DNA from: Patescibacteria group bacterium | GTDB taxonomy: Bacteria; Patescibacteriota; Minisyncoccia; Phycocordibacterales; Phycocordibacteraceae | Length of the DNA stretch: 64,000 nt | Direction of reading: 5' to 3' | NCBI GenBank assembly: GCA_004322365.1 | Contig: SCTS01000007.1 | Coordinates: forward strand, 18,266-82,265 | Part shown: positions 1 to 64,000 of the stretch, piece after piece | Position numbering within the stretch: the first letter of the stretch is position 1 | How the letters are laid out: each line of letters starts with the position of its first letter | The notes under the pieces: generated by a model | The model's database searches: none | What the model saw: only the letters and a program-made list of their open reading frames with translations | Told to the model about the DNA's origin: nothing | Made by a program: the position numbers and the translations under genes

Positions 1-2745
1 CCCAGCTCGCGTACCACTTTAATTGGCGAACAGCCAAACCCTTGGAACCTTCTCCAGCTCCGGGATGTGGTGAGCCGACATCGAGGTGCCGAACTCCGCC
101 GTCGCTATGGACGCTTAGGCGGAACTAGCCTGTTATCCCCAGAGTAACTTTTATCCGTTGGGCTTCCCCTGCATCTAATGCATAAGGTCGGATCACTATG
201 CTCCACTTTCGTGTCTGCTCGACAAGTACGTCTCGCAGTTAAGCCAGCTTGTGCCATTACACGACCGGCACGGTTTCCATTCGCGCCTAGCTGACCTTTG
301 TAGGCTCCTCCGTTACTTTTTGGGAGGAGAGCGCCCCACTCAAACTGCCTGCCACGCACTGTCTCCCAGGTGTTTTGCCTGAGGTTAGAAATTGCAACAC
401 ATAAGAACGGTATTTCACTGATGAGTCCACGCCAACCAAGATCAGCGCTTCAACCTCTCCCGTCTATGCTACGCATATGCATCGCAATCCCAATACGAAG
501 CTACAGTAAAGCTTCTGGGGTCTTTTCGTCTAACTATGAGTAACCGGCATCTTCACCGGTATTGTATTTTCACCGAGCAAGTCCTCGAGACAGTTTCCAA
601 CTCGTTACACCATTCGTGCACGTCTGAACTTACCAGACAAGGAATTACGCTACCTTAGGACGATTATAGTTATCGCCGACATTGACCAGGGCTTATAAAG
701 TCCAGCACACAGTATTGCTACCATGCACCAACCTTAGTTGACCTTCTGGCATTGGTCAGGTGTCACCCCCTATACATCCTCTTGCGAGTTCGCAGGGAGC
801 TGTGTTTTTGATAAACAGTCGATTGGAAATCTTTCGCTGCGGCCTCCTAACTTAATAGGAGGCGGGCCTTATCCCGAAGTTACGGCCGCTGTTTTGCCGA
901 GTTCCTTGAGGACCTCTCACTCGTTCGCCTTGGTCTACTCGACCTGATCACCTGTGTTGGTTTGCGGTACGGTCTCTCGCTGGCTATAGCTTAGAAGATT
1001 TTCTTGGAAGCGTGCTCCATGGTATTCCTCCTGACGAATCAAGAAGTTTATGCTTCGCTTGGGGTAATGTATCCCGGATTTTCCTGAAGATACGCCCTCA
1101 CGCTACAAACACAAATCCAATTATGTGCACCATGTACAACCCTCCGTCTCTCCATCGCACCAGCGCGAGGTTAGGGAATATTAACCCTATGTCCATCGCG
1201 TTCGGCTTTCGCCATTTGCTTAGGCCCGACTAACCCTTGGCTGATTATCAGTGCCAAGGAAACCTCGATCTTTCGGCGTACGGGGTTCTCACCCGTATTG
1301 TGGTTACTTGTGCCGGCATTCTCACTTCCAAACGCTCCAGAATGGGTCACCCCTTATCCTTCATCGCGGTTTGGAACGCTCTCCTACCGCTCAATGCAAA
1401 CGGATTCGCATTAAGCCCTCAGTTTCGGTATCGTGCTTAGCCCCGATTATCTTCGGCGCAGAAGTTCTCGATGAGTGAGCTGTTACGCTTTCTTTAAATG
1501 GTGGCTGCTTCTAAGCCAACATCCTCACTGTCTTAGAACTTCCACTTCCTTGTGATGCACTCAGCACGAATTTAGGGACCTTAACTTGAGATCTAGGCTC
1601 TTCCCTTCTCGACATATGGAGCTTAGCCCCCATCGTCTAACTGCCTGACTGCGCTCGCCGGTATTCGGAGTTTGATAGGATCAACGAGATTGCTCCCTGT
1701 TTGATCCTTCCAGTGCTCTACCCCCGGGAGAAACATCAGACGCCAGCCCAAAAGCTGTTTCGGAGAGAACCAGCTATTACCAGGTTCGATAAGCTTTTCA
1801 CTCCTTGTCACAAGTCATCCCAAGACGTTATACGATCAACGGGTTCGGGCCTCCATCTGTCTTTCGACAAACTTCACCCTGCTCATGACAAGCTCACCTG
1901 GCTTCGGGTCTTACGCACGCGACTTTTCGCGCTATTCACACTCGGTTTCCCTTCGGCTCCGGGCTAACGCCCTTAGCCATGCCGTGTGCGTAAACTCGCC
2001 GGCTCATTCTTCAATAGGCACGCCGTCGAGGTGCATGCACCTCTTCGACTCCTTGTAGATGTGTGGTTTCAGAACTATTTCACTGTCCTCATCGGACTAC
2101 TTTTCACCTTTCCCTCACGGTACTGGTTCACTATCGATCTCTATAGATATTTAGCCTTGCCGGTTAGTCCCGGCAGATTCATCCAAGCTATTCATGTCTC
2201 GGATTACTCAAGAACGACAACAAGAAAGTGACTTTTGTTTCGCGTACGGGACCGTTACCCTCTAGGGTTCTGCTTCCCAGCAGATTCCGCTACAAAAATC
2301 ATTGATGACTTTCCTTCCATAAATGGAACGCTATCGCCTTACAACCCCCACGCATCACACTATGTACGATACTAAAACTTTTGAAGAATTTTATTTCTTC
2401 ATTTTTTTTGCATCACACACATTGTGATGCGTAGGTTTGGGCTTCTCCCGTTTCGCTCGCCGCTACTCGGGGAATTCCAGAATCCCGGTCCCTCGGCAAA
2501 AATAAATTTGCAGAGAGACCGAGATATCCTGTTGGTCTCTTTTCCTCTAGGTACTGAGATGTTTCACTTCCCTAGGTGCGCTTCTCGAACACGCGCTCGA
2601 GATATCTTCCGTAAGAAGATGGGTTTCCCCATTCGGACATTTTCGGATCAATGCTTGCTCGTCAGCTCCCCGAAACTTTTCGCAGACAGGCTACGTCCTT
2701 CATCGCTCTATAGAGTCTAGGCATCCACCACACACCCTTCAAACT
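1..2745 (-). rRNA. rrl: 23S ribosomal RNA, 3' part cut by the window edge; 5' end near 2735-2750
   Basis: The reverse complement of 1-160 matches conserved 23S domain V (GGGGATAACAGGCT ... GTTCGGCACCTCGATGTCGGCTC). The reverse complement of about 2420-2470 matches the 23S 5' region (CCCCGAGTAGCGGCGAGCGAAACGGGAGAAGCCCAAACC), and that of 2700-2735 matches the extreme 5' end (GGTGGATGCCTAG...GATGAAGGACG). ORFs predicted inside are antisense artefacts. No intron-sized insertion or internal ORF is present. Confidence 0.9.
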
Positions 2746-3043
2746 TCCACGAGGAAGCTTGAAAACCACATAACGATTCTGTTCAATTACGAACAGTGAT
2801 TTTTATTATGCTCGGTGTTCTCTTTGTGATGAGTTGTCAATGAACTGATTTCTGAGGGAACAAAAAAGGCCGCTTTTCGCGACCTCTGGTACAGGAGCTT
2901 AAAAGCTACTGTCTAGCGTCGCATTTCGCCTCTAGTGTTAGTACTCATAAACCTATGTAAGAGAATACGCCCCGAGCGAGCTTATGTCAAGGAAACGCGG
3001 GCTCGTTTGGCAAAATGAGCCCTCAGAAAGAGCTCTAAATAAA

Positions 3044-3066
3044 AAACCCTTTATTTAAAGGGTTTT
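3044..3066 (-). terminator. rho-independent terminator-like hairpin (AAAACCCTTTAAATAAAGGGTTTT followed by a T-run on the minus strand)
   Basis: Perfect 9-bp stem with a T-run on the minus strand. Confidence 0.4.
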
Positions 3067-3120
3067 ACGGCAGAGCTTCTTTGGGCTGATTACCCTATCC
3101 ACAGGATTTCCACTCCTAAT

Positions 3121-3152
3121 TAGGTGCTAGGTTTTAGGGACTAGGTTCTAGC
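3121..3152. repeat. modular intergenic repeat TAGGTGCTAGGTTTTAGGGACTAGGTTCTAGC
   Basis: Built from the same modules as 4366-4396, in permuted order (AGGTTCTAGGG, ACTAGGTTTTAGG, TGCTAG). Confidence 0.6.
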
Positions 3153-3159
3153 TTTGACA

Positions 3160-3198
3160 CAAAAATACCCCAAGGTTTTGCCTTAGGGTATTTAAATA
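3160..3198 (-). terminator. hairpin plus T-run on the minus strand, just downstream of the 3219..3434 ORF
   Basis: AAATACCC..GGGTATTT stem followed by TTTTTGTG on the minus strand. Confidence 0.4.
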
Positions 3199-3218
3199 TA
3201 AGTTACTGTTACAAAAAT

Positions 3219-3434
3219 CTAAGATTGTTGGGGCTGAGAAATACTTAGCAACATTCCAACTTCTGTCTCTACACGATTCTTGTCATCGGGTGTAAGCGGT
3301 GAAAACATTCCCACCATCTGTTCGACAAGCGCATGTAATGCTTCTGGTCGTGACTGTCGGTCATTACGAGCTGTACGTATTTTTCGCGTAAGTTGCGCGA
3401 CTGGTTTTGAAAGTGGATGCAATCCTCGTTCCAT
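3219..3434 (-). CDS. hypothetical small protein (71 aa)
   Basis: ORF lies between two minus-strand terminator-like hairpins (3160-3198 and 3471-3508). The protein is charged and non-repetitive. No clear RBS. Confidence 0.35.
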   Translation of the reverse strand: MERGLHPLSKPVAQLTRKIRTARNDRQSRPEALHALVEQMVGMFSPLTPDDKNRVETEVGMLLSISQPQQS

Positions 3435-3470
3435 ACATCAATGCTACTTTCCCATTACAAAAGAGTCAAG

Positions 3471-3508
3471 AATAAAAAAACACCCGCTCATTTCTGAGTG
3501 GGTGTTTT
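3471..3508 (-). terminator. bidirectional rho-independent terminator (A-run, 11-bp stem ACACCCGCTCA/TGAGTGGGTGT, T-run)
   Basis: Strong hairpin with flanking A- and T-runs, about 60 nt downstream of the stop of 3570..4259. Confidence 0.7.
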
Positions 3509-3510
3509 AA

Positions 3511-3568
3511 GCTGGAAGCTGTGATCCCTGCGGATCCGACGAGGCGTCGCCTGACAGCTGGAAGCTTT
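3511..3568. repeat. about 58-bp intergenic element 'A' (AGCTGGAAGCT GTGATCCCTGCGGATC CGACGAGGCGTCG CCTGACAGCTGGAAGCTTT), copy 1 of 2
   Basis: About 85% identical to 6301-6358. Contains two short hairpins (GATCC-CTGC-GGATC and CGACG-AGG-CGTCG) and an internal direct repeat GCTGGAAGCT. Confidence 0.7.
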
Positions 3569-3569
3569 C

Positions 3570-4259
3570 TTAGTTCTTGTGTCCAACTTCTGAACGAATT
3601 TTTTCGATGTAGCGAGCTGCTGCATCTTGACCACCGAGACCAAACGCAAGTCCGACTGCGAGTGATACCGCAATCACAATTCCTGTGAAGAGCGTCTGCA
3701 CAAAAGGAGTTGCGACTTGAAGTTGTGATAGAACAGCGAGGATTGTGAAAACCCAAATTGCCCACTTCGCAACATGTCCGGCAAGAGAAGCTGAGCGAAC
3801 GCCTGCTGCCTTTGCTGAACCAGTAACAATGTCTTTCGCAAATTGTGCGAGCATTGCACCAACAAGTACCATGAGTGCCGCAACAATTACTTGTGGCAAG
3901 TATGCGAGAACTACTGTCTGCAAGAAGACACTCACTTGTGTAAGTCCGAGAACTTCAAGTGCTGCCATCAAGAAGACGATAACGAAAAACCACTTCACTA
4001 AAGCACCGAGGAATGCTCCGGTATTCAATGTAAAACCAGCGCGCTCGACGAGATCGTTCAAGCCAGTCTTTTTGAGTGCTCCATCAATTTTGAGTGTACC
4101 CAAAACTTGTGAAATGACGCTACCAAGTGCTGCGCCCACAACCCATCCAAAAGCGAGAATAATAATCGCAACGAGTACATTTGGAACGAAGCTAACGAGC
4201 GTAAGCCAGAGATTCTGGAACGAATGCGTTAATACTTCTGCCCATGTTTGAATAATCAT
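3570..4259 (-). CDS. conserved TM-helix repeat membrane protein (MscS N-terminal-like, 2 repeats); ORF track extends to 4277 with a TTG start
   Basis: 229-aa polytopic protein with two copies of an amphipathic TM-helix repeat (…AFLGALVKWFFVIVFLMAALEVLGL… / …HVAKWAIWVFTILAVLSQLQV…). An in-frame ATG at 4259 gives MIIQTW. Confidence 0.75.
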   Translation of the reverse strand: MIIQTWAEVLTHSFQNLWLTLVSFVPNVLVAIIILAFGWVVGAALGSVISQVLGTLKIDGALKKTGLNDLVERAGFTLNTGAFLGALVKWFFVIVFLMAALEVLGLTQVSVFLQTVVLAYLPQVIVAALMVLVGAMLAQFAKDIVTGSAKAAGVRSASLAGHVAKWAIWVFTILAVLSQLQVATPFVQTLFTGIVIAVSLAVGLAFGLGGQDAAARYIEKIRSEVGHKN

Positions 4260-4365
4260 AGAGGTAACGTTATACAATAAATAAAATTAATAAACGGCTT
4301 TATTGCCTACTTAAAATGGTAGCACATTGTAGAGGTGCTGGAGGGTGGATGTGGATAGCAAAAGA

Positions 4366-4440
4366 AGGTTCTAGGGACTAGGTTTTAGGTGCTAGCTTTC
4401 GGATTTAAAGCTAGAAGCTAGCACCTGTAACCTGACCTCA
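4366..4440. repeat. modular intergenic repeat (AGGTTCTAGGGACTAGGTTTTAGGTGCTAGC ... AGCTAGAAGCTAGCACCTGTAACCTGACC)
   Basis: Same module vocabulary as 3121-3152 and 18504-18538. Flanks the membrane-protein gene on the side opposite 3121-3152. Confidence 0.6.
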
Positions 4441-5058
4441 ACGGCGGCCAATGATGGTACGGTGTTTGAATTCCAAGACATCGCGAAGCATTCGGTCGCG
4501 TGCCTCAAGACGCTCGGCATACTCTTCCTTTTCTAAAACAGCGTAGCGAAGTGGAAGTGCAGACATGCGCTCAACAGCTCGTACTGATGTCGCAATGCGT
4601 GGATTGTTTGGTTTTTTAGTTACAATCAAAATATCAACCACTCCTCTCTCCTCTCCAGTAAGTACACCCGCAACAACGAGGAGCGTAATACCAGAGACAC
4701 CTCTGAATGCTGACGCAATTGAAGAATCTTCAGGGAGAGTTACGGAATCAAGAAATGTACGAAAAGGAACAGCAAACGGATGCGTTGTATTCAAACTCCA
4801 CAGTATATTTTTACCCTGTGTTCGTGAAGTGAGAATCCGATAATTCTTAAGTGCGCGTAATTCACGCACTGTGACGGCTTTTGGGATGCCTGTGGTGTTT
4901 GAAGCAACAAGGGTAGTTATACGAGAATCTGGCTGAAATAAGAAAAACTTCAAAAGCTTCAAACGCGGAATCGATGAGCAGAGTTGGATGATATCTTTGA
5001 ACATGCAGAGTATTGTACCTGCACCTTTCCGAAAGACCAAAAATCGCAGAAATGACAA
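4438..5058 (-). CDS. hypothetical protein: ArsR-like winged helix followed by a degenerate Pol-beta-type nucleotidyltransferase-like segment
   Basis: 206-aa ORF. Residues about 55-90 (IPKAVTVRELRALKNYRILTSRTQGKNILWSLN) resemble a wHTH recognition helix and wing. Residues about 120-150 (ITLLVVAGVLTGEERGVVDILIV) resemble a minimal-NTase hG[GS]...D.D motif with the second Asp lost. The true start may be internal (MFKD...). Confidence 0.55.
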   Translation of the reverse strand: MSFLRFLVFRKGAGTILCMFKDIIQLCSSIPRLKLLKFFLFQPDSRITTLVASNTTGIPKAVTVRELRALKNYRILTSRTQGKNILWSLNTTHPFAVPFRTFLDSVTLPEDSSIASAFRGVSGITLLVVAGVLTGEERGVVDILIVTKKPNNPRIATSVRAVERMSALPLRYAVLEKEEYAERLEARDRMLRDVLEFKHRTIIGRR

Positions 5059-5082
5059 AAAACAGCAAAAATCTCCGTATAG

Positions 5083-5110
5083 GTATAATTTAACGGTCGT
5101 TAAATTATAC
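5083..5110. promoter_or_regulatory. 13-2-13 perfect palindrome GTATAATTTAACG-GT-CGTTAAATTATAC containing TATAAT on both arms; putative operator/promoter of 4438..5058
   Basis: Perfect inverted repeat 25 nt upstream of the ORF start. Near-identical to the palindrome at 53880-53915. Confidence 0.6.
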
Positions 5111-5198
5111 TATACAGTGCGGAGAACAACGGTGAGTGAATCGAAAAGAGGGAGTGAAAAGATCGGGAGAGCGGGTAAGAAAAAACTAATACATGAAA

Positions 5199-5230
5199 TA
5201 AAAAACGCCCCACTCGGGGCGTTTTTTATT
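5199..5230 (-). terminator. bidirectional terminator after rplL (AACGCCCC-ACTC-GGGGCGTT flanked by A- and T-runs)
   Basis: Hairpin 14 nt downstream of the rplL stop with TTTTTTATTT on the minus strand. Confidence 0.75.
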
Positions 5231-5247
5231 TCAGATTTTAGAAAAAA

Positions 5248-5610
5248 TTATGAGAGCTCAACCTTTCCGCCTGCTTCCTCAATTTTCTTCTTGAGAGCTT
5301 CAGCGTCTTCTTTCTTCACACCTTCCTTCAAGACTGAAGGAGCGGCATCAATAAGATCTTTCGCTTCTTTAAGTCCGAGGGCAAGAGCTTCCTTAACTAC
5401 TTTGATGACGGCAATCTTTGTTGCACCTGCGTCAGTAAGTTTAATGGTGAACATTGATTTCTCTTCAGCTGCTTCACCTGATACTGCAGGACCTGCGGCT
5501 GCAACTGCTGTTGCAGAAACACCCCACTTCTCTTCTATTGCCTTGACGAGTGTATTCAATTCAAGGACGGTCATCTTCTCTACTGCTTCAATAACTTGTT
5601 CTTGTGTCAT
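5248..5610 (-). CDS. rplL: 50S ribosomal protein L7/L12
   Basis: 120-aa protein with an N-terminal dimerisation helix, an Ala/Glu-rich hinge and a C-terminal domain (…[11 protein letters not shown]…KEEAEALKKKLEEAGAKVE-like). Confidence 0.95.
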
Positions 5611-5741
5611 GGTTAGATTTTGTTACGAACGGAGTGAGCTAGAAAATCTTCCACCCTGTTAAATCCCGCCTTGCGGGACGCTTGCGTACAAGCGTATTTA
5701 ACAGGGTTAACTAATTTATACTCGCTTCACTCGTTAAATTA

Positions 5742-6251
5742 CTAAACTTTGATCTTTCCTACTTCAGCAAGTGCTATCGCAAAACGCTGAATAGGAGAAT
5801 TAATAACATTGACGAACATACCTCGAAGTACCGAGACTGGAGGAATAGTAGCGACAGCAACAATTTCTGTTCCTGAGAGATACTTCCCTTCCAAGGCACC
5901 GCCGAGGAATACAAGCTTGCCCTTCAATTTCTTGACGAACGCTTGCAAACTTCTCGCTGGCGCTGTGATGTCGGACTCCACACCCTCTACTTCAGAGAGA
6001 TAGGCAAAAGCGACTTCACCAGTTAATTCTGGCATCTCACCAGAAAAACCTTTCGCATCGAGAGCCTTCTTCAAGAGCGTCTTCTTAACGACGGTGTACT
6101 TCACACCCTCGCCTTTGAGTGCATCTCGAAGTTCGTTTACTTCATGAACTGTCACTCCCCTAAAAGAAACAAAGACGATAGACACTGCTTTCGCGAGTGC
6201 GTCAGATGTTCCTTTCAAGAGTGACTCTTTTTTTGCTCGAGTAATGGCCAT
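5742..6251 (-). CDS. rplJ: 50S ribosomal protein L10
   Basis: 169-aa protein with L10 family features (…FRGVTVHEVNELRDAL…). Lies immediately upstream of rplL on the same strand. Confidence 0.9.
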   Translation of the reverse strand: MAITRAKKESLLKGTSDALAKAVSIVFVSFRGVTVHEVNELRDALKGEGVKYTVVKKTLLKKALDAKGFSGEMPELTGEVAFAYLSEVEGVESDITAPARSLQAFVKKLKGKLVFLGGALEGKYLSGTEIVAVATIPPVSVLRGMFVNVINSPIQRFAIALAEVGKIKV

Positions 6252-6300
6252 ATTGAATAGCTTTCAGCTGCCAGCTGTCGGCTTTCAGCTTTAACTTCCG

Positions 6301-6358
6301 AAAAGCTGAGTGATCCCTGCGGATCCGACGAAGCGTCGCCTAAAGACTGGGAGCTTTA
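6301..6358. repeat. about 58-bp intergenic element 'A', copy 2 (AAAAGCTGAGTGATCCCTGCGGATCCGACGAAGCGTCGCCTAAAGACTGGGAGCTTTA)
   Basis: About 85% identical to 3511-3568. Lies 50 nt upstream of rplJ and is preceded by AGCTTTCAGCT-type heptamer repeats (6253-6300). Confidence 0.7.
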
Positions 6359-6773
6359 TTGGTAATGCACAAATTTAGGAGTTTCGAGGCGGATCGACCG
6401 CACCCTCGACTTCGGTAGGTGGCTTGTGGCCATTGACCCTTTCGGGACCTACTGTCTCCAGTCGTGCTAGAAGCTAGACTACCACAAATCTAGCGATATA
6501 CGCAAACCACCCCCAGAGACAGCCCAATTCAAGCTGATTTTGCCGCTACCCCAAATACAGTAAGAAAGATGAAGCTAATTAAAATTATGACCGAAAAAGC
6601 GAGGAGGAACCGAAAGAATCCGGGGGTAAAAAACTTTTTCATCCCGTTAGAGGCAGGATGCCTCTGGCATCCGTAAATTATGCAAAGCGAGTAAAGATAG
6701 AACCGCAATCATCATTCTATTGTACGATATATTTTTCATAACGCTCAGGCCTCTAACGGGATTCATGTCCCCG

Positions 6774-7559
6774 CTACTGTGGAAGTCGTGCAATCTCTAC
6801 TCCAATCGACTCTACATGCGCAACATCATTTTGTTCTCGGGCTATTGCCAACGCTTTCGTGAATGCATCGCGCGCTTTTACCATGTCTCCAGTGTCGCGA
6901 TAATACCCTCCAAGCATTATGAGCGGATCAGGATTTGCGGGAAACTTTTTTGATGCTGAAAGTAGGATATCTACAACTAGAGTTGTATTTTGCTTGTAGA
7001 GATAGCGATAGAGTTCGTGAAGTTCGAAGTAGGGCGTAATTGAATTTGGATTTACTTGAATGGATTGCTTAAAATAACTCTCTGACTTTGGGAAATCCTT
7101 CAAATCAAACTTGTAGAGTTTGCCGAGATTGTCGTACGCCGTAGAAACTCCTGGAGCGGGGACTGCCTTCAAAAGAAATTCCCATACACCTTTTGCACCC
7201 TCGTAGTCGTTTGCACTGTGATACAAAACGCCGAGTGTAAACCAATCATCCGCCCGATTCATATCTTTCTTCAAACGAGCTATCACGCTGTCAGCATTCT
7301 TTTGAATCGCAACCCGAGCTACGGGTGGAACTGAAGCGCCAAATTGAATCCCCCGCTCAAGGCTTGGCGCCAAATCTTTTATTTGTACCTCCGATTCAAG
7401 TTCGATAGTGTAATTTGGTGTCGTCGTTGCTCCGTCAAAAGTTATCGTGCTGTCATTCGTTTCTGGACTTTTTTGTTTAGAAGCAACATAGGCAATACCA
7501 CCGAGGACAACAATAACAACAAGAACGCCTCCAATAAACAATAGTGTTTTTGATTTCAT
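6774..7559 (-). CDS. membrane-anchored tetratricopeptide-repeat protein
   Basis: 261 aa. N-terminal TM helix (LLFIGGVLVVIVVLGGIAYV) followed by TPR-like repeats (…WFTLGVLYHSANDYEGAKGVWEF…, …AHVESIGVEIARL). Confidence 0.75.
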   Translation of the reverse strand: MKSKTLLFIGGVLVVIVVLGGIAYVASKQKSPETNDSTITFDGATTTPNYTIELESEVQIKDLAPSLERGIQFGASVPPVARVAIQKNADSVIARLKKDMNRADDWFTLGVLYHSANDYEGAKGVWEFLLKAVPAPGVSTAYDNLGKLYKFDLKDFPKSESYFKQSIQVNPNSITPYFELHELYRYLYKQNTTLVVDILLSASKKFPANPDPLIMLGGYYRDTGDMVKARDAFTKALAIAREQNDVAHVESIGVEIARLPQ

Positions 7560-7630
7560 ACATTCATTCTAAACCAACGAATCCACTAATACAAAGAAAC
7601 GAAGACTGAAATCACCTTACTGAGATACGC

Positions 7631-7661
7631 AAAAACCCACCCCGTGAGGGGTGGGTTTTTG
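7631..7661 (-). terminator. bidirectional terminator (AAAAACCCACCCC-GTGA-GGGGTGGGTTTTT)
   Basis: 10-bp GC-rich stem with flanking A- and T-runs, 50 nt downstream of the 7711 stop. Confidence 0.8.
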
Positions 7662-7710
7662 TTGCTAACCCAAATGTGTTAGCTGGATTCCGAAGATTTC
7701 GGAATAAGGC

Positions 7711-10700
7711 TTAGTGCGAGCGAGTCGCAAACAAGCCACCTGCTGGAAGACCTGAGACACCGTAACCGTTTGTCCAGTCCTGATCTGCACGAACCGCTGT
7801 GGTTGTGGAGTTAGGAGACCAAACGAATACGTTATCCGATGAACTCACACCTGAAGCCGAAGCAATGAGGAGTGGGTTTGCGCCAACTGCAGCTGCAGTT
7901 GATGGGAACGCTGAAGATCCGAGAAGCTTCGTTGTTACCGACGCACCTGTAGCACTACCCGAGATCGAGCCACGGACCTCGAAGTATCGAGTACCGCCTG
8001 CAGGAATCTGGATAGATGTTGCTGTACCAGCTGATGTTGTAACACCAACTACTACATTGCCTGTACCTGGAACGGTTGCATCGTCAGTTGCCTGGAGGTC
8101 ACCGCTCGTGCTGATACCCGAAATTGCTTGCGAGTATGCAGAGTCGCTGAATCCGTAGATCGTGACGTTTGTAACCGAAGCAGTTGTTGTTGCGAGGTTA
8201 AGCGCAAACTGTGTGATGCCAAGGGGACCCTTTGCATCAGCAGTTACCTTGAATCGCATAAGGCGACCATCGGTAAGACCCGTTGTGCCGTTGATTGTTG
8301 AATCAAGAGCGAACGTTGGGAACGACTTCATGATGCGAACACCTGATGAAGCCGATGAACCTGATGGGTAGATAGTACTGCCTGAAGAAGCACCAGTACC
8401 TTCTGAGTTCAAGTAATCAACTGCCAAAAGGTGACCAGAGAATGCAACAGCTTCACCAGTGCCGACATTGTTGAGGTCAGCCTTGATGGTAAGAGTTACA
8501 TCTGTGTTCTTTTGAAGTGAGACTATTGAAGTCAATGTTGAAGTTGCCGAAGCGTTCGAACCTGAGAAGTATGCCTCGCCTACCTTTGTTGCACCATTCC
8601 AAATCGTTGCCTTTACGAGGTCAGACGATGAAGATGAAGCTGTGTTGGTAAGAGTAAGGCCGACTTTCGTCAAGTTGACTGCTTCGTTTGAAGCACGGAA
8701 CTTAAGTGCGCCGACAACTACATCAGTTGAGCCAGCTGAAACGAGCGCGAAGCTTGGGCTTGACGCATCGAGAGCAACTGTAGCAGAACCGGCAGCGACG
8801 GTCATCGTGACTCCAGAGTCAGATGTGTCAGTGCCTGTGATTGTTGTACCTGAAGTTGCACCTGTGAAGGTGTAGGCAGAAGCTGCACCTGCATCCCATG
8901 CCCATGTACCATTGTTCGTTGCCGAACCAGAGACATTACATTTGATACCGATAGTCTTAACTGTACCTTTTGCAACAGTAACAGGGTTATCAAGTGTGAA
9001 TGTCTGAGTTGCACCTGTTGAACCTGAAGGATTTACAACATTCGAACCTGTCGAAAGCTGTGTTGTACCGTCGTACGCTGCACAAGCTGTGAGTTCAGTC
9101 ACCGCTGCGCTACCACCGAAGGTGAGCGTAGTAGGAATTGAAGAGAATCGTACATCTTCACCTGACTGCGTTGCATCGTACTGGAAGTTTACAAACAAAG
9201 TTTGTGAGCCACCAGCAGTGATGTTCTGCGAAGCAGGAGATGTAGCGAGACCAACTGCAACTGCACCTGCCTTCACGGTCATGGTGTTCATAGTGAATGT
9301 ACCATTCGATGAAAGTGAGATTGTGTTGCCAGTTGTTTCACCCTTGACATTGGTCCATCCAGACGAAGGAACTGTGGTGACAATATATGTACCACCGTTT
9401 CCGATGTTTGAAGCAACCTTGCCACGGAGTGTGTAGACACCTCTTCCAACCTTGTAGGTGATTGAGTCAGTGAAGGTAGCTGTTTGAGTCGTTGCTGATG
9501 CATATACAGCATCAACAGGACCTGCAACTACTGCACCGTTCTGATCAACAATCGTAAGATTGGTGAGGAGGCCAGTACCTGAACCAGTTGTTGAAGCGAT
9601 TGTGAAGACAGTTGACTGAACAGTCATTGCCTCACCCTTCAAGTCAACTACATAACCGCCGAGAGGCTGATTAGGAAGGTTGATTGCGATGTTCTGCGCA
9701 GGAACTTCGTTTGCCTTGCCGATCGATGTAATCGATGCGCCAGAGACAGTTACCTGAGTAGCGTATACGAACGGAGTTCCGCTCGTAATGGTGATCGTAC
9801 CGCGTGATGAAGGAACAGCAGATGAACCTACTGCTGGCGAAACGCCGTAGCCGTAAGTCTCACCTGTTGCGTAGATATCTGTAGTCTTGTCAACATCGAA
9901 GACAACAGTGCGGTTAGCCGCACCTGCGCCAATGATGTCGTACTGAACATAGAGATCAACTTGATTTCCCTTTGGAATAACTACACCTGAACCGAGGTTC
10001 GTGTTGTAGTATTTTCCGTCTGAAGAAACAGTCGCTGGGTATGCTGTTCCGTTAACAACTGTCATTACATTTGCAATGTCAGTAGCTGATACGGAGCCAG
10101 TTTGATTCCAACGGATGCTCTTGAGGCGGAGATCCTCAGCAGATCCCGCTGTAAGGCGAAGACCTGTTGCCTTGAATGCGGTTGTACCAATTTCCTTCGT
10201 TTGGTTCGAGTTTGAAGCGAACGCATTTGAAGTATTCAAGGTAATTGAACCAACAGTCAAAGTTGCATTGTTTGTGTTATGAGCGCCGACGATTGGAAGT
10301 GAGCCAGAAACGGTTGCTGAAGTGTTAACTGCAACAAGCGCGAGTCCTGGAGCTTCACCTGTGTACGAAGTGAGTGACGAAGCCATGTTTCCTGCAATGA
10401 GGAAAGTCTTTGTCGTTCCCTTTGCAACAGTGAAGGTACCACCGACAACTGTCTGGTGATTTGAATTCAATGTCTTTGCGATACCAAGCTGCAAGCCAGT
10501 TGACTCATCGATGAGGACGATACCAGCAAAAGCTGCATCCTGACCGAGTCCGTCTTTCTGGACCGTAACTCCGTTCACCACTACATCGCCATCAGCGCCT
10601 GCAGTGAGTGTGAAGCGAGTAAACGGAACGCGCGATGCACCTTGTGGTGAAAGCGAGTTTGCTGGTTGTGTACCTGCTGCGACAGCAAGGCCAGTACCTG

Positions 10701-11208
10701 TTGGTGTTGTCACTACTGGAGTGGAACCACCTGAAGTCTTGCCGAATGCTGCGCGAGAGATCGCACCGAAGTAGCCAGCTGCAGGAGAAACTCCTGCTGC
10801 CTTCTGCCATGCGATAACTGCAGTCACAGTCTGGGAACCGAAGTAGCCAGTTGCGCCTGCTGGAACCGAGTAGCCAGCTGCAATGAGTGCCTTCTGAAGA
10901 CAAGTTACATCGTCACCTTTCGAGCCAACCGTGAGGTTTCTCGTGAAGGTACAACCGCCTGTCATTGAGCCGCCAGTCGAGCCCCCTGTTGGAGCTGTCC
11001 CATTGAGAGACGCACTAACGTTCGCGATAGTCGAAGCGTCAGCACCGAATGACTGCAAGAGAGAAACGATAGCTGAGATTTGCGAACTTGTGAGCGTTGC
11101 GGCTTCTGCCTTAGACGCTGTGAAAGTGAATGCAAATCCAGCTACCAACGAAACTGCAACGACGATCGCCGCAACTTTCGTGAGAGAACTGTTTACAATT
11201 GAAGTCAT
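7711..11208 (-). CDS. large secreted/cell-surface protein: N-terminal anchor, peptidoglycan-binding (PG_binding_1-like) domain, then a Thr/Ser/Gly/Val-rich beta-repeat region of about 1000 aa
   Basis: 1165-aa ORF. Signal/anchor AAIVVAVSLVAGFAF. PG-binding motif …DDVTCLQKALIAAGY…GYFGSQTVTAVIAWQKAAG. Long low-complexity T/S/G/A/V-rich stretch. Confidence 0.8.
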   Translation of the reverse strand: MTSIVNSSLTKVAAIVVAVSLVAGFAFTFTASKAEAATLTSSQISAIVSLLQSFGADASTIANVSASLNGTAPTGGSTGGSMTGGCTFTRNLTVGSKGDDVTCLQKALIAAGYSVPAGATGYFGSQTVTAVIAWQKAAGVSPAAGYFGAISRAAFGKTSGGSTPVVTTPTGTGLAVAAGTQPANSLSPQGASRVPFTRFTLTAGADGDVVVNGVTVQKDGLGQDAAFAGIVLIDESTGLQLGIAKTLNSNHQTVVGGTFTVAKGTTKTFLIAGNMASSLTSYTGEAPGLALVAVNTSATVSGSLPIVGAHNTNNATLTVGSITLNTSNAFASNSNQTKEIGTTAFKATGLRLTAGSAEDLRLKSIRWNQTGSVSATDIANVMTVVNGTAYPATVSSDGKYYNTNLGSGVVIPKGNQVDLYVQYDIIGAGAANRTVVFDVDKTTDIYATGETYGYGVSPAVGSSAVPSSRGTITITSGTPFVYATQVTVSGASITSIGKANEVPAQNIAINLPNQPLGGYVVDLKGEAMTVQSTVFTIASTTGSGTGLLTNLTIVDQNGAVVAGPVDAVYASATTQTATFTDSITYKVGRGVYTLRGKVASNIGNGGTYIVTTVPSSGWTNVKGETTGNTISLSSNGTFTMNTMTVKAGAVAVGLATSPASQNITAGGSQTLFVNFQYDATQSGEDVRFSSIPTTLTFGGSAAVTELTACAAYDGTTQLSTGSNVVNPSGSTGATQTFTLDNPVTVAKGTVKTIGIKCNVSGSATNNGTWAWDAGAASAYTFTGATSGTTITGTDTSDSGVTMTVAAGSATVALDASSPSFALVSAGSTDVVVGALKFRASNEAVNLTKVGLTLTNTASSSSSDLVKATIWNGATKVGEAYFSGSNASATSTLTSIVSLQKNTDVTLTIKADLNNVGTGEAVAFSGHLLAVDYLNSEGTGASSGSTIYPSGSSASSGVRIMKSFPTFALDSTINGTTGLTDGRLMRFKVTADAKGPLGITQFALNLATTTASVTNVTIYGFSDSAYSQAISGISTSGDLQATDDATVPGTGNVVVGVTTSAGTATSIQIPAGGTRYFEVRGSISGSATGASVTTKLLGSSAFPSTAAAVGANPLLIASASGVSSSDNVFVWSPNSTTTAVRADQDWTNGYGVSGLPAGGLFATRSH

Positions 11209-12013
11209 AGATACAATAATAATTTTCTAATTTTTGACGCCACACTCATTCACGCTTGAATTAAATAAAACGCGAGAATCAGTGGTGCGGGTGCGTGGAC
11301 GCAAATCATTCGTTCGACCGAATAATTCACGACCCGCCGCATACCTGTTAATAAGTACGACTAAGAGTCGTCCTTTCTACCGTCGCTCGTTCGGAAGAAA
11401 AATAAAATTTCTCTTCCCTCACTCGCTAGGTAGTAAGCATAACGAGATGTTATACCTCCTGTCATTTTCTGTTCGCGAAAGAAATAGAATTTCTTTCTAC
11501 TCACTTGAACGACAACAAAGAACAACTAATTTTCTGTCTTCCGTATTGAATCTAGAAAAATTTTCTAAACTTTTTTCAGAAGACAGCACAACTAAAGTCC
11601 ATCAACCCGTTCGCATTATTTCTAATGCGAACGGGACCAATGGTAAGAAGAAAAATGGTCGTGCGGGATATAGCCGTGGTGGGGTAGCGCTTCCTTACAG
11701 TGATGTACGCATGCTTCATCTATTACAACGAAACCAAGGCGCACGCTTGAGATGTATTCCGGATATGAAAGATGTCAAAGTTCTGTTCGACCGGAAGCGC
11801 GCCACACAGTGCGCAACCGAACACCCAGTATGGGAGTTCACCTATTATACGCGCCCATTCCGCTCTACATATTAGAACAGAGGGTTTATATATGTGGACA
11901 ACATAGACGACAAAAATCCCGTTTCCGGGTTTATTGCTGTCTATAGGATCGTGCCATCCACATGAGAGATACTATCTGAAATAAGGCTTAAAAGCAAGCC
12001 AAACATCTAGAGG

Positions 12014-12086
12014 CTTTCAGGTGTCAGGTTTCAGGTTTCAGGTTTCAGGTTCTAAGAAAGTTCTCTAAACGCTGACCACTAAATCC
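12014..12086. repeat. heptamer tandem repeat (CTTTCAGGTGTCAGG(TTTCAGG)x3 TTCTAAG) followed by the TTCTCTAAACGCTGACCACTAAATCC box
   Basis: Direct tandem TTTCAGG units. The box recurs at 37007-37042 and 63820-63846. Confidence 0.7.
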
Positions 12087-12089
12087 TCT

Positions 12090-12830
12090 CTATGCCTTCC
12101 TGTACGTACTCCATCTACGCTCCCCTTCCTTTATAAGGGCGCCTGACTGAACAAGAGACAGAAGCTCTCGTTGCACTGTCTTTTCGCTACAACCAACGAC
12201 TGATGCGGTAATGTCCTTTATAGAAAGTTTGTCTTTATTTTTGAAAACAGCCAGAACCAATTCCCTTCTATCGGACTGTCTTTTTTGAGGGGCGATTCTC
12301 AGAGTATTGTTTTTTATTCTGAGAGAATCTAAAGGACTTTTTGCAACATGTCCTATAGAAAAACTATTCGGAGTCTCTAGGTCAGAGAGAGCTTCTTCTA
12401 TCCGACCAACATGTTCAGAAATCTTCTCTTGATTGTCTCGGACAAAAGAAGCGAGCGAGGCATATTCATCTCCTATAAGTTTTGCATTCATCGCCGATAT
12501 CAACCCCCCAGCTTTTGCAGTCTCAAGTATTGCACCTATCTCCATGCAACGAGCACCAAAAGACTCTATGCTAGCTCCGTGAAGTTTTGCCTGATCTGTT
12601 GATCGATTAAGAAGGTCAAGTGCACATGAACGGAGACGCCCTCGTGCAGGTTCATCAGGAGACAGGAAACCAGTAATTACATATAGGGCCGAAGCGAGTC
12701 TCTCTGACTTTTTAACAACAAAAGCATGATGTCCGTTAGACAAAAGATGTCCCAAATGGAAAGAAGCGCTCACACTAAGAGGTTTCTTATTTGTCTGATT
12801 ACCTTGGTTGTCTTTTATACTATCGGACAT
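12090..12830 (-). CDS. hypothetical protein with a C-terminal winged-helix DNA-binding domain; ORF track extends to 12923
   Basis: C-terminus …SIKDITASVVGCSEKTVQRELLSLVQSGALIKEGERRWSTY resembles a wHTH. ATG at 12830 (MSDSIKD...) is the preferred start. Confidence 0.6.
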   Translation of the reverse strand: MSDSIKDNQGNQTNKKPLSVSASFHLGHLLSNGHHAFVVKKSERLASALYVITGFLSPDEPARGRLRSCALDLLNRSTDQAKLHGASIESFGARCMEIGAILETAKAGGLISAMNAKLIGDEYASLASFVRDNQEKISEHVGRIEEALSDLETPNSFSIGHVAKSPLDSLRIKNNTLRIAPQKRQSDRRELVLAVFKNKDKLSIKDITASVVGCSEKTVQRELLSLVQSGALIKEGERRWSTYRKA

Positions 12831-13130
12831 ATATAAAACGCTATCGGTCTTTAATTTCAAGGTCAGTTTACCTCTAAGACCTTGTCCTTTGCAAGGATCC
12901 GCCCATCTAAACCCCGGGACCATCTACGGAAGAAACCTCAAATTAATCGGGGCAGAAGCGAATTACATACAGAAATATAGACGCATATGTCTAGTGTAAA
13001 TATAGGAGGTTTGCATAATAAAATTTTTAAAAATAGTCTGAAGCGGTGAGTATTTAATCTCTTTATTATTCTTCGTTACTCCTGCATTTTTTTGCATAGA
13101 GTCCGTATGAGACCATGCTAAAATCCATCA

Positions 13131-15329
13131 ATGGCAAAGAAAAAAAGAGAGAAGAATGGTAAGAAAAAATCTGGTATTCCTACCCCCTCTCTTTCGCTCA
13201 ATCTGAAACCAGAAACCACGAAGAGCATCTACGGTATTCTTGCCATGGTTGCGGCGGCACTCTTTTTGTTAGGCCCTCTTGGCAAAGGTGGGCCTGCTGG
13301 CAATTTTATTTATGAAGCCCTGAGTTCTTTTTTTGGCATCGGATATTTCCTTATTCCGGTGTCATTACTTTTGTTAGGTATCGGATTATTTAGACAACGA
13401 GAGCATCCGGGCTTCGGTGGTACACGGGTCTTCGGCGCATCGATTCTTTTTCTTTCTGGCATTGCCATACTCTCACTTATTGATAACCATGGCGGACTTG
13501 CAGGACATTGGATTGCCCTCCCTTTCACTTCACTTTTTGATATCACTCTCGCCTCTATTATTCTTGGAGGTATCGCCGTTGTAGGGACTCTTCTTGCTCT
13601 TGATACACCGCTTGGTATCCCGCACTTTGCGATGCCACAATTTCAATTTCCTTGGTCAAAGAAAGTGCTTGGAGATACATCAGAAAATACGGGTGGTGGC
13701 GATGACGAAATAAAGATAGCAACCCCTGAAAATGAAGTGGAGGACGAGAAACCAATTCGAAAGGAAAAAATAAAAGAAAAGAAAATAGAAGCCGAGCCAG
13801 AGGCAAGCTTTGCCTTTGCTCCTATTGGGCAAGCATATAACCCTCCCCCACTTTCACTATTGGAACGAGATAAAGGGAAGCCCGACAATGGCGACATTAA
13901 AGCAAACGCCAATCTCATCAAACGAACACTCCAAAACTTCGGTATCACTGTAGAGATGGACGAGGTATCTATCGGCCCTACCGTGACCCGCTATGCACTC
14001 AAACCTGCGGAGGGCGTGCGTCTTCAAAAAATACTCGCTCTTCAAAATAACCTCGAACTTGCACTCGCTGCACACCCTGTCCGTATTGAAGCCCCAATAC
14101 CTGGAAAGTCTCTCGTGGGTATTGAAGTGCCTAACACTAAAAAATCAACAGTGGGCTTGGGGTCACTCCTTGGAGACACTAAGTTTGAAAGCGATAAACG
14201 ACCTCTGATGGTTGCTCTTGGGCGTGACATCGCGGGAGCATCACATTTTGCGAACATCGGTAAGATGCCTCACCTCCTCATTGCAGGTGCAACAGGTGCA
14301 GGAAAATCAGTGTCAATTCATGCACTCATTACTTCCCTACTCTACAGAAACGGCCCTTCGGCACTTCGCTTCATCATGATTGATCCAAAGCGCGTGGAAC
14401 TCACTCTCTACAACCCTATCCCCCATCTTCTTACGCCGGTCATTACCGACCCAAAGAAAGCAATCCTCTCTTTGAAGTGGGCAGCGAAAGAAATGGAACG
14501 ACGCTACACGATTCTTGAGACGCACGCAGTCCGCGATGTGCAGTCGTACCACGAAAACATCGCATCAAAATGGAAGCCTTCAGCGGGTTCGACAGCCTCA
14601 CCGCAGGCAGGAAACGAGATGCCGGATCAAATGCCCTACATCGTGATTGTTGTCGACGAGCTTGCTGACATCATGCAAACATACCCACGAGAGCTCGAAG
14701 CTGCTATTGTGCGCCTCGCTCAAATGAGCCGTGCTGTTGGTATCCACCTAATTCTTTCAACGCAACGCCCCTCAGTGAATGTCATTACAGGGCTCATTAA
14801 GGCAAACGTACCAGCGCGTATCGCCTTGCAGGTGGCTTCACAAATTGACTCACGCACCATTCTCGATGCAGCAGGCGCAGAAAAACTCCTTGGTGCTGGT
14901 GACATGCTCTTCCAATCTGCCGATATGTCAAAACCACACCGTATTCAAACTGCATTCATTTCTGAAAGCGAAGTAAAAACAGTTGTGGAATACATCAGGA
15001 AACACAACGAACCATCGCTCGACTCCATTACTCTCTCGAGCAATACACCAGATTCTCCGAATGCAATATTCTCAGCGTCGCTCGAAGACGATGATGTCGA
15101 TGACGACCTATTTGCTGAAGCAAAACAAATTGTAGAAGAAGCTGGGAAAGCTTCGACCTCATACCTGCAACGAAAACTCCGCATCGGCTATGCTCGCGCT
15201 GCGAGACTTATGGATATTCTTGAAGATAAAGGAATTATAGGAGCGGCAGATGGTGCGAGACCTCGCGATGTCCTCACTACATCGGAAGGAGAAACGACCA
15301 TGACTGAAGAAAACAATGGCACCGCGTAA
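13131..15329 (+). CDS. ftsK: DNA translocase FtsK
   Basis: 732 aa. N-terminal TM segments, Walker A GATGAGKS, Walker B VIVVDELAD, C-terminal gamma wHTH (…STSYLQRKLRIGYARAARLMDILEDKGII…). Confidence 0.9.
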   Translation: MAKKKREKNGKKKSGIPTPSLSLNLKPETTKSIYGILAMVAAALFLLGPLGKGGPAGNFIYEALSSFFGIGYFLIPVSLLLLGIGLFRQREHPGFGGTRVFGASILFLSGIAILSLIDNHGGLAGHWIALPFTSLFDITLASIILGGIAVVGTLLALDTPLGIPHFAMPQFQFPWSKKVLGDTSENTGGGDDEIKIATPENEVEDEKPIRKEKIKEKKIEAEPEASFAFAPIGQAYNPPPLSLLERDKGKPDNGDIKANANLIKRTLQNFGITVEMDEVSIGPTVTRYALKPAEGVRLQKILALQNNLELALAAHPVRIEAPIPGKSLVGIEVPNTKKSTVGLGSLLGDTKFESDKRPLMVALGRDIAGASHFANIGKMPHLLIAGATGAGKSVSIHALITSLLYRNGPSALRFIMIDPKRVELTLYNPIPHLLTPVITDPKKAILSLKWAAKEMERRYTILETHAVRDVQSYHENIASKWKPSAGSTASPQAGNEMPDQMPYIVIVVDELADIMQTYPRELEAAIVRLAQMSRAVGIHLILSTQRPSVNVITGLIKANVPARIALQVASQIDSRTILDAAGAEKLLGAGDMLFQSADMSKPHRIQTAFISESEVKTVVEYIRKHNEPSLDSITLSSNTPDSPNAIFSASLEDDDVDDDLFAEAKQIVEEAGKASTSYLQRKLRIGYARAARLMDILEDKGIIGAADGARPRDVLTTSEGETTMTEENNGTA

Positions 15330-15708
15330 ATTTATTGCATTCACTCCTAGACGCACCGTCCTCTTTATTGGCGGAGTCGCCCTTCTAATAATTCTGGGTT
15401 ATAGCGCGTACGCAGCACTTCCCCTCATTCAAGGACCCTCACTCACCGCCACGGCAACTGTAGATACAACTACAATCTTAGTAAGTGGTATGACACGCCG
15501 TGTCGCATTCTTGGAGGTAAACGGTGCACCTGTTCCTTTACAGGAAAATGGGAGTTTTTTGGCAAAGCGCGCATACCCTCCGGGGTATACTGCCATCACC
15601 GTAACGGCACGAGACCGTTTCGGGAAAGTTGTTACAAAAAAACTCTCGTTACTTAGTCCAAAGCAAGAGCATCCCTCCATTACAAAAGTAGAAGCGCCTA
15701 TTAATTAG
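15316..15708 (+). CDS. hypothetical membrane-anchored protein (130 aa)
   Basis: Overlaps the ftsK stop by 14 nt. One N-terminal TM helix followed by a beta-rich domain. Confidence 0.5.
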
Positions 15709-15727
15709 AATCAATAATCTGGTCACT

Positions 15728-16786
15728 ATGGCAATAAAAAAGAAAGCAGAAAAAGTATCCAAACCTCCCGTAACCTCAAATCAAACAGGTGGCCAGAGTA
15801 CCGTCGATAGAAAAGCTGCGATCAGTGAAGCAATCGCAAGTATAAAAACAAAATTCGGTGATGAATCAATTACAACGCTCGGTGCAAAACCAAAAGTTGG
15901 TGTTGATGCTATCCCCACAGGCTCTATTGGACTCGACTGGGCGCTCGGCATCGGCGGAGTCCCCCGAGGTCGCATCATAGAAATTTTTGGACCTGAATCA
16001 TCTGGAAAAACAACTCTTTCTTTACACATCATCGCAGAGGCTCAGAAAAAAGGTGGCATTTGCGCATTCATTGATGCAGAGCATGCGCTCGACCCAGAGT
16101 ATGCAAAAGTTCTTGGCGTTAAGATTGAAGACCTCCTCGTGTCGCAACCTGACACTGGTGAGCAATCGCTTGAAATTACTGAGAGTTTGGTACGCTCAGG
16201 AAAGATAGATGTGGTAGTCGTTGACTCTGTTGCAGCACTCACACCAAAAGATGAAATTGAAGGAGAGATGGGTCAACAACACATGGGCAAACAAGCACGA
16301 CTTATGTCGCAGGCACTTCGTAAACTCACTGCCATCGTTGCTAAATCAAAAACGACCGTTATCTTCATCAATCAGATACGCATGCAAATTGGCGTTATGT
16401 TTGGCAACCCAGAAACAACCCCGGGAGGAAAAGCCTTGAAGTTCTATACATCAGTACGTCTCGATATTCGTCGTATTGCACAAATAAAAAAAGGTGAAGA
16501 AATTGTTGGTGGGCGTGTACGAGTGAAAGTGGTAAAAAACAAAATTGCTGCGCCATTCAAAGTGACGGAGTTTGATCTCATGTACAACGAGGGTATCTCT
16601 CGTGAAGGAGAGTTAATAGCCTTGGGTGAGAAGTTTGGCCTCGTTACAAAATCTGGCGCCTCATACAAGTACGGCGAGGAGTCATTGGGTCGTGGCTATG
16701 ATGCAACACGAACCTTCCTCAAAGAAAATCCTAAAATAGCAGGAGAAATTCTTAAAGCCATTCGAGCAAAGTTCTTGGAAGCATAG
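15728..16786 (+). CDS. recA: recombinase RecA
   Basis: 352 aa with canonical RecA motifs ([10 protein letters not shown], …[23 protein letters not shown]…). Confidence 0.95.
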
Positions 16787-16816
16787 CCTCTCTAAGGAGG
16801 TACGGGAAAGTATTGA

Positions 16817-17143
16817 TTACTGCACTGAAAGCTGTGTATTCCCTGCTCGACGTACCACATCAACTCCAATCCATGCTGTGAGCAAAACGGCAACGAGAAC
16901 GCATAGTTGCACAACAAGCGTTGTTCCAACAATGGCAACAACTACAAAGTTTATAAGTCCAGAAATGCCCTCTACATTGAGGGCATTTTGTACGACATGC
17001 GGCAAAGATACCGATGAGGCAAGGGCAAAAAAGACAGTCGCAAGGGCAGCAAAGCGCACCATTGGGCTCGTAAGTTGACGCACTACATACAGGCCGTACA
17101 CACGGCGCATAATTCTTTTTCTCAATTCTTGATCTCTATCCAT
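16817..17143 (-). CDS. small membrane protein (2 TM) downstream of the ECF sigma gene; possible anti-sigma factor
   Basis: 108 aa. Starts 20 nt after the sigma-factor stop on the same strand. Two hydrophobic helices. Confidence 0.5.
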   Translation of the reverse strand: MDRDQELRKRIMRRVYGLYVVRQLTSPMVRFAALATVFFALASSVSLPHVVQNALNVEGISGLINFVVVAIVGTTLVVQLCVLVAVLLTAWIGVDVVRRAGNTQLSVQ

Positions 17144-17163
17144 ATATAAAAATAGTTACTAAA

Positions 17164-17793
17164 TTATTCTACCGAACCCATACTTTCTCGCAATACTGCT
17201 TTTGCACGATGCACCCTCGTTTTTACCGCAGGAACACTCGTGCCCAATTTCTCTGCTATCTCCGCATACGGCAAGCCTTCAATGAAAGCGAGTTTGAGTA
17301 TTTCAGCAACATGCTCTGGAACTTTAGAAAGCCCCTTCTCTATTACTTCCCTTGCGTACTCTTGGTGACCCTCTTTCGCGTGAATTGATGGATCGGCAAG
17401 AGATTCATAGTGTTCGGAAGTTAATTCGGCAAAACTTTCTCTACCACGAGCAATTTTACGATAGTGAGTTCGCGCAACATTCATAAGAATAGTAAGTGAC
17501 CATGCACGAAATGAACCCGACTCTCCCTTAAAGCGCGGAGCAAAACGGTACACACGAATGAACGCTTCTTGCACTACATCTTCAGCGGCATCCCGACTAC
17601 CAACGATTCCCTGAACTCTGCTCAAAAATTGCGACTGATAGCGAGCAACAAGAATTTCAAATGCGCTCGGGTTTGACAGCGAACGTGCAAGAAGTGCCTC
17701 ATCGGGCATACTCATAAGTTCATCCATACTGCGTATACTAAACCCTATAGGGAGAGTTTGAGCAATAGCTGTTGCTTTTGGTATAGTACTCAT
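17164..17793 (-). CDS. ECF (sigma-70 family, RpoE-like) sigma factor; probable real start at 17727 (MDELMSMPDEALLARS...)
   Basis: Region 2 (…VVQEAFIRVYR…) and region 4 HTH (…LPYAEIAEKLGTSVPAVKTRVHRAK…) motifs. Confidence 0.85.
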   Translation of the reverse strand: MSTIPKATAIAQTLPIGFSIRSMDELMSMPDEALLARSLSNPSAFEILVARYQSQFLSRVQGIVGSRDAAEDVVQEAFIRVYRFAPRFKGESGSFRAWSLTILMNVARTHYRKIARGRESFAELTSEHYESLADPSIHAKEGHQEYAREVIEKGLSKVPEHVAEILKLAFIEGLPYAEIAEKLGTSVPAVKTRVHRAKAVLRESMGSVE

Positions 17794-17832
17794 TGTTAGA
17801 CGCTTAGGCGCCTTTATTAATACTCATTAGGC

Positions 17833-17871
17833 AGGTTCTAGGTGACAGGTTCTAGGTTCTAGGTTCTAGGG
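17833..17871. repeat. heptamer tandem repeat AGGTTCTAGGTGACAGG(TTCTAGG)x3 G
   Basis: Lies in the divergent region between the ECF sigma gene and efp. Confidence 0.7.
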
Positions 17872-17924
17872 ACAGCAAACTACAATCTATACTTCTGCAT
17901 ACTACCCGCTATAATCTAACTCCC

Positions 17925-18500
17925 ATGTCTGTACTTTCATACAACGAAATCATTCCTAAGAAAATAATCGTCCACGAAGGACAGCCTTTTGAAGTGCTTT
18001 CTTCACACGTATTTCGTAAACAACAACGAAAGCCTGTAAACCAAACAAAACTCAGAAACTTGAAAACGGGGAAAGTGCTTGAAATATCATTTCATCAAGC
18101 GGAAACCGTATTGGAAGCGGACATGGAAAAACGCTCAGCAAAATTCATCTATAAAAATCGTGGCGAAGCGTGGTTTACCGATCCGGAAAATCCAAAAGAT
18201 CGTTTTGTGGTAACCGAGGGGATTCTTGGAGACAATGGACAGTATTTGAAACCTGATTTACTTGTAGAACTTTTGGTATGGAATGAAGAAATCATTGGTG
18301 CACGATTGCCAATAAAAATGGAATTCAAAGTGGTTGAGGCTCCCCCATCGGTCAAAGGTAATACAGCGCAGGGTGGTACGAAACTAGTTACACTCGAAGG
18401 TGGAGCAACGGTAAATGTGCCTATGTTCATCAACGAGGGTGACATTGTCAGAATAAATACTGAGACTGGAGAATATAACGAAAGAGTAGAGAAAGCTTAA
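17925..18500 (+). CDS. efp: translation elongation factor P
   Basis: 191 aa with three-domain EF-P similarity, including a KPGKG-type loop region (…LRNLKTGKVLE…). Confidence 0.9.
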   Translation: MSVLSYNEIIPKKIIVHEGQPFEVLSSHVFRKQQRKPVNQTKLRNLKTGKVLEISFHQAETVLEADMEKRSAKFIYKNRGEAWFTDPENPKDRFVVTEGILGDNGQYLKPDLLVELLVWNEEIIGARLPIKMEFKVVEAPPSVKGNTAQGGTKLVTLEGGATVNVPMFINEGDIVRINTETGEYNERVEKA

Positions 18501-18503
18501 GGA

Positions 18504-18538
18504 AGGTTCTAGGTGCTAGCTTCTAGGGACTAAATTTT
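18504..18538. repeat. modular repeat AGGTTCTAGGTGCTAGCTTCTAGGGACTAAATTTT
   Basis: Same modules as 4366-4396. Confidence 0.6.
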
Positions 18539-18598
18539 AATCCAAGAGATTAGCTATAAAAAAAATCCCTCTGACGAGGGATTTTTTAGTTTGGATGC

Positions 18599-18781
18599 TT
18601 ATTGTGCGATGTATGGGAGAAGTCCCATGAAGCGAGCGTGCTTGATAGCTTTCTCAATCTTGCGCTGATGGCTTGCTGGCATACTTGTTCGGCGAGCGCC
18701 TTGGATACGAGCATGTGGCGTAATAAACCCTTTAAGGTATTGGGTGTTCTTGTAATCAACGTATTTTGGAAGTGAACTCAT
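18599..18781 (-). CDS. rpsR: 30S ribosomal protein S18
   Basis: 60 aa: …YLKGFITPHARIQGARRTSMPASHQRKIEKAIKHARFMGLLPY matches the S18 core. Confidence 0.9.
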   Translation of the reverse strand: MSSLPKYVDYKNTQYLKGFITPHARIQGARRTSMPASHQRKIEKAIKHARFMGLLPYIAQ

Positions 18782-18796
18782 ATTTTTATTATTTTG

Positions 18797-18838
18797 GATT
18801 TAAAGCTGAAAGCTGGCACCTGAAACCTGAAAGCTATT
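18797..18838. repeat. AGCTGAA/ACCTGAA heptamer repeats (AAAGCTGAAAGCTGGCACCTGAAACCTGAAAGCT)
   Basis: Lies between the ssb stop and the rpsR start. Confidence 0.6.
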
Positions 18839-18840
18839 AA

Positions 18841-19293
18841 TTAAAATGGAATATCGTCAGGGCTTATTTCTTCGGCAGGATACTCGATATCGGGACCTTT
18901 GTCACTCCCCGCCTTACCAGGCTTCATTGGAGCACCATCACCGCGCACCTCGTCGCTTCCCCCACCACCAGTCTTTGAGCCAAACTGAACGCGCTCTGCA
19001 ACGATTTCTGTTCGGTACTGCTTTGCACCATCTTTGTCCCAAGAACGAGTCTGAAGTCGGCCTTCAACGAGAACCTGCTGACCCTTTTTCAAGTACTGAG
19101 CACAGGTTTCTGCCTGACGACCGAAAACAACGATGTTATGAAATTCTGTCGCCTCTTTCTTTTCACCATTCTGATCTTTCCATGTGCGATTTGTTGCAAC
19201 ACCGAATGAAGAAACATTCGCACCAGATGGGAGCGCCTTTAACTCTGGATCACGAGTGAGGTTTCCTGCGATGAAAACTTTATTGAGATACAT
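18841..19293 (-). CDS. ssb: single-stranded DNA-binding protein
   Basis: 150 aa. OB-fold N-terminus (…NKVFIAGNLTRDPELK…), Gly-rich linker and acidic tail …DDIPF. Confidence 0.95.
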   Translation of the reverse strand: MYLNKVFIAGNLTRDPELKALPSGANVSSFGVATNRTWKDQNGEKKEATEFHNIVVFGRQAETCAQYLKKGQQVLVEGRLQTRSWDKDGAKQYRTEIVAERVQFGSKTGGGGSDEVRGDGAPMKPGKAGSDKGPDIEYPAEEISPDDIPF

Positions 19294-19340
19294 GTGAGTT
19301 AGTTTCGGATGACAGGCTTCAGTTAAACATCTAACAAGAA

Positions 19341-19910
19341 CTATTCAGCAACCTTTGCGTCCTCTGTAGCAATACTTTCAAGAGCTTGATCGAGGGCAAC
19401 CTCAGACATTTCGCCTCCTACCTCAGCCTCTCGTTTTGGCTTATCAATAGAACCTGATGGACCTGCAACTGCACCACTCAAAGCTGCTGCTACTGCCTCT
19501 CTATCAGTTACTACGATGAGTGAGCGGAGAATTGATGGGTTTGCATCCAATGCTATTTTTACGCGAGCAATTGCCTCACGAGGAGCCTCAAAAGCCATCC
19601 AGCCAAAGTATGCCGCGTTAAAATTCGTCAATTTACCGTTTACACGCTTTGCGATGGTGTATGCGAGAGCAATGTTTGAAGGAAATCTGTCCCCGACAAA
19701 AGTAACACTCTCTCCCTTGAGAGTTTCCATAATTCCCTGAACCGCTACCGTAACTTCCTCCTCAGAGAGCGTTGGCAACAGGTGGTAGCCTACTTCATAG
19801 ACATTTGTGCGGACATCATCTCCTTCATCTGAAAGAGCTGGGACTCCAGCCAAATCTTCTTCCAATATCTTTGTTTCCATTGTCCGAAGAGCGTACCATG
19901 GCTCGCCCAT
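19341..19910 (-). CDS. rpsF: 30S ribosomal protein S6 with an N-terminal extension and an acidic C-terminal tail
   Basis: The core …VYEVGYHLLPTLSEEEV…FEAPREAIARVKIALDANPSILRSLIV aligns with S6. Conserved rpsF-ssb-rpsR order. Confidence 0.8.
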   Translation of the reverse strand: MGEPWYALRTMETKILEEDLAGVPALSDEGDDVRTNVYEVGYHLLPTLSEEEVTVAVQGIMETLKGESVTFVGDRFPSNIALAYTIAKRVNGKLTNFNAAYFGWMAFEAPREAIARVKIALDANPSILRSLIVVTDREAVAAALSGAVAGPSGSIDKPKREAEVGGEMSEVALDQALESIATEDAKVAE

Positions 19911-19953
19911 TGAGGCAACGGGCAGGTAGCTTACAGGTTCCAGCTGTCAGGTT

Positions 19954-20766
19954 TCAGCTTTTTGGAACAAACATCTTGAGGGCGTTTTGGACGGTAGCCT
20001 CTCTGGCCGTCTCCTCTGAAATGCCCCGAATCGAGGCAATAGCCCCAACTACGTACTTCACATATAAAGGCTCATTTCTTCTCCCCCTAAAAGGGTTCGG
20101 GGTAGCATACGGAGCATCAGTTTCAGTCATGAGCATCTCGAGTGGTGCAAATTTCACTACATCGTCGTATTCACGAGCAAAGGTAAGAACTCCGGTGAAC
20201 GATGTCGTGAAGCCTATGGTGTAAAAACGCCTCGCTATATCAACGGTGCCCACAAAAAAATGAATATTCCCTCGGAGTTTTTCACCTGCCTCTCTTTTTT
20301 TGGACTCCAACATTGCAAGCATGTCGATGTAGGTATCAACGGTACCTCGTGAAGGCCTGCCGTGAATCATTAATGGTTTGTCGTATTTAATTGCAAAATC
20401 CACGTGCTTCTCAAACTCACACATCTGACGCTTCTTCGCAATTGCTATATCGCCTGTAATTCTAAAATAATCTAAACCACACTCCCCTACCCCAACAACT
20501 TTCGGATTCAGAATAAGTGATTTATATTCAGCCTCTGAAAAAGTTTCTGACTCTGTGTCATTGGGATGAAGACCAATCGTTGAAAAGAATCCTTCTTTCC
20601 CTTCCCCAAACTTCACTGAATCTTCTGAAGTCGATTTATTAACTCCTACAGTAATAGTCCACACCGATTCATCCCGCATTCTCTGAAGGACTTCCTCAAG
20701 ATCTTGATCGTAGTCCTTAAAAGTTACGTGGGAGTGAATGTCAAAGTATTTTGGTTTCATATACAC
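19954..20766 (-). CDS. tatD: TatD-family metal-dependent DNase/hydrolase
   Basis: FDIHSH…, …GECGLDY…, MIHGR… motifs. Confidence 0.9.
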   Translation of the reverse strand: MYMKPKYFDIHSHVTFKDYDQDLEEVLQRMRDESVWTITVGVNKSTSEDSVKFGEGKEGFFSTIGLHPNDTESETFSEAEYKSLILNPKVVGVGECGLDYFRITGDIAIAKKRQMCEFEKHVDFAIKYDKPLMIHGRPSRGTVDTYIDMLAMLESKKREAGEKLRGNIHFFVGTVDIARRFYTIGFTTSFTGVLTFAREYDDVVKFAPLEMLMTETDAPYATPNPFRGRRNEPLYVKYVVGAIASIRGISEETAREATVQNALKMFVPKS

Positions 20767-20788
20767 CTACCCCGATTAATCGGGGTAC

Positions 20789-22234
20789 TTAAACGAGACG
20801 TGGAAATAGATTTTCCGGTTTTTTGTTTTCCTTGATTGCGTCGAGAATTTTTTTGCTCGTTTCGGGCATGAAGGGGCCGAGAAGATAGCCAATATTCCAT
20901 ACTTCTGCAGCAAGACCAGCAAGCATAACTCTGCCTTGAGTAGGATCGGATTTGACTACCTTGAAGGGTTCGTCCCGAGTAATACGTTCGTCAGCAATAG
21001 CTATAAGAGAGAAAACTAATTCGAGTGCCTGGTTGAAAGAAAATTCTTCGAGTGCTTTCTTGATTTCTTCTTTTCCCTGTGGCGCTTCGGGTTCAGCAAT
21101 AGGTGCGCTCAGATTATCTGCGCAGAGCTTCATTACACGTGCCACAAGGTTCCCAATCCCATTGGTGAGCCCTGCCGTATACCACTCATCTAATTTCTCC
21201 CATGTAACATCAGTGTCCTCAGTTGAATGCACATGACGGAGCAAGAGATACCGAGTTGCTTCGGTTCCGTATTTTTGAACGAGCTCATACGGGCTAATGA
21301 CATTGCCGATAGACTTCGACATCTTTTGACCACCGGAATTTATAAAGCCGTGATAGAACACTTGGTCAGTATTTTTAATATCTGCAGACATGAGCATCGC
21401 TTGCCACATGAGGGATTGGAAACGCACCTGATCCTTCCCTGCCATCTGGAGCGTGTACCCTTCTTCCCAGAACTTTTTAAAATTTCCACTCTCATCGTTA
21501 GGCCAACCAAGTGTTGAAATGTAACTTGTGAGCGCATCAAACCACACATACATCACTTGAGTATCATCTTCAGGAACAGATACACCCCATGTAAGTCTGC
21601 TTTTCTCTCTGGAAATACTAAAATCTTCTAATCCTTCTTTTACGAAATTAATGGCTTCAATCCTACGCCATTCAGGAACTATGACATTCGATTGATTTAA
21701 ATATTCAAGGAGCTTCTCTTGATACCTTGAGAATTTGAAAAAATAGTTTTCTTCTTTTAAAAGTTGTGGGGCTGTTTTATGAATGTGACAAAGATCATTA
21801 ATGATTTCTTTTTTGGTTAAAAACTTTTCACACCCTACGCAGTACAAACCCTCAAACGGTTTCTTATAAATGTCACCCTTTGCCATACATCGTTTCCACA
21901 TCTCTTCTGCTGCGAGTTTATGATGCGGGCTCGTGGTACGAATAAAATGTAAATCGTCTGATAGTCCCAATGTTCCTTTCAGTTTTTGAAATTCATTTGC
22001 GTAGTAATCAACATATTCTTGAGTACCCTTCCCTGCCTTTTGTGCAGCTTCGTATATTTTCTGTCCGTGCTCATCTGTGCCAGTGGTGAAAAATACCTCC
22101 TCGCCGAGAGACCGTCTAAAGCGAACAAGTGCATCAGCCTGCACGAGCTCTAGCGCAAATCCAATATGAGGATCGGAATTTACATAGGGCAGTGTGGTGG
22201 TGAGATAAAAAGTACGCATCGGACTATCAATCAT
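20789..22234 (-). CDS. metG: methionine--tRNA ligase (minimal form without a C-terminal tRNA-binding appendix)
   Basis: 481 aa. Zn knuckle CVGCEKF, KMSKSIGN motif. Confidence 0.9.
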   Translation of the reverse strand: MIDSPMRTFYLTTTLPYVNSDPHIGFALELVQADALVRFRRSLGEEVFFTTGTDEHGQKIYEAAQKAGKGTQEYVDYYANEFQKLKGTLGLSDDLHFIRTTSPHHKLAAEEMWKRCMAKGDIYKKPFEGLYCVGCEKFLTKKEIINDLCHIHKTAPQLLKEENYFFKFSRYQEKLLEYLNQSNVIVPEWRRIEAINFVKEGLEDFSISREKSRLTWGVSVPEDDTQVMYVWFDALTSYISTLGWPNDESGNFKKFWEEGYTLQMAGKDQVRFQSLMWQAMLMSADIKNTDQVFYHGFINSGGQKMSKSIGNVISPYELVQKYGTEATRYLLLRHVHSTEDTDVTWEKLDEWYTAGLTNGIGNLVARVMKLCADNLSAPIAEPEAPQGKEEIKKALEEFSFNQALELVFSLIAIADERITRDEPFKVVKSDPTQGRVMLAGLAAEVWNIGYLLGPFMPETSKKILDAIKENKKPENLFPRLV

Positions 22235-23289
22235 TTCAACTCAGCGAGTTCACGTGTTTTTGATTTTTCTATATCAGTTACAAATTCCTGAAGTGCAGCC
22301 GCAAGTGGCACAGCAAGAAGTATGCCGTAAAAACCGGCGAGCTGGCCTCCTGCAATCATTGCCAAAATAACCATGAGCGGAGGTACTCCCACTACTCGCT
22401 TCACTACCAAAGGATAAATAAGGTTTGACTGAAGGAGATTAATAACAAGAAAGCCTCCTGCAACAAAGAGTGCGAGCTGGGTTCCTCCTGTTGTTGCTCC
22501 TATGATAACCGCAAGTGTTCCTGAGACGAGCGAACCAAACATAGGGATAATTTCTACACAGGCTGCAAAAATAGCAATAAGAAATGCATACGGCACCTGA
22601 AGAATAGAGAGCCAAAGGTAGCCCAATACACCGATGATAAGGGAAAGAATGAGTTGTCCTTGCATCCAAAGACCAATCTTGTGACGTGATCGCTTCCATA
22701 AATCAAGTGCGTAGTGCTGATGCTTCACTGGTATAACAACCTTGAGAAAATCATCCACACCTGTTTCTTGAAATGCAAAGTAGATCGATAAAATGATTAT
22801 CAAAATAAAAGAGATGATACCGCCAAATATACTGTACACAGCTTGGAGTGCTCCTTGTCCAGTCGGGATAATGAAACTTTGCAATTGTGCTAGAAGTGCT
22901 GCAGAAAATTCGTGAGGAATAAACGGTTGCAACGCACTCACCGTAGAGCCTCCAAAAATACTCTCAATGCGGAGGGAACTCAAGAACTGCGGAAGATCAA
23001 CAATAAACCCTCGTGTCTCTTCAACAAGGGGTGGTAACAAAAGATAAATGATTCCTAAAAATACACCAACAATGAGAGCGTAGATTGATAGCACTGCAAA
23101 AGCTCGTGGGAGCTTCTTTTTCACAAACCAATGCACACCGGGCTCTACGGCTGAAGAGAGAACAATCGCTGTGAGGACAATAAGAACAAGGTCTCTGAGA
23201 AAGAAGAGCAACCATAAGAGTAGACCAATCCACACCACTGTCCAAAAAGAACCTGGGGTGATGTTAATAGTGAGAGGCCGAGTGTCCAT
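22231..23289 (-). CDS. AI-2E family (UPF0118) transporter/permease
   Basis: 352-aa polytopic protein with the AI-2E family topology. Overlaps the metG start by 4 nt. Confidence 0.8.
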   Translation of the reverse strand: MDTRPLTINITPGSFWTVVWIGLLLWLLFFLRDLVLIVLTAIVLSSAVEPGVHWFVKKKLPRAFAVLSIYALIVGVFLGIIYLLLPPLVEETRGFIVDLPQFLSSLRIESIFGGSTVSALQPFIPHEFSAALLAQLQSFIIPTGQGALQAVYSIFGGIISFILIIILSIYFAFQETGVDDFLKVVIPVKHQHYALDLWKRSRHKIGLWMQGQLILSLIIGVLGYLWLSILQVPYAFLIAIFAACVEIIPMFGSLVSGTLAVIIGATTGGTQLALFVAGGFLVINLLQSNLIYPLVVKRVVGVPPLMVILAMIAGGQLAGFYGILLAVPLAAALQEFVTDIEKSKTRELAELK

Positions 23290-23309
23290 GTGGCTATTCT
23301 AGCACCACT

Positions 23310-24647
23310 CTATTGTAGATACAGGGATACACCTCCTGCCACCATTTCTATTGCCGTATCGATAGGCATTCGCTCTTGTGAGCCAGTGTCTCTATTTCGC
23401 ACCGTAACAGTATCTTTTTGTTCAGGGTTTTCGCCGAGAGTATCGAAATCAATAGTAATACACCACGGTGTACCTATCTCATCTTGTCTACGATAGCGCT
23501 TACCAATGTTGCCATTATCGTCCCACATAACCTGAGGTACCTTCTTTTTAAGTGCCGTGTATACTTCTCGCGCTTTCTCTACAAGCTCTGGCTTATTCTT
23601 CAAAAGAGGAAACACCGCGGCTTTAATGGGAGCTATGTGAGATGGAAACGCAAGGTAAACACGCGTATCATCCCCCGTCACATCTTCCTTATACGCACTC
23701 GCGAGAATTGCGAGCACAGTACGGTCAACACCAAGCGATGGCTCAATTACATGAGGAGTAATTTTTGCGCCTTCTCCATCAGAATATTTCAACTCAACAG
23801 TTGAACCTTTTTCGTGCGCAGAAAGATCAAAGTCACCACGATACGCCAACCCCCAGAGCTCACCTCGCCCAAAAGGAAAATCAAATTCAAAATCGATTGT
23901 CTTTTTACTGTAGTGTGCCAAATCCCCTGCTTCTATATCTTTAGAATGAAAGGAATCCATTGATAAACCGCACGCTTCCGCAAAGTGCACCATATCTTTT
24001 CTCCATTCCTCAAAAGCACCCTCCCATGAATTTTCATTAACAAAGTATTCAAGTTCCATCTGCTCAAACTCTCTTGAACGAAATACAAAGTCGCGTGGTG
24101 CAATTTCATTCCTAAATGCCTTCCCAATTTGCGCTATACCAAACGGTAGCTTTGGATGAAATGTATCAATGATATTTTTAAAATTAACAAAAATTCCTCC
24201 CGCTGTTTCAGGCCGAAGATACACCACTGACGATTCATCTTCGGTGGCACCTGCGTGTGTCTTGAACATCATGTTGAACTGGCGCGCTTCGCCGAGCTCA
24301 CCCCCACACTCAGGACACTTCTTCCCACCTTCAAGATGATCGGCACGAAAACGTCGTTTACATTTTTTACATTCAACCAATGGGTCTGAGAAACCAGAAA
24401 CATGTCCTGACGCTTCCCACGCTTTTGAATTCATTAAAATTGCAGCATCAACTCCATACACATCATCACGACTATCAACAAACATCCTCCACCAAAGATT
24501 CTTTACATTATTCTTCAGCGCAACACCTAACGGGCCGTAGTCGTAGGTACCCGAAAGACCTCCATATATCTCCGAGCCTGGAAAAATAAAACCTCGTCGC
24601 TTTGCAAGCGATGTAATCTTCTCCATCAGTCCTTCTTCTTTTTGCAT
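23310..24647 (-). CDS. glyQS: glycine--tRNA ligase (dimeric class II, GlyQS type)
   Basis: 445 aa: …RRGFIFPGSEIYGG…GPLGVALKNN…. GGAGG box 13 nt upstream of the ATG. Confidence 0.92.
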   Translation of the reverse strand: MQKEEGLMEKITSLAKRRGFIFPGSEIYGGLSGTYDYGPLGVALKNNVKNLWWRMFVDSRDDVYGVDAAILMNSKAWEASGHVSGFSDPLVECKKCKRRFRADHLEGGKKCPECGGELGEARQFNMMFKTHAGATEDESSVVYLRPETAGGIFVNFKNIIDTFHPKLPFGIAQIGKAFRNEIAPRDFVFRSREFEQMELEYFVNENSWEGAFEEWRKDMVHFAEACGLSMDSFHSKDIEAGDLAHYSKKTIDFEFDFPFGRGELWGLAYRGDFDLSAHEKGSTVELKYSDGEGAKITPHVIEPSLGVDRTVLAILASAYKEDVTGDDTRVYLAFPSHIAPIKAAVFPLLKNKPELVEKAREVYTALKKKVPQVMWDDNGNIGKRYRRQDEIGTPWCITIDFDTLGENPEQKDTVTVRNRDTGSQERMPIDTAIEMVAGGVSLYLQ

Positions 24648-24685
24648 TGAATGATTGTATCCTCCCTGAAAGCTGAAAGCTATAT

Positions 24686-26539
24686 CTACGGCACCACAAC
24701 GCCTCCGCTCGGTACGCCTGAAGCTGAGCCTGTTGTTAGTGGTCCTGCTGTAGCCTCAATCTGACCTCTTACAAATCGATCATAGGCAGACACTCGCTGA
24801 CTACCGACTATCGTTGGTACATTTCCTACTTGAGTGAGAGACGGAGTCATTCCTACTTTGAATGAAGCATTTTTTGTTTGCCCCCCTGCCACATCTCCAA
24901 TAGTCCAAGTGACAATACGGCCAGAGGCATTGAAAGAGATATTTGACCCAGCTTCGGGCGCAATGAAACGCACATAACTTGGCAATATCGCGCTCACAGA
25001 AGTATTAGCTAATGCATTGGCCGAATTCAAAACGATCCAGGTGACAGTGTAGGTTGTCTCCTTATCGGCCTTTGGCGATACAGGTCCCGCCATATTCGTT
25101 ATTGATGGAGAAAGCTTCACATCCGTTGCAACAACGGCATTTGTTGTAGCGGATGACTTAACGATAACGGGAACATTTGATTCACTCTGTCGCTCTGCCT
25201 CCACGTTGACCGACAGACGCACCGTCGAATTTTTAAAGTCACCCTTATCTAAAGGAAGTGTCTTGAATGAAAACGAAAGTGTCTCCGAGTCCCCTGGAGC
25301 AACATTTGAAAGATTTGGATTAGTTGCCTTACTCCAAAGTATTGAGGAATTATTTGAACTATAGAATCCTTTTTCTGCTTGCACCGTACTTCGATCTAAA
25401 ATAGCTCCATCTAAGGTAAGTGTGATAGCAACATTTTGAACCTTCACTGGAAGGTTGTTTGTCCATGTCACCTGCCCTCGCACTTCTCGTCCACGAATAA
25501 TTGTATGTGTGTCAGAAGTAGAACCTTCAAGCGAAAGTGCAACGGAAACGAAAGGCTTTGTTACGGTAAGTGAAAGTTCAGATGCCGCGAGCGGAGCTAT
25601 GATTGCATCACTATTATCTATCTTCTGAGTTCCCGTATTAAAACGAAGTACCCTGCTCTCGCCATCTTCACCAACAAAAACACCTTTCACTTCCACGGTG
25701 CGTGTACCGCCTGCTTCTATGTCTCCAAGTGCCCACGATGCAGTACCTACCGTAGGCGCTGGCTTTGAAGATTCAAAAGAAAAGCCCGGAGGATAATTTG
25801 CGACAAGAAGCATGTCTTTCAAAACCCCTGGAGCATTCGATACTACCGACACGGAGAATGTGACAGGTTGTCCTGATACTGCCTCCTTGAGGGCATCAAT
25901 AGTAATAGATGCCGGTGACTGATTAACTTTTGTCACATACGTAGTTTCGCTCACGAAAATAGCATTCGAAGAAGGTACACGATATTCCGCCGAAGCTTTG
26001 ATGGAGAGATCCTGTCCTGACTCACCAAAAACAACAGCACGGATTGTACGATTAATACTCTCACCGGATTTAATAGTCCCTAGCGACTCTCGAATGCGTG
26101 GAAGTTCACGAGAAATATCTGTATCTGACCGCGTACCTGCGGGGAACTCTATAATTAAGTCAGTGAGTTCCATCGGCACAGCGTTTCTGTTTGTTATAAC
26201 AACCTGCAAAGAAAGTGTGCTCCCGGCACCAATTTCTGTCGGACCAGTCACCTGAACATCAACGTTCTTAGTTGAGATTGTGTTATTGCCAGCAAACAAA
26301 ATTACTCCTGCGACTGCAACAGCGAGAAAGAAAAAGATGACCGAGCCACCAAAAAGTATTTCAGGGATCTTCATACGTCGCCCCTTTGGCCTAGTCGATG
26401 CATCGCCCCCTTCCTGTTTCTGCCACCCCTTAGGAGCACGCGAACTGCGTGAGAAAAGAGTTGAGCGATGAATGCTTCCATCGACTAACCCGCTGTCTAG
26501 TTTTTTTGAAAGATTTTCGAGTGCACCGTTGTCAGACAT
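24686..26539 (-). CDS. membrane-anchored cell-surface protein with repeated beta-sandwich (DUF11/CARDB-like) domains
   Basis: 617 aa. A cytoplasmic N-terminus and one TM helix (VIFFFLAVAVAGVILFA) are followed by repeated T/S/V-rich domains. Confidence 0.7.
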   Translation of the reverse strand: MSDNGALENLSKKLDSGLVDGSIHRSTLFSRSSRAPKGWQKQEGGDASTRPKGRRMKIPEILFGGSVIFFFLAVAVAGVILFAGNNTISTKNVDVQVTGPTEIGAGSTLSLQVVITNRNAVPMELTDLIIEFPAGTRSDTDISRELPRIRESLGTIKSGESINRTIRAVVFGESGQDLSIKASAEYRVPSSNAIFVSETTYVTKVNQSPASITIDALKEAVSGQPVTFSVSVVSNAPGVLKDMLLVANYPPGFSFESSKPAPTVGTASWALGDIEAGGTRTVEVKGVFVGEDGESRVLRFNTGTQKIDNSDAIIAPLAASELSLTVTKPFVSVALSLEGSTSDTHTIIRGREVRGQVTWTNNLPVKVQNVAITLTLDGAILDRSTVQAEKGFYSSNNSSILWSKATNPNLSNVAPGDSETLSFSFKTLPLDKGDFKNSTVRLSVNVEAERQSESNVPVIVKSSATTNAVVATDVKLSPSITNMAGPVSPKADKETTYTVTWIVLNSANALANTSVSAILPSYVRFIAPEAGSNISFNASGRIVTWTIGDVAGGQTKNASFKVGMTPSLTQVGNVPTIVGSQRVSAYDRFVRGQIEATAGPLTTGSASGVPSGGVVVP

Positions 26540-26551
26540 ACTGAACAGCTT

Positions 26552-26654
26552 AGCAGGTTATAGGTTATAGGTTCCAGTTTTTAATAGGGACAAAAAGAGA
26601 TTTCTTCGCTTTTCTATTCCCTATAACCTAAAACCTCGCACCTAGAACCTGACC
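26552..26654. repeat. inverted array of heptamer repeats (AGGTTATAGGTTATAGGTTCC ... central TAGGGA/TCCCTA hairpin ... CCTATAACCTAAAACCTCGCACCTAGAACCTGACC)
   Basis: The left and right arms are reverse-complementary heptamer arrays. Lies between the recO stop and the surface-protein gene start. Confidence 0.65.
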
Positions 26655-27239
26655 TCAAAGTCCACTCTCAGAAATAGCTTCGTTAATAAGGCGAACAAGT
26701 GTATTGCGAGATTCACGCACTGCTTTCAAAGTCGGCATATCGTACGAAATATCTAAAAATAACTTCATTATGGGATCCTCCCGCACATACCCTAACGCTG
26801 CGAGTACCCGAAGCACCGCAACGCATTCCGCTTCAAGTACATACTCCTCATCGATGTTCGGAAGAATGCGAAAGAATCCAAACAGTGCACTAAAAAGATA
26901 TGGATCACTGCCTTCTCCCCGAATAAACTGCCTAACTATTGTGATAACACGGGCCGTAACTTCTTGAGCTTTTGTATTACCTGAAAGCGCAAAGTGAGAA
27001 TTCTCAGTTTTTGTAGCGCCGATAACACGCCACACATCACGACCTTTCACCAACACAAAAACGCCCGTTGTCCCAACCTGTAGGTGCGGGCGAAGCTTTG
27101 ATCGCTCTTCACGGGCACTTTTAGCGAGAGCAGAAACAAGTCCTAACGAGTCCGTATATATAGAAATACGCACACTACCCTCTCCGGCTGAGCGCCTAGC
27201 AACTATAATCCCTCGAGCTGTTACTTCACGAACGGACAT
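26655..27239 (-). CDS. recO: DNA repair protein RecO
   Basis: 194 aa: an N-terminal OB fold (…ARGIIVARRSAGEGSVRISIYT…) and a C-terminal helical domain. Confidence 0.75.
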   Translation of the reverse strand: MSVREVTARGIIVARRSAGEGSVRISIYTDSLGLVSALAKSAREERSKLRPHLQVGTTGVFVLVKGRDVWRVIGATKTENSHFALSGNTKAQEVTARVITIVRQFIRGEGSDPYLFSALFGFFRILPNIDEEYVLEAECVAVLRVLAALGYVREDPIMKLFLDISYDMPTLKAVRESRNTLVRLINEAISESGL

Positions 27240-30200
27240 TGAACCTAAATGTCATTCCATCAAACACCAATTCACTAGTGCCACCGCCAATCTCATACGC
27301 TGACAACTTAGCGGTGGTACTGAGTACCTCCCAGTGTTTCTCCAAAAACCTTTCAACTTCTGCATCAGAGGAAACAACGAGTATTGCGGGGTCGTGCGGT
27401 GTAAGACCCGCGCCCTTACGAAGTTCTTGTATAAAGCGTAGGACCTCTCGTACATTTCCCTCTTCCTTCAGAGCATCAGAAATACTTGTGTCGAGGAGTA
27501 CCTCTCCTTTCGCCACAGACTCATCAATCACCACCTCCTTCACATTTAACTCATCTTTAATAAGTTCTAAAAGTTCTCCCTTTCCTGAAAGCTCCGAGCT
27601 GAAAGCTGAAAGTTTCTGAAGTGGTTGTCTCACCTTTATATCCGCCCTCTGCCGAGCTTCTAATCCCAATGAAACAATGCGTCGCACCTCCTCCATGTCG
27701 TGAAGCAGTTTCTCATCAATCGAATCTATATGAGGCCAAACACACAAGTGCACACTTAGGGGTGCGCCACTCTTTTTAACTTTTTGATATGCGTACTCAG
27801 CAGTAAATGGAATGAATGGCGCCGACACTTTTGTAAATTCTTCGATAATCGTTCGGAATGTTCGAAGTGCGTCCCCTGTATTTGAACCACCCTCTTTTAA
27901 ACGATCCCGCGAACGCCTCAGATACCATGTTGAAAAATCTTCAACAAACGAAAGTAAGGGGCGTGTCGCCTTATCAAGCTCATACGATTCCATTCCTGCG
28001 GTGACCTCTACAACCGTTTGATTCAAGCACGCAACTATCCACCTATCAAGCACATGCTCAGATGAACGAGCCTTCAGGTCATTCACAGTGAGGTCAGCGT
28101 AGAGCTCGTAGAAAGAAAGCACATTGAGGAATCTGCCAATAAGTTTTGAGGCAATTTCCCCCACCCCTTTTTCAGAGAAGTTCAAATCTTCCGCACGCAT
28201 CAACGGCGAAGCTAGGAGGTAATAACGGATAGCATCAGCGCCATATTTCTCTAATACGGTGACTGGATCAGGGTAATTTTTCAAACGTTTCGACATCTTT
28301 TGCCCATCTTCTGCCAAAACAATACCGTTCACAATTACATTCTTATAGGTTGCTCTGCCAAAAAGTCCGACACCTAAAACGAGGAGCGAATAAAACCAAC
28401 CCCTTGTTTGGTCTAATCCCTCAGCAATAAAATCCGCTGGGTAGCCACGAGATTTCTTGAGCCACCCCGGCTTCGGGTCGAACCTGTCTTTGTTTTCGAA
28501 TGGATAATGATTCTGAGCATACGACATTGAGCCCGACTCAAACCAGCAATCAAAAACATCATGTACACGCTCCAACCTTGTACCATCGGTGTCTATAAGC
28601 ACCACGTCATCGATGTATGGACGGTGATAATCGAGTTCATAATTTTTATTATGAGGGAGAGGAATGAAAGGAAGACTAACTATCTCGGCTGGCTTGAGCA
28701 TCGCGTGGTCGGCAAGAACAGATAGTGCTTCTTTTGCAGTGCTTCCTTTTGAAACTGCCACGAGTGCAGCTACTGGCCAGCCATGAGAAACAAACAATAT
28801 ATTTTTTCCTGCATATTTGTGTTCACATTCATAGAGAAGCGCTCCAACGCGACGACGCATATCATTAATGCTTTCGCCTTCTTCAGGACCTTTTTCAAAA
28901 AGTGGTGCTATTTCCTTAAAATGCTCTGCCCACTCACTGTCGGGACGACCATTGAAGACACCGTGATTGTATTCATTCAAACGTGAATCAGTCGATACAG
29001 CCGACACTTCAAGACCAAGAGTTTCTCGTGCTATCTCAGCAGTTTGTGTTGCCCTCAGAAGCTCCGAATGGATAATGATATCTATGTGTACTCCTAAATT
29101 TTGAGTAGATTTTTTTGCCTCCGCCTTTCCTTTTTCAGTAAGAGAGACGCCATCATCAGGCTTATAACTTATGACTTTTTTAACATTCTTCTCTGACTCT
29201 CCGTGACGCATTGCAAAATATGTATTGCCTGATTTTTTCGTGTATGACTTTAGTTCATCCAGTGAGCCAATAAAAACATTCTCTTTAGCCTTGTGGTTAC
29301 GCCACACGGGAATTGGTGCACCCCAATACCGAGCACGTGAAATTGCCCAATCCCGGGCATTGAGAAGCCAATTTCCGAACCTCTTCTCCCCTACTTCTTT
29401 GGGCACCCAATTAATGTTTTTATTTTCCGCTACAAGTTTGTTTTTAAACTTCGTGACTTCCACAAACCACGACGACGAAGCGTAATTTAACAACGGAGTA
29501 TCACACCGCCAACAATGCGGATACGAGTGTATTATTTTTTCTTTAGCAAAGAGCAATCCTTTTCCTGCAAGATATTTAATGACCGCAACATCTGTGGATT
29601 GCGAATCGTCTTTCGGTTTCGCCTGAAGTCCTTTGAAATCTGAAACGACATCGACAAAAAACCCATCCTTATCGACGTGATGCACTATCGGAATCCCTTC
29701 TTTTTGTGCGAGCTCTAAGTCTTCTGCACCAAACGCAGGAGCAAGATGCACTAACCCTGTTCCACTATCCATCGTCACATACGGAGCGTGATACACCTTC
29801 CATGCTTTTTCTTTGCCTTTTATATTGTGATCAGCAAAATACGAAAACGGAGGCTTGTATGATTTACCAACAAGTTCACTCCCAAGAAATTCTTTTTCTA
29901 CTTCATAGTCAACTTTAATTACTTCCAATCTGTCTTTAGCGAGAATGTATTTTTCATTTCCTGAGACAATTTTTACATAGGTCATATCTTTATGAACTGC
30001 AGCAGCCATGTTGCCAGGCAAGGTCCACGGCGTTGTTGTCCACGCAAGAAGAAAAGTTCCGGGTTCATCAACAAGCTCAAGTTTTGCGGTGACAGAAATA
30101 TCGGTAATGTCTTTGTATCCTTGCGCTACTTCAAAGTTAGAGAGCGTGGTGCCACAACGAGGGCACAAATGCATCGCTTTAAATCCTTCATATACCAATC

Positions 30201-30714
30201 CCTTTTTATGAAGATCATTAAATGCCCACCATACGCTTTCGGTGTAGGTGGCATCCATCGTCCTATAGTCATTCTCCATATCTACCCATCTACCGAAACG
30301 AGGAATGATAGCTTTCCAGTCATCCGAATAACGGAGGACTGCTTTGCGAGCCGCTTCATTAAATGTCGCAACCCCTAGAGTTTCAATATCTCGTTTCGTT
30401 GCAAGTCCGAGCTCTTTCTCTATCTGATTCTCTAGAGGTAATCCATGGCAATCCCAACCCCAACGGCGTGGTACATGGTAGCCCTGCATCGTTTTGTAAC
30501 GCGGGATAGCATCTTTAATGGTGCCCGCGAGAATGTGACCGTAATGTGGCAAACCTGTGGCAAATGGAGGACCATCATAAAAAACAAACTCTCCCTTTGG
30601 AGCCTCTTTGGAAAGGGTTTTTTCAAAAATCTCGTTTTTTTGCCAAAAAGCTAGGATTTCTTCCTCACGCTTGGCAGGCTCGCTTTTAGTATCTGCATCC
30701 ATAAACTTCATCAC
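27226..30714 (-). CDS. ileS: isoleucine--tRNA ligase (type 2) with an embedded histidine-phosphatase (PGAM-like) domain
   Basis: 1162 aa. HIGH region (PHYGHILAG), WCISR-like AISRARYWGAPIP, KMSKRL. Residues about 496-683 (YFAMRHGESEKN … FVSHGWPV) form a complete RHG histidine-phosphatase domain inserted before DCWFESGS. Confidence 0.9.
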   Translation of the reverse strand: MMKFMDADTKSEPAKREEEILAFWQKNEIFEKTLSKEAPKGEFVFYDGPPFATGLPHYGHILAGTIKDAIPRYKTMQGYHVPRRWGWDCHGLPLENQIEKELGLATKRDIETLGVATFNEAARKAVLRYSDDWKAIIPRFGRWVDMENDYRTMDATYTESVWWAFNDLHKKGLVYEGFKAMHLCPRCGTTLSNFEVAQGYKDITDISVTAKLELVDEPGTFLLAWTTTPWTLPGNMAAAVHKDMTYVKIVSGNEKYILAKDRLEVIKVDYEVEKEFLGSELVGKSYKPPFSYFADHNIKGKEKAWKVYHAPYVTMDSGTGLVHLAPAFGAEDLELAQKEGIPIVHHVDKDGFFVDVVSDFKGLQAKPKDDSQSTDVAVIKYLAGKGLLFAKEKIIHSYPHCWRCDTPLLNYASSSWFVEVTKFKNKLVAENKNINWVPKEVGEKRFGNWLLNARDWAISRARYWGAPIPVWRNHKAKENVFIGSLDELKSYTKKSGNTYFAMRHGESEKNVKKVISYKPDDGVSLTEKGKAEAKKSTQNLGVHIDIIIHSELLRATQTAEIARETLGLEVSAVSTDSRLNEYNHGVFNGRPDSEWAEHFKEIAPLFEKGPEEGESINDMRRRVGALLYECEHKYAGKNILFVSHGWPVAALVAVSKGSTAKEALSVLADHAMLKPAEIVSLPFIPLPHNKNYELDYHRPYIDDVVLIDTDGTRLERVHDVFDCWFESGSMSYAQNHYPFENKDRFDPKPGWLKKSRGYPADFIAEGLDQTRGWFYSLLVLGVGLFGRATYKNVIVNGIVLAEDGQKMSKRLKNYPDPVTVLEKYGADAIRYYLLASPLMRAEDLNFSEKGVGEIASKLIGRFLNVLSFYELYADLTVNDLKARSSEHVLDRWIVACLNQTVVEVTAGMESYELDKATRPLLSFVEDFSTWYLRRSRDRLKEGGSNTGDALRTFRTIIEEFTKVSAPFIPFTAEYAYQKVKKSGAPLSVHLCVWPHIDSIDEKLLHDMEEVRRIVSLGLEARQRADIKVRQPLQKLSAFSSELSGKGELLELIKDELNVKEVVIDESVAKGEVLLDTSISDALKEEGNVREVLRFIQELRKGAGLTPHDPAILVVSSDAEVERFLEKHWEVLSTTAKLSAYEIGGGTSELVFDGMTFRFNVRS

Positions 30715-30756
30715 ATACTAACATTGTCACCCAACAGTAATTCAATAGGAGAATAT

Positions 30757-30936
30757 TTAGCCCTGTCTCACTCTCCCACTACCGTCACACCGTATGCAAG
30801 ATTTTTCTTCAAAAACATTGCGTAACCCAAGTGCAGCAAGGAGCTCTTTACCCATTCCACTACAAGAAGGACACGGCTGAGTTGTTTCACTATAATCTCT
30901 ATAATTAAATGATGTTGTTGGTTGGCTTTCGGACAT
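30757..30936 (-). CDS. hypothetical small protein (59 aa) with two DnaJ-type CxxCxGxG zinc-finger motifs
   Basis: MSESQ…PCPSCSGMGKELLAALGLRNVFEEKSCIRCDGSGRVRQG. Lies 42 nt upstream of ileS on the same strand and is not in the ORF track (<60 aa). Confidence 0.35.
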   Translation of the reverse strand: MSESQPTTSFNYRDYSETTQPCPSCSGMGKELLAALGLRNVFEEKSCIRCDGSGRVRQG

Positions 30937-30950
30937 ATATTTTAGTTAAA

Positions 30951-30990
30951 AGAAAACCCCTTCTTTCGAAGGGGTTTTGTATGTTTTTGT
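30951..30990 (-). terminator. bidirectional terminator hairpin AAAACCCCTTC-TTTC-GAAGGGGTTTT
   Basis: 11-bp stem with a T-rich tract on the minus strand. Confidence 0.6.
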
Positions 30991-31315
30991 AATTTGTTCT
31001 TATGCGTTCACTACAAAACCCCTTCGCTTGGAAAAGCGCTTTGTAATCTTAATGATGGTCGTACCTCGTGCCATGTGTTTAAGAATATTCTAAAAATGAA
31101 CACTGTCAAGCTGAAAATGGAATCTCTATGCCTGACTCTTTTAATCGAGCTTTTGCACCAGCTACTATTTTCCCCAAATTATTTTTAAGAACCTCAGATG
31201 AGCGATTTAAATTTATTCTTGCACCGGGATAACCGCGCCTCCCTAACCCATCTTCTCTTAACCCTTCGTTGTATGTCATACCAATACATACTACTGAGAC
31301 TATGAGCAGGTTTCA

Positions 31316-33091
31316 CTACATCGCCTCAGGGGCACGGATACCTAAAATAGTGAGGCCATTTTGCATCGTTAATGCAAAGACTCGCGTTAATGCGACCTTG
31401 TAAGGAGACAAGGTATCTGTAGAATCAACAATTTTCCCTGTTGCATACCAACTATTGAATGCGGAAGCCAGCTCTGTCAAAAATGTGGTTATGTGATGCG
31501 GTTCACGATCCACTTGTGCTCGCTCTACTATTTCAGGAAACCGATAGAGTGTTCGCTCTAGCTCGCTAACCTCAGGAATGAGTTCGCTGATTTGATATAT
31601 CAAATCACTTGCAAGCGCGGGTATTTTTTCTGCTCTCGCTTTTCGAAGGACTGCCCGCGCTCGCACATAGGAATATTGTAAATACGGACCTGAATCACCT
31701 TCAAATGAAAGCGAGGCCTCAGGATCGAAAATAATATTTTTTCCTGTCGACTGTTTCAAAATGGAATATTTAATTCCAGCAATAGCAACTGAATCAGCAA
31801 CATCTTGTTTTATTTCTTCAGACTCAAATACACGCCCCTCCATTTTTGCTAGTGCCTTAGCGCGCATGTCTTCTATCAATGACTCGCCCGTTATGATGTT
31901 GCCCTTTCTTGATGACATCTTTCCGCTCGTCAACTGCATCATGCCGAATGCCGTGTGCGTGTACTTCCCTGCCATATCAGGCCACAATTCTGCCATAGCA
32001 GCCTCCACCACTTTGAAATAACCATCCTGCTCCACTGCGATTGTCGTCACGTTGAGATCAAATGGGAACGATTGTTGTTTCATCTGGGCCAACCCCAACT
32101 CTTTTGCTTCATAGGTCGGCGTTCCTTTCGAAGTGACAAATACACGAGTGTGAAGCCCTACCTTTTCCCCCTTAAATACTGTGGCTCCGTCACTCTCTTC
32201 AAAAATTCCACGAGACTTTCCCTCTTCTACAATTTTGAGACCTACACGCCACGCATTACTTTCAAAGAAATATTCATCGAACTTCGTTCCAAGAACTCTA
32301 TACAAATCCTCAAAATGCGCGAGCGATGCTTTGCGACCTTTGTCATATATATCTTGAAGCGACGCATCGCCTTCGTAGAGTCTTTTGTTAATTGAATCAA
32401 TCTCAGCTTTCGAAGCGGGATCATCTTCATAGGCAGTATTTCCAATAACATATGCGTCACCGAGGTCCTGAATATTTGAGGGATTAAGGTTATTTTTCTG
32501 CAATCCCCAAATTCCTTTCGCCACATGCGGACCAATGTCTCCCTGATAGTTGGCTCGGTATATGTCAGCGCCCGACCATTCAACAAGACGAGAAATGGCT
32601 TCTCCAACGGTAGTCGACATTAAGTGCCCAATGTGGAATGGCTTAAAGGGATTTGGCTGTGAGTACTCAACAATTATCTTCTTTCCTTTCAGGGTTGCAT
32701 TACTACCCCACGACTCCCCGCTCTCAGTAATTGCTGAGATACTTTCAGAAAAGAACGAGCGTGTGAGATGAAAGTTAATGAATCCAGCCCCTGCTGTTTC
32801 TATTTTCTGAACTCCATCTATAGAACCAAGACTTTGCACAATCTCCTCGGCAAGCACACGGGGGTTCTTCCCAGCTTTTTTTGCAACAGCAAGCGCAATG
32901 TTCGTTGAATAATCCCCGTGAGATAAATCCCCTGGGTGCTCCAAAACAACCACACCTTCAAGACCGAGGGTCGTGAGTGCTCCCTGTATTGCTTCAATAA
33001 TTCGCTCAGAAATCATACTTTCGTCATCATACCTCGCCAAATACTGGTACAGAAAGACCCCATTCTCACCTCTGAAACCAATTAAGGACAC
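31316..33091 (-). CDS. argS: arginine--tRNA ligase
   Basis: HIGH motif PNPFKPFHIGH and KMSK-like region. An alternative start at 33016 (MISERIIEAIQ) fits the usual N-terminus. Confidence 0.9.
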   Translation of the reverse strand: MSLIGFRGENGVFLYQYLARYDDESMISERIIEAIQGALTTLGLEGVVVLEHPGDLSHGDYSTNIALAVAKKAGKNPRVLAEEIVQSLGSIDGVQKIETAGAGFINFHLTRSFFSESISAITESGESWGSNATLKGKKIIVEYSQPNPFKPFHIGHLMSTTVGEAISRLVEWSGADIYRANYQGDIGPHVAKGIWGLQKNNLNPSNIQDLGDAYVIGNTAYEDDPASKAEIDSINKRLYEGDASLQDIYDKGRKASLAHFEDLYRVLGTKFDEYFFESNAWRVGLKIVEEGKSRGIFEESDGATVFKGEKVGLHTRVFVTSKGTPTYEAKELGLAQMKQQSFPFDLNVTTIAVEQDGYFKVVEAAMAELWPDMAGKYTHTAFGMMQLTSGKMSSRKGNIITGESLIEDMRAKALAKMEGRVFESEEIKQDVADSVAIAGIKYSILKQSTGKNIIFDPEASLSFEGDSGPYLQYSYVRARAVLRKARAEKIPALASDLIYQISELIPEVSELERTLYRFPEIVERAQVDREPHHITTFLTELASAFNSWYATGKIVDSTDTLSPYKVALTRVFALTMQNGLTILGIRAPEAM

Positions 33092-33349
33092 ACGATGGCC
33101 TATCGTGACTTACAACTCCGGCAATATTTATTTTTGACTGATCTGGCAATAGTGGTTCCCCACACCCCCTACATACGGGATACTGCTCGACACGAACGCC
33201 TGTTGATTTTTCTTCTGAGGACCCAATCATTCCTAGGAGCATACTCAAATTCAATTTGGTAAGTGGCCACTCTACAATGACAGGGAATTGTTCATGATTT
33301 TTTTCTTTCATATTTTTTTATTCTTGTACGCAATAAGTTTGGAGATGTT

Positions 33350-33502
33350 TTATCTCACATCGAATTTCTCAACAGTTTCTTTAACCATCTTCTGCAATTT
33401 TTCAATTACCCCTTCTTTACCTATTTCCCTAATAAGCTTAGCTATTTCAACAGCATAGAAGGTGATTTCAAGTGGAGGATTTTCTTTGTTTTGTTGTTCC
33501 AT
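33350..33502 (-). CDS. hypothetical small helical protein (50 aa)
   Basis: MEQQNKENPPLEITFYAVEIAKLIREIGKEGVIEKLQKMVKETVEKFDVR. Not in the ORF track. No SD. Confidence 0.3.
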   Translation of the reverse strand: MEQQNKENPPLEITFYAVEIAKLIREIGKEGVIEKLQKMVKETVEKFDVR

Positions 33503-33694
33503 AGTTTTAGATTGAATGTGTACATAAGAAAAAACAGCCTCGTTTGAGACTGTTTGGGAAATTTCGTTATGTACAAAAACTCGCAGACAATCTCAAACAG
33601 AATGTCTACGGCGACGCACCTGAATTAATACAACGTGTGTATTCATAGAATTAATACTAACAATCATTTTAGTTAAGTCAATAGCCGTAGATAC

Positions 33695-33738
33695 CCCCCA
33701 CACATCCCTAATTCGCACGAATTAGGGATGTGTGGGGG
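33695..33738. promoter_or_regulatory. 21-bp perfect inverted repeat CCCCCACACATCCCTAATTCG-CA-CGAATTAGGGATGTGTGGGGG
   Basis: Perfect 21-bp arms with a 2-nt spacer. No U-tract follows on either strand. Confidence 0.5.
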
Positions 33739-33748
33739 CGAGAAAAAA

Positions 33749-34123
33749 TTAAAGGATTTTTAAGAGAGCAAACTTTTCATTGTTGAATGTTCCGAAGCCA
33801 TGTTTATCAAACAAAGCAGGTACACCAGTAACACTCAAAAGTTCATAAATATCTTTTTTCTTCGCGAAGGTTATGCATGCATCAATCAATGCCGTTGCAA
33901 TACCTCTGTGCTGAAAATCTTTAGAAACCGCAAGACTTCTAATTTCACCAAGACGCTTTGAATAAATCACCAGTGCGCAACACCCAACTATCTTCCCGTC
34001 CTCTATGGCAACAAAAAATTCGCTCGCTTTCGGCAAATGCTTTTGCAAAAGTGTATCGGGATATTCTTTGATGAGTTTCTTGATGCCAAGAAAATCCTTG
34101 AGCGATGCCCTTCTTATTTTCAC
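33749..34123 (-). CDS. GNAT-family N-acetyltransferase
   Basis: 124 aa with the acetyl-CoA binding motif …QHRGIATALIDACITFA…. Confidence 0.85.
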   Translation of the reverse strand: MKIRRASLKDFLGIKKLIKEYPDTLLQKHLPKASEFFVAIEDGKIVGCCALVIYSKRLGEIRSLAVSKDFQHRGIATALIDACITFAKKKDIYELLSVTGVPALFDKHGFGTFNNEKFALLKIL

Positions 34124-34137
34124 GATAGTACCAACGC

Positions 34138-35397
34138 TTACACAAAGGACTCAGGAATTGGGAACTGCCCCGCAAGCTCTTTGACTTCTTCATGCACCGC
34201 ACGCTTTGTATCCGCATTATCTTTATTTTTCAGTGTTTGAATCATAAGCTCAGCAACGCGCGCGCACTCCACCTCTTTAAATCCACGAGTCGTTATTGCG
34301 GGAGAACCAAAGCGTATACCAGATGGATCGAGAGGTTTCCGTGTATCCCCTGCAATCGAGTTCATGTTGAGTGTAATACCAACTTCATCCAAGACCGTCT
34401 GTGATTCTTTTCCTGTCACCCCTAAAGAGCCGAATACATCCGCAAGAATCAAATGGTTGTCCGTGCCCCCTCCAATCATACGCACCCCCTCTCGTCGAAG
34501 CACATGCTCCATTGCTTTAGCATTTTTCAAAATTTGTTGCGCATACTCTTGAAACGCAGGGGTTGATGCTTCGCCAAACGCAACTGCCTTCGCGGCGATA
34601 GTGTGCATGTGAGGCCCTCCTTGAATGCCTGGGAAAATTGCTTTATCTATCTTGGTTGCGATTTCCTCGTTTTCACGCGTGAGAATAATGCCACCACGAG
34701 GCCCTCGAAGTGTCTTGTGTGTCGTTGAAGTAATGATGTCGAAGCCGTCATCGAAAGGATTCCTCAGTGCCTTGCCAGCAATAAGGCCGGCAATGTGTGC
34801 CATGTCTGCCATCGTTATTGCCCCCACTTCATGCGCAATATCAACAAACTTTTTGTAGTCGAGTGTGCGTGAATATGCACTGAAGCCTGCAAGAATAATT
34901 TTAGGTTTCGTTTCAATTGCAACTCGGCGGAGTTCGTCATAATCTATCTCCCCTGTCTCAGGGTCTTTCATTTTGTAGGTAACGAACTTGTAGACTTTCG
35001 CAGGGAGTGTCATTGGGTGTCCGTGCGTAAGGTGCCCGCCGTGTGACAAATCCATACCAAGAACTGTGTCACCAGGATTCAAAAGCGCTGCGTACACCGC
35101 TAAGTTTGCAGGTGCTCCCGAGTGAGGCTGTACATTCGCAAATTTACAATTAAAAAGAGCCTTCACACGCTCAATAGCAAGACGCTCCACAATATCCGTA
35201 TACATCTGTCCGCCGTAGTAACGCTTACCTGGATACCCTTCTGAATATTTGTTTGTAAATACTGAGCCATTCGCTTCAAGAACCGCACGGGATACATAAT
35301 TTTCAGAAGGAATAAGCTCTAAGCCCTCTTCCTCTCGCTTTTGCTCGCCTGCAATCGCTGCCGCTACTTCTACATCCTGTTTTTCTATGTATGCCAT
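34138..35397 (-). CDS. glyA: serine hydroxymethyltransferase
   Basis: 419 aa: …LIPSENYVS…, PLP-lysine region …TTHKTLRGPRGG…. Confidence 0.95.
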   Translation of the reverse strand: MAYIEKQDVEVAAAIAGEQKREEEGLELIPSENYVSRAVLEANGSVFTNKYSEGYPGKRYYGGQMYTDIVERLAIERVKALFNCKFANVQPHSGAPANLAVYAALLNPGDTVLGMDLSHGGHLTHGHPMTLPAKVYKFVTYKMKDPETGEIDYDELRRVAIETKPKIILAGFSAYSRTLDYKKFVDIAHEVGAITMADMAHIAGLIAGKALRNPFDDGFDIITSTTHKTLRGPRGGIILTRENEEIATKIDKAIFPGIQGGPHMHTIAAKAVAFGEASTPAFQEYAQQILKNAKAMEHVLRREGVRMIGGGTDNHLILADVFGSLGVTGKESQTVLDEVGITLNMNSIAGDTRKPLDPSGIRFGSPAITTRGFKEVECARVAELMIQTLKNKDNADTKRAVHEEVKELAGQFPIPESFV

Positions 35398-35401
35398 TGT
35401 G

Positions 35402-36133
35402 TTATTTCTTACCCTTAATAACTTTTAAAACAGTGCCATAAATTTGCTCGTGTATCTCTTCTCTCGGAAGAATACCATTTTTGTTTCCGCACTCAATCTT
35501 CTTCCAATTTCCTTTTTGGCTAATAAGTTTTAAGGCGCTTTTCTGTGCTGCCTCAAGATACTTCGCATCCCCTTCTACAATATCCTTTCCTCTATGGGCA
35601 TAGCGTTTTTTATCCTCCCGATCCTTATTCTTCAAAAGCTTCAATACCTCTTTCATGGGGAGATGGAGGTACACAATCAAATCAGGTCGCGGGAGCCCAA
35701 ATACTCCATGCTCCATGGTGTCGAGCCACTTTAAAAATGCGCGACGCTTCTTCGCATCATTTATTTTTCCTCCCTGATGGAGCTGATTCGCCGACACATA
35801 ACGATCAAGAACAACTGTTTTCCCTTCTTTTAGCCAATCATCCAATTTTTCTTTGGATTCAAAACGGTCAGCTGCATACATAACTGAGGCGATGTAGGGG
35901 TCAATATGCAAAAAATCGCCATACTCCCCCGTGAGCATGGCACCTATGAAGTGACCGAAGAAATTCTTGTAGTACTGCGGAAAATCGAGCGTTTCAACCT
36001 TCACTCCTTCTCGTTTTAAGCGTGCAACCAAGAGCTTTGTTTGGGTTGCTTTACCTACCCCATCGGTACCATCTATTACTATGAGTCTTCCCTTTTTACT
36101 CCTCATTATCCCCAGTATATCGCGAGCTTTCAT
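35402..36133 (-). CDS. tmk: thymidylate (dTMP) kinase
   Basis: P-loop IVIDGTDGVGKATQ, DRY-like motif LDRYVSANQ. Confidence 0.85.
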   Translation of the reverse strand: MKARDILGIMRSKKGRLIVIDGTDGVGKATQTKLLVARLKREGVKVETLDFPQYYKNFFGHFIGAMLTGEYGDFLHIDPYIASVMYAADRFESKEKLDDWLKEGKTVVLDRYVSANQLHQGGKINDAKKRRAFLKWLDTMEHGVFGLPRPDLIVYLHLPMKEVLKLLKNKDREDKKRYAHRGKDIVEGDAKYLEAAQKSALKLISQKGNWKKIECGNKNGILPREEIHEQIYGTVLKVIKGKK

Positions 36134-36137
36134 TTTT

Positions 36138-36176
36138 CCCCTAAACGCTATACGCTATAGGCTATACGCTCTCTAT
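36138..36176. repeat. CTAAACGCTATACGCTATAGGCTATACGCT repeat in the tmk/thyA divergent region
   Basis: Tandem GCTATAC/CTAAACGCT units, related to 37007-37042. Confidence 0.6.
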
Positions 36177-37004
36177 ATGAAGCAATACAACAACCTCCTC
36201 AAGAAAGTTTTAGAAGAAGGCGCAGACCGTGAGACACGAAACGGAAAAACCCGTGCACTCTTTGGACTCCAAATGCGCTTCAACATGGCAGACGGATTTC
36301 CTGCCGTCACCACAAAAAAATTAGCATTCAAAGCAGTGAAGAGTGAACTTTTGTGGTTCATTGAAGGCTCAAACGACGACAACCGTTTGAAAGAATTAAA
36401 TAGTAGTGAGCGCACCATCTGGACCGACAATGCTGAAGCTCCGTACTGGGCACCAAAAGCAAAATTTCCTGGCGATTTAGGTCGCGTCTATGGAGTGCAG
36501 TGGAGAAAATGGCAAGGACCAAACGGTAAGGTCGTCGACCAACTTGCAGAAGTCATCGAGAAAATAAAAACGGATCCAACTAACCGCAGACTCATCGTCT
36601 CTGCATGGAATCCAGGGGAGCTCGATCAAATGGCATTACCTCCGTGCCACATGTTCTTCCAGTTTTTCGTGGCGGATGGAAAACTTTCGCTTCTCATGCA
36701 TCAACGCTCATGCGACATGTTTCTTGGCGTGCCATTCAACATCGCCTCGTACTCCTTACTCCTCGCAATGGTGGCGCAAGTAACAAACCTCGTTCCTCAC
36801 GAATTCGTACACTCACTTGGCGATGCGCACATCTATCACGATCACTTGGATGCAGTGAAAGAACAACTTTCGCGTGAGCCATTAGCTCTCTGCTCTTTGA
36901 AATTGAATCCATCTGTGAAAAATATTAACGACTTCAAAATGGAAGATATAGAGCTCGAAAATTACCAGTCCCACCCACCAATAAAAGCGAAGATGGCTGT
37001 GTAA
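36177..37004 (+). CDS. thyA: thymidylate synthase ThyA; the ORF track start at 36081 overlaps tmk, so the ATG at 36177 is preferred
   Basis: MKQYNNLLKKVLEEG…, active-site …PPCHMFFQF…. Confidence 0.93.
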   Translation: MKQYNNLLKKVLEEGADRETRNGKTRALFGLQMRFNMADGFPAVTTKKLAFKAVKSELLWFIEGSNDDNRLKELNSSERTIWTDNAEAPYWAPKAKFPGDLGRVYGVQWRKWQGPNGKVVDQLAEVIEKIKTDPTNRRLIVSAWNPGELDQMALPPCHMFFQFFVADGKLSLLMHQRSCDMFLGVPFNIASYSLLLAMVAQVTNLVPHEFVHSLGDAHIYHDHLDAVKEQLSREPLALCSLKLNPSVKNINDFKMEDIELENYQSHPPIKAKMAV

Positions 37005-37006
37005 TG

Positions 37007-37042
37007 TTGCTGGTTTTCTCTAAACGCTATACTCTAAACACT
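37007..37042. repeat. TTCTCTAAACGCTATACTCTAAACACTAACCACTAC box
   Basis: Shares TTCTCTAAAC…CCACTAA with 12061-12086 and 63820-63846. Confidence 0.6.
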
Positions 37043-37053
37043 AACCACTACTT

Positions 37054-37749
37054 ATGGCTTTATCTGACAAAAAAATCCTCGAGCACATGAAGGCAGGTAC
37101 TGTGGTTATTGAACCGTTTCAGCGTGAAAACCTCGCAACATCAAGCTACGACGTAACTTTGGGCGAATGGTACTTCAAAGAACAACCACCTCAAGGCCAC
37201 AAGAAAATCTACAATGTATACAGCAAGTCAGACACAGAAGTTGTCTGGGACACTAAGCCTCGCCGAGCAAAAACAGCCAAGGAGGAGCTTAAAAACTTCA
37301 ACTTTTCTTTTGACGGCATCCGCCCTGACGACAAGGTTATTTTGATGGAACCGGGCGAAACTATTCTTGCGCACACACAGGAGTTCATTGGCGGTAGAGA
37401 GTCCGTGACAACCATGATGAAGGCCCGCTCTTCAATGGGCAGAAATTTCATCAATGTCTGTAAATGTGCAGGTTGGGGAGATGTAGGGTACACCAACCGC
37501 TGGGTTATGGAAATTTCAAACGCCTCTCAGCACTACATAATCCCCCTCGTTGTTGGGCGTAGAATTGCGCAATTAGTATTTTTTGAAACTGGCCCTATTC
37601 TTGCAGGTGACTATACAAAAACTGGTAAATACCAAACGACCACCGATGTCGCGAAACTAAAGAAGACATGGAAACCGGAAACGATGTTGCCAAAACTTTG
37701 GGCTGATAGGGACATCAAAAAGCACCACCCATGGCACAAGCAAAAATAA
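37054..37749 (+). CDS. dcd: dCTP deaminase (Dcd/dUTPase-fold) family protein
   Basis: 231 aa, N-terminus MALSDKKILEHMKAGTVVIEPF…SYDVTLG…. Lies between thyA and folA. Confidence 0.8.
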   Translation: MALSDKKILEHMKAGTVVIEPFQRENLATSSYDVTLGEWYFKEQPPQGHKKIYNVYSKSDTEVVWDTKPRRAKTAKEELKNFNFSFDGIRPDDKVILMEPGETILAHTQEFIGGRESVTTMMKARSSMGRNFINVCKCAGWGDVGYTNRWVMEISNASQHYIIPLVVGRRIAQLVFFETGPILAGDYTKTGKYQTTTDVAKLKKTWKPETMLPKLWADRDIKKHHPWHKQK

Positions 37750-38216
37750 TTGCTATCGCTGCAATCGGCAGGAATCGAGGTTTGGGTAAGGACAATAATC
37801 TTATCTATAAGATTCCTGAGGATATGAAACACTTCCGTGATGCCACGATGGGGCATCCCATAGTCACTGGGCGCAAAAACTTTGAATCGATGGGCCGTGC
37901 CTTACCGGGGCGTCCCACCATTGTTGTAACGAGGGACACTACATATATGTCAGAGGGAGTTATCGTAGTGCACGCAATCGAAGATGCGCTAGCGAAAGCG
38001 CGCGAGTTAGACACTGAAAAAATCTTTATCATTGGTGGCGGTGAAATATATAAAGCGGCACTCCCCTATACAGACCAGCTTGACCTCACATTGATTGACG
38101 ACGAAAAAGAGGCTGACGTGTTTTTCCCTGAATACTCAGAATTTACTAAAGTGATTTCGGAAGAAAAAAAAGAGCACGAAGGAACTTCGTACTCTTTTGT
38201 CACTCTCACGCGCTGA
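37731..38216 (+). CDS. folA: dihydrofolate reductase
   Basis: …IIAIAAIGRNRGLGKDNNL…, …IIGGGEIY…. Confidence 0.93.
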   Translation: MAQAKIIAIAAIGRNRGLGKDNNLIYKIPEDMKHFRDATMGHPIVTGRKNFESMGRALPGRPTIVVTRDTTYMSEGVIVVHAIEDALAKARELDTEKIFIIGGGEIYKAALPYTDQLDLTLIDDEKEADVFFPEYSEFTKVISEEKKEHEGTSYSFVTLTR

Positions 38217-38228
38217 ACAACCTAAATT

Positions 38229-38438
38229 TTAGGACACCGGCGTATAGGTTAATTTCTTACACTTTCGATGTCTACAAACATTGGTGATTGCATGCCCCCC
38301 TCCTTCAACGTCAACTGTCGCAGTGGCCTTCCAATAATGATTTCCACCATCTGCACACTGCCCACGATATTCAGTCAACCCAACATCTACCTGCTCCAAA
38401 GGAACCATTTTCCTAAGTATGCGTACTTCTTTATTCAT
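38229..38438 (-). CDS. hypothetical small Cys-containing protein (69 aa)
   Basis: ORF only; no RBS or homolog recognised. Confidence 0.25.
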   Translation of the reverse strand: MNKEVRILRKMVPLEQVDVGLTEYRGQCADGGNHYWKATATVDVEGGGHAITNVCRHRKCKKLTYTPVS

Positions 38439-38790
38439 CTTTTAAGAATACAACACAAAAATATACAAGTCAATGCCCTGGGAAATTCACTGTATTTAGC
38501 AGAGCGAACCTAATCGTTATAGTCACCGAGCTCGTTACAGTGTATACATTGCTTCCTTGCCTTAAGACTCAATGCAGGATTCGCACCAAAATACCTCCAC
38601 TCGTGTTTACCATTCTCTGACCGTTTACTTGAACACTTTGATTCAGATTCTTTACCTCGACCCCTTCGAACACCTACCCCCGAGGCCTCATGTGCTGATA
38701 GATTCATATACATTAGTAGTAAATAATAAAGTCTACTAATTACTCTAATAACTACCCTATATACATAAGTACTCCTCAAAAGATGGCTCG

Positions 38791-39531
38791 TCAACTCTTT
38801 CTCTTTTCACCTTTCTGCCACCCTACATTTTTCAAAAAAGGCTCAAAAAGGTCTTCCTCTATAGCCGAGGAGAAAGAATCAGTACTTACATGCTCCTTGT
38901 TACCAATGAAAGGCGCATTCCGAATACGCACAATTGGTGTCTGCTCATTCGCCTCCCCCATCACAAATGACGCGGCGGCTGCTAACGAGTCTGGAATATT
39001 TGTTTGGCTTCCTCCTGATGGAGTGCCTAAAATATCAATACGATTTTTATTACTGAAGAGTGGTTCAAACCCCGCCCATGCGAGTGCGATACCCACGACA
39101 CCTTTTCGAAGAAATACACTCCGCGAGTCCGTCATGATGAGATACAAATTTTTGATCTTGTATGTTTCTTTAAACCAAGCCAAAAGTTCTTCGGCAGATT
39201 TTTGTGGATTTTCAGGCCATAGGACATAAAACTTTCCTAGTGGGTCAATACCAGCCGAGGGAATAAGAATCCCATTCGTGATGGTGTGCACTACGGCACC
39301 GTCTCGCATATCTTCTCGAGGGATGTACCAATCGGCTTCTTGCTTCACCAATTCATCTTTCTTCGTAAAGTCACGCTCTACACACCTGCCTTCAGATATA
39401 GAAACAACCTTGGATGAAATTGCCACAACATCGCCCTCTTCGAGCGTAAGTGTCGAAGCTTTTATTTTTGAAAATAAATCATCCTTTGGCGGATGGAGAA
39501 TATCAATAGAAAATGCGGTGACGTCCATCAC
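38791..39531 (-). CDS. CofE-like gamma-glutamyl ligase family protein (F420-0:gamma-glutamyl ligase fold), paralog 1
   Basis: 246 aa. …GDVVAISSKVVSISEGR…, …NLYLIMTDSR…GVVGIALAWAGF… match the CofE/F420-ligase fold. Paralogous to 53943..54650. Confidence 0.8.
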   Translation of the reverse strand: MMDVTAFSIDILHPPKDDLFSKIKASTLTLEEGDVVAISSKVVSISEGRCVERDFTKKDELVKQEADWYIPREDMRDGAVVHTITNGILIPSAGIDPLGKFYVLWPENPQKSAEELLAWFKETYKIKNLYLIMTDSRSVFLRKGVVGIALAWAGFEPLFSNKNRIDILGTPSGGSQTNIPDSLAAAASFVMGEANEQTPIVRIRNAPFIGNKEHVSTDSFSSAIEEDLFEPFLKNVGWQKGEKRKS

Positions 39532-39662
39532 CGCATTGTGCCCTGAAAAGTTCGAACCGAAAAGCTAAATACCGCTTCACATCAACTCACACATACTTTT
39601 CTGCTGAAAAGTTGCGCGAGCCCGCCTCGACGCCTTCGCGCCTCCGGCTGATCGACGTTGCA

Positions 39663-40082
39663 CTACTTCACGTCGATCCCCATGGAGCGAGCCGTACCGG
39701 CAATGATTTTCATTGCTTGCTCAGTATCTTTTGTATTCAAGTCAGGCATCTTCTTCTCAGCAATCTCTTTGAGTTGCGCCTTTGTGATTGAACCTGCTTT
39801 TACTGTTGGAACCTTTCCAGAACCCTTCTCCAAACCTGCCCATTTCAAAAGGAGACGTGATGCTGGAGACACCTTAACAATAAAGGTGAACGAACGATCG
39901 TCCATGACCGAAATCTCAACAGGAAGGATGTCGCCCATTCTGTCTTGGGTTGCGGCATTGAACTGCTGAACAAACTGGCCAATGTTTACACCGGCTGGAC
40001 CGAGAGCTGTTCCCACTGGAGGCGCAGGAGTTGCCTTACCGCCTGGAACCTGAAGCTTAATTTTCTTTACTACTTTTGCCAT
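39663..40082 (-). CDS. rplK: 50S ribosomal protein L11
   Basis: …[26 protein letters not shown]…. Confidence 0.95.
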
Positions 40083-40097
40083 ATGCGTTGATGATAC

Positions 40098-40640
40098 TTA
40101 TATTTTCTTAACTTGCAAAAAATCGAGCTCAACTGGTGTCTCACGACCGAACATAGACACTAACACTTTTACCTTACCCTTCTCCTCGTCAATCTCACCA
40201 ATGCGACCCTCCAAATCCTTGAAGGGACCATCCGCAACAATAACAGGCTCCCCGACAGCAAAGTCAATTTTATGCTTTGCAATATCGGTCGACATGCGCT
40301 TGAAGAGAATGTTCATTTCATCCTCCGTCAAAGGCACTGGAGTAACACCAGATCCCACGAAGCCCGTCACGCGAGGAGTGTTACGAACAATGTACCAACT
40401 CTCATCGTCAACAATCATGTCAACCAAGATGTAGCCTGGGTAAATTTTCTCTTCAACGGTATTTCGCTTACCACCCACTACCTTAATTTTCTTTTCAGTT
40501 GGGATAACCACATTAAAGATCTTGTCCTGCATGTTCAGGGAATCAATACGCTGTTTTAAGTTACGAAGAACAGCGTTCTCATATCCTGAGTATGTGTGTA
40601 CTGCGTACCAACCTCGTGTTCCTTCTGTTTGTTTTGCCAT
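40098..40640 (-). CDS. nusG: transcription antitermination factor NusG
   Basis: …[14 protein letters not shown]…, KOW …[18 protein letters not shown]…. Confidence 0.95.
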
Positions 40641-40645
40641 ACAAA

Positions 40646-40837
40646 TTATTTCTTAAGAAGGATAAGTTGCTCTAGTCCTAATGTGAAAATGAAATCAAAA
40701 GCGCCGAGCATAAGTGCGACACTGATAGAAATAACAATAACGAGCAATGTATAGAGAATTGCTTGATTTCGAGTTGGCCACGACACATGCGTGAGCTCAT
40801 TTCGTACTGCCTTGATGTATTCAATGAATTTTTTCAT
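40646..40837 (-). CDS. secE: preprotein translocase subunit SecE
   Basis: 63 aa. A …[15 protein letters not shown]… segment is followed by a single TM helix. Upstream of nusG. Confidence 0.9.
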
Positions 40838-40866
40838 AAAAAAAGCCCTGCTGGGGCTTTGATTAA
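40838..40866 (-). terminator. terminator hairpin AAAGCCC-TGCT-GGGGCTTT immediately upstream of the secE ATG
   Basis: Hairpin with a T-run on the minus strand that ends at the secE start codon. Confidence 0.55.
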
Positions 40867-40911
40867 GATATCAAATTGAGACTGCCGGGTCAAGGGTGGG
40901 CTAAAAGCCTA

Positions 40912-41391
40912 CTAGCGACGAGGCGTACAGCTCCGTACACGCTCATCAGCAATGTGGTATGCCATAGCCAAGCGAGATCGTGCGTCGTTCAATGCACTAA
41001 GTCTATTTGTCTGCACTCTGCGTTCCTCAATGTCTCGAGCTCGGGGTGTAAGATCAGTACGATGACTCAGCGATTCAAGGGCACTGTCAGCATTCTCATG
41101 TGCTCGCGCGGTGGCAGTCTCAAACTCATTTTCAGCATTAAAAACAAGCTCCTCAGCTGAGGGTATTTGTGTTTGAAGGCATCGCTCTTGACCTTCTCGC
41201 TCACGCTGACCTTGAACAAGGCCACCTACCAGACCTCGCCCAAACTGACCCCAGTTAAAATCTTGCGCGTCTGCAGAAGCGGGTGCTGTTCCAGCCAATG
41301 CGCCGGCAATACCCAAAGTAGCCCAAATAGAGCCTTTCTTTCGAGGTCTTCCTGAAACAGACGCTCCTTCAATTGATGATATTTCTCCCAT
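40912..41391 (-). CDS. hypothetical secreted protein (159 aa)
   Basis: Signal-peptide-like SIWATLGIAGALAGTAPASA, then a charged helical region. Confidence 0.45.
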   Translation of the reverse strand: MGEISSIEGASVSGRPRKKGSIWATLGIAGALAGTAPASADAQDFNWGQFGRGLVGGLVQGQREREGQERCLQTQIPSAEELVFNAENEFETATARAHENADSALESLSHRTDLTPRARDIEERRVQTNRLSALNDARSRLAMAYHIADERVRSCTPRR

Positions 41392-41445
41392 AATTTTTAT
41401 ATGATAACACTTCTGAGCTATCCTGTCAATGGCATATTCCCCCTA

Positions 41446-41476
41446 CAAAAAATCCCAGCTTTTGCTGGGATTTTTT
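41446..41476 (-). terminator. bidirectional terminator AAAAAATCCCAGC-TTTT-GCTGGGATTTTTT
   Basis: 9-bp stem with an A-run and a T-run. Followed by the (CCTAGAA)x3 repeat at 41477-41502. Confidence 0.8.
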
Positions 41477-41504
41477 CCTAAAACCTAGAACCTAGAACCT
41501 AGTC

Positions 41505-42329
41505 TTACCGTATTTCGTACGTCACCGAAACATTCACGATAATTTCATTCTGCCCTGTTGGTACAGAAACTTCTGGCCGTGCAGGTGCTGACGATGCGCC
41601 CATCGCCATGTCTTTTGAATAGTACATCGGAGGATACCCACCTCCTTCAGAGTAATTTACTACACGGACCAAACGAACACCGAGGTCCCCTGCAAGCCCT
41701 TTCGCCTGCGCGCGAGCCTTCTCTATTGCCTCTTTCCGAGCCTCTGCCTTCAAAGCATCGGGATCATCAACGGAAAAGTTAGGTCCGTAGAGATTGGTAA
41801 CTCCTGCTTCACCGAGAGCCGAAAGCACTTTGCCTGTGTCATCAATCTTGCGTACTTTTACTTCAACAGTCTCTGAGACGGTAAAGCCGATAATTTTTTG
41901 CTCCTGATTATAGACACAAGGAACTGCTCCGTAACATGGAGTTGGTTGTGAATAACGAGGTGAAATGTTGTATGAACTCGTCTTAATGTCCTTCTCGCTA
42001 ATTTTTAGGTCTTTCAATAGCGCGAGGGCAACATTGATTTTCTTTGCGGCAGCATCTTGTGCGTGCGCAGAAGTATCAGCGTCTTCAGAGATACCGAAAG
42101 AAACTGTGGCAATGTCTGGCGATGCAGAAACCTTTCCTTCCCCAGTGACAGTTATGACATTGGTCGGAGGTTGTGTGAGAGTGTCAAAATTAACAATGGC
42201 ATTAACTGCCTTTGCTCCAACAAAAATCGTTGCAACAACAAGGAACGCTGCAAATAATTTCATAACCAAACGGCTTTTCAAAAGTCCGTGGTGATGTAAG
42301 TGATCGTGAGTATCTTTAAGTTCATCCAT
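41505..42329 (-). CDS. SIMPL (DUF541) domain periplasmic protein
   Basis: 274 aa. N-terminal TM/signal, then …ITVTGEGKVSASPDIATVSFGI…. C-terminal …NEIIVNVSVTYEI is typical of the SIMPL family. Confidence 0.8.
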   Translation of the reverse strand: MDELKDTHDHLHHHGLLKSRLVMKLFAAFLVVATIFVGAKAVNAIVNFDTLTQPPTNVITVTGEGKVSASPDIATVSFGISEDADTSAHAQDAAAKKINVALALLKDLKISEKDIKTSSYNISPRYSQPTPCYGAVPCVYNQEQKIIGFTVSETVEVKVRKIDDTGKVLSALGEAGVTNLYGPNFSVDDPDALKAEARKEAIEKARAQAKGLAGDLGVRLVRVVNYSEGGGYPPMYYSKDMAMGASSAPARPEVSVPTGQNEIIVNVSVTYEIR

Positions 42330-42634
42330 AGAAACGAATATATTACTGCTATGAGCCTAGTATATCACTAGGCATATTTAATAAGATCGGCATGAAGCTC
42401 TTACTAAGACGAAGATCTGACCTTATCCTTACGGGCGCGAACAAGAAGGAAAGTGTCTGCGAAGTAGTGTTTTTGGGGCGAAGAGACGGAGGAAAGTTTT
42501 ACTTTCATTCTGGCTCGACGAAGCAAAAACAAGAGCGCTAGCGAACTTTCTTCGAGTGACCTGCCCGAAAGGTTTCCTTACGCGCACTGGTAACAAGTAC
42601 ATAAGTGGCAATCATGGTGGCGATGTCGTGTCCC

Positions 42635-42669
42635 CTATTCTACTTGCAAATAAATTGCAAGTAGAATAG
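42635..42669. promoter_or_regulatory. 35-bp perfect palindrome CTATTCTACTTGCAA-ATAAA-TTGCAAGTAGAATAG; putative Fur/Zur-box-like autoregulatory operator overlapping -35/-10-like hexamers
   Basis: 15-5-15 perfect inverted repeat that ends 5-10 nt before the start of the Fur-family gene. Confidence 0.6.
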
Positions 42670-42673
42670 TATA

Positions 42674-43093
42674 GTGACTATGATCGTCATCGCAGACGCC
42701 CTCAAAAAAAGAGGGTTCCGAGTAACCGCACCGCGCGTTAGCATCTTCAATGTCTTACAGAAGGCGTCGTATCCTATGAGTGTGCAGGAGGTAAAAATGG
42801 GAACGAAAGGTGTGGATACAGTGACGGTGTACCGGACACTCGAGGCGTTCAAGCAGGCAGGGCTAGTTGTACAAGTTGATCTCCAACGGGGACATGCCCT
42901 CTATGAACTTAAGGAGGGTAAAAGCGACCACCACCACATCGTGTGCATGAGTTGCAAAAAGATAGAAGATTTCACTGGATGCGATTACCAGCCGATCGCA
43001 CAGCAAGCCCTAAAAAAGTCAAAAGGATTCGCCAAGATTATCAGCCATTCACTAGAACTTTTTGGTCTCTGCGCACTATGCGCGACTAAATAA
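42674..43093 (+). CDS. zur: Fur-family metalloregulator (probably Zur)
   Basis: 139 aa: DNA-binding helix …TVYRTLEAFKQAGLV…, HHHIVCMSCKK…C..C metal sites. Lies immediately upstream of the ZIP transporter. Confidence 0.85.
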   Translation: MTMIVIADALKKRGFRVTAPRVSIFNVLQKASYPMSVQEVKMGTKGVDTVTVYRTLEAFKQAGLVVQVDLQRGHALYELKEGKSDHHHIVCMSCKKIEDFTGCDYQPIAQQALKKSKGFAKIISHSLELFGLCALCATK

Positions 43094-43101
43094 CTAACAC
43101 T

Positions 43102-43875
43102 ATGGGAACAATTGCCTACATATTTATAAGTATCAGTGCGGTGAGCTTAGTATCATTCGCCGGCATCGCCGCATTCTCGATGAGGGCAGAAATGATGAAA
43201 AAGATGCTCTTCGTTCTCGTAGGGCTCGCCGCTGGAACATTAATCGGAGACGCGGTGATACACCTAATACCTGAGGCGCTCGAAAAGATCGGTGATGAGC
43301 GAGCGTTCGGTCTTGCGCTTTTAGCAGGCGTCGTGGTCTTTTTCATCCTTGAAAAATATTTGCGCTGGCATCACGCTCATCACGGAGCCGAGGAAGATCA
43401 CGAAACGGAAGAAGCCCTTCACCACCCTAAACATCTTGCGCCGATGGTTTTATTCGCGGACGGCATCCACAATCTGCTTGACGGGGCAGTAATTGCCGCA
43501 GGGTTCCTCATCTCTCCAGTCGTCGGATTCGCAACTGTGGTCGCTGTATTCCTTCATGAGATCCCGCAGGAAATCGCTGACTACGCACTCCTCGTGCACA
43601 GCGGATTCTCACGCACGAAAGCTCTTTTCTTCAATTTTCTTTCAGCACTGACGGCATTTCTCGGAGCAGGACTCCTCCTTCTACTCCACTCCGCATTTGA
43701 GCTGGTCGGAGCATTTGCTGGAGCATTCACGGCAGGTGCATTCATCTACATCGCCGCGACAGATCTCATCCCCGAACTACATAAAACAAAAGGAGCGATG
43801 CGTGGCGCGATTGAACTTGGTGCATTCATCATCGGTATCGCACTGATGTTCTTGTTGACCTTCCTTGAAGCGTAA
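43102..43875 (+). CDS. zupT: ZIP-family (ZupT-like) divalent metal transporter
   Basis: His-rich loop HHAHHGAEEDHETEEALHH and the ZIP signature HEIPQEIADY. Confidence 0.9.
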   Translation: MGTIAYIFISISAVSLVSFAGIAAFSMRAEMMKKMLFVLVGLAAGTLIGDAVIHLIPEALEKIGDERAFGLALLAGVVVFFILEKYLRWHHAHHGAEEDHETEEALHHPKHLAPMVLFADGIHNLLDGAVIAAGFLISPVVGFATVVAVFLHEIPQEIADYALLVHSGFSRTKALFFNFLSALTAFLGAGLLLLLHSAFELVGAFAGAFTAGAFIYIAATDLIPELHKTKGAMRGAIELGAFIIGIALMFLLTFLEA

Positions 43876-43880
43876 GAATC

Positions 43881-44471
43881 TCATCCTGCAACCCGCTCGC
43901 GATACATTTGCCCTACAGAAACCCACCCTGATGCCTCACCTCGAAGTGGTATCGAGGTCATCACCTTCCATACCCCCTCTTCTTTTTTCAGGATTACTAT
44001 AGTATCGAGAGTTGATTCGAAACGAGGTCGTAGCACTCGAAGTTCGCGCCATATTCTGCGAAATTGTTTACGATTTAAAAAACGCGCCACGGACGCATGG
44101 AGCTTGTTCCCTTCAAGTGGATACGCTGGCATCCACGCAATGTTTGTGTTCAGTGCATGAATGAGACGACGCACTAAGGACACTGCTTCCGCACCCTTAT
44201 ATACATCCATATACACAGTACGAAAACCGAAGCGCCCAAATCCATCTATAACCAAAGGAGTGGATCGCTCATTCCCTGCAAACGATCGCAATACCCGCTC
44301 AACTTCCTTAATGCCTGATTCATCAGTCTCAAAAGGAGGCTTGATGGTGATGTGTGGCGGAATCCTGTCGTGGAGAGGGATGACGCGATACTTCAATGCA
44401 AGCTCGCGAGTTAATCCCGAATGATACTGTCTTGCATCCCCCGAAAGGAGGTGGGCAATGAAGTACTTCAC
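43881..44471 (-). CDS. 2H phosphoesterase (LigT / 2'-5' RNA ligase-like)
   Basis: Two H-x-T/S-x motifs (HITIK, HASVA). Confidence 0.75.
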   Translation of the reverse strand: MKYFIAHLLSGDARQYHSGLTRELALKYRVIPLHDRIPPHITIKPPFETDESGIKEVERVLRSFAGNERSTPLVIDGFGRFGFRTVYMDVYKGAEAVSLVRRLIHALNTNIAWMPAYPLEGNKLHASVARFLNRKQFRRIWRELRVLRPRFESTLDTIVILKKEEGVWKVMTSIPLRGEASGWVSVGQMYRERVAG

Positions 44472-44525
44472 TAACGACAGTATAGCAAATGCGAGACCGA
44501 GTCAGTTCTACCTCGGGGAATAAAT

Positions 44526-45524
44526 TTAAGACTTCGCTTTATTGAAACGGAGTGAGGAATAGTATGCAGCGAGAACAAACGCAAGACCAATGGTTCCAGT
44601 GATTATTTCCGGTACATCAGTAAGTAGGCTAACCCACATACTCACCGCAAGTCCAAATATTGCCCAATGAGCGCCGTGCTCCAAAAACACGAGAGTATCG
44701 AGAGTGCGTTCTCTCACCATAAAAATGGTCAGGGATCGTACAAAATAAGCGCCGATACCCAAACCTACCGCAATTACCGGCAACGCTGAGGTAAGCGCAA
44801 ACGCACCAACAACACCATCGAGTGAGAATGCGGTATCCAAAACTTCAAGATATAGGAACAGTGCAACACTGCCAGATGCCCCCACTTTTGTCTCGACAGA
44901 AAAAGCGCTCGTGATTCCTTCCATCACAATAAATACAATGACTCCAAAAACACCGGCCAATAGCACAGAGGTCTGTTCTGCGGCCGGAACAAAAAATGAA
45001 ACGGTAGCGACAGCGACGAGTGCAAGAAATATTTCTAATGCCTCAATTCTGCCCCAGCTCACCAAGTGTCTCTCAATAAACTGAATCCAGTGTTTTGTTT
45101 TATTGCTATCAAGAAAATATTTGAGAGCAACCAACATAAGAAACACTGCGCCGAACGAATGGATTGCAGGAGCAACACTTTCTAGCAACTCCCCATAGTG
45201 AGTAGGGTCAAACAAGGCCATGTGACCAATTAGCCATGGAGACATGCCTGCAATCGCTGAAACAATAATGACGGGGAGGAGGATGCGCGTACCAAATACT
45301 GCAATAAATATTCCCCATGTAAGGAAGCGTTTCTGCCACTTCTCATTCATCTTCGCAAGTACTCGCGCATTCACAACGGCATTATCAAAAGAAAGAGTTA
45401 CTTCAAGAAGTACCAACAGCACTGCGGTTATAAAAGCTGCAAGGCCGAGATAGTAATACACGAGGCCAAGGCCAATGAGAGAAATAAGAACTGAGACTCC
45501 GAAAAATTTGATTATGCTGTTCAT
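44526..45524 (-). CDS. TerC/DUF475-family integral membrane protein
   Basis: 332-aa polytopic protein with LSFDNAVVNA and …AFSLDGVVGAF… motifs. Confidence 0.75.
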   Translation of the reverse strand: MNSIIKFFGVSVLISLIGLGLVYYYLGLAAFITAVLLVLLEVTLSFDNAVVNARVLAKMNEKWQKRFLTWGIFIAVFGTRILLPVIIVSAIAGMSPWLIGHMALFDPTHYGELLESVAPAIHSFGAVFLMLVALKYFLDSNKTKHWIQFIERHLVSWGRIEALEIFLALVAVATVSFFVPAAEQTSVLLAGVFGVIVFIVMEGITSAFSVETKVGASGSVALFLYLEVLDTAFSLDGVVGAFALTSALPVIAVGLGIGAYFVRSLTIFMVRERTLDTLVFLEHGAHWAIFGLAVSMWVSLLTDVPEIITGTIGLAFVLAAYYSSLRFNKAKS

Positions 45525-45541
45525 ATATTAAAGATTTTTTA

Positions 45542-46561
45542 CTAAATCGCTTCTCTGCTTTCAGAAAAATAAACCTGTCGAGGAGGAATACCTAACATCT
45601 TTAGTCGTGTAGTGAGAAAATGCTTCATTTCTTTTTCTCCCTTGAATGCTCGAACTTTCCCTCCGATGAGCACAGCCCACTCACCAACGTCTCGCATTAC
45701 ATCTGTTTTATTAAAAACGAGATGCGTGACGCCATTCACACGAACTGCTTGCTCTATCAAATCAACATTCATCCAATTACACTGGCGTGGTCTCCCTGTC
45801 GTAGAACCATACTCTTCACCTACTCGCCGAAGCTCTTCGAATACAGGATTTTTTGGTTCAAACTTCTTGGTACCGACATAGGTCTCATACATTTTTGCGA
45901 CACCCCATACGTGGCGAACTGATTGTGGCGGCACACCATTCAAGAGGGCCCCAGCGGTGGTGCAGTGACTCGAGGTAACAAATGGGTAATCTCCCCAATC
46001 AATGTCGAGCCCGAAGCCTTGTGCTCCTTCACCTAATATGACGACCTTTTTTTTATTTTCATGAAACTCTTCGTAGAGATCGATGAGGTACGGCTTTAAT
46101 ACCTTTACATGCTCCGCACGCACACCAATGCGGGCGTACTTATCGCGATAGGCTGGACCGTTTCCTCGCTTTGTCGTGCCAATTGCCACATCAACAGAGT
46201 CTTCGTTTCTATGTGATGCAGTTATGACGTGGGTGTTTTTTGCAATAAAAATTTTACCCTTAGTCTTGATACCTCCATCCTCAAGCATCTTAATTTCTTT
46301 CAGAAATTGAATAGGGTCAACAACACATCCTGGCCCTATTATGGATTTAATGCCCCAAAAAACTCCCGCAGGGATGTGGTGCGTTATAAACTTCTTACCT
46401 TTATGAAAAATAGTATGCCCAGCGTTACATCCTCCGTTGTACCGAAGCACGTGTGTGTACTTCTTTGTCTTACACAAAAAATGAGCTACTTTGCCCTTTC
46501 CTGAATCTCCGTATTGTAAGTCAACAATTATATCAGTCTCCACTTTTGAAAATGATATCAC
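45542..46561 (-). CDS. purA: adenylosuccinate synthetase (short form, 339 aa)
   Basis: P-loop QYGDSGKGK, …GCNAGHT…, …TTGRPRQC…. Confidence 0.85.
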   Translation of the reverse strand: MISFSKVETDIIVDLQYGDSGKGKVAHFLCKTKKYTHVLRYNGGCNAGHTIFHKGKKFITHHIPAGVFWGIKSIIGPGCVVDPIQFLKEIKMLEDGGIKTKGKIFIAKNTHVITASHRNEDSVDVAIGTTKRGNGPAYRDKYARIGVRAEHVKVLKPYLIDLYEEFHENKKKVVILGEGAQGFGLDIDWGDYPFVTSSHCTTAGALLNGVPPQSVRHVWGVAKMYETYVGTKKFEPKNPVFEELRRVGEEYGSTTGRPRQCNWMNVDLIEQAVRVNGVTHLVFNKTDVMRDVGEWAVLIGGKVRAFKGEKEMKHFLTTRLKMLGIPPRQVYFSESREAI

Positions 46562-46582
46562 TGTTTTCCGAATGATGCGATG

Positions 46583-47665
46583 TTATTCAAGAATTTTCTC
46601 AACAGTCACCGGTGGGGTTTTGACCTGCTCCACGATAAGAGACATCCGTGAAATAACAGCTCCATCGGGGGTCTTAATAGAAATTCGCCAACGGCCGGAG
46701 GTAGGGTTATCCATAAATGAGTACCCTCGGTACCCTTCTGGTCGTCCCCCAAGAATTGGGAAACTCACTCTATTTTTAATCACCCACGTACCGAGCTCTG
46801 GCTCAAATAATTCCCATTGATGTACAACTCCCGCACCAAAATGCGCAGGGGCAAAAATAGAACTGAACACATATGCCGACTCCCCTGGTGAAAGATGAAG
46901 TGTCACTCCTTGGATATCAAAAAAGCGTTCGTACCACGAACGGACTTCGTCTGTTGCTACATATGTATCAGCTACCTTTACCACCGAATGGTACGCATCA
47001 ATACTTTTTGCAGAAAGTGGAATTGGAGGGATAAGGTGCGTTACATAGAGGAGTACTACAACGACGACGACACCAAGGACGCCTCCCGCTATCCGTGATG
47101 CGTTATGTAAAAATGCGCTCGGAGCCAAAAATCTGCCGAGGAGAAAAAACAAAATAAAAAATGCAATAGCAACCCCGACACTAGAGAGAAAAGTGAGGAG
47201 CCCAAGAGAGCCAAGAGCGATGGGCGTTGCGAGCGCAAAGAACAGCACGAGATTCAAGAAAAAAAGTGTTGTTTGAAATGGGAGACGGTATTTCTCAATA
47301 AAAAATGTCTCGTTACTAAACGCAGCAAGCGCTACGACAATAAGAAACGGCCAACTCTGGGAGAGCGAACCGCTTGAGAAGTACAGAACGAGAAAAGCAG
47401 ACAATAAATTACCAGCAACATACTGATGGATAATAGGAAGCCACGCACGCATTGATTTATCTATTTTTGAGGCTCCTACATGCAGAGGGCTCGCGAGCAC
47501 AAGTATCGAACCTCCAACGATAAGAAGGTACCCTGTAAGAATTATTTGACTGACTGTGAGGTTGATAGTCCTGAATGTGATGATGTCTACCAAGAAACCC
47601 ACCACAAAAGCTGTGGTGGCGAGATGATGTTTGTGACGACTAAAAAATTGGCTTAGTTTCTTCAT
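46583..47665 (-). CDS. polytopic membrane protein with a C-terminal DUF2914-like beta domain
   Basis: 360 aa. About 6 TM helices, then …WVIKNRVSFPILGGRPEGYRGYSFMDNPTSGRWRISIKTPDG…. Confidence 0.7.
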   Translation of the reverse strand: MKKLSQFFSRHKHHLATTAFVVGFLVDIITFRTINLTVSQIILTGYLLIVGGSILVLASPLHVGASKIDKSMRAWLPIIHQYVAGNLLSAFLVLYFSSGSLSQSWPFLIVVALAAFSNETFFIEKYRLPFQTTLFFLNLVLFFALATPIALGSLGLLTFLSSVGVAIAFFILFFLLGRFLAPSAFLHNASRIAGGVLGVVVVVVLLYVTHLIPPIPLSAKSIDAYHSVVKVADTYVATDEVRSWYERFFDIQGVTLHLSPGESAYVFSSIFAPAHFGAGVVHQWELFEPELGTWVIKNRVSFPILGGRPEGYRGYSFMDNPTSGRWRISIKTPDGAVISRMSLIVEQVKTPPVTVEKILE

Positions 47666-47906
47666 ATATAAAAGTAAGGAGACTCTCTACTCTACAATAT
47701 CAAAAAAAATAAACTATCCTCGCCTATACATTTTATACATACGATGCTTCACTCGAGCACTGTAAGCATCGCCTAGCTGATACGGCTTAGTTAGTGATGG
47801 CTGTAGCTGAATCTACGCACCTTTTATAAAGGTAGATTCTGGGTCGCCTCGTCATCACTACTTGCCAGATAAAAATATCTCTATAAAAATACTTAAAATA
47901 AAAAAT

Positions 47907-48602
47907 ATGACAAAAACATTGACCGTGCTCCAGCGCAATATTATTGCACTATCTGCACTATTTGCCCTTTCGCTTATCGGAATACTCTTCATGCTTCCTG
48001 CCTCAGTTCATGCAGCATCCATTGATAGCCAACTCTCCCCTGGAGATAACAATGCAAACGTAACAATTCTACAAACATACCTTGCGTTGGACACAAGCAT
48101 CTACCCACAAGGCTTAGTTACAGGATTCTATGGAACCCTTACTACATCTGCAGTACAGCGCTTCCAGTGTGCATACAGCATCATCTGCACAGGGAGTGTT
48201 GCAACAACTGGATACGGACGAGTGGGGCCTATGACCTTGGCTTCAATTAATTCAAAAATGGGCGGTGTATCTTCCCCAGATACACAGGTGCCACTTATCT
48301 CATCTGTTGGGGTAAGCACGGCAAGCAACACTGCAAACATTTCTTGGAATACCAACCAGATGACACAAGGAGTTGTTCGTTATAGCGTTTCTCCTATTGT
48401 CTTAAATGAAGGGAATGGAATTTCAGGTAGCGTTGGCGTGAGTGGAGATACGGCATTTACCGACTCATCATTCCGTGCATCACAGAATGTTCTCATCTCA
48501 AACCTACAGAAAAACACACAGTACTACTACGTAGTCTACACAACAAACGCCGCAGGACATGTGAGCATCACATGGCCAGCAACATTCACTACAAAGCCAT
48601 AA
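47907..48602 (+). CDS. secreted protein with a peptidoglycan-binding (PG_binding_1-like) domain and a C-terminal FN3-like domain; ORF track starts at a TTG at 47862
   Basis: The ATG at 47907 gives the signal peptide MTKTLTVLQRNIIALSALFALSLIGILFMLPASVHA. …ANVTILQTYLALDTSIYPQGLVTGFYGTLTTSAVQRFQ…. Confidence 0.75.
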   Translation: MTKTLTVLQRNIIALSALFALSLIGILFMLPASVHAASIDSQLSPGDNNANVTILQTYLALDTSIYPQGLVTGFYGTLTTSAVQRFQCAYSIICTGSVATTGYGRVGPMTLASINSKMGGVSSPDTQVPLISSVGVSTASNTANISWNTNQMTQGVVRYSVSPIVLNEGNGISGSVGVSGDTAFTDSSFRASQNVLISNLQKNTQYYYVVYTTNAAGHVSITWPATFTTKP

Positions 48603-48635
48603 GTAAAAGATTTACTAAAGCAAACTAGTGAAAAT

Positions 48636-48664
48636 AAAAATCCACCCATATGGGTGGATTTTTA
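48636..48664 (+). terminator. bidirectional terminator AAAAATCCACCC-ATAT-GGGTGGATTTTT
   Basis: 8-bp stem with a T-run, 34 nt after the stop. Confidence 0.8.
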
Positions 48665-48671
48665 TTTTTGG

Positions 48672-48880
48672 GTGGCTACAGGGAGTCGGTCACGAGTCAC
48701 TAAATATTTTGCTCCAAGTTTTCGCTTACACTCGACAGTGCGACGAGGCGTCGAACACTAAGTGCTCTCGACCCCAGCTCGTAGTCGCGAAGCGACATAC
48801 TCCGCTTTTCGATTCCCTGACGCAAGCAAAATCATTTGCTTGCTTAGCAACCCAACAATGACAAAACCCGCACAAGGCGG
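48672..48880 (-). mobile_element. tRNA-3'-end cassette (His copy): about 190-bp hairpin-rich module plus a 21-bp partial duplicate of the tRNA-His T-loop-to-3'-end segment (48672-48693, 20/21 identical)
   Basis: TTGGGTGGCTACAGGGAGTCG at 48672-48693 matches 48878-48898 inside tRNA-His. The interior is homologous to the Arg and Ser cassettes and ends in TTAGTGACTCGTGAC. Hairpin stems show compensatory changes between copies. Confidence 0.7.
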
Positions 48881-48953
48881 GTGTCATTGTTGGGTGGCTA
48901 CAGGGAATCGAACCCTGATCGAGAGCTCCACAAGCTCCAGTGTTAACCGTTAC
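48881..48953 (-). tRNA. tRNA-His (anticodon GTG) with an encoded G-1; no CCA encoded
   Basis: GGTGGCTATGGTGTAACGGTTAACACTGGAGCTTGTGGAGCTCTCGATCAGGGTTCGATTCCCTGTAGCCACCC. 7-bp acceptor plus G-1:C73, anticodon loop TTGTGGA, T-loop TTCGATT. Confidence 0.9.
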
Positions 48954-49025
48954 ACCATAGCCACCATATACTCCGTCCCGCTCGCTTTGTGCGCGCTTGC
49001 ACAAAGCGAGCCTGCGAATCGAAGT

Positions 49026-49109
49026 GTGCCCAGGAGAGGACTCGAACCTCCACGCCCTTGCGGGCTTCACCACCTCAAGGTGAAATGTCTACCAGTTTCA
49101 ACACCTGGG
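49026..49109 (-). tRNA. tRNA-Leu (anticodon GAG), class II with a long variable arm; no CCA encoded
   Basis: GCCCAGGTGTTGAAACTGGTAGACATTTCACCTTGAGGTGGTGAAGCCCGCAAGGGCGTGGAGGTTCGAGTCCTCTCCTGGGCA. Confidence 0.85.
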
Positions 49110-49119
49110 CAAATACTTT

Positions 49120-49779
49120 TTAAGTTCCCTGTGCAAAAAGAGCTTTGAAAATCTTAGTTCTTTTTCGCTTGAGGCAAGGAACCGTAGGAGAATAATACAT
49201 GTTTTTGATAATTTTTAAAGACTCTGCCTTAGCATATTTTAATTGATATACAGATGCAGTTCTGCCATGTGTAATATGTCCGTGCACATTTAGAAGGTGC
49301 CCTAATTTTGAACGAATCCAATCGATGTGCTCTTTACTTGCACTCACAAAGACTAAATAAAACATAAAGCTTGATTTCCAGCGTTTATCCCAATATGAAT
49401 GGAAGCTTCCATCTCCATCATGATGCCCGCGCAAAAAATCAAAGAAGTATTTATCGGGAATATTTAACAATCCAATAGTTCTCGTTTTGTTCGGAGTAAG
49501 TCCAATACTTAAAAGAAATTTATACAAAATAACATCTCCAAATTGAATACGACCTGTCATCGCATTAGTGGAGCCCGATTTTTTTGTTCCAATTTTCACC
49601 TTTATATCGAGACACTTCATAAAAGTCTCCCGCTGTGCACGGTCTTTTGAAGTTAACTCAATATGTCGGCCATCATTAGAAAGAGACCCGTCTGTAGCAA
49701 TAAGCCCAATGGCATAGCCCAAGTTAGAAGACCACACGATAGGTACTTTTCTTTTTGGTGGTGACCCTGGCTTGCCCAT
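49120..49779 (-). CDS. free-standing LAGLIDADG homing endonuclease (two-motif, single-chain)
   Basis: Motif 1 GYAIGLIATDGSL, motif 2 DFLRGHHDGDGSF. The gene ends 10 nt before the tRNA-Leu 5' end on the same strand. Confidence 0.85.
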   Translation of the reverse strand: MGKPGSPPKRKVPIVWSSNLGYAIGLIATDGSLSNDGRHIELTSKDRAQRETFMKCLDIKVKIGTKKSGSTNAMTGRIQFGDVILYKFLLSIGLTPNKTRTIGLLNIPDKYFFDFLRGHHDGDGSFHSYWDKRWKSSFMFYLVFVSASKEHIDWIRSKLGHLLNVHGHITHGRTASVYQLKYAKAESLKIIKNMYYSPTVPCLKRKRTKIFKALFAQGT

Positions 49780-49814
49780 ACCTCAAGTATATAGCGTCTA
49801 CCAATTTATTTTAA

Positions 49815-49845
49815 AGAAAAACTGTGCATTTTGCACAGTTTTTCT
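49815..49845 (-). terminator. terminator after rplS (ACTGTGC-ATTTT-GCACAGT plus T-run)
   Basis: 7-bp stem with TTTTTCT on the minus strand. Confidence 0.65.
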
Positions 49846-49864
49846 AACTTCTTGTCGTTAAAAT

Positions 49865-50428
49865 TTATGACGCCTCTTTTGCTGCTTCTATTTCTTCAGG
49901 AGTAACAGGTTCAGAAACTTCTATAGGAGCCTCATCAACTACTTCAGATGCTTTCGCTTGTTCTGCTCGGAGTGCCTCTTCTGCAGCGGCGTCTTCAGCT
50001 GCCTTTGCTTCAGCGAGAGATGCTGCCTCAGCCATTTCGCGATCACTGCCTGTCGTCAAAGACACGAGGCTCATCTTACGAAGCTGGCGACGCATTTCAC
50101 GAGAGACTTTATCGCGGATGTAATAGAGTTTTGCGCGTCGCACTTTTGAACGACGAACAATGTCTATTTTGTCGATCATCGGAGAATAGAGGGGGAAGAT
50201 TTTTTCAACACCAACGCCAGAAAGAGTAGCGCGGACAGTGAATGTCGCACCAGCTTCAGTGCCGTGTTTTCGTGCAAGCACAAGCCCTTCGTACATCTGA
50301 ATACGGGTTTTGCCTTTTTCCTGAATTTTCTGATGAACACGAACAACGTCTCCAGCTCGAATATCAAGCTTTTTACGCTCATCCACGTTCACTGAAGAAA
50401 TAGTTTTGAGGTCAATTGCTACTACCAT
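49865..50428 (-). CDS. rplS: 50S ribosomal protein L19 with an Ala/Glu-rich C-terminal extension; ORF track extends to a GTG at 50446
   Basis: …RAGDVVRVHQKIQEKGKTRIQMYEGLVLARKHG…FTVR…GVEKIFPLYSP…KLYYIR…. Confidence 0.88.
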   Translation of the reverse strand: MVVAIDLKTISSVNVDERKKLDIRAGDVVRVHQKIQEKGKTRIQMYEGLVLARKHGTEAGATFTVRATLSGVGVEKIFPLYSPMIDKIDIVRRSKVRRAKLYYIRDKVSREMRRQLRKMSLVSLTTGSDREMAEAASLAEAKAAEDAAAEEALRAEQAKASEVVDEAPIEVSEPVTPEEIEAAKEAS

Positions 50429-50474
50429 AGTGACGAAAAATAACACGGGGGCGCCATTTTAGCAACGGGGAGAG

Positions 50475-51197
50475 TTATTTTGGCTTTTCTAGCTCCTTTT
50501 CCGCATGTATGAAGTCAGCGGGTAGTGTGGCCTCGAAAGTACGCAGTTCCCCACTTGGAAGCGTAAGAGTTAGGGAGAGTGCGTGCAGTGCCAATCTCTC
50601 AAAACCAAGTGCCTTGTCTCGCCTAGGAGCATACAAGGAGTCGGATACTAATGGATATTGAAGTGCTTTAAAATGAACACGAATTTGATGCATCCTTCCT
50701 GTTTTTGGCTTTACTTCAACATAGGTAAATCCCCCACCCACCTTTAACCGTGTCCATGCGGTTATTGCATCTCGAAGAGGTTCTTTAGCGCCTCGTTCAG
50801 CAGAGCGACGCCTGAAATCAGTTTTCGATCGTCCGATAGGAAGCGTAATAATTCCAGTGGGTTCTTTTAATTCTCCCCACAAAAACGCACGGTACGTTTT
50901 TTCTGTTTCTCGTTCTTTAAATTGTTCCTTCAAAAAAAGAAATGCTTCCTGGTTTTTTGCGAGGATAATCACCCCTGAAGTTTCTTTATCTAGACGATGA
51001 ACAATGCCTGGACGATTGATGACCACACCATTGGTAAGGACTAACGGCTCACCCACTTCTTTTGCGCTCGGCACATGCAGGACAAACCAATCTGCAAGTG
51101 TCTCTTCCTCTCGCCTTCCATCTTTATGCACAGACATACCGGCAGGTTTGTTTGCCACCAGCACATCATCATCTTCAAAAATTATTTCGGGCATCAT
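50475..51197 (-). CDS. RluA-family pseudouridine synthase
   Basis: Catalytic motif HRLDKETSG. 240 aa. Confidence 0.88.
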   Translation of the reverse strand: MMPEIIFEDDDVLVANKPAGMSVHKDGRREEETLADWFVLHVPSAKEVGEPLVLTNGVVINRPGIVHRLDKETSGVIILAKNQEAFLFLKEQFKERETEKTYRAFLWGELKEPTGIITLPIGRSKTDFRRRSAERGAKEPLRDAITAWTRLKVGGGFTYVEVKPKTGRMHQIRVHFKALQYPLVSDSLYAPRRDKALGFERLALHALSLTLTLPSGELRTFEATLPADFIHAEKELEKPK

Positions 51198-51203
51198 GGA
51201 TAC

Positions 51204-51881
51204 TCAAACGCCGCGTCGCTGTTCTCGTAGAGCATATTCTGCAAGAATTGAGTCAAATTCAGCCTTCTCAAAAGCAGGCCACTTAGTGTCAGTGAAGAAA
51301 AGTTCGCTATACACTGACTGCCACGTGAGAAAATTAGAAAGACGTTTATCTCCTCCTGTTCTGATGATCAGATTGGGATCACTAAACTCGCCACCCCAAA
51401 GCGCTTTGCGAAATGAAGCCTCATCCACCCGCTCAACCTTCTCTGATAACAGTGTATTCACTCCCTGAAGAATCTCCGCTCGCCCTCCGTAGGACAACGC
51501 AATGATGAGTGTCCCGCTCACTCCTCCTTTTGTTCGCTCCTCAACTTCATTCATTTTTTTCTGCAAACTCAAAGGTAAGCGCTCGCGTTGTCCTATAAAT
51601 TTTACGCGTACATTTTTCTGTACGATGTCATCTACATCCTTACCAAAAGTCATTTCAAAAAGATTCATCAGGTAATTAACCTCTTCTGGACTGCGGTTCC
51701 AATTCTCTGTAGAGAATGCATATAAAATTAACTCTTTAATTCCTGCATCCTGCACCCACGAAACTAAATCTTTCACTTTGTCTAAGCCTCGTCGATGCCC
51801 CTCAAGGCTTGGCAGTCCCTGTTCTTTGGCGAAGCGGCGATTGCCGTCCATGATAACTCCAACTGATTGAATAGATTTCAT
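51204..51881 (-). CDS. uppS: undecaprenyl diphosphate synthase (cis-isoprenyl transferase)
   Basis: IMDGNRRFAKE, …ALSYGGRAEI…, …IRTGGDKRLSNFL…. Confidence 0.9.
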   Translation of the reverse strand: MKSIQSVGVIMDGNRRFAKEQGLPSLEGHRRGLDKVKDLVSWVQDAGIKELILYAFSTENWNRSPEEVNYLMNLFEMTFGKDVDDIVQKNVRVKFIGQRERLPLSLQKKMNEVEERTKGGVSGTLIIALSYGGRAEILQGVNTLLSEKVERVDEASFRKALWGGEFSDPNLIIRTGGDKRLSNFLTWQSVYSELFFTDTKWPAFEKAEFDSILAEYALREQRRGV

Positions 51882-52004
51882 GAAATGTTAGTGATGGTAG
51901 CAAATAGAGAAACTCCTATGCGTGGCAGTTAGTTTCATGCACTCTACTAGAATAGTGCCGACCGGAGCAAGGAGTAAGCCTGCATTGCAAATTGTATCGC
52001 GGTA

Positions 52005-52349
52005 TCATTTTTTATCTTTAAAACGAGAGAGGCACTCGTACGAATAGGTGATAACAATAGAAGCGGCACCCCACAGAAAAGGAAGCCAGAGAGGAAGGCC
52101 GAAAAAATCTGGCGATTCGTAATGCCATACTCCTTTCCCAATTGCGATAGCCTCCGTGAGAGGGCCCCACAGCGCTACAAACACATAGACCGCTGTGATT
52201 TTTTTACTCCTGAGAACCACAAGCATCAGTGCTGAAATCACAAAAAGCGTGAGCGTGAGTATAAAAGACTCACGCCATAGCAGTACCACAGCACTTACAG
52301 ATCCTATGTATCCTAGGACAACGCTCGCTGTTTTAAGGCTCAGTTTCAT
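52005..52349 (-). CDS. hypothetical small membrane protein (114 aa, 3-4 TM)
   Basis: Hydrophobic ORF with no recognisable family. Confidence 0.5.
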   Translation of the reverse strand: MKLSLKTASVVLGYIGSVSAVVLLWRESFILTLTLFVISALMLVVLRSKKITAVYVFVALWGPLTEAIAIGKGVWHYESPDFFGLPLWLPFLWGAASIVITYSYECLSRFKDKK

Positions 52350-52439
52350 AACAAAACGGTATCATAAAAAAATAGAGGGGGAAGAATATCTTAGGTGTGA
52401 TTGGAATAAAAAAAACTTTTAGTGTACTCTGAGCAATTC

Positions 52440-52515
52440 GGGCGATTAGCTCAGTTGGTAGAGCGCTTCATTTACACTGAAGATGTCGCAGGTTCAAGTC
52501 CTGCATCGCCCACCA
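52440..52515 (+). tRNA. tRNA-Val (anticodon TAC) with an encoded CCA
   Basis: GGGCGATTAGCTCAGTTGGTAGAGCGCTTCATTTACACTGAAGATGTCGCAGGTTCAAGTCCTGCATCGCCCACCA. Confidence 0.9.
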
Positions 52516-52674
52516 CAATATAATTTCTTGTTATTATGAGAACCATGCGTTTTATAAAAACACTATGATTCACAGTCGCCACAAAAAAAGTTGGTCTGGG
52601 TTTAACTAAAGTCTTTCATTTGAGGCAGTTGGAATACTGCTAATTTTTATTTTTTAACTAACCACTAACGAACC

Positions 52675-53337
52675 ATGCTCCAATTTACTGAATCATCACT
52701 TAAAAAACTTCTCTTAGCTCTTGCCATTTATCTTGCATCTCTTTTCGCCGCAAACACTCTCGGACTTAAAATCATGCCGTTTCTTTTCGGTACCGGTCTT
52801 TCTGTGGCTGTTTTCTCTTTCCCTATTGTATTTCTCATGACCGATGTCATTGGCGAAGTGTATGGAAAGCGAGTTGCAAAACTCTTCGTACTTGCAGGAT
52901 TCATTGCAACAGCACTCTTCATCCTGTACTCATTCATTTCAATTGCAATGCCGTGGTCTCCAAGAGGCTTGTGGGTAAGCGAAGGATATAACCAAGTCTT
53001 CGGTATTTCCGTCAGAATGGCAATCGCATCTCTAGTCGCATTCGCTATTGCTCAATACCAGGATGTTATTTCATTCTTCTTCTTCAAAAAGATCTTAGGA
53101 AAATCTGGATTCTGGCTTCGTTCAACACTCTCAAATATGTGGTCACAATTTCTCGACACAGTAATTTTTATGGTAATCGCATTTGCAGGCGTGTACTCAA
53201 CATCAACACTTATAGGCATCATGTTTAGTTGGTGGCTCTACAAGGTTGCTATGGGCTTCCTCTATACTCCACTCTCCTACATCGCAATACGCCTACTCAA
53301 AGACAAGAATGAAACCAAAGACCCAGCCTCTGCCTAA
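52675..53337 (+). CDS. queuosine-precursor transporter family (YhhQ/VUT, DUF165) membrane protein
   Basis: 220-aa polytopic protein with the characteristic N-terminal region …LFAANTLGLKIMPF…SFPIVFLMTDVIGEVYGK…. Confidence 0.75.
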   Translation: MLQFTESSLKKLLLALAIYLASLFAANTLGLKIMPFLFGTGLSVAVFSFPIVFLMTDVIGEVYGKRVAKLFVLAGFIATALFILYSFISIAMPWSPRGLWVSEGYNQVFGISVRMAIASLVAFAIAQYQDVISFFFFKKILGKSGFWLRSTLSNMWSQFLDTVIFMVIAFAGVYSTSTLIGIMFSWWLYKVAMGFLYTPLSYIAIRLLKDKNETKDPASA

Positions 53338-53842
53338 AACACGCTTCGTTGCCTATGTAGCAACATCCATCGATGGACGCATCTCACTTGAAAAAAGGAA
53401 GCTTCCTGATTGGACTAGCAAGGAAGATTGGAAGTTCTTCCAGAGCGAACTCGCGCATGCTGATGCAGTTGTTGTAGGAAGAAATACATACCTATCTGCT
53501 CAAAGTCGTCTCCAGAAACGCACAACTTTCGTGCTATCGAGTAGAGTAAAAAATAAGCTCAAAAAAGGTACAGTCACCTTCATCAATCCAGCATGCAACG
53601 ATCTTAAGAAGCTCTTCTCAGTGTATAAGACAGTCGCCATAGTTGGTGGTGTACGGGTCTACCAAACAATGCTCGACAGCAATCTCCTCCACGAGCTCTA
53701 TGTAACTATTGAACCTCTAGTGTTTGGACGAGGAGTTCCAATGTTTTCCGGTGGTTCAAAAACAAAGCAGTTCGAACTCGTCTCCGTAAAAAAACTTAAT
53801 ACAACGAGCACACTTCTTCTTCACTACAAGGTAAAGAAGTAA
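53309..53842 (+). CDS. RibD C-terminal/DHFR-fold reductase family protein; ORF track starts at 53246
   Basis: MKPKTQ…FVAYVATSIDGRISL…WTSKEDWKFF…ADAVVVGRNTY… typical of RibD_C. Overlaps the previous gene by 29 nt. Confidence 0.8.
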   Translation: MKPKTQPLPKTRFVAYVATSIDGRISLEKRKLPDWTSKEDWKFFQSELAHADAVVVGRNTYLSAQSRLQKRTTFVLSSRVKNKLKKGTVTFINPACNDLKKLFSVYKTVAIVGGVRVYQTMLDSNLLHELYVTIEPLVFGRGVPMFSGGSKTKQFELVSVKKLNTTSTLLLHYKVKK

Positions 53843-53879
53843 CCCTCACTCAATTATTAAATGTGTAAAAAATAATCGA

Positions 53880-53915
53880 TATAGTATAATCTAACGATCG
53901 TTAGATTATACTATA
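53880..53915. promoter_or_regulatory. 17-2-17 perfect palindrome TATAGTATAATCTAACG-AT-CGTTAGATTATACTATA; putative operator/promoter of the CofE-like gene 53943..54650
   Basis: Perfect 36-bp palindrome 28 nt upstream of the ATG. The core GTATAAT[T/C]TAACG..CGTTA[A/G]ATTATAC is shared with 5083-5110. Confidence 0.6.
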
Positions 53916-53942
53916 CAGCTATCCTTAACCTACCTAGGGCAT

Positions 53943-54650
53943 ATGCATGTGCAAGCAATCAAAACACGGGTGTTCAAAAAAGACGAGGATCTTTCTCTGT
54001 TCATTTTTGAATATCTAAAAAAAATCCCGGAGCGTTCAGTACTTGTAATTGCCTCAAAAATTGTCGCGCTCTCCGAAGGACGCACTGCACAGATATCTGA
54101 AAAAAATAAACTAATAAAAAGAGAGAGTTCGTGGGCACTTAAGACGGGAAAAGTTTGGCTCACTGAAAAGAGTGGAATGATTATGGCGAATGCTGGCATT
54201 GATGAATCAAATGCCCAAGGAGAATTGGTACTTCTACCAAAAGACAGTTTTGCTTCAGCGGAGCGTTTGCGAAAAATGTTGCAAAAAAAATACCGAGTGA
54301 AAAACCTCGGCATCGTAATTACCGATAGCGCGCTCATGCCCCTCAGAGCTGGTGTAGTGGGTGCCGCGCTTGGATATGCAGGCTTTAAGGGGGTGCGAGA
54401 TTACCGAGGAAAGAAAGACGTCTTTGGAAGAAAAATGGAAATGTCGCGTACCAATGTTACTGATAGCCTAGCTACCGCCGGCACGCTCGTTATGGGTGAG
54501 GGAGCAGAACAACAACCACTGGCGCTTATTACTGAAGCTCCTGTTGAGTTTGTAGAAAAAACAAATAAGAAAGAACTAAAGATTGCAGCGAAGGAGGATA
54601 TTTTTTGGCCGTTGTTGAAACGGTACATTCAAAAAACGGGTCGAGACTGA
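53943..54650 (+). CDS. CofE-like gamma-glutamyl ligase family protein, paralog 2
   Basis: 235 aa: …SVLVIASKIVALSEGR…, …NLGIVITDSALMPLRAGVVGAALGYAGF…. Same fold as 38791..39531. Confidence 0.8.
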   Translation: MHVQAIKTRVFKKDEDLSLFIFEYLKKIPERSVLVIASKIVALSEGRTAQISEKNKLIKRESSWALKTGKVWLTEKSGMIMANAGIDESNAQGELVLLPKDSFASAERLRKMLQKKYRVKNLGIVITDSALMPLRAGVVGAALGYAGFKGVRDYRGKKDVFGRKMEMSRTNVTDSLATAGTLVMGEGAEQQPLALITEAPVEFVEKTNKKELKIAAKEDIFWPLLKRYIQKTGRD

Positions 54651-62854: not shown

Positions 62855-63778
62855 ATGAACTTCTTTAAAAAATACGCGCCATTCCTCGTTCTTTTTGCAG
62901 CAATGTTATGGGCAACAGATGCCCCCTTTCGCCTCCACTTAACAGAAGGGCTTTCCAGTAACTTTATTGTTCTTGGAGAGCATTTCATTGCAATCCTATT
63001 TGTCTTGCCAATATTACTTCTCAACTGGAGAGAACTAAAAAAACTGAAACTAAAGGAATGGCTCGCTGTTCTTTTCATTGCTATCGGCGGAAGTGCTCTT
63101 GCTTCAGTTGCCTTTACGCAAGCATTTCATTACCTCAACCCATCAGTAGCTATTCTTCTACAGAAACTTCAACCATTTATGGTAATCGGCTTAGCGGCAG
63201 TTGTCCTTAAAGAAACTCTTGGTCGCAGGTTTTGGCTTTTCGCCGTTGTATCGATTATAGGAGCGTACCTAATCTCATTCCCAAACTTCATTCCTCAAAC
63301 CTATCCAGGGGAGACATTTAATGCAAACCTGCTTGGTGTAGGACTTGCACTCATCGCTGCATTCTTCTGGGGTGCATCGACGGTGTTTGGAAAATTGGTA
63401 CTCAACAAAACAAACTTCAAGGTAATGACGGGATTACGATTTTCCGTTGCGTTTATCTTTCTTATTTTCTTGAACCTATTTCAGCAATCATTCCCCGATT
63501 GGAGCACCGTCACCTCTACTGACTACCTCTTCATCGGTATCATCGGTATCACCTCAGGTGTAGTATCTCTCTTCATTTACTACAAAGGTCTCGAAAACAC
63601 GAGTGCATCTGTCGCAACAATGGCAGAGCTCGGATTCCCTCTTGGAGCGGTCGTTGTGAATTGGATATTTTTGGGCGCCATATTACTCCCTATGCAAATT
63701 TTTGGCATGGCAATTCTGCTCTTGGGTGTATACGGGCTCGCAAAATATAACGGCGAGGTTAAAGGGGTTAGCGTTTAG
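62855..63778 (+). CDS. EamA/DMT-family transporter (10 TM)
   Basis: Two EamA-like halves. 307 aa. Confidence 0.8.
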   Translation: MNFFKKYAPFLVLFAAMLWATDAPFRLHLTEGLSSNFIVLGEHFIAILFVLPILLLNWRELKKLKLKEWLAVLFIAIGGSALASVAFTQAFHYLNPSVAILLQKLQPFMVIGLAAVVLKETLGRRFWLFAVVSIIGAYLISFPNFIPQTYPGETFNANLLGVGLALIAAFFWGASTVFGKLVLNKTNFKVMTGLRFSVAFIFLIFLNLFQQSFPDWSTVTSTDYLFIGIIGITSGVVSLFIYYKGLENTSASVATMAELGFPLGAVVVNWIFLGAILLPMQIFGMAILLLGVYGLAKYNGEVKGVSV

Positions 63779-63780
63779 GA

Positions 63781-63853
63781 TTTAGGGAGCTCGAAGCTAG
63801 GGGGCTTCTGAATTTATTTCTCTAAACACTGGCCACTAACCCCTCGCCCCTAG
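63781..63853. repeat. modular repeat block TTTAGGGAGCTCGAAGCTAGGGGGCTTCTG … TTCTCTAAACACTGGCCACTAACC
   Basis: Shares the CTAGGG and TTCTCTAAAC…CCACTAAC modules with other intergenic sites. Confidence 0.6.
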
Positions 63854-64000
63854 TTTTTCTATTTCCTCAATTGATTTATTGCGGTGTATGATTTCGTCAT
63901 TTCTCACTGACCTGAAAAAATCATATTGGTTCGAAGCTTCCCTGCCGTACCATTCAAGATATTTGCTTGCCATCGGTTTCTTTTTCAATTCTTCCGCATT
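63850..64000 (-). CDS. possible 3' end of a minus-strand gene continuing beyond the window (…SIEEIEKLGARG*), or a short ORF starting at 63973
   Basis: Open reading frame to the window edge. Charged helical sequence. Confidence 0.25.

Follow-up and report, generated by a model that had tools for sequence, protein, structure and literature searches.

A Parcubacteria-type secE-nusG-rplK locus without rplA in a genome region that keeps an intact 23S rRNA L1 stalk

In the window, the 64-kb stretch of DNA analysed here, the secE-nusG-rplK unit ends at rplK and the gene for ribosomal protein L1 (rplA) does not follow. The reading preferred here, with a probability of roughly 0.87, is that the window comes from a member of the L1-less Parcubacteria subgroup (OD1-L1; GTDB class Paceibacteria), the ancestor of which would have lost rplA. 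The OD1-L1 group was named for the lack of rpL1 in all of its members (Brown et al. 2015, cited through PMC5220378). A subset of Parcubacteria without rpL1 is also described in PMC7304191, the loss of rpL1 has been confirmed in complete CPR genomes (PMC9297842 and a preprint), and the absence of L1 from a Parcubacteria subgroup is recorded again in PMC12641178.

A missing rplA after rplK is a published signature of OD1-L1/Paceibacteria, and the locus is therefore real but ordinary for its lineage; the L1-less layout is already published. No departure of the window from the published description was found. The window and the published group both lack rplA after rplK, and both keep H78 and the L1 stalk. 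The locus serves as a taxonomic and quality marker which places the window in the L1-less Paceibacteria, and it holds no new biology. The missing rplA should not count as genome incompleteness for this bin. What is added is one further concrete, coordinate-level case in which the rRNA L1 stalk is intact and the surrounding genome region has no rplA.

The secE-nusG-rplK unit and the junction after rplK

The canonical cluster of E. coli and most bacteria has the order secE-nusG-rplKAJL-rpoBC. The window shares with it the order and orientation of secE-nusG-rplK and the adjacency of rplJ and rplL, with a possible L10 leader, but differs in the absence of rplA, in the position of rplJL 34 kb away and in the absence of rpoB after rplL. 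The three genes follow one another head to tail (40837 to 39663, minus strand) and form a compact unit that terminates at rplK. The unit is headed by secE (40646-40837(-); PF00584, E 3.2e-16), with a promoter-like site and a terminator-like hairpin just 5' of it, followed by nusG (40098-40640(-); PF02357, E 2.8e-27, plus KOW). It is closed by rplK, which encodes ribosomal protein L11/uL11 (39663-40082(-); PF03946 and PF00298) and passes the NCBIfam equivalog TIGR01632 with 179 bits against a cut-off of 141.85. An L1-binding leader regulates the L11 operon of E. coli. The distance from the nusG stop to the rplK start in the window is only 15 nt, which leaves no room for a leader of the E. coli type.

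On the 3' side of rplK, a spacer of 134 nt (39529-39662(-)) occupies the usual start position of rplA and is followed by a CofE-like gene in place of rplA. The spacer is structured, folding far better than shuffled sequence (RNA fold z = -3.83). No remnant of rplA was found in the post-rplK spacer of the window, where the L1 profile gave no match, or in that of its close relatives. An earlier sequence-only reading of this DNA had described a secE-nusG-rplK arrangement that stops at rplK with the CofE-like gene next; Pfam and NCBIfam calls and the coordinates bear this out, and its gene identities and gene order are all correct.

The source is a metagenome-assembled draft genome and the post-rplK spacer varies in length and content between strains, features that would suit an artefact of assembly or binning, for instance chimeric joining of contigs or collapse of the sequence where rplK ends. 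Misassembly is nevertheless ruled out, because independent contigs with identical L11 from JGI, ENA and Logan, assembled from different samples, show the same junction of rplK to the CofE-like gene (6/6 of the contigs shown). The arrangement of rplK without rplA also recurs in 50 other species-level genomes, and the probability of an artefact is close to nil. Among the contigs with identical L11, some insert a small ORF between rplK and the CofE-like gene.

The spot after rplK differs in length and content among strains with identical or near-identical L11. There is no ORF in the window at 39529-39662. Among the loci of relatives (numbered with the prefix L), L001 (10421-10671) and L004 carry an ORF of 65 aa after rplK, and L002 (10421-10694), L003, L005 and L007 carry another one, Cys-rich and about 70 aa long. 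Two more small ORFs stand beside the Cys-rich one after rplK in L007 (10421-11150). The spot looks like a hot spot for the gain and loss of small genes.

The search for L1

The L1 profile was built from E. coli L1 and 19 L1 genes located downstream of rplK in the fetched loci. It was run with hmmsearch --max against all stop-to-stop segments of at least 40 aa in the six frames of the 64-kb window. This profile recovers the 19 true L1 genes at E < 1e-95; no L1 was found in the six frames of the window, the best E being 7.6, which is noise level. Pfam scans covering about 50 ORFs of the window likewise gave no match to PF00687 (Ribosomal_L1). Loss of both rplA and der, with retention of H78, has been reported for Paceibacteria in a 2025 paper (PMC12641178). 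None of the window ORFs scanned with Pfam is Der-like, a result that covers 64 kb and carries no weight for the genome.

The nusG-rplK spacer has a median of 32 nt in L1-negative loci versus 102 nt in L1-positive loci (Mann-Whitney p = 0.014, a test that ignores phylogeny). The spacers of L1-positive CPR relatives resemble AT-rich palindromes. Loss of an L1-binding mRNA leader was considered as independent evidence of rplA loss and was dropped, as nothing in these L1-positive CPR spacers recognisably mimics the 23S L1 site.

Relatives of the locus and the L11+NusG tree

Relatives were collected by scanning the GTDB species representatives with the L11 of the window, giving 80 loci, each with a flank of at most 10 kb to either side of rplK. 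A rough neighbour-joining tree of L11+NusG (about 320 residues) was made for 79 loci, comprising the window, one contig with identical L11 and 77 GTDB loci. An L1-negative call needs at least 1.5 kb of downstream flank, and 8/79 loci were too short to call. L1 is absent from 52 of the 79 loci with a flank of at least 1.5 kb, namely the window, the contig with identical L11 and 50 GTDB loci. From the 80 loci found, all 50 species-representative loci without L1 that have enough flank show rplK without rplA. A further 19 loci have L1 at 0-4 kb downstream of rplK. Four of these come from bacteria outside the CPR, with the labels Firmicutes, Planctomycetota, Fuerstiella and Phycisphaerae; another seven bear a Falkow-, Uhr-, Magasanik- or Moranbacteria label, and on the remaining eight the label is uninformative (‘Patescibacteria group bacterium’, ‘uncultured Gammaproteobacteria’).

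In the tree, the window falls within a large clade made up of L1-negative loci only, which takes in loci labelled Vogel-, Zambryski- and Taylorbacteria. All L1-positive loci lie outside this clade, including those with Falkow-, Uhr-, Magasanik- or Moranbacteria labels and the four non-CPR loci. Five L1-negative loci (L057, L067, L074, L081 and L083) branch beside L1-positive ones. Locus L009, with a Kaiserbacteria label and 87% L11 identity, is also without L1; it was left out of the tree as its nusG is cut. Relatives with more than 90% identity go under the names Parcubacteria bacterium Greene0714_7 and Candidatus Paceibacterota. The position in the tree, together with the published OD1-L1 group, supports the earlier proposal that the locus structure is consistent with L1-less Parcubacteria. 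That proposal had called the absence of L1 a hallmark of Parcubacteria, which holds for the subgroup and fails for the whole, as loci labelled Falkow-, Uhr-, Magasanik- and Moranbacteria keep rplK-rplA.

These relatives also bear on whether rplA is present in the genome but relocated outside the 64-kb window. The rRNA L1 stalk of the window is fully canonical, as described below, and the rplK/rplA pair is able to split, rplA already lying 0.8-4 kb from rplK in the L1-bearing loci L060, L065, L066 and L078. Relocation is nonetheless very unlikely: the flanks of the 52 L1-negative loci, up to 10 kb either side of rplK, are all free of L1, and published surveys, complete genomes included, find no L1 in the subgroup (PMC5220378, PMC7304191, PMC9297842 and PMC12641178). 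Clade placement and these whole-genome surveys together suggest that the remainder of the genome probably lacks rplA as well, in keeping with a true loss of the gene.

The recurrent gene order of the L1-less clade is SIMPL (DUF541)-secE-nusG-rplK. In the window, the SIMPL/DUF541 gene, the product of which has an N-terminal membrane anchor, is located upstream of secE at 41505-42329(-). Among L001-L084, a SIMPL gene is found in this position in most L1-negative loci and in 0/19 L1-positive loci. It is a synteny marker of the L1-less clade, probably indicating shared ancestry only. A convergent folA is located 30-80 nt past rplK in L014, L015, L023, L025, L028 and L029. The CofE-like gene stands between rplK and folA only in the subclade of the window and a few other loci (L001-L012, L021, L026 and L059).

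The L1-bearing Parcubacteria of the ABY1 type (Falkow-, Uhr-, Magasanik- and Moranbacteria) have the same secE-nusG-rplK order, and their rplJL is likewise not within 10 kb of rplK. Unlike the window, they contain rplA at 0-4 kb downstream of rplK and have no SIMPL gene 5' of secE. According to the literature, including PMC12641178, they tend to lose H78 instead.

Several loci (L007, L010, L014, L027, L048, L067 and others) encode an L11 that is 65-95% identical to that of the window and have odd record labels, such as ‘uncultured Candidatus Saccharibacteria’, ‘Gammaproteobacteria’, ‘Nitrospira sp.’ and ‘Nanoarchaeota’. Their secE-nusG-rplK contexts are Parcubacteria-like, and the labels are probably wrong or the contigs mis-binned.

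The 23S rRNA and its L1 stalk

The 23S rRNA gene is truncated by the edge of the window (1-2751(-); RF02541, 2129 bits; model positions 1-2609). The L1 stalk, H76-H78, is complete at 388-491(-), corresponding to positions 2119-2222 in the numbering of the Rfam model, which is used for all stalk positions. The stalk has 104 nt against 104 model positions with zero indels. Its base pairs are canonical in 33/34 cases, and 18 pairs deviate from the consensus at both sides yet still pair. The stalk matches the consensus at 29 of 34 highly conserved positions, and in four of the other five the change is a paired one. The matching elements include GGGAG, UUGAA and UGAAAUACC. A complete H76-H78 agrees with the retention of H78 published for Paceibacteria (PMC12641178); the retention of this helix in L1-less members is already on record. 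As published for that group, the ribosome would carry the H76-H78 stalk of the rRNA without the L1 protein.

A stalk with conserved canonical nucleotides would also be expected were L1 present, and this counts against the loss of rplA. The L1 stalk contacts the E-site tRNA, and this contact can account for the conservation of the stalk without L1.

The stalk keeps all its helices as well as the 29/34 highly conserved positions, which would also fit the replacement of L1 by a protein that is unrecognisable, whether through extreme divergence or for lack of homology, and binds the stalk that is kept. A published remark holds that such bacteria ‘may have alternative mechanisms’ (PMC5220378). A replacement is very unlikely, however, since no candidate for it was found: the post-rplK ORFs are small and differ between strains, and no conserved unknown gene fills the rplA slot across the clade, while the tRNA contact can explain the conservation by itself. 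There is a similarly small chance that the L1-binding platform is kept because something else uses it, either an unrecognised uL1 substitute or a protein-free stalk that handles the release of E-site tRNA. Ancestral loss of rplA with retention of the stalk is the reading followed here.

No 23S rRNA gene is present in any of the fetched loci of relatives, which extend up to 10 kb on each side of rplK. In the window, the 23S gene is unlinked to the 16S gene, as there is no SSU match in the 64 kb. A gene for an msc-like membrane protein is located directly 5' of the 23S gene. The 5' 1.8 kb of the 23S gene exceeds the Rfam model by about 134 nt and may contain an insertion.

The rplJ-rplL locus

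The genes rplJ (L10; 5742-6251(-); PF00466, E 2.1e-17) and rplL (L7/L12; 5248-5610(-); PF00542 and PF16320) are located 34 kb from rplK on the same strand, behind a gene for a TPR protein (6774-7559(-); several TPR Pfam families). This distance and the upstream TPR gene had been noted in the sequence-only reading and are confirmed by Pfam and by the coordinates. The 522-nt gap directly 5' of rplJ contains a weak match to RF00557 (6359-6479(-); 20.6 bits, E 0.46, against a gathering score of 44), which spans the whole model on the correct strand. This candidate may be a divergent L10 leader, which would suit a self-contained rplJ-rplL unit. The pair probably forms a separate unit with its own leader. 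On the 3' side of rplL, in the usual position of rpoB, there is an ORF for a protein of 206 aa (4438-5058(-)) with no Pfam or NCBIfam match, followed by the msc-like gene and the 23S rRNA gene; rpoB is not located there.

Among the CPR loci fetched, L1-bearing or L1-less, none has rplJ or rplL within 10 kb of rplK; such proximity is confined to the four non-CPR loci. That rplJ-rplL and rplK stand apart is general in the sampled CPR loci, and would either predate the loss of L1 or be independent of it, because the L1-bearing CPR relatives have rplJL apart too. Where the separation had been presented as part of the L1-less layout, the separation itself stands and its tie to the loss of L1 does not.

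The CofE-like gene and its folate/thymidylate surroundings

The gene that follows rplK encodes a putative CofE-like gamma-glutamate ligase (38791-39528(-); PF01996, F420_ligase, E 1.3e-30). Its protein fails the F420 CofE equivalog TIGR01916, with 92.9 bits against a cut-off of 180.65. The top NCBIfam match is TIGR04132 (‘putative folate metabolism gamma-glutamate ligase’) with 189 bits, under the cut-off of 350. A second CofE-like paralog (53943-54650(+)) also has TIGR04132 as its best match and is likewise below this cut-off, with 211 bits. The genes folA, dcd, thyA, tmk and glyA adjoin the first CofE-like gene (neighbours at 33749-38216). The second comes after genes for a Vut_1 vitamin transporter and a RibD_C/DHFR-like protein (neighbours at 52675-53842), so that both paralogs adjoin DHFR-type genes. 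Judged by match scores and gene neighbourhood, the post-rplK CofE-like gene is a predicted member of a folate/thymidylate cluster, unrelated to the ribosomal unit, because TIGR04132 outscores the CofE equivalog and the neighbours are folA, dcd, thyA, tmk and glyA.

In L013, folA runs in the same direction as the CofE-like gene, at a distance of 3 nt. A hairpin of 11 bp (AAUGCGGUGAUGGACGUCACCGCAUU) at 39512-39537(-) encloses the ATG of the CofE-like gene in the window. The flank CACAAUGCGGUG(A)AUG at the CofE-like start is kept in L001-L005 and L008. The hairpin and the conserved flank suggest possible translational control of the CofE-like gene.

Other features of the window

No Shine-Dalgarno motif of the GGAGG type stands out by eye when the 30 nt preceding each of 23 gene starts are inspected, those of ribosomal protein genes included (for example 40083-40112 and 6252-6281). 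This is consistent with L1-less Parcubacteria, as an indirect indication.

The window contains LAGLIDADG-like and HNH ORFs, which are stand-alone homing-endonuclease-like genes (49120-49779(-) and 58953-59432(+)). The LAGLIDADG-like ORF adjoins tRNA-Leu and tRNA-His, and the HNH ORF adjoins tRNA-Ser. A GIY-YIG gene lies between thyA and dcd in L001 (13276-13545) and L004 and is absent in the window. The rpsF-ssb-rpsR cluster (18599-19910(-)) is not followed by rplI, and its S6 is extended to 189 aa. The L19 protein (49865-50446(-)) is also long, with 193 aa from the listed GTG start.

Follow-up and report, generated by a model that had tools for sequence, protein, structure and literature searches.

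A candidate Fur-family operator of the TTGCAA-N5-TTGCAA type within a 35-bp perfect palindrome upstream of a fur-ZIP gene pair in a Patescibacteria genome

The Nur box of Streptomyces coelicolor, tTGCaa-N5-ttGCAA, has a 6-5-6 layout and was delimited by DNase footprints at four Nur-controlled promoters (An et al. 2009, PMC2691836). In that work the recognition of the 6-5-6 layout was attributed to the His residues of the Ni-site, which tether the S1-S2 sheet (PMC2691836). A single dimer of Magnetospirillum gryphiswaldense Fur (MgFur) has been co-crystallised on TTAATTGCAAATCATTTGCAATTGC (Deng et al. 2015, PMC4506495), and in the complex R57 contacts the G and Y56 the T's of the site, while K15 enters the minor groove of the outer flank (PMC4506495). 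The classical boxes of Zur, Fur and PerR are built as 7-1-7 or 9-1-9 repeats, for example TGATAAT-N-ATTATCA, and the Zur box of E. coli, of about 23 bp, is bound by two dimers (PMC6103462).

The palindrome analysed here lies upstream of a Fur-family gene in a 64-kb stretch of DNA from a Patescibacteria group bacterium, which we analysed as a whole and call the window (Table 1). The original prediction had described it as a perfect 15-5-15 inverted repeat, and the sequence at 42635-42669 bears this out, with two 15-nt arms of 100% complementarity and a 5-nt loop. Folded as single-stranded DNA it reaches -14.7 kcal/mol, against -1.9 +/- 1.3 for shuffled sequences (z = -9.85). Arms of 15 nt are beyond chance, since the longest perfect arm was only 9-12 nt in 30 simulated windows (first-order Markov). 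Besides this one, the real window has 14 perfect palindromes whose arms reach 11 nt or more, mostly bidirectional terminators of the A-run/GC-stem/T-run kind; the palindrome at 42635-42669 is outside that class, its stem is AT-rich without flanking A or T runs, TATAGTGACT comes next, and it was not called in the terminator scan. Between its end and the regulator gene lie 4 nt if an in-frame GTG (42674) is taken as the start, or 10 nt up to the ATG (42680).

Table 1. Features of the palindrome locus in the window, and genes found beside the same box in other contigs (among the scan matches listed)
Feature	Position or locus	Strand	Remarks
Perfect palindrome, 15-5-15, 35 bp	42635..42669	no strand	CTATTCTACTTGCAA-ATAAA-TTGCAAGTAGAATAG
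Left half-site TTGCAA	42644..42649	+	invariant in 12/12 orthologous loci
A/T-rich spacer/loop ATAAA, 5 bp	42650..42654	no strand	variable among orthologs
Right half-site TTGCAA	42655..42660	+	end always 19-20 nt before ATG
Alternative -10 TAGAAT	42662..42667	+	pairs with start GTG 42674
Putative -10 TAGTAT	42667..42672	+	TANNNT in same register in 10/12 orthologs
SIMPL/DUF541 gene	41505..42329	-	divergent, upstream of palindrome
Fur-family regulator gene	42680..43093	+	Pfam FUR 1.8e-22; alternative start GTG 42674 in frame
ZIP-family metal importer	43102..43875	+	Pfam Zip 9.1e-39
Box next to fur	L016, L026, L043, L092
Box next to znuA	L018, L028, L103, L050
Box next to COG0523/CobW GTPase	L021, L044 (sequence = L120), L119, L120
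Box next to ZIP without nearby fur	L101

Several of the other palindromes in the window are unusual in their own right. Two related perfect ones, GTATAAT(T/C)TAACG..CGTTA(A/G)ATTATAC at 5083-5110 and 53880-53915, present TATAAT on both strands and could be symmetric bidirectional promoters or an operator for a different regulator. Two perfect palindromes are very long, one of 47 bp (23-1-23) at 59517-59563 and one of 44 bp (21-2-21) at 33695-33738; they are not terminator-like, and the longer one begins within the 3' end of a tRNA-Ser gene (59434-59521).

A search with the Fur-family protein returned contigs of Candidatus Paceibacterota / Parcubacteria (CPR), the closest encoding proteins of 100% (L001), 90% (L002) and 89% (L003) identity, and more orthologs, of 44-69% identity, were collected from the protein search and contig look-ups. 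Their comparison brings out a 17-bp core of 6-5-6 layout, TTGCAA-ATAAA-TTGCAA at 42644-42660. In all 12 distinct orthologous sequences (53-100% protein identity) this core stands 19-20 nt upstream of the Fur-family ATG, a position that stays constant whether ZIP or ZnuABC is the transporter that follows. The core is exact in 11 of the 12, the exception (L011) having TTGCAT in one half, and three more fur-adjacent loci with the box came from a metagenome pattern scan, among the matches listed. The DNA to its left cannot be aligned even between relatives that are 90% identical, and the spacer itself varies (ATAAA, TTTAT, ATTAT, TTTAG, GTCAT, GTCAG, ATAAG, ATGAT, ATAAT and GTATT among the orthologs). 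At 44% identity (L015) we found only degenerate boxes. No further match to the core with at most one mismatch occurs in about 170 kb of ortholog loci plus the window. Within the 64-kb window, scans gave neither a second copy of an arm (up to 3 mismatches) nor a second core (0-1 mismatch), and the 5 matches with two mismatches, where 6.6 are expected, all lie inside ORFs. Since there is no second site within the window, the regulon in the source organism may consist of the fur-ZIP operon alone.

The predicted functional unit is thus smaller than the whole 35 bp put forward in the original prediction: it is the 17-bp core, and the outer arms are conserved in the closest clade alone. Only the window and L001, L002, L003 and L006 keep the outer 8-9 nt of the arms. 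Distant orthologs retain, outside the hexamers, just an adjoining (A)C...G(T), and in L007, L008 and L013 the outer pairing is gone and only the hexamer sequences persist. By this distribution, the outer 9 nt of each arm appear as a clade-specific extension. Changes within the arms are in part symmetric: in L005 two positions are altered in both arms (left TTCTAC to TCCTAT, right GTAGAA to ATAGGA), and the right arm of L001, like that of L003, has a single change without a counterpart on the left. Also, the loop ATAAA of the window and L001 is the exact reverse complement of the TTTAT found in L002 and L003 (3971-3975), relatives about 90% identical. Read as a single loop inversion, this flip argues that the arms interact as DNA. 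The outer-arm symmetry may be kept by additional flank contacts, by hairpin-templated homogenisation, or by both; flank contacts are conceivable because each MgFur monomer reads 10-11 bp. We considered a second repressor dimer bound to the outer arms and rejected it as the main reading, as ATTCTA and TAGAAT are separated by 25 bp, more than one dimer can span, and the outer hexamers are not kept beyond the close clade.

The arrangement of the genes places the palindrome in a promoter region, since the SIMPL gene diverges from it. The ZIP gene begins 8 nt past the fur stop codon with no terminator-like site between the two, and it is therefore probably co-transcribed with the regulator. The fur-ZIP pair is kept in L005, L006, L008 and L092, and L008 retains the wider synteny SecE ... 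SIMPL - YibE/F <-> fur - ZIP - LigT - TerC - PurA. A fur-znuABC arrangement is found in L007, L010, L011 (where the fur locus adjoins a TonB-dependent receptor gene) and L013, and fur-yibE/F in L015. The left hexamer occupies the place expected of a -35 element, followed by a 17-bp spacer and, in 10 of the 12 orthologs, by TANNNT, with the ATG 7-8 nt further on (there is no clean TANNNT in L008 and L013). The codon at position 42674 is GTG, GTG, ATG and ATG in the four closest loci. Few ORFs of the window have a recognisable ribosome-binding site, with an SD-like 4-mer upstream of 6 of 61 long ORFs, and TANNNT stands 6-7 nt before the predicted start of 18 of the 61, against about 2 at each other offset, so that leaderless mRNAs seem to be common in this genome. 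The fur-ZIP mRNA is probably leaderless as well, starting at 42680 (or alternatively at 42674), just outside the palindrome. It had been proposed that the transcript must initiate inside the palindrome, a claim that fares poorly here: the predicted start coincides with the start codon, 5-11 nt past the repeat. The palindrome takes in the putative -35 and, of the putative -10, just TAG (42667-42669), the remainder lying beyond its right edge. The right half-site falls at about -25 to -20, within the promoter spacer; the conservation of a hexamer with no promoter role argues for protein binding. Conservation of the left hexamer could be due in part to its role as -35.

Further observations concern the region to the left. 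In the loci in which yibE/F diverges from fur, a conserved TACAAT lies 6-7 nt before the yibE/F ATG (L005:1702-1735, L006:1167-1200, L008:2924-2945). The divergent gene thus looks leaderless too, with a predicted -35 region that would lie right beside the left arm of the box, and one operator may control both directions there. At this position yibE/F is absent from the window and its closest relatives. Given its divergent position beside fur in L005, L006 and L008, we looked with tblastn for a decayed yibE/F in the 345-bp intergenic region and found no remnant of it. About 175 extra bp of the SIMPL-fur intergenic region (window ~42437-42612) are shared with L001 and absent from L002 and L003, and this segment gave no Rfam match. 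A structured RNA at 42385-42634 was discarded, since neither strand folds better than its shuffles (z = +0.9 and -0.1), and the tRNA/tmRNA scan gave nothing near the palindrome.

The Fur-family protein, of 137/139 aa, has a Cys4 site and a DHHH motif, and an extra invariant Cys lies in its likewise invariant motif EDFTGCDY; it has no Cys before the His run and no N-terminal His ligand. It retains the G-x-[RK]-x-T-x-x-R loop, in which T16 and R19 are invariant, and its predicted DNA contacts Y51/R52 are conserved and align with Y56/R57 of Nur (PDB 3EYY chain A). The protein is only 30% identical to Nur, has Q and D in place of the Ni-site residues H70 and H72 and a Y/P region in place of the M-site H33, and keeps an equivalent of H126 (H123); given the identity, the Q/D and the missing His at position 33, it is no Nur ortholog. 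It scores under every cut-off of the NCBIfam Fur, PerR and Zur models and so enters no curated subfamily. The Zur model gives 24.9 bits against a cut-off of 167, and those for Fur and PerR score higher than that. Sequence matches in the PDB place it about equidistant from Fur, PerR, Zur and Nur.

We consider it likely that the Fur-family repressor encoded next to the palindrome has its operator within it and would thereby autoregulate a leaderless fur-ZIP transcript. In the proposed mechanism, one metal-loaded dimer would bind the 17-bp core; in each hexamer, the G and the T's would be recognised by Y51 and R52 of the recognition helix, and R14 of the N-terminal loop would contact the minor groove just outside the hexamer. 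With the left hexamer serving as -35 and the right one lying in the spacer, a bound repressor would occlude both and block RNA polymerase. When metal is plentiful, the fur-ZIP transcript would be switched off, giving negative autoregulation together with repression of metal uptake.

The box is also found beside metal genes elsewhere. A metagenome scan with the 16-base pattern ACTTGCAA-N5-TTGCAAGT yielded at least 120 loci covering 704 kb, and genes beside the box were confirmed by Pfam. Among the matches listed, 13 loci have the box no more than 110 nt from a fur, znuA, ZIP or COG0523 gene and facing it, and the G+C content of these loci ranges from 34% to 70%. The whole of the 704 kb listed holds 18 such genes (binomial P ~3e-15, a value that overstates independence because L044 equals L120 in sequence and several other loci are related). 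No ribosomal paralogue stands beside the box among the matches listed. Most of the matches listed are unrelated, namely 11-nt tandem repeats and a recurrent marine terminator-like hairpin; we therefore set aside the scan as a census of the regulon, and only the enrichment beside zinc genes is usable. The recurrent hairpin, tagCACTTGCAA-ataaa-TTGCAAGTG plus a T run, sits in low-GC contigs (mostly 34-42% G+C; L022, L025, L032, L033, L047, L067, L070, L076, L088, L089, L098, L104, L125 and L129 among those listed). It shares the core by coincidence, so that the 16-base pattern alone is not specific.

The company of fur, znuA, ZIP and COG0523 genes at that enrichment indicates a Zur-like zinc regulon. 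The original prediction had called for more copies by metal genes; this expectation failed within the 64-kb window and succeeded in other organisms (znuA, ZIP, COG0523). ZnuA of L103 has the His/Asp-rich loop typical of zinc-specific ZnuA. In the fur operons of L010, L011 and L013, ZnuA shows a three-His ligand pattern (EPHD, DPH and SHAAFGY/SHEAFGY, with TAHAAFGY in L011), and ZnuA of L007 is without the third of these motifs. Such a three-His pattern is typical of zinc-type binding proteins. Taken together, the sequence evidence points to zinc as the most likely metal sensed and to a Zur-like regulator. A protein of 468-471 aa with no Pfam hit is encoded divergently from fur in three loci (L007:1469-2884, L010:3470-4885, L026:416-1822); its gene has a box of its own, ATGCAA-N5-TTGCAT or, in L026, AATTGCAA-attac-TTGCAATT, and the protein is a candidate member of the regulon.

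Other readings of the same site deserve to be weighed. The operator and its mechanism might be as proposed and the metal another one, nickel (as for a Nur) or iron or manganese (Fur, Mur), which ZIP and ZnuA would then import. The same box serves the nickel-responsive Nur and makes up the core of the iron-Fur co-crystal DNA, the window protein scores better on Fur/PerR than on Zur models, Mn and Fe transporters belong to the ZIP and PF01297 families as well, and YibE/F genes, whose role is unassigned, are linked to the fur locus. Nickel sits badly with the substituted and absent Nur ligands, and no nickel or sodF genes were found near the fur locus. More generally, a box before COG0523 genes and before a ZnuA with a His-rich loop carries zinc hallmarks, to which the three-His pattern in the operon ZnuA proteins adds. 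We therefore think another metal unlikely.

Readings that dispense with the repressor have less to recommend them. The palindrome might be promoter alone, TTGCAA acting as -35 and TAGAAT or TAGTAT as -10, and perhaps the symmetric relic of a bidirectional promoter; the left TTGCAA is indeed in -35 register and is picked as -35-like by the promoter scan, and other palindromes of the window have TATAAT on both strands. Yet the right TTGCAA is invariant at a place with no conserved promoter element, and the 6-5-6 unit recurs before unrelated zinc genes in other phyla and matches sites of Fur-family proteins that have been footprinted and crystallised. Moreover, the mirror image of the -10 in the left arm is TAGGGG, which is not a -10, and for the same reason a divergent promoter in the left arm was rejected. 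This makes a repressor-free promoter very improbable. As for a hairpin in RNA or DNA, acting as terminator, as a 5'-UTR element for stability or translation, or as a recombination site, we give it hardly any credence. The fold is very stable, perfect palindromes serving as terminators abound in the genome, and the loop flip suggests that the arms interact; but the AT-rich stem without A or T runs differs from the terminators of the window and stands between divergent genes, and distant orthologs (L007, L008, L013) keep the hexamer sequence while losing the outer pairing. Searches of Rfam, over the whole window at gathering thresholds and over 42250-42750 at E up to 10, gave no credible family at or beside the palindrome, which is present in a single copy in the window and would not be transcribed at all if the mRNA is leaderless. 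The proposal of an operator for the adjacent Fur-family protein, controlling the regulator-ZIP pair, is by contrast upheld by the constant position of the conserved core, by its identity with sites defined by experiment and by boxes at zinc genes elsewhere.

The module may also move between genomes. A 316-kb contig (L026) is 97.9% identical to window positions 43962-46480 (LigT, TerC, PurA), and to the left of a break inside the LigT 3' end the two differ in the module they carry (L026:1-1900, window 42330-43962). In L026 it consists of the 468-aa gene, two TTGCAA-N5-TTGCAA boxes and a P0007-type fur in opposite orientation; in the window it is fur-ZIP. From these sequences, a regulator-operator-transporter module seems to have been exchanged between near-identical genomes.

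To our knowledge, almost no transcription-factor sites are known in CPR bacteria, and TTGCAA-N5-TTGCAA would be a concrete candidate operator for a metal regulator of this group. The locus also illustrates how regulation could be fitted onto the leaderless promoters that seem common in the genome, and simple motif scanning could predict zinc regulons in CPR and other uncultivated genomes. A bolder proposal, which we find plausible but put at slightly under an even chance, is that an undescribed Zur-like class acts on a Nur-type 6-5-6 TTGCAA box, here within a hairpin-homogenised 35-bp palindrome and in a module swapped between L026 and the window. If so, this class would be widespread, occurring in Paceibacterota/CPR and also in several lineages of low and high G+C that are unrelated to one another. 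Hairpin-templated homogenisation would have left its traces in the flipped loop and in the double substitutions placed symmetrically in the arms. Recognition of the 6-5-6 layout would then be independent of the nickel site of Nur, contrary to the rationale of An et al. 2009 (PMC2691836). The window family, which would use this layout without the Nur Ni-site, argues, as does MgFur, against the Ni-site being necessary, and the findings point to the 6-5-6 Nur-type box as a solution general to the Fur family, one that includes zinc-type regulons and is not specific to nickel.

Set beside the described systems, the site shows the hexamers and spacing of a solved Fur-family complex, overlaps a core promoter (as placed by the predicted start) and travels with fur genes, as Fur-family operators do. 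The classical Zur, Fur and PerR boxes are likewise palindromic, overlap the -35 and serve znuABC, ZIP and COG0523 regulons (PMC6103462). They differ in layout, since in the window family the conserved blocks are parted by 5 weakly conserved bases in place of the single base of an n-1-n repeat, and in their specificity positions, which are GATA, CGTA or TATA in the classical boxes and GCAA here. In some orthologs the core can also be read as n-1-n, TGCAAAT-N-ATTTGCA, with 5 of 7 positions in common with the Fur half-site. A literature search found a Zur box paired with TTGCAA in no paper of the collection searched except that on Nur, where the Zur box is given in contrast. The MgFur co-crystal core, TTGCAA-ATCAT-TTGCAA, has the same hexamers and spacing as the window core and takes one dimer per site, as predicted here, although the outer flank is TTAA in that DNA and CTAC in the window, and the natural MgFur feoAB1 operator, TCGCAA-CTCAT-TCGCAA (PMC4506495), does not have TTGCAA hexamers. 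MgFur itself is an iron Fur, distantly related to the window protein (E = 2.7e-10). The Nur box has the same 17-bp 6-5-6 consensus as the core at 42644-42660, and shares with the window site a Fur-family dimer, an overlap with the promoter and repression (all three predicted here), as well as the YR contact residues. The Nur regulon comprises nikABCDE, nikMNOQ and sodF, whereas the box type of the window fronts ZIP or ZnuABC genes, and unlike the Nur box the window site extends to 15-nt arms. The original prediction that the site differs from the classical Fur and Zur boxes is thus right as regards their n-1-n layout and does not hold as a claim of novelty: judged by its sequence, the motif is one already known, a core of the Nur-box / MgFur-feoAB1 type, here in a CPR lineage.

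Follow-up and report, generated by a model that had tools for sequence, protein, structure and literature searches.

A structured non-coding cassette, apparently mobile, behind tRNA and tmRNA genes of Patescibacteria

In a 64,000-nucleotide stretch of a Patescibacteria group genome (contig SCTS01000007.1; the window hereafter), the tRNA-His gene is followed by a second copy of its own 3' end. What is the DNA between the two copies, and how did it come to lie there? Patescibacteria (CPR) make up a large part of bacterial diversity and have tiny, streamlined genomes. A sequence-only reading of the locus had seen in this duplicate the trace left by insertion at a tRNA gene, with a hairpin-rich, integrase-less cassette in between that recurs behind two other tRNAs.

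The tRNA-His locus and its counterparts in the window

By sequence comparison, TTGGGTGGCTACAGGGAGTCG at 48668-48688 and TTGGGTGGCTACAGGGAATCG at 48890-48910 are identical at 20 of 21 positions, as the sequence-only reading had it, and a match of this quality within ~250 nt is estimated to arise by chance with a probability below 1e-7. The duplicate is therefore real, but it starts 4 nt to the left of where it had been placed, and the two copies are 201 nt apart rather than ~190. The hairpins reported between them are also real, the fold of 48665-48895 having z = -5.9, and there is no ORF between the two repeats. The locus is made up of the following parts.

48892-48964, minus strand: tRNA-His(GTG), found by ARAGORN and by the Rfam tRNA model (61.5 bits); CCA is not encoded
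Inside 48892-48964, minus strand: copy 1, the T-loop-to-3'-end segment of tRNA-His itself
48851-48891, minus strand: hairpin S, terminator-like in tRNA sense
48845-48853, minus strand: acceptor-5'-like segment GGGTTGCTA, an imperfect complement of TAGCCACCC in the tRNA and copy 3
48822-48843, minus strand: hairpin 2 (GCAAGCAAATGATTTTGCTTGC), optional module with the acceptor-like segment on one side and the T-stem-like segment on the other
48808-48821, minus strand: antisense arm (copy 2b) GTCAGGGAATCGAA, 5' strand of helix P1
48704-48807, minus strand: conserved core; family model R1 gives 86.8 bits over 48676-48820
48689-48703, minus strand: right-end box TTAGTGACTCGTGAC, 3' strand of helix P3; the element ends in ...GTGAC
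48668-48688, minus strand: copy 3, a sense copy of tRNA-His from C56 to the 3' end, CGACTCCCTGTAGCCACCCAA, 3' strand of P1
48636-48663, either strand: bidirectional host terminator AAAAATCCACCC ATAT GGGTGGATTTTT behind copy 3, identical in the relative L126

The palindrome of hairpin S reaches into the last bases of the tRNA (CCCAA/TTGGG), and a terminator scan places its stem at 48882-48866 with the tail TTTGTCATTG. The antisense arm GTCAGGGAATCGAA is the reverse complement of the tRNA-His strand from T54 to the 3' side of the T stem. In the predicted fold the acceptor-like GGGTTGCTA pairs with the 3' copy, and perfect 10-nt equivalents of this segment occur in L002, L042, L040 and L097. The core is composed of the junction GAAAG, helix P2 (GnC/Gn'C), a CGGAG/CGAG internal loop, a variable hairpin P2a, the 5' strand of P3 (GGGGTCGAGAGCACTTAG) and hairpin P4. 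Alignment with the L126 orthologue reveals that P4, the distal hairpin, is broken in the His cassette by a secondary insertion of ~26-30 nt.

The same structured cassette is common to three tRNAs, as had been proposed, in full behind tRNA-Arg and as a 3' remnant behind tRNA-Ser.

55026-55181, minus strand: full tRNA-Arg cassette, core type B; R1 86.5 bits over 55026-55133
55163-55181, 55135-55154 and 55121-55133, minus strand: Arg hairpin S, hairpin 2 and antisense arm
55039-55053 and 55026-55038, minus strand: Arg box TTAGTGAGCTGACAC and sense copy CGATTCCTGCAGG
59517-59682, plus strand: tRNA-Ser cassette remnant, 3' part only; repeat families I1 and I15
59517-59563, plus strand: 23-bp perfect palindrome S of the remnant, which also keeps the 3' half of the core
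59641-59655 and 59656-59682, plus strand: Ser box TTAGAGACTCGTGAC and degenerate sense copy

The Arg cassette has orthologues in the relatives L130 and L131. Hairpin 2 recurs at Arg and at many other loci, for example as GCAAAGCAAACTGCTTTGCTTTGC; the stems in which compensatory changes had been suspected, GCAAGCAAA/TTTGCTTGC versus ACGCAAA/TTTGCGT, are this module, recurrent in many genomes. The shared right-end box needs a qualification: it is shared with the Ser copy as TTAGAGACTCGTGAC, but Arg carries the variant TTAGTGAGCTGACAC, and with Arg included the box is shared only as the degenerate pattern TTAGWGASYYGWSACCGANTC. That pattern matches three times in the window, exactly at the His, Arg and Ser sites, against 0.01 expected. 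Three of the five tRNAs in the window have a cassette, and tRNA-Val is without one. The Ser remnant has neither antisense arm nor P2 and reaches only 12.4 bits with R1 (E = 0.13).

The antisense arms inside the His (48808-48821) and Arg (55121-55133) cassettes had no place in the sequence-only reading. An ORF at 59716-60342, between two tRNA-Ser-like fragments, was considered as a nuclease or mobiliser and dropped. It encodes a conserved CPR hypothetical protein (EPO14_03895) whose homologues follow a small HTH gene in unrelated contexts, with no linkage to tRNAs.

Distribution and fold of the cassette family

Searching other genomes with the box, as the earlier reading suggested, was productive. 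At least 119 genome loci contain it, usually at a distance of 130-200 nt downstream from a tRNA, which can have almost any specificity, or from tmRNA. Among the matches listed on genome contigs, 116 are from Patescibacteria, and the three from outside the CPR do not fit the family model. A same-strand tRNA lies within 400 nt upstream for 88 of the 126 boxes among the matches listed, with a mode of 130-200 nt, and the host tRNAs of the listed boxes represent ~36 isoacceptors. More than 100 Patescibacteria genomes show the architecture behind tRNAs and tmRNA. Of 12 tRNAs in 348 kb of CPR DNA picked regardless of cassettes, 3 carry one.

The layout runs from an intact tRNA through a mostly terminator-like hairpin (55 of 86 loci) to an antisense T54-to-3'-end copy, the core and GTGAC; a sense copy starting at C56 and then the host terminator follow. 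The core measures ~100-130 nt plus the hairpin, and the whole ~150-220 nt, with consensus ends TCGAAAG... and ...TTAGTGACTCGTGAC. Two copies of the T-loop-to-3'-end segment of its own tRNA, one antisense and one sense, invariably bracket the cassette. The length of the duplicated segment varies between loci, from 13 to more than 50 nt, and the sense copy is identical from C56 over 18 of 18 positions in 34 of 89 family members. The antisense arm is complementary to its cognate tRNA family-wide and ends exactly in the universally conserved T-loop bases. Copy 1, S and copy 2 together make a perfect palindrome in many loci; in L019, L029, L065, L095 and L114 the complementarity is 20/20. The duplicated copies carry genomic flank and not CCA. 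Many copies of the cassette are truncated, interrupted or stacked, and a second, unrelated core family occupies the identical position between the same arms.

We also considered whether the antisense arm could be a sense copy of the 5' strands of the tRNA, and ruled this out. The T stem of tRNA-Arg is GTAGG/CCTGC and the antisense arm reads GCAGG or TCAGG; the G.U pair in this stem shows that the arm complements the 3' strand instead of repeating the 5' strand.

On the tRNA-sense strand the fold is a three-way junction, closed by helix P1, which is made of the antisense arm and the tRNA fragment. Since the T-loop/T-stem 3' strand is the other half of P1, the joint between element and tRNA falls exactly at the P3-P1 junction. 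The compensatory changes suspected earlier hold up across the family: 14 of 27 pairs are compensatory in 34 sequences, and among 130 model hits 26 of 27 pairs have changed on both sides and 92.9% of cells are paired, against 75.3% after shuffling and 33-38% after sliding. P1 pairs covary with N59 and the T stem. The junction bases GAAAG, GG and GGUC/GACC are invariant. The fold is strand-specific, given that outside P1 GU plus UG pairs number 60 and AC plus CA 22, and that GCGAAGC is found 44 times and its complement 3 times. Pairing that resembles a minihelix is seen in His, L002, L042, L040 and L097; Arg and numerous other copies have a degenerate acceptor part. A hammerhead-like junction was rejected by hand on the consensus; the topology is similar, but CUGAUGA is missing and GAAA lies in the wrong strand segment.

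With Rfam 15 at gathering threshold only tRNA, tmRNA, rRNA and one intron were found, and the cassette was unmatched; sub-threshold matches at 48629-48722 overlap the host terminator hairpin. A promoter scan found no promoter-like site inside cassettes, and our literature searches found no description of this tRNA-linked cassette. We regard it as a previously undescribed, non-coding structured element that is apparently mobile.

Turnover between relatives and a proposed insertion at T55|C56

In the relatives L126 and L127 the tRNA-His sequence is identical to that of the window. Between the window and L126, copy 3 and the terminator agree base for base, and the differences lie in S, in hairpin 2 and in the core's left half. 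A shared distal copy and terminator next to a differing tRNA-proximal part is what one would predict were the downstream copy the old tRNA end in a displaced position, as copy 3 probably is, and it bears out the earlier view that the duplicate marks an insertion. L127 shares its S with L126, but its core is of type B. At tRNA-Arg, L130 has a different core family beside the tRNA together with the 3' half of the window's cassette, and in L131 the arms fit its own, differing tRNA-Arg. Close relatives vary in hairpin, core type and cassette number at one and the same tRNA. Tandem or serial cassettes occur in L054, L012, L105, L023 and L014, and a degenerate cassette lies between tRNA-Leu and tRNA-His in L126 where the window and L127 have none. 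For 29 of 66 cores the best match is at another tRNA of the same genome (for example Leu/Ser 0.87 and Arg/Phe 0.86).

All three relatives examined are occupied at tRNA-His, and cassette boundaries accordingly rest on differently occupied sites. We found no empty and filled pair from near-identical genomes, so gain by insertion has no direct sighting, and the differences between relatives could in principle be explained by loss, deletion and gene conversion. P1 and copy 3 are intact at tRNA-His although the neighbouring protein is only 68% identical, which points to selection or homogenisation and not a decaying scar; host function would fit this equally well. In L128 synteny at the locus is lost.

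With a probability of about 45%, we favour a small, integrase-less cassette family that inserts at T55|C56 of tRNA and tmRNA genes and keeps the tRNA intact. The inserted unit would comprise the C56-to-3'-end segment of the tRNA, hairpin S, the antisense arm, the core and ...GTGAC. Because such a unit brings its own C56-to-3'-end segment, the tRNA would be left whole, ending in copy 1 and followed by its own hairpin, and the older 3' end (copy 3) would be displaced downstream together with the host terminator. We infer that the cassette is mobile and that copy 1 arrives with it. The tRNA-sense strand, as RNA or single-stranded DNA, adopts the three-way junction, and this folded, target-mimicking structure is presumably what the mobility machinery would use. 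A trans-encoded enzyme acting on folded single strands is one candidate for that machinery, and template switching between universal T-loop sequences another. New cassettes would enter beside the tRNA, shifting older ones outward, and mosaics would later be produced by gene conversion and deletions. Further points weigh against this proposal. The analysis turned up no enzyme, excised form or transcript. A cassette moving between different tRNAs would bring the wrong 3' end unless its arms were remade from the target. If the folded form is RNA, the terminator-like hairpin between tRNA and core in 55 of 86 loci and the lack of a promoter-like site make its expression hard to account for.

A bolder form of the mobile-cassette proposal is doubtful in our view. 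Here the family would be a nucleic-acid-guided insertion system, self-sufficient or mobilised in trans, whose target is set by pairing of the antisense arm with the T-loop and T stem, and the junction would be a new fold competent for catalysis or recombination, acting either as a ribozyme of a new class or as a new kind of folded single-stranded DNA site at which a CPR enzyme recombines. If right, this would be a compact system whose target is chosen by base pairing, giving programmable, integrase-less entry into essential RNA genes without inactivating them.

No gene is linked to the cassette. We clustered ORFs of at least 80 aa over the 119 listed loci, ~8 kb each; the top protein cluster is present in 9 of the 119, and the leading clusters look housekeeping-like. 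Within the same 119 loci there is no integrase, which agrees with the earlier reading, and no tnpA, RAYT, tnpB or iscB near cassettes. Two search patterns gave no true match in 2.9 million viral contigs of IMG/VR; one viral-contig match (L129) is a chance hit with no model match and no tRNA. A high-scoring cassette had no BLAST match in GenBank phages or PLSDB plasmids, and no large or extrachromosomal form was found in these searches.

Alternative explanations and related elements

The main rival, unlikely in our estimate, is that the cassette is not mobile but is a host-useful non-coding RNA arising from tRNA trailers as a tRNA-like minihelix. Its parts would be an acceptor-like helix, a single hairpin and a T-stem-like helix, the conserved three-way junction standing where a tRNA has its T-loop, and the cognate tRNA would be its target or partner, for instance during 3'-end processing, in quality control or with the RNA as a decoy for T-arm-binding factors. 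Such an RNA would have spread by local duplication, and selection together with gene conversion would keep it matched to the tRNA. Many compensatory changes mark the fold as subject to purifying selection, and it lies on the tRNA-sense strand; the order of acceptor-like segment, hairpin 2 and T-stem-like segment mimics a tRNA; the arms follow the local tRNA even where it differs between L131 and the window; and copy 3 and P1 are intact in diverged relatives. The Arg hairpin between tRNA and cassette has no T-run, making co-transcription plausible there. However, a terminator-like hairpin separates tRNA and cassette in most loci (55/86), and only a minority of tRNAs in the CPR sample (3/12) bear a cassette, as do 3/5 in the window, and tRNA-Val has none, either in the window or, as far as the model search shows, in L130 and L131. 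Numerous truncated, interrupted or stacked copies, and an unrelated second core family with the same arms and position, are also at odds with a host function. The likeness to tmRNA and viral tRNA-like structures extends to a possible acceptor and T-stem minihelix with one extra hairpin, but in the cassette the T-loop is replaced by the three-way junction and the acceptor is often imperfect or missing.

An RNA-level mobile ribozyme is improbable. The core would cleave and ligate at the P3/P1 joint of the cassette (GUGAC|C56) and, in a target pre-tRNA, at U55|C56, with the antisense arm as internal guide, and would reach the genome through rare reverse transcription and recombination. It would account for a tRNA-fragment joint lying exactly at a three-way junction with invariant bases and for the lack of a linked protein gene, and the guide order mirrors a group I internal guide sequence (3'-side complement, then AA pairing with U54 U55). 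In Patescibacteria, group I introns occupy the tRNA anticodon loop (PMC13011429) and resemble the cassette in being structured RNA elements at CPR tRNA genes and in having a guide-like segment that can pair with the tRNA sequence beside them. They interrupt that loop and are found by RF00028, whereas the cassette lies behind an intact tRNA, often with a terminator. RF00028 finds a true intron in L018 but nothing in 48600-49130 at E up to 10, and no ribozyme or intron family in Rfam matches at that limit; covariance models of small self-cleaving ribozymes (hammerhead, twister, HDV-like, hatchet, pistol and others) gave no match either. Furthermore, the would-be intron often contains a terminator, and a survey of Patescibacteria detected no group II introns (PMC13011429). 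The genomic flank found on the duplicated segment in place of CCA rules out mature tRNA as the substrate, and a primer-binding-site-like mechanism using mature tRNA was rejected for the same reason.

It is also rather improbable that the cassettes arose with no dedicated machinery, through replication template switching. Snap-back at the palindromic terminator and then a switch via the T-loop microhomologies TCGAA and CGAnTCC would yield a direct-inverted-direct triplication of the tRNA end with a core taken from another locus. The arms do end in universally conserved T-loop bases, the inversion point is the terminator palindrome, perfect in many loci, and no gene is linked; the arms fit the local tRNA and the cores resemble those of other tRNAs in the same genome. 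This leaves unaccounted for the conserved fold and unpaired bases across CPR classes and the confinement to CPR, and hairpin 2 between parts of the antisense arm needs extra switches.

A classical integrase/att mechanism is unlikely, given that there is no integrase, there are no phage or plasmid copies and there is an extra antisense arm. Islands and prophages integrated at tRNA genes by tyrosine integrases do share with the cassette tRNA and tmRNA targets, a regenerated gene, a 3' fragment starting in the T-loop at the far end and serial occupancy of one gene (PMC4383910). They differ in being kb-scale with cargo, and the cassette is 150-220 bp with no integrase or gene, has the extra antisense target copy and the conserved single-strand fold and, unlike them, has no free or viral attP-bearing form in IMG/VR, GenBank phages or PLSDB. 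A scar of such elements at the T-loop, later nearly all deleted to leave attL, an arm piece and attR, is highly improbable: it would match the displaced 3' fragment and regenerated tRNA that define the island footprint (Islander, PMC4383910), the tmRNA targets and the serial occupancy, but there is no integrase in the 119 listed loci (~8 kb each), no large form and no core in the viral, phage and plasmid collections, and a random remnant would lose the covarying junction and the tRNA-matched antisense arm.

Other small mobile elements offer partial parallels to the mobile cassette that we favour. Integron cassettes, with their folded single-stranded attC, are likewise recombinase-less units stacked at one attachment point with a strand-specific fold conserved beyond sequence, and their new units possibly enter proximally, as we propose here. 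The cassette differs in having no IntI or attI, no R'/R'' GTTRRRY sites (RYYYAAC...GTTRRRY) and no cargo gene, in attaching at the tRNA T-loop and in building its fold partly from target sequence. REP/BIME elements and IS200/IS605-derived PATEs, which are mobilised in trans by HUH enzymes, are similarly short, non-coding, hairpin-rich and strand-specific with no linked transposase, but they have no tie to the T-loop, no target duplication and no target-derived arms. Non-autonomous IS200/IS605-type elements, or the omega/reRNA ends of such elements, have hairpins and strand specificity in common with the cassette, whose target, however, is duplicated and which has no tnpA, tnpB or iscB nearby. 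In contrast to a MITE, the inverted arms are local, locus-specific tRNA copies and not element-encoded TIRs, and the duplicated segment, 13 to more than 50 nt, is not a target-site duplication of fixed length.

The cassettes add a new conserved RNA or single-stranded DNA fold with strong covariation and no Rfam family, and would represent a harmless occupation of essential RNA genes with no linked integrase. They provide a testable object for studying what lets selfish or regulatory elements survive in minimal genomes. Three 'orphan' boxes lie behind tmRNA and one behind an intron-containing tRNA. Among the sampled tRNA genes a sizeable share bear this unannotated cassette, as do some tmRNA genes, and it would explain many of the partial tRNA 'pseudogenes' in CPR assemblies.

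Architecture of the cassettes

The window, which is part of a Patescibacteria (CPR) chromosome, carries five tRNA genes, none with an encoded CCA. These and the right-end box of the cassette behind tRNA-His are:

48892-48964, minus strand, tRNA-His
49026-49110, minus strand, tRNA-Leu
52440-52515, plus strand, tRNA-Val
55178-55250, minus strand, tRNA-Arg
59434-59521, plus strand, tRNA-Ser
48689-48703, right-end box of the His cassette, TTAGTGACTCGTGAC

The sequence-only reading reported a duplicate of the tRNA-His 3' segment, and TTGGGTGGCTACAGGGAGTCG at 48668-48688 does agree with 48890-48910 at 20 of 21 positions. It also placed a structured cassette behind this gene, and the region folds much better than shuffled sequence (z about -5.9). 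Its claim of a box common to the His, Arg and Ser cassettes stands for Ser, which is one base off, and for Arg, which has the variant TTAGTGAGCTGACAC, only in degenerate form. The degenerate pattern TTAGWGASYYGWSACCGANTC matches the window three times (0.01 expected), exactly at the His, Arg and Ser sites. R1, a covariance model of the cassette core, scores 86.8 bits for His and 86.5 bits for Arg, both being seed sequences of the model, and 12.4 bits for Ser, a 3' remnant. No cassette was found at tRNA-Val. Two weak R1 matches away from tRNA genes, at 39578-39653 (minus strand; 13.4 bits, E 0.07; including GCCGGAGGC...CGAGGCGGGCUCGCG) and 4369-4477 (minus strand; 15.3 bits, E 0.02), may be chance or decayed fragments.

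The sense duplicate is half of the repeat structure; the antisense arm had been missed. In tRNA sense, the intact tRNA, whose T-loop-to-3'-end segment is copy 1, is followed by hairpin S, a palindrome that takes in the last tRNA bases, and then by the antisense arm (copy 2; GTCAGGGAATCGAA in His, GTCAGGAATCGAA in Arg), which is the reverse complement of the tRNA from T54 through the 3' strand of the T stem. The core, GTGAC, copy 3 and a terminator complete the unit, with copy 3, a sense copy from C56 onward, directly after ...GTGAC. Between hairpin S and the arm, some copies also have a hairpin 2 and a segment resembling an acceptor strand. In 55 of 86 loci hairpin S resembles a terminator; behind copy 3, 27 of 90 loci have a terminator-like site, compared with 3 of 90 for shuffled sequence. 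Derivation of the arm from the tRNA 5' strands was ruled out: the T stem of tRNA-Arg, GTAGG/CCTGC, has a G.U pair and the arm reads GCAGG or TCAGG, so that it complements the 3' strand.

Conserved fold and distribution

Alignment of 34 cores yields a three-way junction. P1 pairs the antisense arm with copy 3 (GGAnUCG/CGAnUCC) and is followed by the junction bases GAAA. P2 is GnC/Gn'C (observed in this alignment as GC 11, AU 9, CG 8, UA 2, UG 2), beyond which lie a conserved internal loop, CGGAG/CGAG, and a variable hairpin, P2a. P3 pairs GGUCGCGAGCACU with AGUGACUCGUGACC and contains a conserved G.U pair, a bulge and a U.U mismatch, while P4 is a variable hairpin. The joint between element and tRNA, GTGAC|C56, is exactly the P3/P1 corner of the junction. 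R1, built from this alignment, has 130 matches in 100 loci; 92.9% of their cells pair, relative to 75.3% for shuffled sequence and 33-38% for slid partners, and both sides change at 26 of 27 pairs. Covariation in P1 is partly trivial, since the tRNA is the source of both arms; that in P2, P2a, P3 and P4 is independent evidence for the fold. The fold is on the tRNA-sense strand. Outside P1, GU and UG total 60 versus 22 for AC and CA, and GCGAAGC occurs 44 times versus 3 for its complement. The DNA mini-hairpin d(GCGAAGC) is itself notably stable, and the sequence alone therefore does not separate RNA from single-stranded DNA.

The box pattern occurs at no fewer than 119 loci in the genome collection. 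Among the matches listed, 116 of 119 are from Patescibacteria (CPR), including Paceibacteria/Parcubacteria, Saccharibacteria, and Kaiser-, Campbell- and Nomurabacteria; the other three, in Macrococcus, a Verrucomicrobiae genome and L110, are not matched by the family model and seem to be chance hits. A same-strand tRNA lies within 400 nt upstream of 88 of 126 boxes, most often at 130-200 nt, and about 36 isoacceptors are represented, again among the matches listed. Of the boxes without a tRNA, three follow tmRNA genes at 180-260 nt and show the same arrangement of arms, and another stands behind a tRNA with a group I intron. In 348 kb of CPR DNA picked via an unrelated protein, 3 of 12 tRNAs have a cassette, and apart from a weak hit in L132 (21 bits) R1 found nothing away from tRNAs. 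This is a real, highly non-random element that is widespread in CPR. No Rfam 15 family matches it, and no description was found in the published literature searched, where CPR tRNA introns sit in the anticodon loop (PMC13011429).

Five cassettes have no detectable tRNA (L025:5760-6200, L076:1335-1775, L103:6657-7097, and, on the minus strand, L049:3936-4380 and L111:2906-3313). Each is preceded by some 300-400 nt of GC-rich DNA that appears to be structured and ends in a common T-arm-like motif, ...GGATTnTCTTCAAAAnAnGTTCGRATTT. These regions match nothing in Rfam even at E up to 1; they may represent an RNA gene that has escaped annotation, or else tRNA genes carrying long insertions.

Turnover at orthologous loci

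The tRNA-His gene is identical in the window and in two relatives, L126 and L127, whose neighbouring proteins are 87% and 68% identical. Between the window and L126, copy 3 and the host terminator (about 60 nt) agree base for base; hairpin S, the presence of hairpin 2 and the left half of the core differ. P4 of the window's His cassette holds a 26-30 nt insertion. L127 shares hairpin S with L126, but its core is of type B, like that of the window's Arg cassette. The tRNA-Leu/tRNA-His spacer is 211 nt in L126, with a degenerate cassette (28.8 bits), 61 nt in the window and 36 nt in L127. In the window this spacer (48965-49025) contains a T-loop-like TTCGATTCGCAGG and then a perfect hairpin, GCTCGCTTTGTGC...GCACAAAGCGAGC. 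A short repeat, GTGATCCCTGCGGATCCGACGAGGCGTCGCC, at 3521-3574 and 6310-6363 carries the small hairpin CGACGAGGCGTCG, which is also present, reversed, in the P4-breaking insertion (48726-48760) and recurs in the Ser remnant (59566-59600); it may be a tiny mobile hairpin.

At tRNA-Arg, a second, unrelated core family adjoins the tRNA in L130 (88%); beyond it lie the 3' half of the type B core found in the window and the degenerate copy 3 and terminator that the window also has. In L131 (86%) the tRNA-Arg sequence differs from that of the window, and the arms match L131's own tRNA, with copy 3 at 19/19. The second family (L130:2616-2830, minus strand; L014, L068, L106, L080; no copy in the window) has the same arms and position behind tRNAs, and its core is unrelated to the first. 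It ends in ...GG(G)TRYACWGAAnCTGTAAG (in L130 ...CCGCAAGGTGTACAGCTCCTGCAAGGAGA) and joins the tRNA copy at G53/T54, not C56. In L130 it lies closer to the tRNA than the truncated first-family cassette.

Cassettes are stacked in L105, L023, L014 and L038 and tandemly repeated in L054 and L012. In L058, L080 and L023 the C56-through-terminator segment occurs twice, once on each side of the core; a comparison of L080 and L098 points to gene conversion between the repeats as one contributor. For 29 of 66 cassettes the best-matching core is at another tRNA of the same genome, while the arms fit the local tRNA.

Origin of the cassettes and neighbouring features

Elements integrated at tRNA and tmRNA genes leave a regenerated gene and a displaced fragment starting in the T-loop (Islander, PMC4383910). 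The cassette has both, with the old terminator after the fragment, a footprint that bears out the suggestion that the duplicate marks an insertion. However, the unit is 150-220 nt and non-coding, and, as had also been noted, no integrase accompanies it. An integration-like footprint on a small non-coding folded unit is therefore read as a non-autonomous, probably mobile cassette at T55|C56 that leaves the tRNA intact, its folded, target-mimicking structure being the putative substrate of the mover; we put the probability of this reading at roughly 0.45. The data fit three routes by which the arms could come to match each new tRNA. One would be an enzyme, encoded elsewhere, that acts on folded single strands. 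Snap-back at the palindromic terminator, then template switching via the universal T-loop bases, would produce exactly the observed direct-inverted-direct triplication. The third route would be RNA-level chemistry. The chance that the cassette represents an arm-guided insertion system of a categorically new kind, or else a new catalytic fold, is substantial, if well short of even.

The main rival, a tRNA-linked RNA useful to the host, is favoured by P1 and copy 3 remaining intact. We consider it rather unlikely, as the cassettes are patchy in occurrence and often broken or stacked, a second unrelated core occupies the same position, and terminators stand between tRNA and cassette. Scars of classical islands would share the footprint but not the conserved single-strand fold or extra antisense arm, making this origin very improbable. 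Nearest in logic are islands integrated at tRNA genes, trans-mobilised hairpin repeats and integron cassettes, but the cassette has no integrase, HUH gene or attC core sites, nor element-encoded terminal inverted repeats or a fixed target-site duplication. No protein family recurs near the cassettes (119 loci), searches of 2.9 million viral contigs, of GenBank phages and of PLSDB plasmids gave no true match, and no promoter-like sites were found inside the cassettes.

A 208-aa ORF at 59716-60342 (plus strand), identical to EPO14_03895, sits between the tRNA fragment of the Ser cassette and a second tRNA-Ser-like 3' fragment, GAATCTCACCTCCTCCACC (60620-60656). It matches no Pfam family; its homologues across CPR (60-76% identical) usually come after a small XRE-type HTH gene, and their contexts vary. 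A LAGLIDADG-type ORF (49120-49779, minus strand) lies directly upstream of tRNA-Leu and is missing at the orthologous loci in L126 and L127, where rplS directly follows the tRNA. An HNH-endonuclease ORF (58953-59432, plus strand) stops 2 nt short of tRNA-Ser. The two resemble free-standing homing-endonuclease insertions beside tRNA genes.

The 23S rRNA gene (1-2751, minus strand) runs past the window start. Rfam aligns these 2751 nt to model positions 1-2609 of 2925, which leaves room for an insertion; insertions are common in CPR rRNA genes. Many intergenic sites in the window have clusters of heptamer-like repeats (AGGTTCT / AGCTTTC / CAGGTTT), which occur in both orientations:

3118-3157, 4362-4441, 12011-12054, 17829-17882 and 18500-18539, heptamer-like repeat clusters
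18792-18843, 19927-19970, 26551-26658 and 41464-41502, further such clusters

Follow-up and report, generated by a model that had tools for sequence, protein, structure and literature searches.

How does a gene for a LAGLIDADG homing endonuclease come to stand, outside any intron, between a ribosomal protein gene and a tRNA gene of a bacterial chromosome, and what would it do there? The question is raised by a 64,000-nucleotide stretch of a Patescibacteria group bacterium genome (contig SCTS01000007.1 of assembly GCA_004322365.1), which is referred to as the window in the following (Table 1). A sequence-only reading of the window had described such an ORF between rplS and tRNA-Leu, and ORF calling, Pfam, ARAGORN and an intron scan have confirmed it as real and intron-less. 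[quoted passage not shown] We consider the gene to be part of a selfish, intron-less homing-endonuclease element that is specific for tRNA-Leu(GAG) in Patescibacteria and has a predicted cleavage activity, and we assign to this reading a probability of roughly 70%.

The stop codon of the ORF lies 9 nt from the 5' end of tRNA-Leu(GAG). Linkage of the element to tRNA-His has not been found to be conserved, as this gene follows downstream in only some homologous loci, the chromosomal setting of which is one of ribosomal and housekeeping neighbours. The hairpin on the other side of the ORF (RNA fold −20.7 kcal/mol, z −3.7) is likely the terminator of rplS, by which the endonuclease gene would be shielded from the operon of rplS; non-homologous hairpin-plus-T-run sequences, read by eye, occupy the same place in many occupied loci.

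Table 1. Features of the window around the LAGLIDADG ORF and at the tRNA-Ser gene (positions are those of the window).
Feature	Position	Strand	Description
tRNA-His(GUG)	48892..48964	−	ARAGORN; co-directional
tRNA-Leu(GAG)	49026..49110	−	complete; ARAGORN; Rfam tRNA 43 bits; cloverleaf with long variable arm
LAGLIDADG homing-endonuclease gene	49120..49779	−	219 aa, ATG start, single chain, two motifs
Second LAGLIDADG motif	49402..49443	−	residues 113-126, FDFLRGHHDGDGSF, catalytic D123
First LAGLIDADG motif	49681..49716	−	residues 22-33, YAIGLIATDGSL, catalytic D30
Orphan 5' fragment of tRNA-Leu(GAG)	49780..49807	−	aaattggtagacgctatatacttgaggt; ends at the endonuclease ATG
Promoter-like site	49786..49815	−	TTTAAA-18-TATACT; consensus scan
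Likely rplS terminator	49815..49845	−	14-bp hairpin followed by a U-run; terminator scan
rplS (ribosomal protein L19)	49865..50446	−	Pfam Ribosomal_L19, E 7e-34; usual upstream neighbour
HNH ORF	58953..59432	+	Pfam HNH; ends 1 nt before tRNA-Ser(UGA)
Third ORF, earlier called "nuclease-like"	59716..60342	+	

The ORF is matched by Pfam LAGLIDADG_3 (E 7.5e-7) and by phrog_4645, "endonuclease" (PHROG, E 3e-26), and its family comprises 3376 clusters. Both motifs that had been quoted for it, LIATDGSL and HHDGDGSF, are present, the former within GLIATDGSL (residues 25-33) and the latter as residues 119-126. In two family alignments of 37 and 42 sequences, G25, D30 and G31 of the first motif and D121, G122, D123 and G124 of the second motif are invariant, and L26 is invariant in the smaller and at least 90% conserved in the larger alignment. 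The catalytic acidic residues D30 and D123, on which the earlier proposal had depended, are intact. The AlphaFold2 model (pLDDT 90.7, pTM 0.88) has shown a two-domain LAGLIDADG fold, and the order of its secondary-structure elements fits tandem alpha-beta-beta-alpha-beta-beta-alpha domains (a DNA-binding saddle). The best PDB matches to this model are I-Tsp061I, I-DmoI and I-AniI, and these, together with I-SceI, have been retrieved by Foldseek with a probability of 1.00; by sequence, the protein shares only about 23% identity with I-Tsp061I and only 23-27% with its phage relatives. These features are those of a double-motif, single-chain LAGLIDADG homing endonuclease, for which site-specific double-strand cleavage of a long target (about 20 bp) is predicted.

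The distribution of the gene has been assessed in 60 evaluable rplS-anchored metagenome loci that were chosen without regard to the ORF. Fifty of them are empty and ten, two of which are cut by contig ends, carry the ORF (~17%, about one in six). In the empty loci tRNA-Leu(GAG) directly follows the rplS stop codon with a median spacer of about 10 nt, and in 47 of the 50 the rplS-tRNA spacer does not exceed 150 nt. As far as gene order in these loci shows, tRNA-Leu(GAG) ~10 nt past the rplS stop codon is the ancestral state, and co-transcription of the two genes may be assumed because the spacing is short. A conserved housekeeping operon gene had seemed conceivable from the first five contexts, all of which read rplS and then ORF, and has been rejected since most rplS-anchored loci are empty. 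Three of the loci scored as empty have long spacers (L048, L072, L038), and the ORFs found there are unrelated and not decayed remnants of the endonuclease.

Wherever the ORF occurs, tRNA-Leu(GAG) is found directly downstream (22/22 distinct occupied loci), and this link holds also where no rplS lies upstream (e.g., L022 and L104); no other insertion point than tRNA-Leu(GAG) has been seen. The inserted unit measures only about 750 bp and is integrase-free in most loci, and a serine recombinase gene overlaps its 3' side in one case (L014). An ORF within a group I intron has not been seen in any homolog examined: in the 20 loci scanned, the ORF is free of overlapping ribozyme signals, and the one group I intron encountered (L061) lies elsewhere in the locus, off the ORF.

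The spacer upstream of the ORF has retained a record of the insertion. Its anatomy shows the resident tRNA-Leu(GAG) as a gene broken from within, whose 5' part persists to about position 38 as a putatively non-functional stub. In most loci the fragment reaches from the D-arm to the anticodon loop; that of the window retains the D-loop, the 3' side of the D-stem, an anticodon stem that is degenerate, and CTTGAGG as anticodon loop. A strict orphan motif has been detected in 15 of 20 occupied-locus spacers, and a profile of the tRNA-Leu 5' half, which had been built from empty loci only, in 8 of 20, with no occurrence of either in a 790 kb control; within the window, only the stub and the real tRNA-Leu match the motif. 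Two of the five spacers that miss the strict motif (L100 and L067) still match the 5'-half profile. In L100 the stub still spans positions 1-38 (nhmmer E 1.8e-8), with an acceptor arm (gcccagg) that does not pair with the functional downstream tRNA (gcgcggg...cccgcgc). On the best reading of these junctions, the element would have entered tRNA-Leu(GAG) near position 38/39, at the 3' edge of the anticodon loop.

The stub also overlaps the putative promoter of the endonuclease gene. The −10 hexamer lies within the degenerate anticodon stem of the orphan and 6 nt before the ATG, and the endonuclease mRNA may therefore be leaderless. In the window this stem appears to have been turned into the −10 box, and in many homologous loci a TGnTATAAT sequence has been found just past the orphan. 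Transcription from this site would continue behind the ORF through tRNA-Leu and tRNA-His. The anatomy of the locus delimits an element that consists of a putative promoter, the LAGLIDADG ORF and a complete copy of tRNA-Leu(GAG), placed inside the resident tRNA gene. Without a spliced intron, the insertion would be harmless to the host because the tRNA copy of the element takes over the function of the disrupted gene.

Based on this arrangement, a homing cycle may be proposed, for which we infer target, cut site and immunity mechanism from sequence comparison. The enzyme would cut tRNA-Leu(GAG) alleles that lack the endonuclease gene, within or close to the anticodon arm. The break would then be repaired from an occupied allele, with the tRNA stub as homology on the left and either the 3' half of the tRNA or the flank downstream as homology on the right, and the endonuclease gene would be copied into the cut allele together with the linked tRNA. 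The homology arms for transfer between species are short (about 25-40 nt), an observation that counts against homing, and transfer from cell to cell would need DNA uptake. The tRNA copy of the element would itself escape cutting through substitutions, for which positions 26, 44 and 10-11 are candidates. Indeed, ORF-linked and empty-site tRNA-Leu genes differ at position 26 (p 1.7e-5), position 44 and position 10 in a comparison that ignores phylogenetic non-independence. The commonest anticodon arm of empty sites occurs in 21/50 empty and in 2/21 occupied loci; an empty-type allele, e.g., that of L024 or L036, has the anticodon arm ACTACCTTGAGGTGGTAG. A homing-like drive without an intron had already been suggested from the window, with a cassette 3' of the tRNA genes as the copied unit. 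The drive itself fits the polymorphism of 10 occupied and 50 empty loci, the intact ORFs, the low dN/dS (see below) and the decoupling from the host; the cassette is not supported. The hairpins that follow tRNA-Leu, tRNA-His and tRNA-Ser on the 3' side are unrelated, and that behind tRNA-His matches the terminator scan; the moving unit would be promoter, ORF and tRNA-Leu copy.

The descent of the ORF has been compared with that of its hosts. Occupied loci are scattered among empty ones, and ORF identity has shown no correlation with rplS identity (Spearman −0.03, 171 pairs). The absent correlation could stem from fast saturation of non-core residues and not from transfer; where rplS is 98-99% identical between genomes, the ORF reaches 79% identity. 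In all 19 of 19 loci the ORF is more AT-rich than its own locus, a point in favour of the selfish element. Its GC content follows that of the host (r 0.85), which suggests that it has resided in its lineages for long and has descended mostly vertically there. The identity of tRNA-Leu correlates weakly with that of the ORF (rho 0.21, Mantel p about 0.05). No closely related pair of occupied and empty loci that would reveal co-conversion tracts has been found among the loci compared; in the closest pair, L010 and L036, the tRNAs are 70-77% identical, which is uninformative on co-conversion because the genomes are themselves only ~74% identical in DNA. Likewise, tRNA-Leu and the neighbouring tRNA-Val, tRNA-Phe and tRNA-Gly (L100, L067) are all 70-80% identical and have no resolving power.

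Some of these properties would also be expected of a domesticated LAGLIDADG protein that no longer moves, i.e., of a host accessory factor whose gene is kept beside tRNA-Leu for co-expression, for example a regulator that binds DNA or RNA, or a maturase-like protein that helps to process tRNA-Leu or rRNA introns. The gene is under strong purifying selection (dN/dS 0.10 against the Greene0714_7 ortholog), every copy examined in full is intact, the protein is 54-65% identical across distant lineages, similar to rplS, and its GC content has drifted toward that of the host. LAGLIDADG folds have been domesticated before, and WhiA (ranked second and third) and maturases are among the structural matches of Foldseek. 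A host factor would, however, hardly be confined to about 17% of related loci and mixed with empty ones, and, in contrast to WhiA, neither of the catalytic Asp residues varies. The ORF has no extra HTH domain, its score for the Pfam WhiA domain is below the cutoff, and the orphan stub shows an insertion event within the tRNA gene. In addition, HNH and GIY-YIG families hold the same position at other tRNA genes, which argues for mobility and not for one shared host function, so that we regard domestication as unlikely.

The gene might, on the other hand, be mobile and use the 5' flank of tRNA-Leu only as a shelter, with its target in rplS or at a distant site, or it might travel within a larger integrating element instead of by cutting tRNA-Leu. 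Among phage endonucleases, free-standing ones can cut well away from the gene that encodes them, the upstream neighbour is usually rplS, and the recombinase gene of L014 overlaps the 3' side. Against this, the link to tRNA-Leu(GAG) survives the absence of rplS, the stub puts the point of breaking and joining inside the tRNA gene, the unit has only about 750 bp and in most loci no integrase, and the tRNA alleles of occupied and empty sites differ; a mere shelter thus appears quite unlikely. The position of the junction at the anticodon loop, where group I introns insert into tRNA genes, brings up a former intron as a further source: the ORF would once have been encoded in a group I intron of the tRNA-Leu(GAG) anticodon loop, the ribozyme would have been lost after a duplication of the tRNA, and the remnant would be immobile and persist by descent. 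Patescibacteria are rich in tRNA group I introns (PMC13011429), the closest solved relative, I-Tsp061I, is intron-encoded, and L061 has a group I intron elsewhere in a homologous locus. Yet neither the window nor any of the 20 loci scanned has a ribozyme signal that overlaps the ORF, and there is no room for a ribozyme because only 0-30 nt of non-coding sequence flank the ORF in most loci. An immobile relic should moreover decay, whereas the ORFs are intact and under selection, and the patchy spread and the decoupling from the host would still require transfer. We judge such a relic to be very improbable.

The selfish element at tRNA-Leu(GAG) may not stand alone. It had been suggested that three homing-endonuclease-type genes lie at tRNA loci of the window, which holds for the LAGLIDADG and the HNH gene; the third ORF has shown no detectable similarity to nucleases, with no match in Pfam, PHROG or PDB sequences. 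The HNH family is tied to tRNA-Ser(UGA) in the same way as the LAGLIDADG ORF is to tRNA-Leu(GAG). Upstream of the HNH genes no convincing orphan tRNA-Ser stub has been found, only a common GTGGTATACT promoter-like box. A LAGLIDADG paralog (L071) is paired with tRNA-Phe(GAA), again with no convincing orphan tRNA-Phe stub upstream; tRNA-Arg(UCU) is paired with HNH-like and GIY-YIG ORFs, and tRNA-Gly, tRNA-Val and tRNA-Ile with HTH plus LAGLIDADG-like ORFs. As a tentative extension, about which we are more doubtful than confident, Patescibacteria might carry a guild of homing endonuclease genes that lack introns and are each devoted to a single tRNA gene, and which may be called "tRNA gene drives". 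If this is true, they would cut endonuclease-free tRNA alleles and copy in themselves and a replacement tRNA, repeatedly across lineages, and this overwriting of host tRNA genes would account for a tRNA-Leu sequence that does not follow the phylogeny of the hosts.

With this element, intron-less homing would reach beyond T-even phages into the chromosomes of a large and poorly understood bacterial phylum. Besides introns and inteins, the element would represent a third harmless route into an essential gene, in which the endonuclease gene brings a replacement copy of the gene. This suggests that tRNA genes of Patescibacteria are recurrently overwritten by selfish elements, which bears on the evolution of tRNAs and on gene flow among organisms that are thought to swap DNA via natural competence. 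The thousands of natural LAGLIDADG variants for one well-defined target class would be raw material for meganuclease engineering, and the database labels of these proteins ("hypothetical protein", "intein-containing protein") can be mended.

Among known systems, WhiA is likewise a free-standing bacterial gene with a LAGLIDADG fold; it is devoid of the catalytic acidic residues, bears an HTH domain at its C-terminus and occurs almost universally within its clades, whereas the protein of the window has both Asp residues, no HTH domain and a presence in about 17% of loci. Similar in architecture are endonuclease genes inserted in fungal mitochondrial rps3, which duplicate the displaced gene end, and some integrases whose attP carries a tRNA 3' end. 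In these cases, too, the element brings a copy of the part that it disrupts, a fragment is left behind, and the host gene is functional without splicing. Here, by contrast, the host is a tRNA gene, the 5' stub is retained and a whole tRNA copy is supplied, and, unlike for the attP integrases, double-strand-break repair is presumed instead of site-specific recombination, as the unit contains no integrase. In fold and in having two motifs in one chain, the ORF resembles I-DmoI and I-Tsp061I, the latter being its closest solved relative. LAGLIDADG enzymes of rRNA insertions are known from CPR bacteria, the same host phylum (PMC11270868); these and the archaeal rRNA enzymes reside within rRNA intervening sequences, in contrast to the intron-less ORF at a tRNA gene. 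The arrangement of stub, ORF and tRNA-Leu is not mentioned in two papers on Patescibacteria: the term "free-standing" is absent from PMC13011429, in which LAGLIDADG refers to rRNA introns and a cyanobacterial tRNA-Arg intron, and "tRNA", "free-standing", "rplS" and "L19" are all absent from PMC11270868.

The closest analogue is SegB of phage T4, a free-standing endonuclease whose recognition site is a conserved tRNA motif and which drives the inheritance of tRNA genes; its targets are relatives without the gene, which is passed on jointly with the tRNA genes at its flanks (PMC2330249). The free-standing gene among tRNA genes and the empty and occupied alleles at the Patescibacteria locus fit the logic of SegB, and, as with the Seg and Mob genes of T4 in general, the gene adjoins conserved genes and is absent at the same position in related genomes. 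The Patescibacteria element may be regarded as a variant of intron-less homing. The Seg/Mob type is, however, phage-borne and of GIY-YIG or HNH type, neither of which is matched by the ORF of the window: SegB is a GIY-YIG enzyme of a phage genome that acts during co-infection, whereas here a LAGLIDADG enzyme, with cleavage as a prediction, is encoded in cellular chromosomes throughout a bacterial phylum and would serve one tRNA species alone. Above all, and differently from SegB, the insertion lies within the tRNA gene and has left an orphan 5' stub together with a full replacement tRNA.

Comparison of homologous loci points to a mobile element without an intron at the rplS/tRNA-Leu(GAG) site, in which an intact enzyme gene, an exact-site polymorphism, an interrupted resident tRNA and a replacement tRNA are combined. 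The sequence-only reading had described the enzyme gene as a free-standing double-motif LAGLIDADG ORF, and this description is correct, as its stop codon lies 9 nt from tRNA-Leu, both quoted motifs exist in the product, and the catalytic D30 and D123 show no variation across two family alignments. The product has matched Pfam LAGLIDADG_3 (E 7.5e-7) and phrog_4645 'endonuclease' (E 3e-26), and among solved structures the archaeal rRNA-intron enzyme I-Tsp061I (2dch, E 1e-6) is nearest to it in sequence. A confident AlphaFold2 model with 42 homologs as input (pLDDT 90.7, pTM 0.88) has the predicted helix and strand order expected for two LAGLIDADG domains, and Foldseek has placed I-Tsp061I on top for this model, with the WhiA N-domain, an intein endonuclease domain, I-AniI, I-DmoI and I-SceI as further matches. 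Intron models have given no match to positions 48700..49950 even at E<=1, no ribozyme being found there, and the group I intron that the earlier reading had proposed to look for around the ORF in relatives overlaps it in none of 20 homologous loci. The protein family comprises 3376 clusters (90% identity clustering) at E<=1e-3; among the matches listed, identities are 59-79% with one exception at 99%, lengths mostly 210-230 aa, and sources, where named, mostly Patescibacteria. A library clustered at 50% identity holds 108 family representatives at E<=1e-30 and 3973 at E<=1e-3.

Features of the window and of compared loci from other genomes or metagenomes (L-numbers)
Feature	Position	Strand	Remark
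23S rRNA gene	window 1..2751	-	cut by window edge; model positions 1-2609 over 2751 nt
tRNA-His(GUG)	window 48892..48964	-	ARAGORN
tRNA-Leu(GAG)	window 49026..49110	-	ARAGORN
LAGLIDADG ORF	window 49120..49779	-	219 aa, ATG start
tRNA-Leu stub	window 49780..49807	-	ends at ATG of ORF
rplS	window 49865..50446	-	193 aa total; Ala/Glu/Lys-rich low-complexity C-terminal extension
HNH ORF	window 58953..59432	+	159 aa; ends 1 nt before tRNA-Ser(UGA)
tRNA-Ser(UGA)	window 59434..59521		downstream of HNH ORF
16S rRNA match	L014 650..3769	+	3120 nt span for 1533-nt model
Serine recombinase gene	L014 5582..7279	-	opposite strand; overlaps 3' end of LAGLIDADG ORF and tRNA-Leu
Insertion	L021 2135..3000		~860 nt between rplS and stub; stub 19 nt before ORF
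Group I intron (Rfam Intron_gpI, 67.9 bits)	L061 5219..5469	-	~500 nt downstream of tRNA-Leu/tRNA-Val pair

Homolog contexts have been collected by exact sequence (seven, including Jorgensenbacteria, Pacebacteria and a bin labelled 'Omnitrophica') and from a genome scan (seven loci, six of them new, with three from Saccharibacteria). In every homologous locus looked up, tRNA-Leu(GAG) follows the ORF directly on the same strand; the tRNA overlaps the end of the ORF by up to 88 nt or starts as much as 52 nt past its stop codon. The upstream gene is rplS in most loci (exceptions L022 and L104), and tRNA-His follows in some loci only; as tRNA-Leu is constant and both other neighbours vary, the conserved pair consists of the endonuclease gene and tRNA-Leu(GAG). 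The rplS product carries the long Ala/Glu/Lys-rich extension also in L001, L003, L010 and L021 and has only 102-106 aa in other CPR lineages (L006, L014, L020).

Occupancy has been estimated on metagenome contigs scanned with an rplS alignment, which avoids bias towards the ORF; 80 loci have been kept and scored by tblastn with the endonuclease family and by ARAGORN, and 60 were evaluable. Fifty of these are empty, and tRNA-Leu(GAG) starts -15 to +150 nt from the rplS stop in 47 of them (median ~10 nt). The ORF is complete and lies between rplS and tRNA in eight loci, and in two more it is cut at the contig end. The rplS-to-tRNA distance in occupied loci is 734-858 nt, with L021 as single outlier (1534 nt), and the ORF starts 64-179 nt past the rplS stop. 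Decayed endonuclease remnants have been considered for the three long 'empty' spacers and rejected, as the ORFs inside are unrelated. Occupied and empty loci are interspersed, the nearest rplS in the sample coming from an empty locus for 12 of the 19 occupied ones. The gene is present in ~17% of related genomes, always at one site to nucleotide scale, a pattern classically seen with homing-endonuclease genes and not with housekeeping genes; the housekeeping reading has been rejected.

Just upstream of the ORF, most rplS-to-ORF spacers of occupied loci share the sequence aaTTGGTAkACGCTATAwACTTGAGGTAT, which reads, with correct spacing throughout, as the tRNA-Leu D-loop and 3' side of the D-stem, followed by a degenerate strand of the anticodon stem and the anticodon loop CTTGAGG. 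Longer stubs have been retained in three loci, as partial 5' tRNA fragments in L069 and L067 and as resident-type tRNA positions 1-38 in L100, where the stub starts 6 nt past the rplS stop, exactly at the place of the empty-site tRNA start. With an nhmmer profile derived from the tRNA 5' halves of empty loci only, matches have been obtained in 8 of 20 spacers (the best at E 1.8e-8), against none in 790 kb of control sequence taken from the spacer-bearing loci; a stub motif regex has matched 15 of 20 spacers, with 0 matches in the control, and its sole matches within the 64-kb window are the stub and the genuine tRNA-Leu. The stub also lies directly upstream of the ORF in L021, where ~860 nt are added behind rplS, and in L104, where rplS is missing; it therefore stays with the ORF and not with rplS. 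On this evidence the element sits inside the tRNA-Leu(GAG) gene, its left junction falling near position 38/39, and on its right side it supplies a complete tRNA copy. As the acceptor strand of the L100 stub (gcccagg) is unable to pair with the 3' end of the downstream functional tRNA (cccgcgc), the latter is a different allele from the interrupted one.

Downstream of rplS, a hairpin of 14 bp with a U-run occupies 49815..49845, and a promoter-like TTTAAA-18-TATACT overlaps the stub in the window, the -10 hexamer replacing the anticodon-stem strand of the stub only 6 nt before the ATG, so that the mRNA may be leaderless. In many other loci TGnTATAAT is found just past the stub. This arrangement may provide the expression signals of the ORF, and tRNA-Leu, which is predicted to fold into a cloverleaf with a long variable arm, would be transcribed behind it.

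The window, from a Patescibacteria (CPR) bacterium, is ~85% identical in DNA to a 'Parcubacteria group bacterium Greene0714_7' contig, and comparison with the ORF ortholog there has given a dN/dS of 0.10 and a dS of 1.47 (neighbouring genes: dS 0.25-0.79). Protein identity is 79% for the ORF, 94% for uppS, 91% for rluD and 98% for rplS; tRNA-Leu is identical, and the stub and promoter region differ by one 1-nt indel only. Over 171 occupied pairs, ORF identity (0.42-0.79) and rplS identity (0.38-0.99) are uncorrelated (Spearman's rho -0.03), as exemplified by L006/L014 (ORF 72%, rplS 56%) and L023/L040 (ORF 57%, rplS 80%). Such decoupling fits horizontal spread, and it could alternatively arise from fast saturation of non-core residues. 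The ORF is AT-richer than its own locus in 19/19 loci (mean 7.7 points) and its GC follows host GC (r 0.85), the latter suggesting long residence between transfers.

ORF-linked and empty-site tRNAs differ most at positions 26, 44 and 10. At standard position 26, 58% of empty loci have A against 5% of the occupied ones (p 1.7e-5), and the Y10-U11 D-stem variant occurs in 9/21 occupied and 3/50 empty loci (p 5e-4), tests which ignore shared ancestry and serve as leads only. The commonest empty-site anticodon arm, CTACCTTGAGGTGGTAG, is present in 21/50 empty and 2/21 occupied loci. Together with the 38/39 junction, these differences mark the anticodon arm, possibly into the D-arm, as candidate recognition region, and the linked tRNA copy may hypothetically resist cutting. 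The enzyme would cut endonuclease-free tRNA-Leu(GAG) alleles, and repair from an occupied allele would copy promoter, ORF and tRNA, homology being offered by the stub on one side and by the 3' half of the tRNA or the flank downstream of it on the other; spread from cell to cell would depend on DNA uptake. The process proposed from these comparisons, including the presumed cleavage, is intron-less homing.

The wider suggestion that endonuclease genes are parked at tRNA 5' ends is sound, given the HNH gene, which does abut tRNA-Ser as had been stated, and further tRNA-linked ORFs. The HNH family comprises 1156 clusters, among those listed mostly 62-71% identical, and three distant homologs in unrelated neighbourhoods (L108, L109, L110) all lie directly 5' of tRNA-Ser(UGA). 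No orphan tRNA-Ser stub has been found upstream of the HNH genes in the window and these three loci; they share only a GTGGTATACT box before the start codon. In L071, a LAGLIDADG paralog (6322..7062, +; 44% identical, neither motif disrupted) extends into the 5' end of tRNA-Phe(GAA) at 7053 and the rplS/tRNA-Leu(GAG) site on the same contig is empty, so that family members may have switched tRNA targets. Before tRNA-Arg(UCU) lie HNH-like ORFs (CxxC...DFDH...CxNCH) in L003 (3256), L044 (2655) and L048 (1266) and a GIY-YIG ORF (Pfam E 2e-12) in L050 (412). ORFs of ~220-230 aa precede tRNA-Gly(GCC) in L061 (6330), tRNA-Val(GAC) in L087 (2262) and tRNA-Ile(UAU) in L095 (2823), these full-length ORFs having an N-terminal HTH and a LAGLIDADG-like motif (YWAEGYK, YLAEGGK or YWGEGSK); a 160-aa ORF near a contig end before tRNA-Val(GAC) (L074, 582) has the YLAEGGK motif only.

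Two further claims of the earlier reading are not supported. Its third, 'nuclease-like' gene (59716..60342, +, 208 aa) has no detectable nuclease similarity, with no Pfam, PHROG or PDB sequence match; it lies downstream of tRNA-Ser in a low-GC patch (0.33-0.35). The supposed tRNA-3' cassettes are near-perfect long GC-rich hairpins right after tRNA-Leu (48980..49011), tRNA-His (~48849..48891) and tRNA-Ser (59522..59562), mutually unrelated by eye; a T-run comes after the tRNA-His hairpin, which has matched a terminator scan and looks like a terminator. The L061 group I intron lies on the opposite strand to the tRNA-Leu/tRNA-Val pair, separate from the endonuclease gene, and probably resides in an undetected tRNA gene. 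The 16S span of L014 implies ~1.6 kb of insertions and includes a GIY-YIG ORF (1073..1351); in the part of the window 23S rRNA gene seen, a large insertion is not evident.

The best-studied precedent for intron-less homing is SegB of phage T4, a GIY-YIG enzyme encoded by a free-standing gene within the phage's tRNA cluster (PMC2330249). The arrangement found here goes unmentioned in patescibacterial work on rRNA insertion endonucleases (PMC11270868), where 'tRNA', 'free-standing', 'rplS' and 'L19' do not occur, and in that on tRNA group I introns (PMC13011429), which lacks 'free-standing' and places LAGLIDADG enzymes only in rRNA introns and a cyanobacterial tRNA-Arg intron. Full-text literature on free-standing or intron-less homing at tRNA genes has yielded phage and mitochondrial work only, with incomplete coverage, so that an earlier description is possible. 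Both the enzyme family and the logic of homing are already known; new here are the target, the cellular setting and an insertion architecture in which a supplied copy repairs the disrupted gene.

Follow-up and report, generated by a model that had tools for sequence, protein, structure and literature searches.

Two CofE-like ligases encoded in the genome of a Patescibacteria (CPR) bacterium are probably folate-type glutamyl ligases and not F420 enzymes. One of them, ligase B, stands at the end of an apparent operon that also encodes a Vut_1-family membrane transporter and a second, Thermotoga-type dihydrofolate reductase (DHFR), and this link suggests an import-reduce-trap module for folate salvage, with folate as the putative substrate of the transporter. 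That a CofE homolog can replace FolC is already established, which makes the advance incremental; new here are the two deep paralogous clades of the ligase and the recurrent link to a transporter.

The analysis covers a 64 kb stretch of DNA, referred to here as the window (GCA_004322365.1, contig SCTS01000007.1, positions 18,266-82,265 of the forward strand). An earlier note on this DNA had described a CofE-like ligase together with a DHFR-fold gene at two separate loci, and all four genes were recovered at or near the positions it had reported. The features of the two loci, numbered from the first letter of the window, are as follows.

34138..35397, reverse strand: glyA, serine hydroxymethyltransferase (Pfam SHMT, 5.7e-152), syntenic in the related loci L004 and L090
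35402..36133, reverse strand: tmk, dTMP kinase (Thymidylate_kin, 6.6e-19; NF005923, 4.9e-34), divergent from thyA
36177..37004, forward strand: thyA, folate-dependent thymidylate synthase (Pfam Thymidylat_synt, 1.8e-106)
37054..37749, forward strand: dcd, dCTP deaminase-like (Pfam DCD, 2.5e-31), overlapping folA by 19 nt
37731..38216, forward strand: folA, canonical dihydrofolate reductase (Pfam DHFR_1, 8.2e-49)
38791..39531, reverse strand: ligase A, CofE-like and FolC2-like, clade A (PF01996, 1.3e-30), likely start ATG 39528
39663..40082, reverse strand: rplK (phmmer with an L11 query), conserved upstream neighbour of the ligase slot
40098..40640, reverse strand: nusG (phmmer with a NusG query), conserved upstream neighbour of the ligase slot
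52675..53337, forward strand: Vut_1 / COG1738 (YhhQ-family) membrane transporter (Pfam Vut_1, 2.5e-39)
53309..53842, forward strand: second DHFR, RibD_C/DHFR-fold, 177 aa (RibD_C, 3e-14; DHFR_1, 1.6e-12)
53880..53915, no strand assigned: perfect palindrome of 36 bp, picked up by a terminator scan in the 100 nt that separate the second DHFR gene from that of ligase B
53943..54650, forward strand: ligase B, CofE-like and FolC2-like, clade B, 235 aa (PF01996, 3e-42)

At locus A, the thyA-dcd-folA block named in the earlier note lies entirely on the forward strand and is followed by the convergent ligase A gene, at a measured distance of 574 nt where about 570 nt had been given; this gap holds two small minus-strand ORFs. 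The likely start of thyA is the ATG at 36177, inside the ORF 36081..37004, in which the Pfam match begins at residue 34; in L004 the homologous protein has 275 aa. An alignment with E. coli FolA shows that the folA product keeps its catalytic and binding residues. The ligase A gene faces folA and runs in the same direction as secE-nusG-rplK; the setting of this copy reads as nusG-rplK, then folA-dcd-thyA, then a tmk-glyA block. The earlier note had described neither the glyA and tmk genes that adjoin thyA nor the position of this copy downstream of secE-nusG-rplK on the same strand.

At locus B, the order from the transporter through the Thermotoga-type DHFR to ligase B has the appearance of an operon, and the start of the second DHFR gene overlaps the end of the Vut_1 gene by 29 nt. 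The reductase and the ligase had already been paired in the earlier note, and Pfam matches were obtained for both; the Vut_1 gene was absent from it. The palindrome in the spacer occurs once in the window and is kept in the related loci L001, L003, L007 and L008, where its changes are symmetric on both arms. It has no match in Rfam and may act as an operator or form an RNA hairpin. An Rfam gathering-threshold scan of the window, an E-value scan of 52200..54100 and a scan of 19 related loci yielded no THF or preQ1 riboswitch; all they returned was tRNAs and rRNA.

The family assignment of the ligases rests on model scores, a tree and the residues of the active site. Ligases A and B share 37% identity (E 1e-40). 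For both paralogs the top NCBIfam model is TIGR04132, 'putative folate metabolism gamma-glutamate ligase' (210.8 bits for B and 189.3 bits for A), the curated cutoff of which, 350 bits, is reached by neither; for a third CPR clade the same model gives 253-280 bits. On TIGR01916, the CofE equivalog model, B reaches 154.2 and A 92.8 bits, both below the cutoff of 180.65 bits. For true CofE controls the order is reversed: TIGR01916 gives 275-288 bits and TIGR04132 about 92. A homolog search seeded with the clade nearest to TIGR04132 returned CPR proteins only (Microgenomates: Daviesbacteria, Levybacteria and Roizmanbacteria), and a look-up of the exact ligase B sequence gave no record.

The phylogeny of the paralogs against CofE, proposed as a check in the earlier note, gave a clear separation. 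In a neighbour-joining tree with 60 bootstraps, clades A and B and the third CPR clade split from CofE, including the A. fulgidus enzyme (Af-CofE), in 60/60 replicates, and the same split appeared in 99/100 replicates of a neighbour-joining run without Af-CofE in which some distances were undefined. Clade A is monophyletic in 58/60 and clade B in 60/60 replicates. The tree contains no Chlamydia sequence, which leaves the relation of A and B to the experimentally tested member of the family indirect; the family-model scores stand in for that comparison.

The active site points in the same direction. Ligase B aligns with Af-CofE (2phn) at E 8e-26 with its metal-ligand motifs retained, and the metal and nucleotide ligands D109, D150, T/S151 and E208 (Af-CofE numbering) are invariant across all clades. 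In Af-CofE, the F420 chromophore is held by G153-R154 and by stacking on R234 (PMC10861534). These residues are frequent in the CofE controls (G153 in 14/16, R154 in 15/16 and R234 in 10/16) and are replaced in the CPR proteins, where the G153-R154 position reads S-V in clade A and L/T-L/M in clade B, while the R234 position is occupied by F/I/S in A and by I in B. K45 of CofE is likewise replaced in both. Furthermore, the S111-N112 pair beside the metal-binding Asp has disappeared from clade A, so the chemistry of A may differ. [quoted passage not shown] They differ from A and B in clade, in family-model score, in the replaced chromophore residues and in the absence of F420 genes nearby.

FolC was sought with the E. 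coli protein as query in all ORFs of the window and in 1.63 Mb of related loci. There is no folC within the 64 kb window, and the related loci hold no FolC homolog, only weak Mur-ligase-type matches. The two strongest of these, in L074 and L066, were considered as FolC and are both MurE; a weaker third match lies in L136 (E 0.012). The window contains no F420 biosynthesis (cof) genes, and to that extent the statement in the earlier note that such genes are not otherwise evident holds. FolC itself (COG0285, a DHFS/FPGS of the Mur-ligase family) has a fold unrelated to that of A and B and would share with them the proposed reaction and role, the glutamylation of folates for their retention and quality as cofactors. 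Our literature search found no paper that discusses folC in CPR. In a 2025 study, folA, glyA and folD are widespread in CPR genomes, those of Paceibacterales among them, and no known folate transporter was found there; folylpolyglutamate synthase is left undiscussed, and folC, cofE, folP and folK were not found in its supplement (PMC11974145).

The closest characterized system is FolC2. Non-orthologous displacement of FolC by FolC2 was described in 2007 (PMC1971073), and Chlamydia CT611, a member of the same COG1478, complements E. coli folC (PMC1971073, PMC4161248). A and B share with FolC2 (C. trachomatis CT611; TIGR04132) the fold, the PF01996 domain and the clustering with folA or other folate genes, and the hosts are alike in their reduced genomes, with no FolC in the window or the related loci examined here. 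Unlike FolC2, A and B remain at 189-211 bits, below the 350-bit cutoff, and represent two deep paralogous clades within one genome. The partners differ as well: in Chlamydia, folC2 belongs to a de novo cluster (folB-folKP-folA-folC2-ct610), whereas the genes found here are those of the thymidylate cycle, a Vut_1 transporter and a T. maritima-type DHFR, a difference that suggests salvage and not synthesis.

The second reductase of locus B was compared with known DHFRs. Among solved structures it matches the T. maritima DHFR best (1cz3/1d1g), along its whole length and at E 1.5e-19, and it scores 47.9 bits on DHFR_1, for which the cutoff is 25. The equivalents of E. coli A7, W22, D27, F31, G43, T46, L54, R57, G95-G96, Y100 and T113 are kept in 20 or more of the 22 homologs; D27, R57, G95-G96, Y100 and T113 are present in 22/22, and R44 in 16/22. 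R57 of DHFRs binds the alpha-carboxylate of the glutamate of folate. Judged by this residue conservation, the second reductase is a full DHFR. The T. maritima enzyme, which reduces both folate and dihydrofolate (PMC10861534), is its closest structural relative and shares its key DHFR residues, at roughly 30-35% identity as estimated by eye from the alignment. Unlike the T. maritima enzyme, the product of 53309..53842 is also matched by the RibD_C model, and its genome encodes a canonical FolA as well. Both DHFR types occur together in the single loci L011, L013, L021, L027 and L051, which indicates that the second reductase is more than a simple replacement of FolA.

To place these arrangements in context, gene neighbourhoods were compared among related bacteria. 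Of the related metagenome loci, 21 extend 600 bp or more beyond the A-type ligase on its downstream side; in 17 of these, folA is convergent with the ligase and within 1 kb downstream of it. Where the flank reaches at least 3.5 kb, 11 of 12 A-type loci include thyA. For the B-type ligase, 80 species-level genome loci of Paceibacteria-type CPR bacteria were counted. A Vut_1 gene lies directly upstream on the same strand in 48/80 species and within 4 kb in 49/80; the same 4 kb contain a RibD_C-like DHFR in 20, folA in 26, thyA in 24 and folB in 3, and another count places folA nearby in 27. The great majority of the neighbours are thus folate or thymidylate genes, namely folA, thyA, glyA, a second DHFR and now and then folB. 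A RibD_C-like or Vut_1 gene is found within 2.5 kb of the ligase at 59/80 loci. L11 is encoded upstream of the A-type ligase in 22/24 loci and within 4 kb of the B-type ligase in 31/80. The dN/dS ratios are 0.07 for ligase A, 0.16-0.18 for ligase B and 0.04-0.05 for Vut_1, and the four tested genes of loci A and B (0.04-0.18) are under purifying selection. Because of this selection and the recurrence in relatives (17/21 A-type and 59/80 B-type loci), the pairing of ligase and DHFR-fold genes is beyond chance. Part of the conserved neighbourhood may nonetheless reflect synteny inherited within one bacterial class and not functional coupling. An ATP-grasp ligase gene, absent from the window, follows the B-type ligase in 15/80 related loci. 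It was considered as a CofF/MptN-type alpha-glutamate ligase and proved nearer to cyanophycin-synthetase/GshAB domains, with 40 bits on the CofF model against a cutoff of 300.

Taken together, the family models, the tree, the active site, the gene neighbours and the absences in the window support what the earlier note had proposed, namely glutamylation of folates or pterins by a FolC substitute and not a function in F420 synthesis. More specifically, A and B are most likely FolC2-type gamma-glutamyl ligases, nucleotide- and metal-dependent amide ligases of COG1478 that add L-glutamate to folates, acting in place of canonical FolC as folylpolyglutamate synthases and possibly as dihydrofolate synthases too. 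Locus A would then constitute a thymidylate-cycle block, in which GlyA would load THF to give 5,10-methylene-THF, ThyA would consume it and release dihydrofolate, and FolA would restore THF, with ligase A placed at the end of the block. At locus B, the Vut_1-family permease would import external folate or a related pterin, the Thermotoga-type DHFR would reduce the imported compound, and ligase B would glutamylate it, which would retain it in the cell and make it a good cofactor. The two ligases may divide the work, either as first glutamate against chain extension or as salvage against the thymidylate cycle.

The transporter is a candidate importer of the substrate of ligase B, and our assignment of folate as its cargo is tentative and somewhat short of likely. 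A wider proposal is possible if short of likely: that Vut_1 is the missing importer of folate, pteroate or pterin in Paceibacteria-type CPR, that the three genes form a self-contained module and that A and B split the work. Against both stands another account, somewhat unlikely in our judgement, in which the ligases are folate enzymes, Vut_1 is an ordinary queuosine-precursor transporter that accompanies them by inherited gene order, and folate enters the cell otherwise. On TIGR00697, the model named 'queuosine precursor transporter', the window protein reaches 129.7 bits against a cutoff of 50.95, and similar scores are obtained for the ligase-linked copies at other loci and for an unlinked Vut_1 paralog in L008. 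Most loci also come from one bacterial class in which the nusG-rplK order is itself conserved, our literature search found no paper linking COG1738/YhhQ to folate, and the scans described above gave no riboswitch or other regulatory element that would tie Vut_1 to folate. However, the Vut_1-ligase link recurs in at least three settings (beside rplK; with uppS and pil genes, as in the window; and at infC-rpmI-rplT with an A-type ligase), and in L005 and L113 Vut_1 is convergent with the A-type ligase, so that the pair involves both ligase clades and occurs in several unrelated surroundings and orientations. The gene overlaps or abuts its neighbours in operon-like fashion, and no tgt or que genes occur within the window. 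The Vut_1 protein matches NF008406, the model for YhhQ of the E. coli type, weakly, at 50.1 bits against a cutoff of 252.

The known 7-deazaguanine transporters of this group (YhhQ / COG1738, E. coli YhhQ) resemble the window protein in Pfam and TIGR00697 family and in their length of about 220 aa, and differ from it in that the window gene shares its apparent operon with genes for a DHFR and a folate-type ligase and not with queuosine genes. The window holds no second, more YhhQ-like Vut_1 paralog. The additional Vut_1 gene of L008 was considered as such a copy, but its similarity to E. coli YhhQ does not exceed that of the Vut_1 proteins linked to ligases, and it therefore does not discriminate.

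An improbable alternative to folate is that ligase B, and perhaps A, glutamylates another pterin, a carboxylated 7-deazaguanine or a flavin-like compound brought in by Vut_1 and reduced by the DHFR-like enzyme. It would fit the chromophore pocket, which differs among A, B and the third clade and not just from CofE, the 7-deazaguanines assigned to relatives of Vut_1 by family annotation, and the presence of both DHFR types in the five loci named above. The second reductase, however, retains R57, the catalytic D27 and all other key DHFR positions, the gene neighbours include folA, thyA, glyA and folB, and the sole tested member of this COG1478 branch acts on folate (PMC1971073).

Lastly, a true CofE function of A and B in F420 biosynthesis is very improbable: the PF01996 match, the name 'coenzyme F420-0:L-glutamate ligase' given to most public homologs and an ATP-grasp gene that loosely recalls a CofE/CofF pair would favour it, but both proteins fall below the TIGR01916 cutoff and outside the CofE clade, the G153-R154 segment and the R234 that stacks on the deazaflavin have been lost, the neighbours are folate genes with no cof gene in the window, and the ATP-grasp protein is not of the CofF type. 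For some homologs, the name given by JGI or NCBI is already 'dihydrofolate synthase / folylpolyglutamate synthase' or 'putative folate metabolism gamma-glutamate ligase'.

CPR or Patescibacteria make up a large fraction of bacterial diversity, and their reliance on partners is thought to include cofactors. With A and B as folate-type ligases and Vut_1 as the putative importer, the genes described here offer candidates for two gaps in CPR biology, a folate transporter and a folylpolyglutamate synthase. Thousands of CPR proteins named 'coenzyme F420-0:L-glutamate ligase' by NCBI are probably folate enzymes, and if so, the capacity for F420 is over-called in CPR genomes. Likewise, a protein automatically named 'queuosine precursor transporter' may carry folate. 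If true, transport of a folate or pterin would be a specificity new to the YhhQ family and would add a substrate class to Vut_1, so far known only for 7-deazaguanines.

The window derives from a member of the Patescibacteria (CPR) of the Paceibacteria/Parcubacteria type, with its nearest homologs (88-97% identical) in 'Candidatus Pacebacteria/Paceibacterota' and 'Parcubacteria group bacterium Greene0714_7' MAGs and in groundwater-type metagenomes. As an earlier note had described, it carries two CofE-like genes, here ligases A and B (37% identical), each beside a DHFR-fold gene.

Genes and intervals of locus A and locus B
34138..35397, minus strand, glyA
35402..36133, minus strand, tmk, divergent from thyA
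36177..37004, plus strand, thyA
37054..37749, plus strand, dcd, 19-nt overlap with folA
37731..38216, plus strand, folA
574-nt gap between folA and ligase A, containing two small Cys-rich minus-strand ORFs
38791..39531, minus strand, ligase A, CofE-like, convergent to folA and co-directional with secE-nusG-rplK
52440..52512, tRNA gene
52675..53337, Vut_1/COG1738 transporter gene
53309..53842, RibD_C/DHFR-fold gene (177 aa), 29-nt overlap with the transporter gene
100-nt spacer between the reductase and ligase B genes, containing a 36-bp perfect palindrome
53943..54650, ligase B, CofE-like

The note's observation, with a thyA-dcd-folA block and a convergent CofE-like gene behind folA, holds at the coordinates it gave. 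The ORFs in this gap, 38229..38438 (69 aa) and 38510..38704 (about 64 aa), are without any NCBIfam match. In L004, a 90%-identical relative, genes of 69 and 64 aa, comparable to those of the window by size and position, are called in the same gap. Since folA abuts the ligase gene directly in most other A-type loci (those of ligase A homologs), the two ORFs look like a lineage-specific insertion.

Both ligases match Pfam F420_ligase, and their best NCBIfam model is TIGR04132, the FolC2 family model ('putative folate metabolism gamma-glutamate ligase'), on which B scores 210.8 and A 189.3 bits, both under the cutoff. On the CofE equivalog model TIGR01916 (cutoff 180.65), B reaches 154.2 and A 92.8 bits. 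Genuine CofE from the metagenome scan shows the reverse pattern (275-288 bits on TIGR01916, about 92 on TIGR04132), and a third CPR clade, from Microgenomates according to a homolog search, scores 253-280 bits on TIGR04132. The paralog phylogeny that the note had proposed was computed by neighbour joining (distance-based; 95 sequences, 237 columns, 60 bootstraps, without a Chlamydia reference). It recovered clade A in 58/60 and clade B in all 60 bootstraps; the CofE clade, including A. fulgidus CofE (Af-CofE), and its separation from A, B and the third clade were each found in 60/60. A and B are not sisters (grouped in 1/60). An earlier run agrees with this tree.

To compare active sites, the structural description of Af-CofE (PMC10861534) was mapped onto the alignment. 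D109, D150, T/S151 and E208, which bind metal and nucleotide, do not vary in any clade. In Af-CofE, the G153-R154 segment faces the F420 chromophore and R234 stacks on it (PMC10861534). CofE keeps G153-R154, for which A, B and the third clade have small or hydrophobic residues; R234 is likewise conserved in CofE and replaced in these three. Clade A is without S111-N112 beside D109 and has conserved residues of its own, such as a His at position 95; it is the more derived enzyme. Sub-cutoff TIGR01916 scores, the split in the tree and the replaced chromophore residues led us to reject a CofE identity for ligases A and B.

Gene neighbourhoods were compared in 80 B-type loci, one genome per species, whose flanks were searched by phmmer with the window proteins, and in 31 A-type loci from metagenomes. 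Directly upstream, on the strand of the ligase gene, 48/80 B-type loci have a Vut_1 gene and 18 a RibD_C-like reductase gene (20 within 2.5 kb, counting both strands); at least one of the two occurs within 2.5 kb in 59/80. Flanking folA and thyA occur in 27 and 25 of the 80, respectively. Of the A-type loci, 21 extend 600 bp or more downstream of the ligase gene, and 17 of these have a convergent folA no further than 1 kb downstream, at folA-ligase gaps of -52 to +624 nt; rplK is upstream in 22/24, and thyA was found in 11/12 loci whose flank spans 3.5 kb or more. Given these counts, the noted pairing of DHFR-fold and ligase genes is beyond chance.

Close relatives retain the exact Vut_1-reductase-ligase B order, which in the window lies between uppS plus a tRNA gene and a pilM-pilN cluster. 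Many other Paceibacteria have a B-type gene in a shared slot, nusG-rplK-Vut_1-ligase B, followed by folA-thyA; in the window lineage the A-type gene occupies the nusG-rplK slot. Identical longest-contig figures for A and B homologs in four relatives (316,070; 127,744; 101,909; 24,804 bp) suggest that the two share contigs there. Purifying selection acts on all four genes of interest (dN/dS 0.04-0.18). The related loci come mostly from one bacterial class, and the neighbourhood signal may therefore be partly inherited gene order; the recurrence of the Vut_1-ligase pair with both ligase clades and across three or more distinct genomic settings counts against mere inheritance.

Several further genes accompany B-type ligases. 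In 15/80 species the ligase is followed by an ATP-grasp ligase gene (about 335 aa; L010:8695-9720), outside the window, whose product is nearest to cyanophycin-synthetase and GshAB ATP-grasp domains and might extend the same cofactor tail by further amino acids; dCMP-deaminase-like and MazG-like genes often come next, before folA-thyA. An ORF of about 235 aa (e.g. L013:3907-4611), with no Pfam or NCBIfam match, lies within two gene slots upstream in 10 species and abuts the RibD_C-like gene in L013. In 3/80 loci a gene for dihydroneopterin aldolase, folB, is found no more than 4 kb from the ligase: directly upstream in L024 (7642-7992; the sole copy scanned against Pfam) and, as phmmer homologs, in two further species. 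These copies hint at a pterin branch partly retained in some relatives.

The best solved relative of the RibD_C-like product is Thermotoga maritima DHFR (Tm-DHFR, 1cz3/1d1g; E 1.5e-19, end to end); the RibD_C-like product itself is barely alignable with the folA product of the window (26% identity over 87 residues). An alignment of the RibD_C-like gene, 22 homologs, E. coli FolA, Tm-DHFR and the window FolA showed equivalents of A7, W22, D27, F31, G43, T46, L54, R57, G95-G96, Y100 and T113 conserved in the RibD_C-like reductases, with D27, R57, G95-G96, Y100 and T113 present in 22/22 homologs. R57 is the residue with which DHFR binds the glutamate carboxylate of folate. Because these key residues are kept, the product is most probably a true second DHFR and not a reductase of the riboflavin pathway. 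Nor does it merely stand in for FolA, since five related loci (L011, L013, L021, L027, L051) have the two reductase types next to each other. Both folate and dihydrofolate are substrates of Tm-DHFR (PMC10861534). Such an ability would fit an enzyme that reduces oxidised folate obtained by salvage.

The role of Vut_1 is more tentative. From its neighbourhood alone we consider folate import possible, at somewhat less than even odds. Its score exceeds the curated cutoff for 'queuosine precursor transporter', and transport of a queuosine precursor is the competing assignment, which this score favours at the expense of folate import. We found no literature linking COG1738/YhhQ to folate, and a 2025 study of CPR folate metabolism found no known folate transporter in CPR genomes (PMC11974145). 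The related locus L008 (89% identity) has a second, divergent Vut_1 paralog at 12703-13455, about 4 kb from ligase B (72 bits against the window Vut_1); both L008 paralogs score alike on generic family models, and the window has no second copy.

The palindrome, TATAGTATAATCTAACGATCGTTAGATTATACTATA at 53880..53915, occurs once within the window and had no match in Rfam. Four relatives keep it, with both arms changed symmetrically (TC..GA to AG..CT), and it could be the operator of a dimeric regulator or an RNA hairpin. No regulatory RNA naming the transporter ligand was found.

Elsewhere in the window, isoleucyl-tRNA synthetase (27226..30714, minus strand, 1162 aa) has a His_Phos_1 (histidine-phosphatase) domain at residues 501-662, inserted inside its catalytic domain; L004 has the same architecture. 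A stand-alone riboflavin kinase (115 aa, Flavokinase domain only) lies between aldo/keto reductase and EamA transporter genes; this trio (61516..63778, plus strand), which recurs in L002 and L003, could serve as a small unit for flavin salvage. A 23S rRNA gene (1..2751, minus strand) is cut by the left edge, and a LAGLIDADG-like ORF (49120..49779, minus strand) adjoins two tRNA genes at 48893..49110.

GlyA, ThyA and FolA, a complete thymidylate cycle, are all encoded within the window. The cycle requires tetrahydrofolate; neither folate synthesis genes nor FolC nor, in line with the note, F420 genes were found within the 64 kb. Family scores, tree, active site and neighbours support the note's proposal of folate-type glutamylation by a FolC substitute. 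We regard the ligases as quite probably folate-type rather than F420 enzymes, and the best-supported reading is that both would glutamylate folates in place of FolC, judging by homology, active-site pattern, neighbourhood and one experimental precedent in the same COG. Locus A would then serve the thymidylate cycle. Locus B would be a salvage operon, in which the Vut_1 permease would import, the Tm-type DHFR reduce, and ligase B add glutamates, trapping and activating the cofactor.

The folate-ligase interpretation is right, yet it rediscovers a known displacement. [quoted passage not shown] The feature is real and of a known kind, a FolC2-type folate glutamyl ligase, in a new arrangement. Unlike in Chlamydia, two ancient paralogous clades, both below the TIGR04132 cutoff, occur in one small genome; the setting is salvage and the thymidylate cycle instead of a de novo cluster; and Vut_1 transporter and Tm-type DHFR genes are recurrent operon partners. 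Some CPR homologs are already labelled 'dihydrofolate synthase / folylpolyglutamate synthase' or 'putative folate metabolism gamma-glutamate ligase' (JGI, NCBI), while most are named F420 ligase in public annotation, probably a widespread mis-annotation, which the present analysis flags. The arrangement furthermore offers a cheap, testable prediction of how CPR bacteria would get and retain folate.
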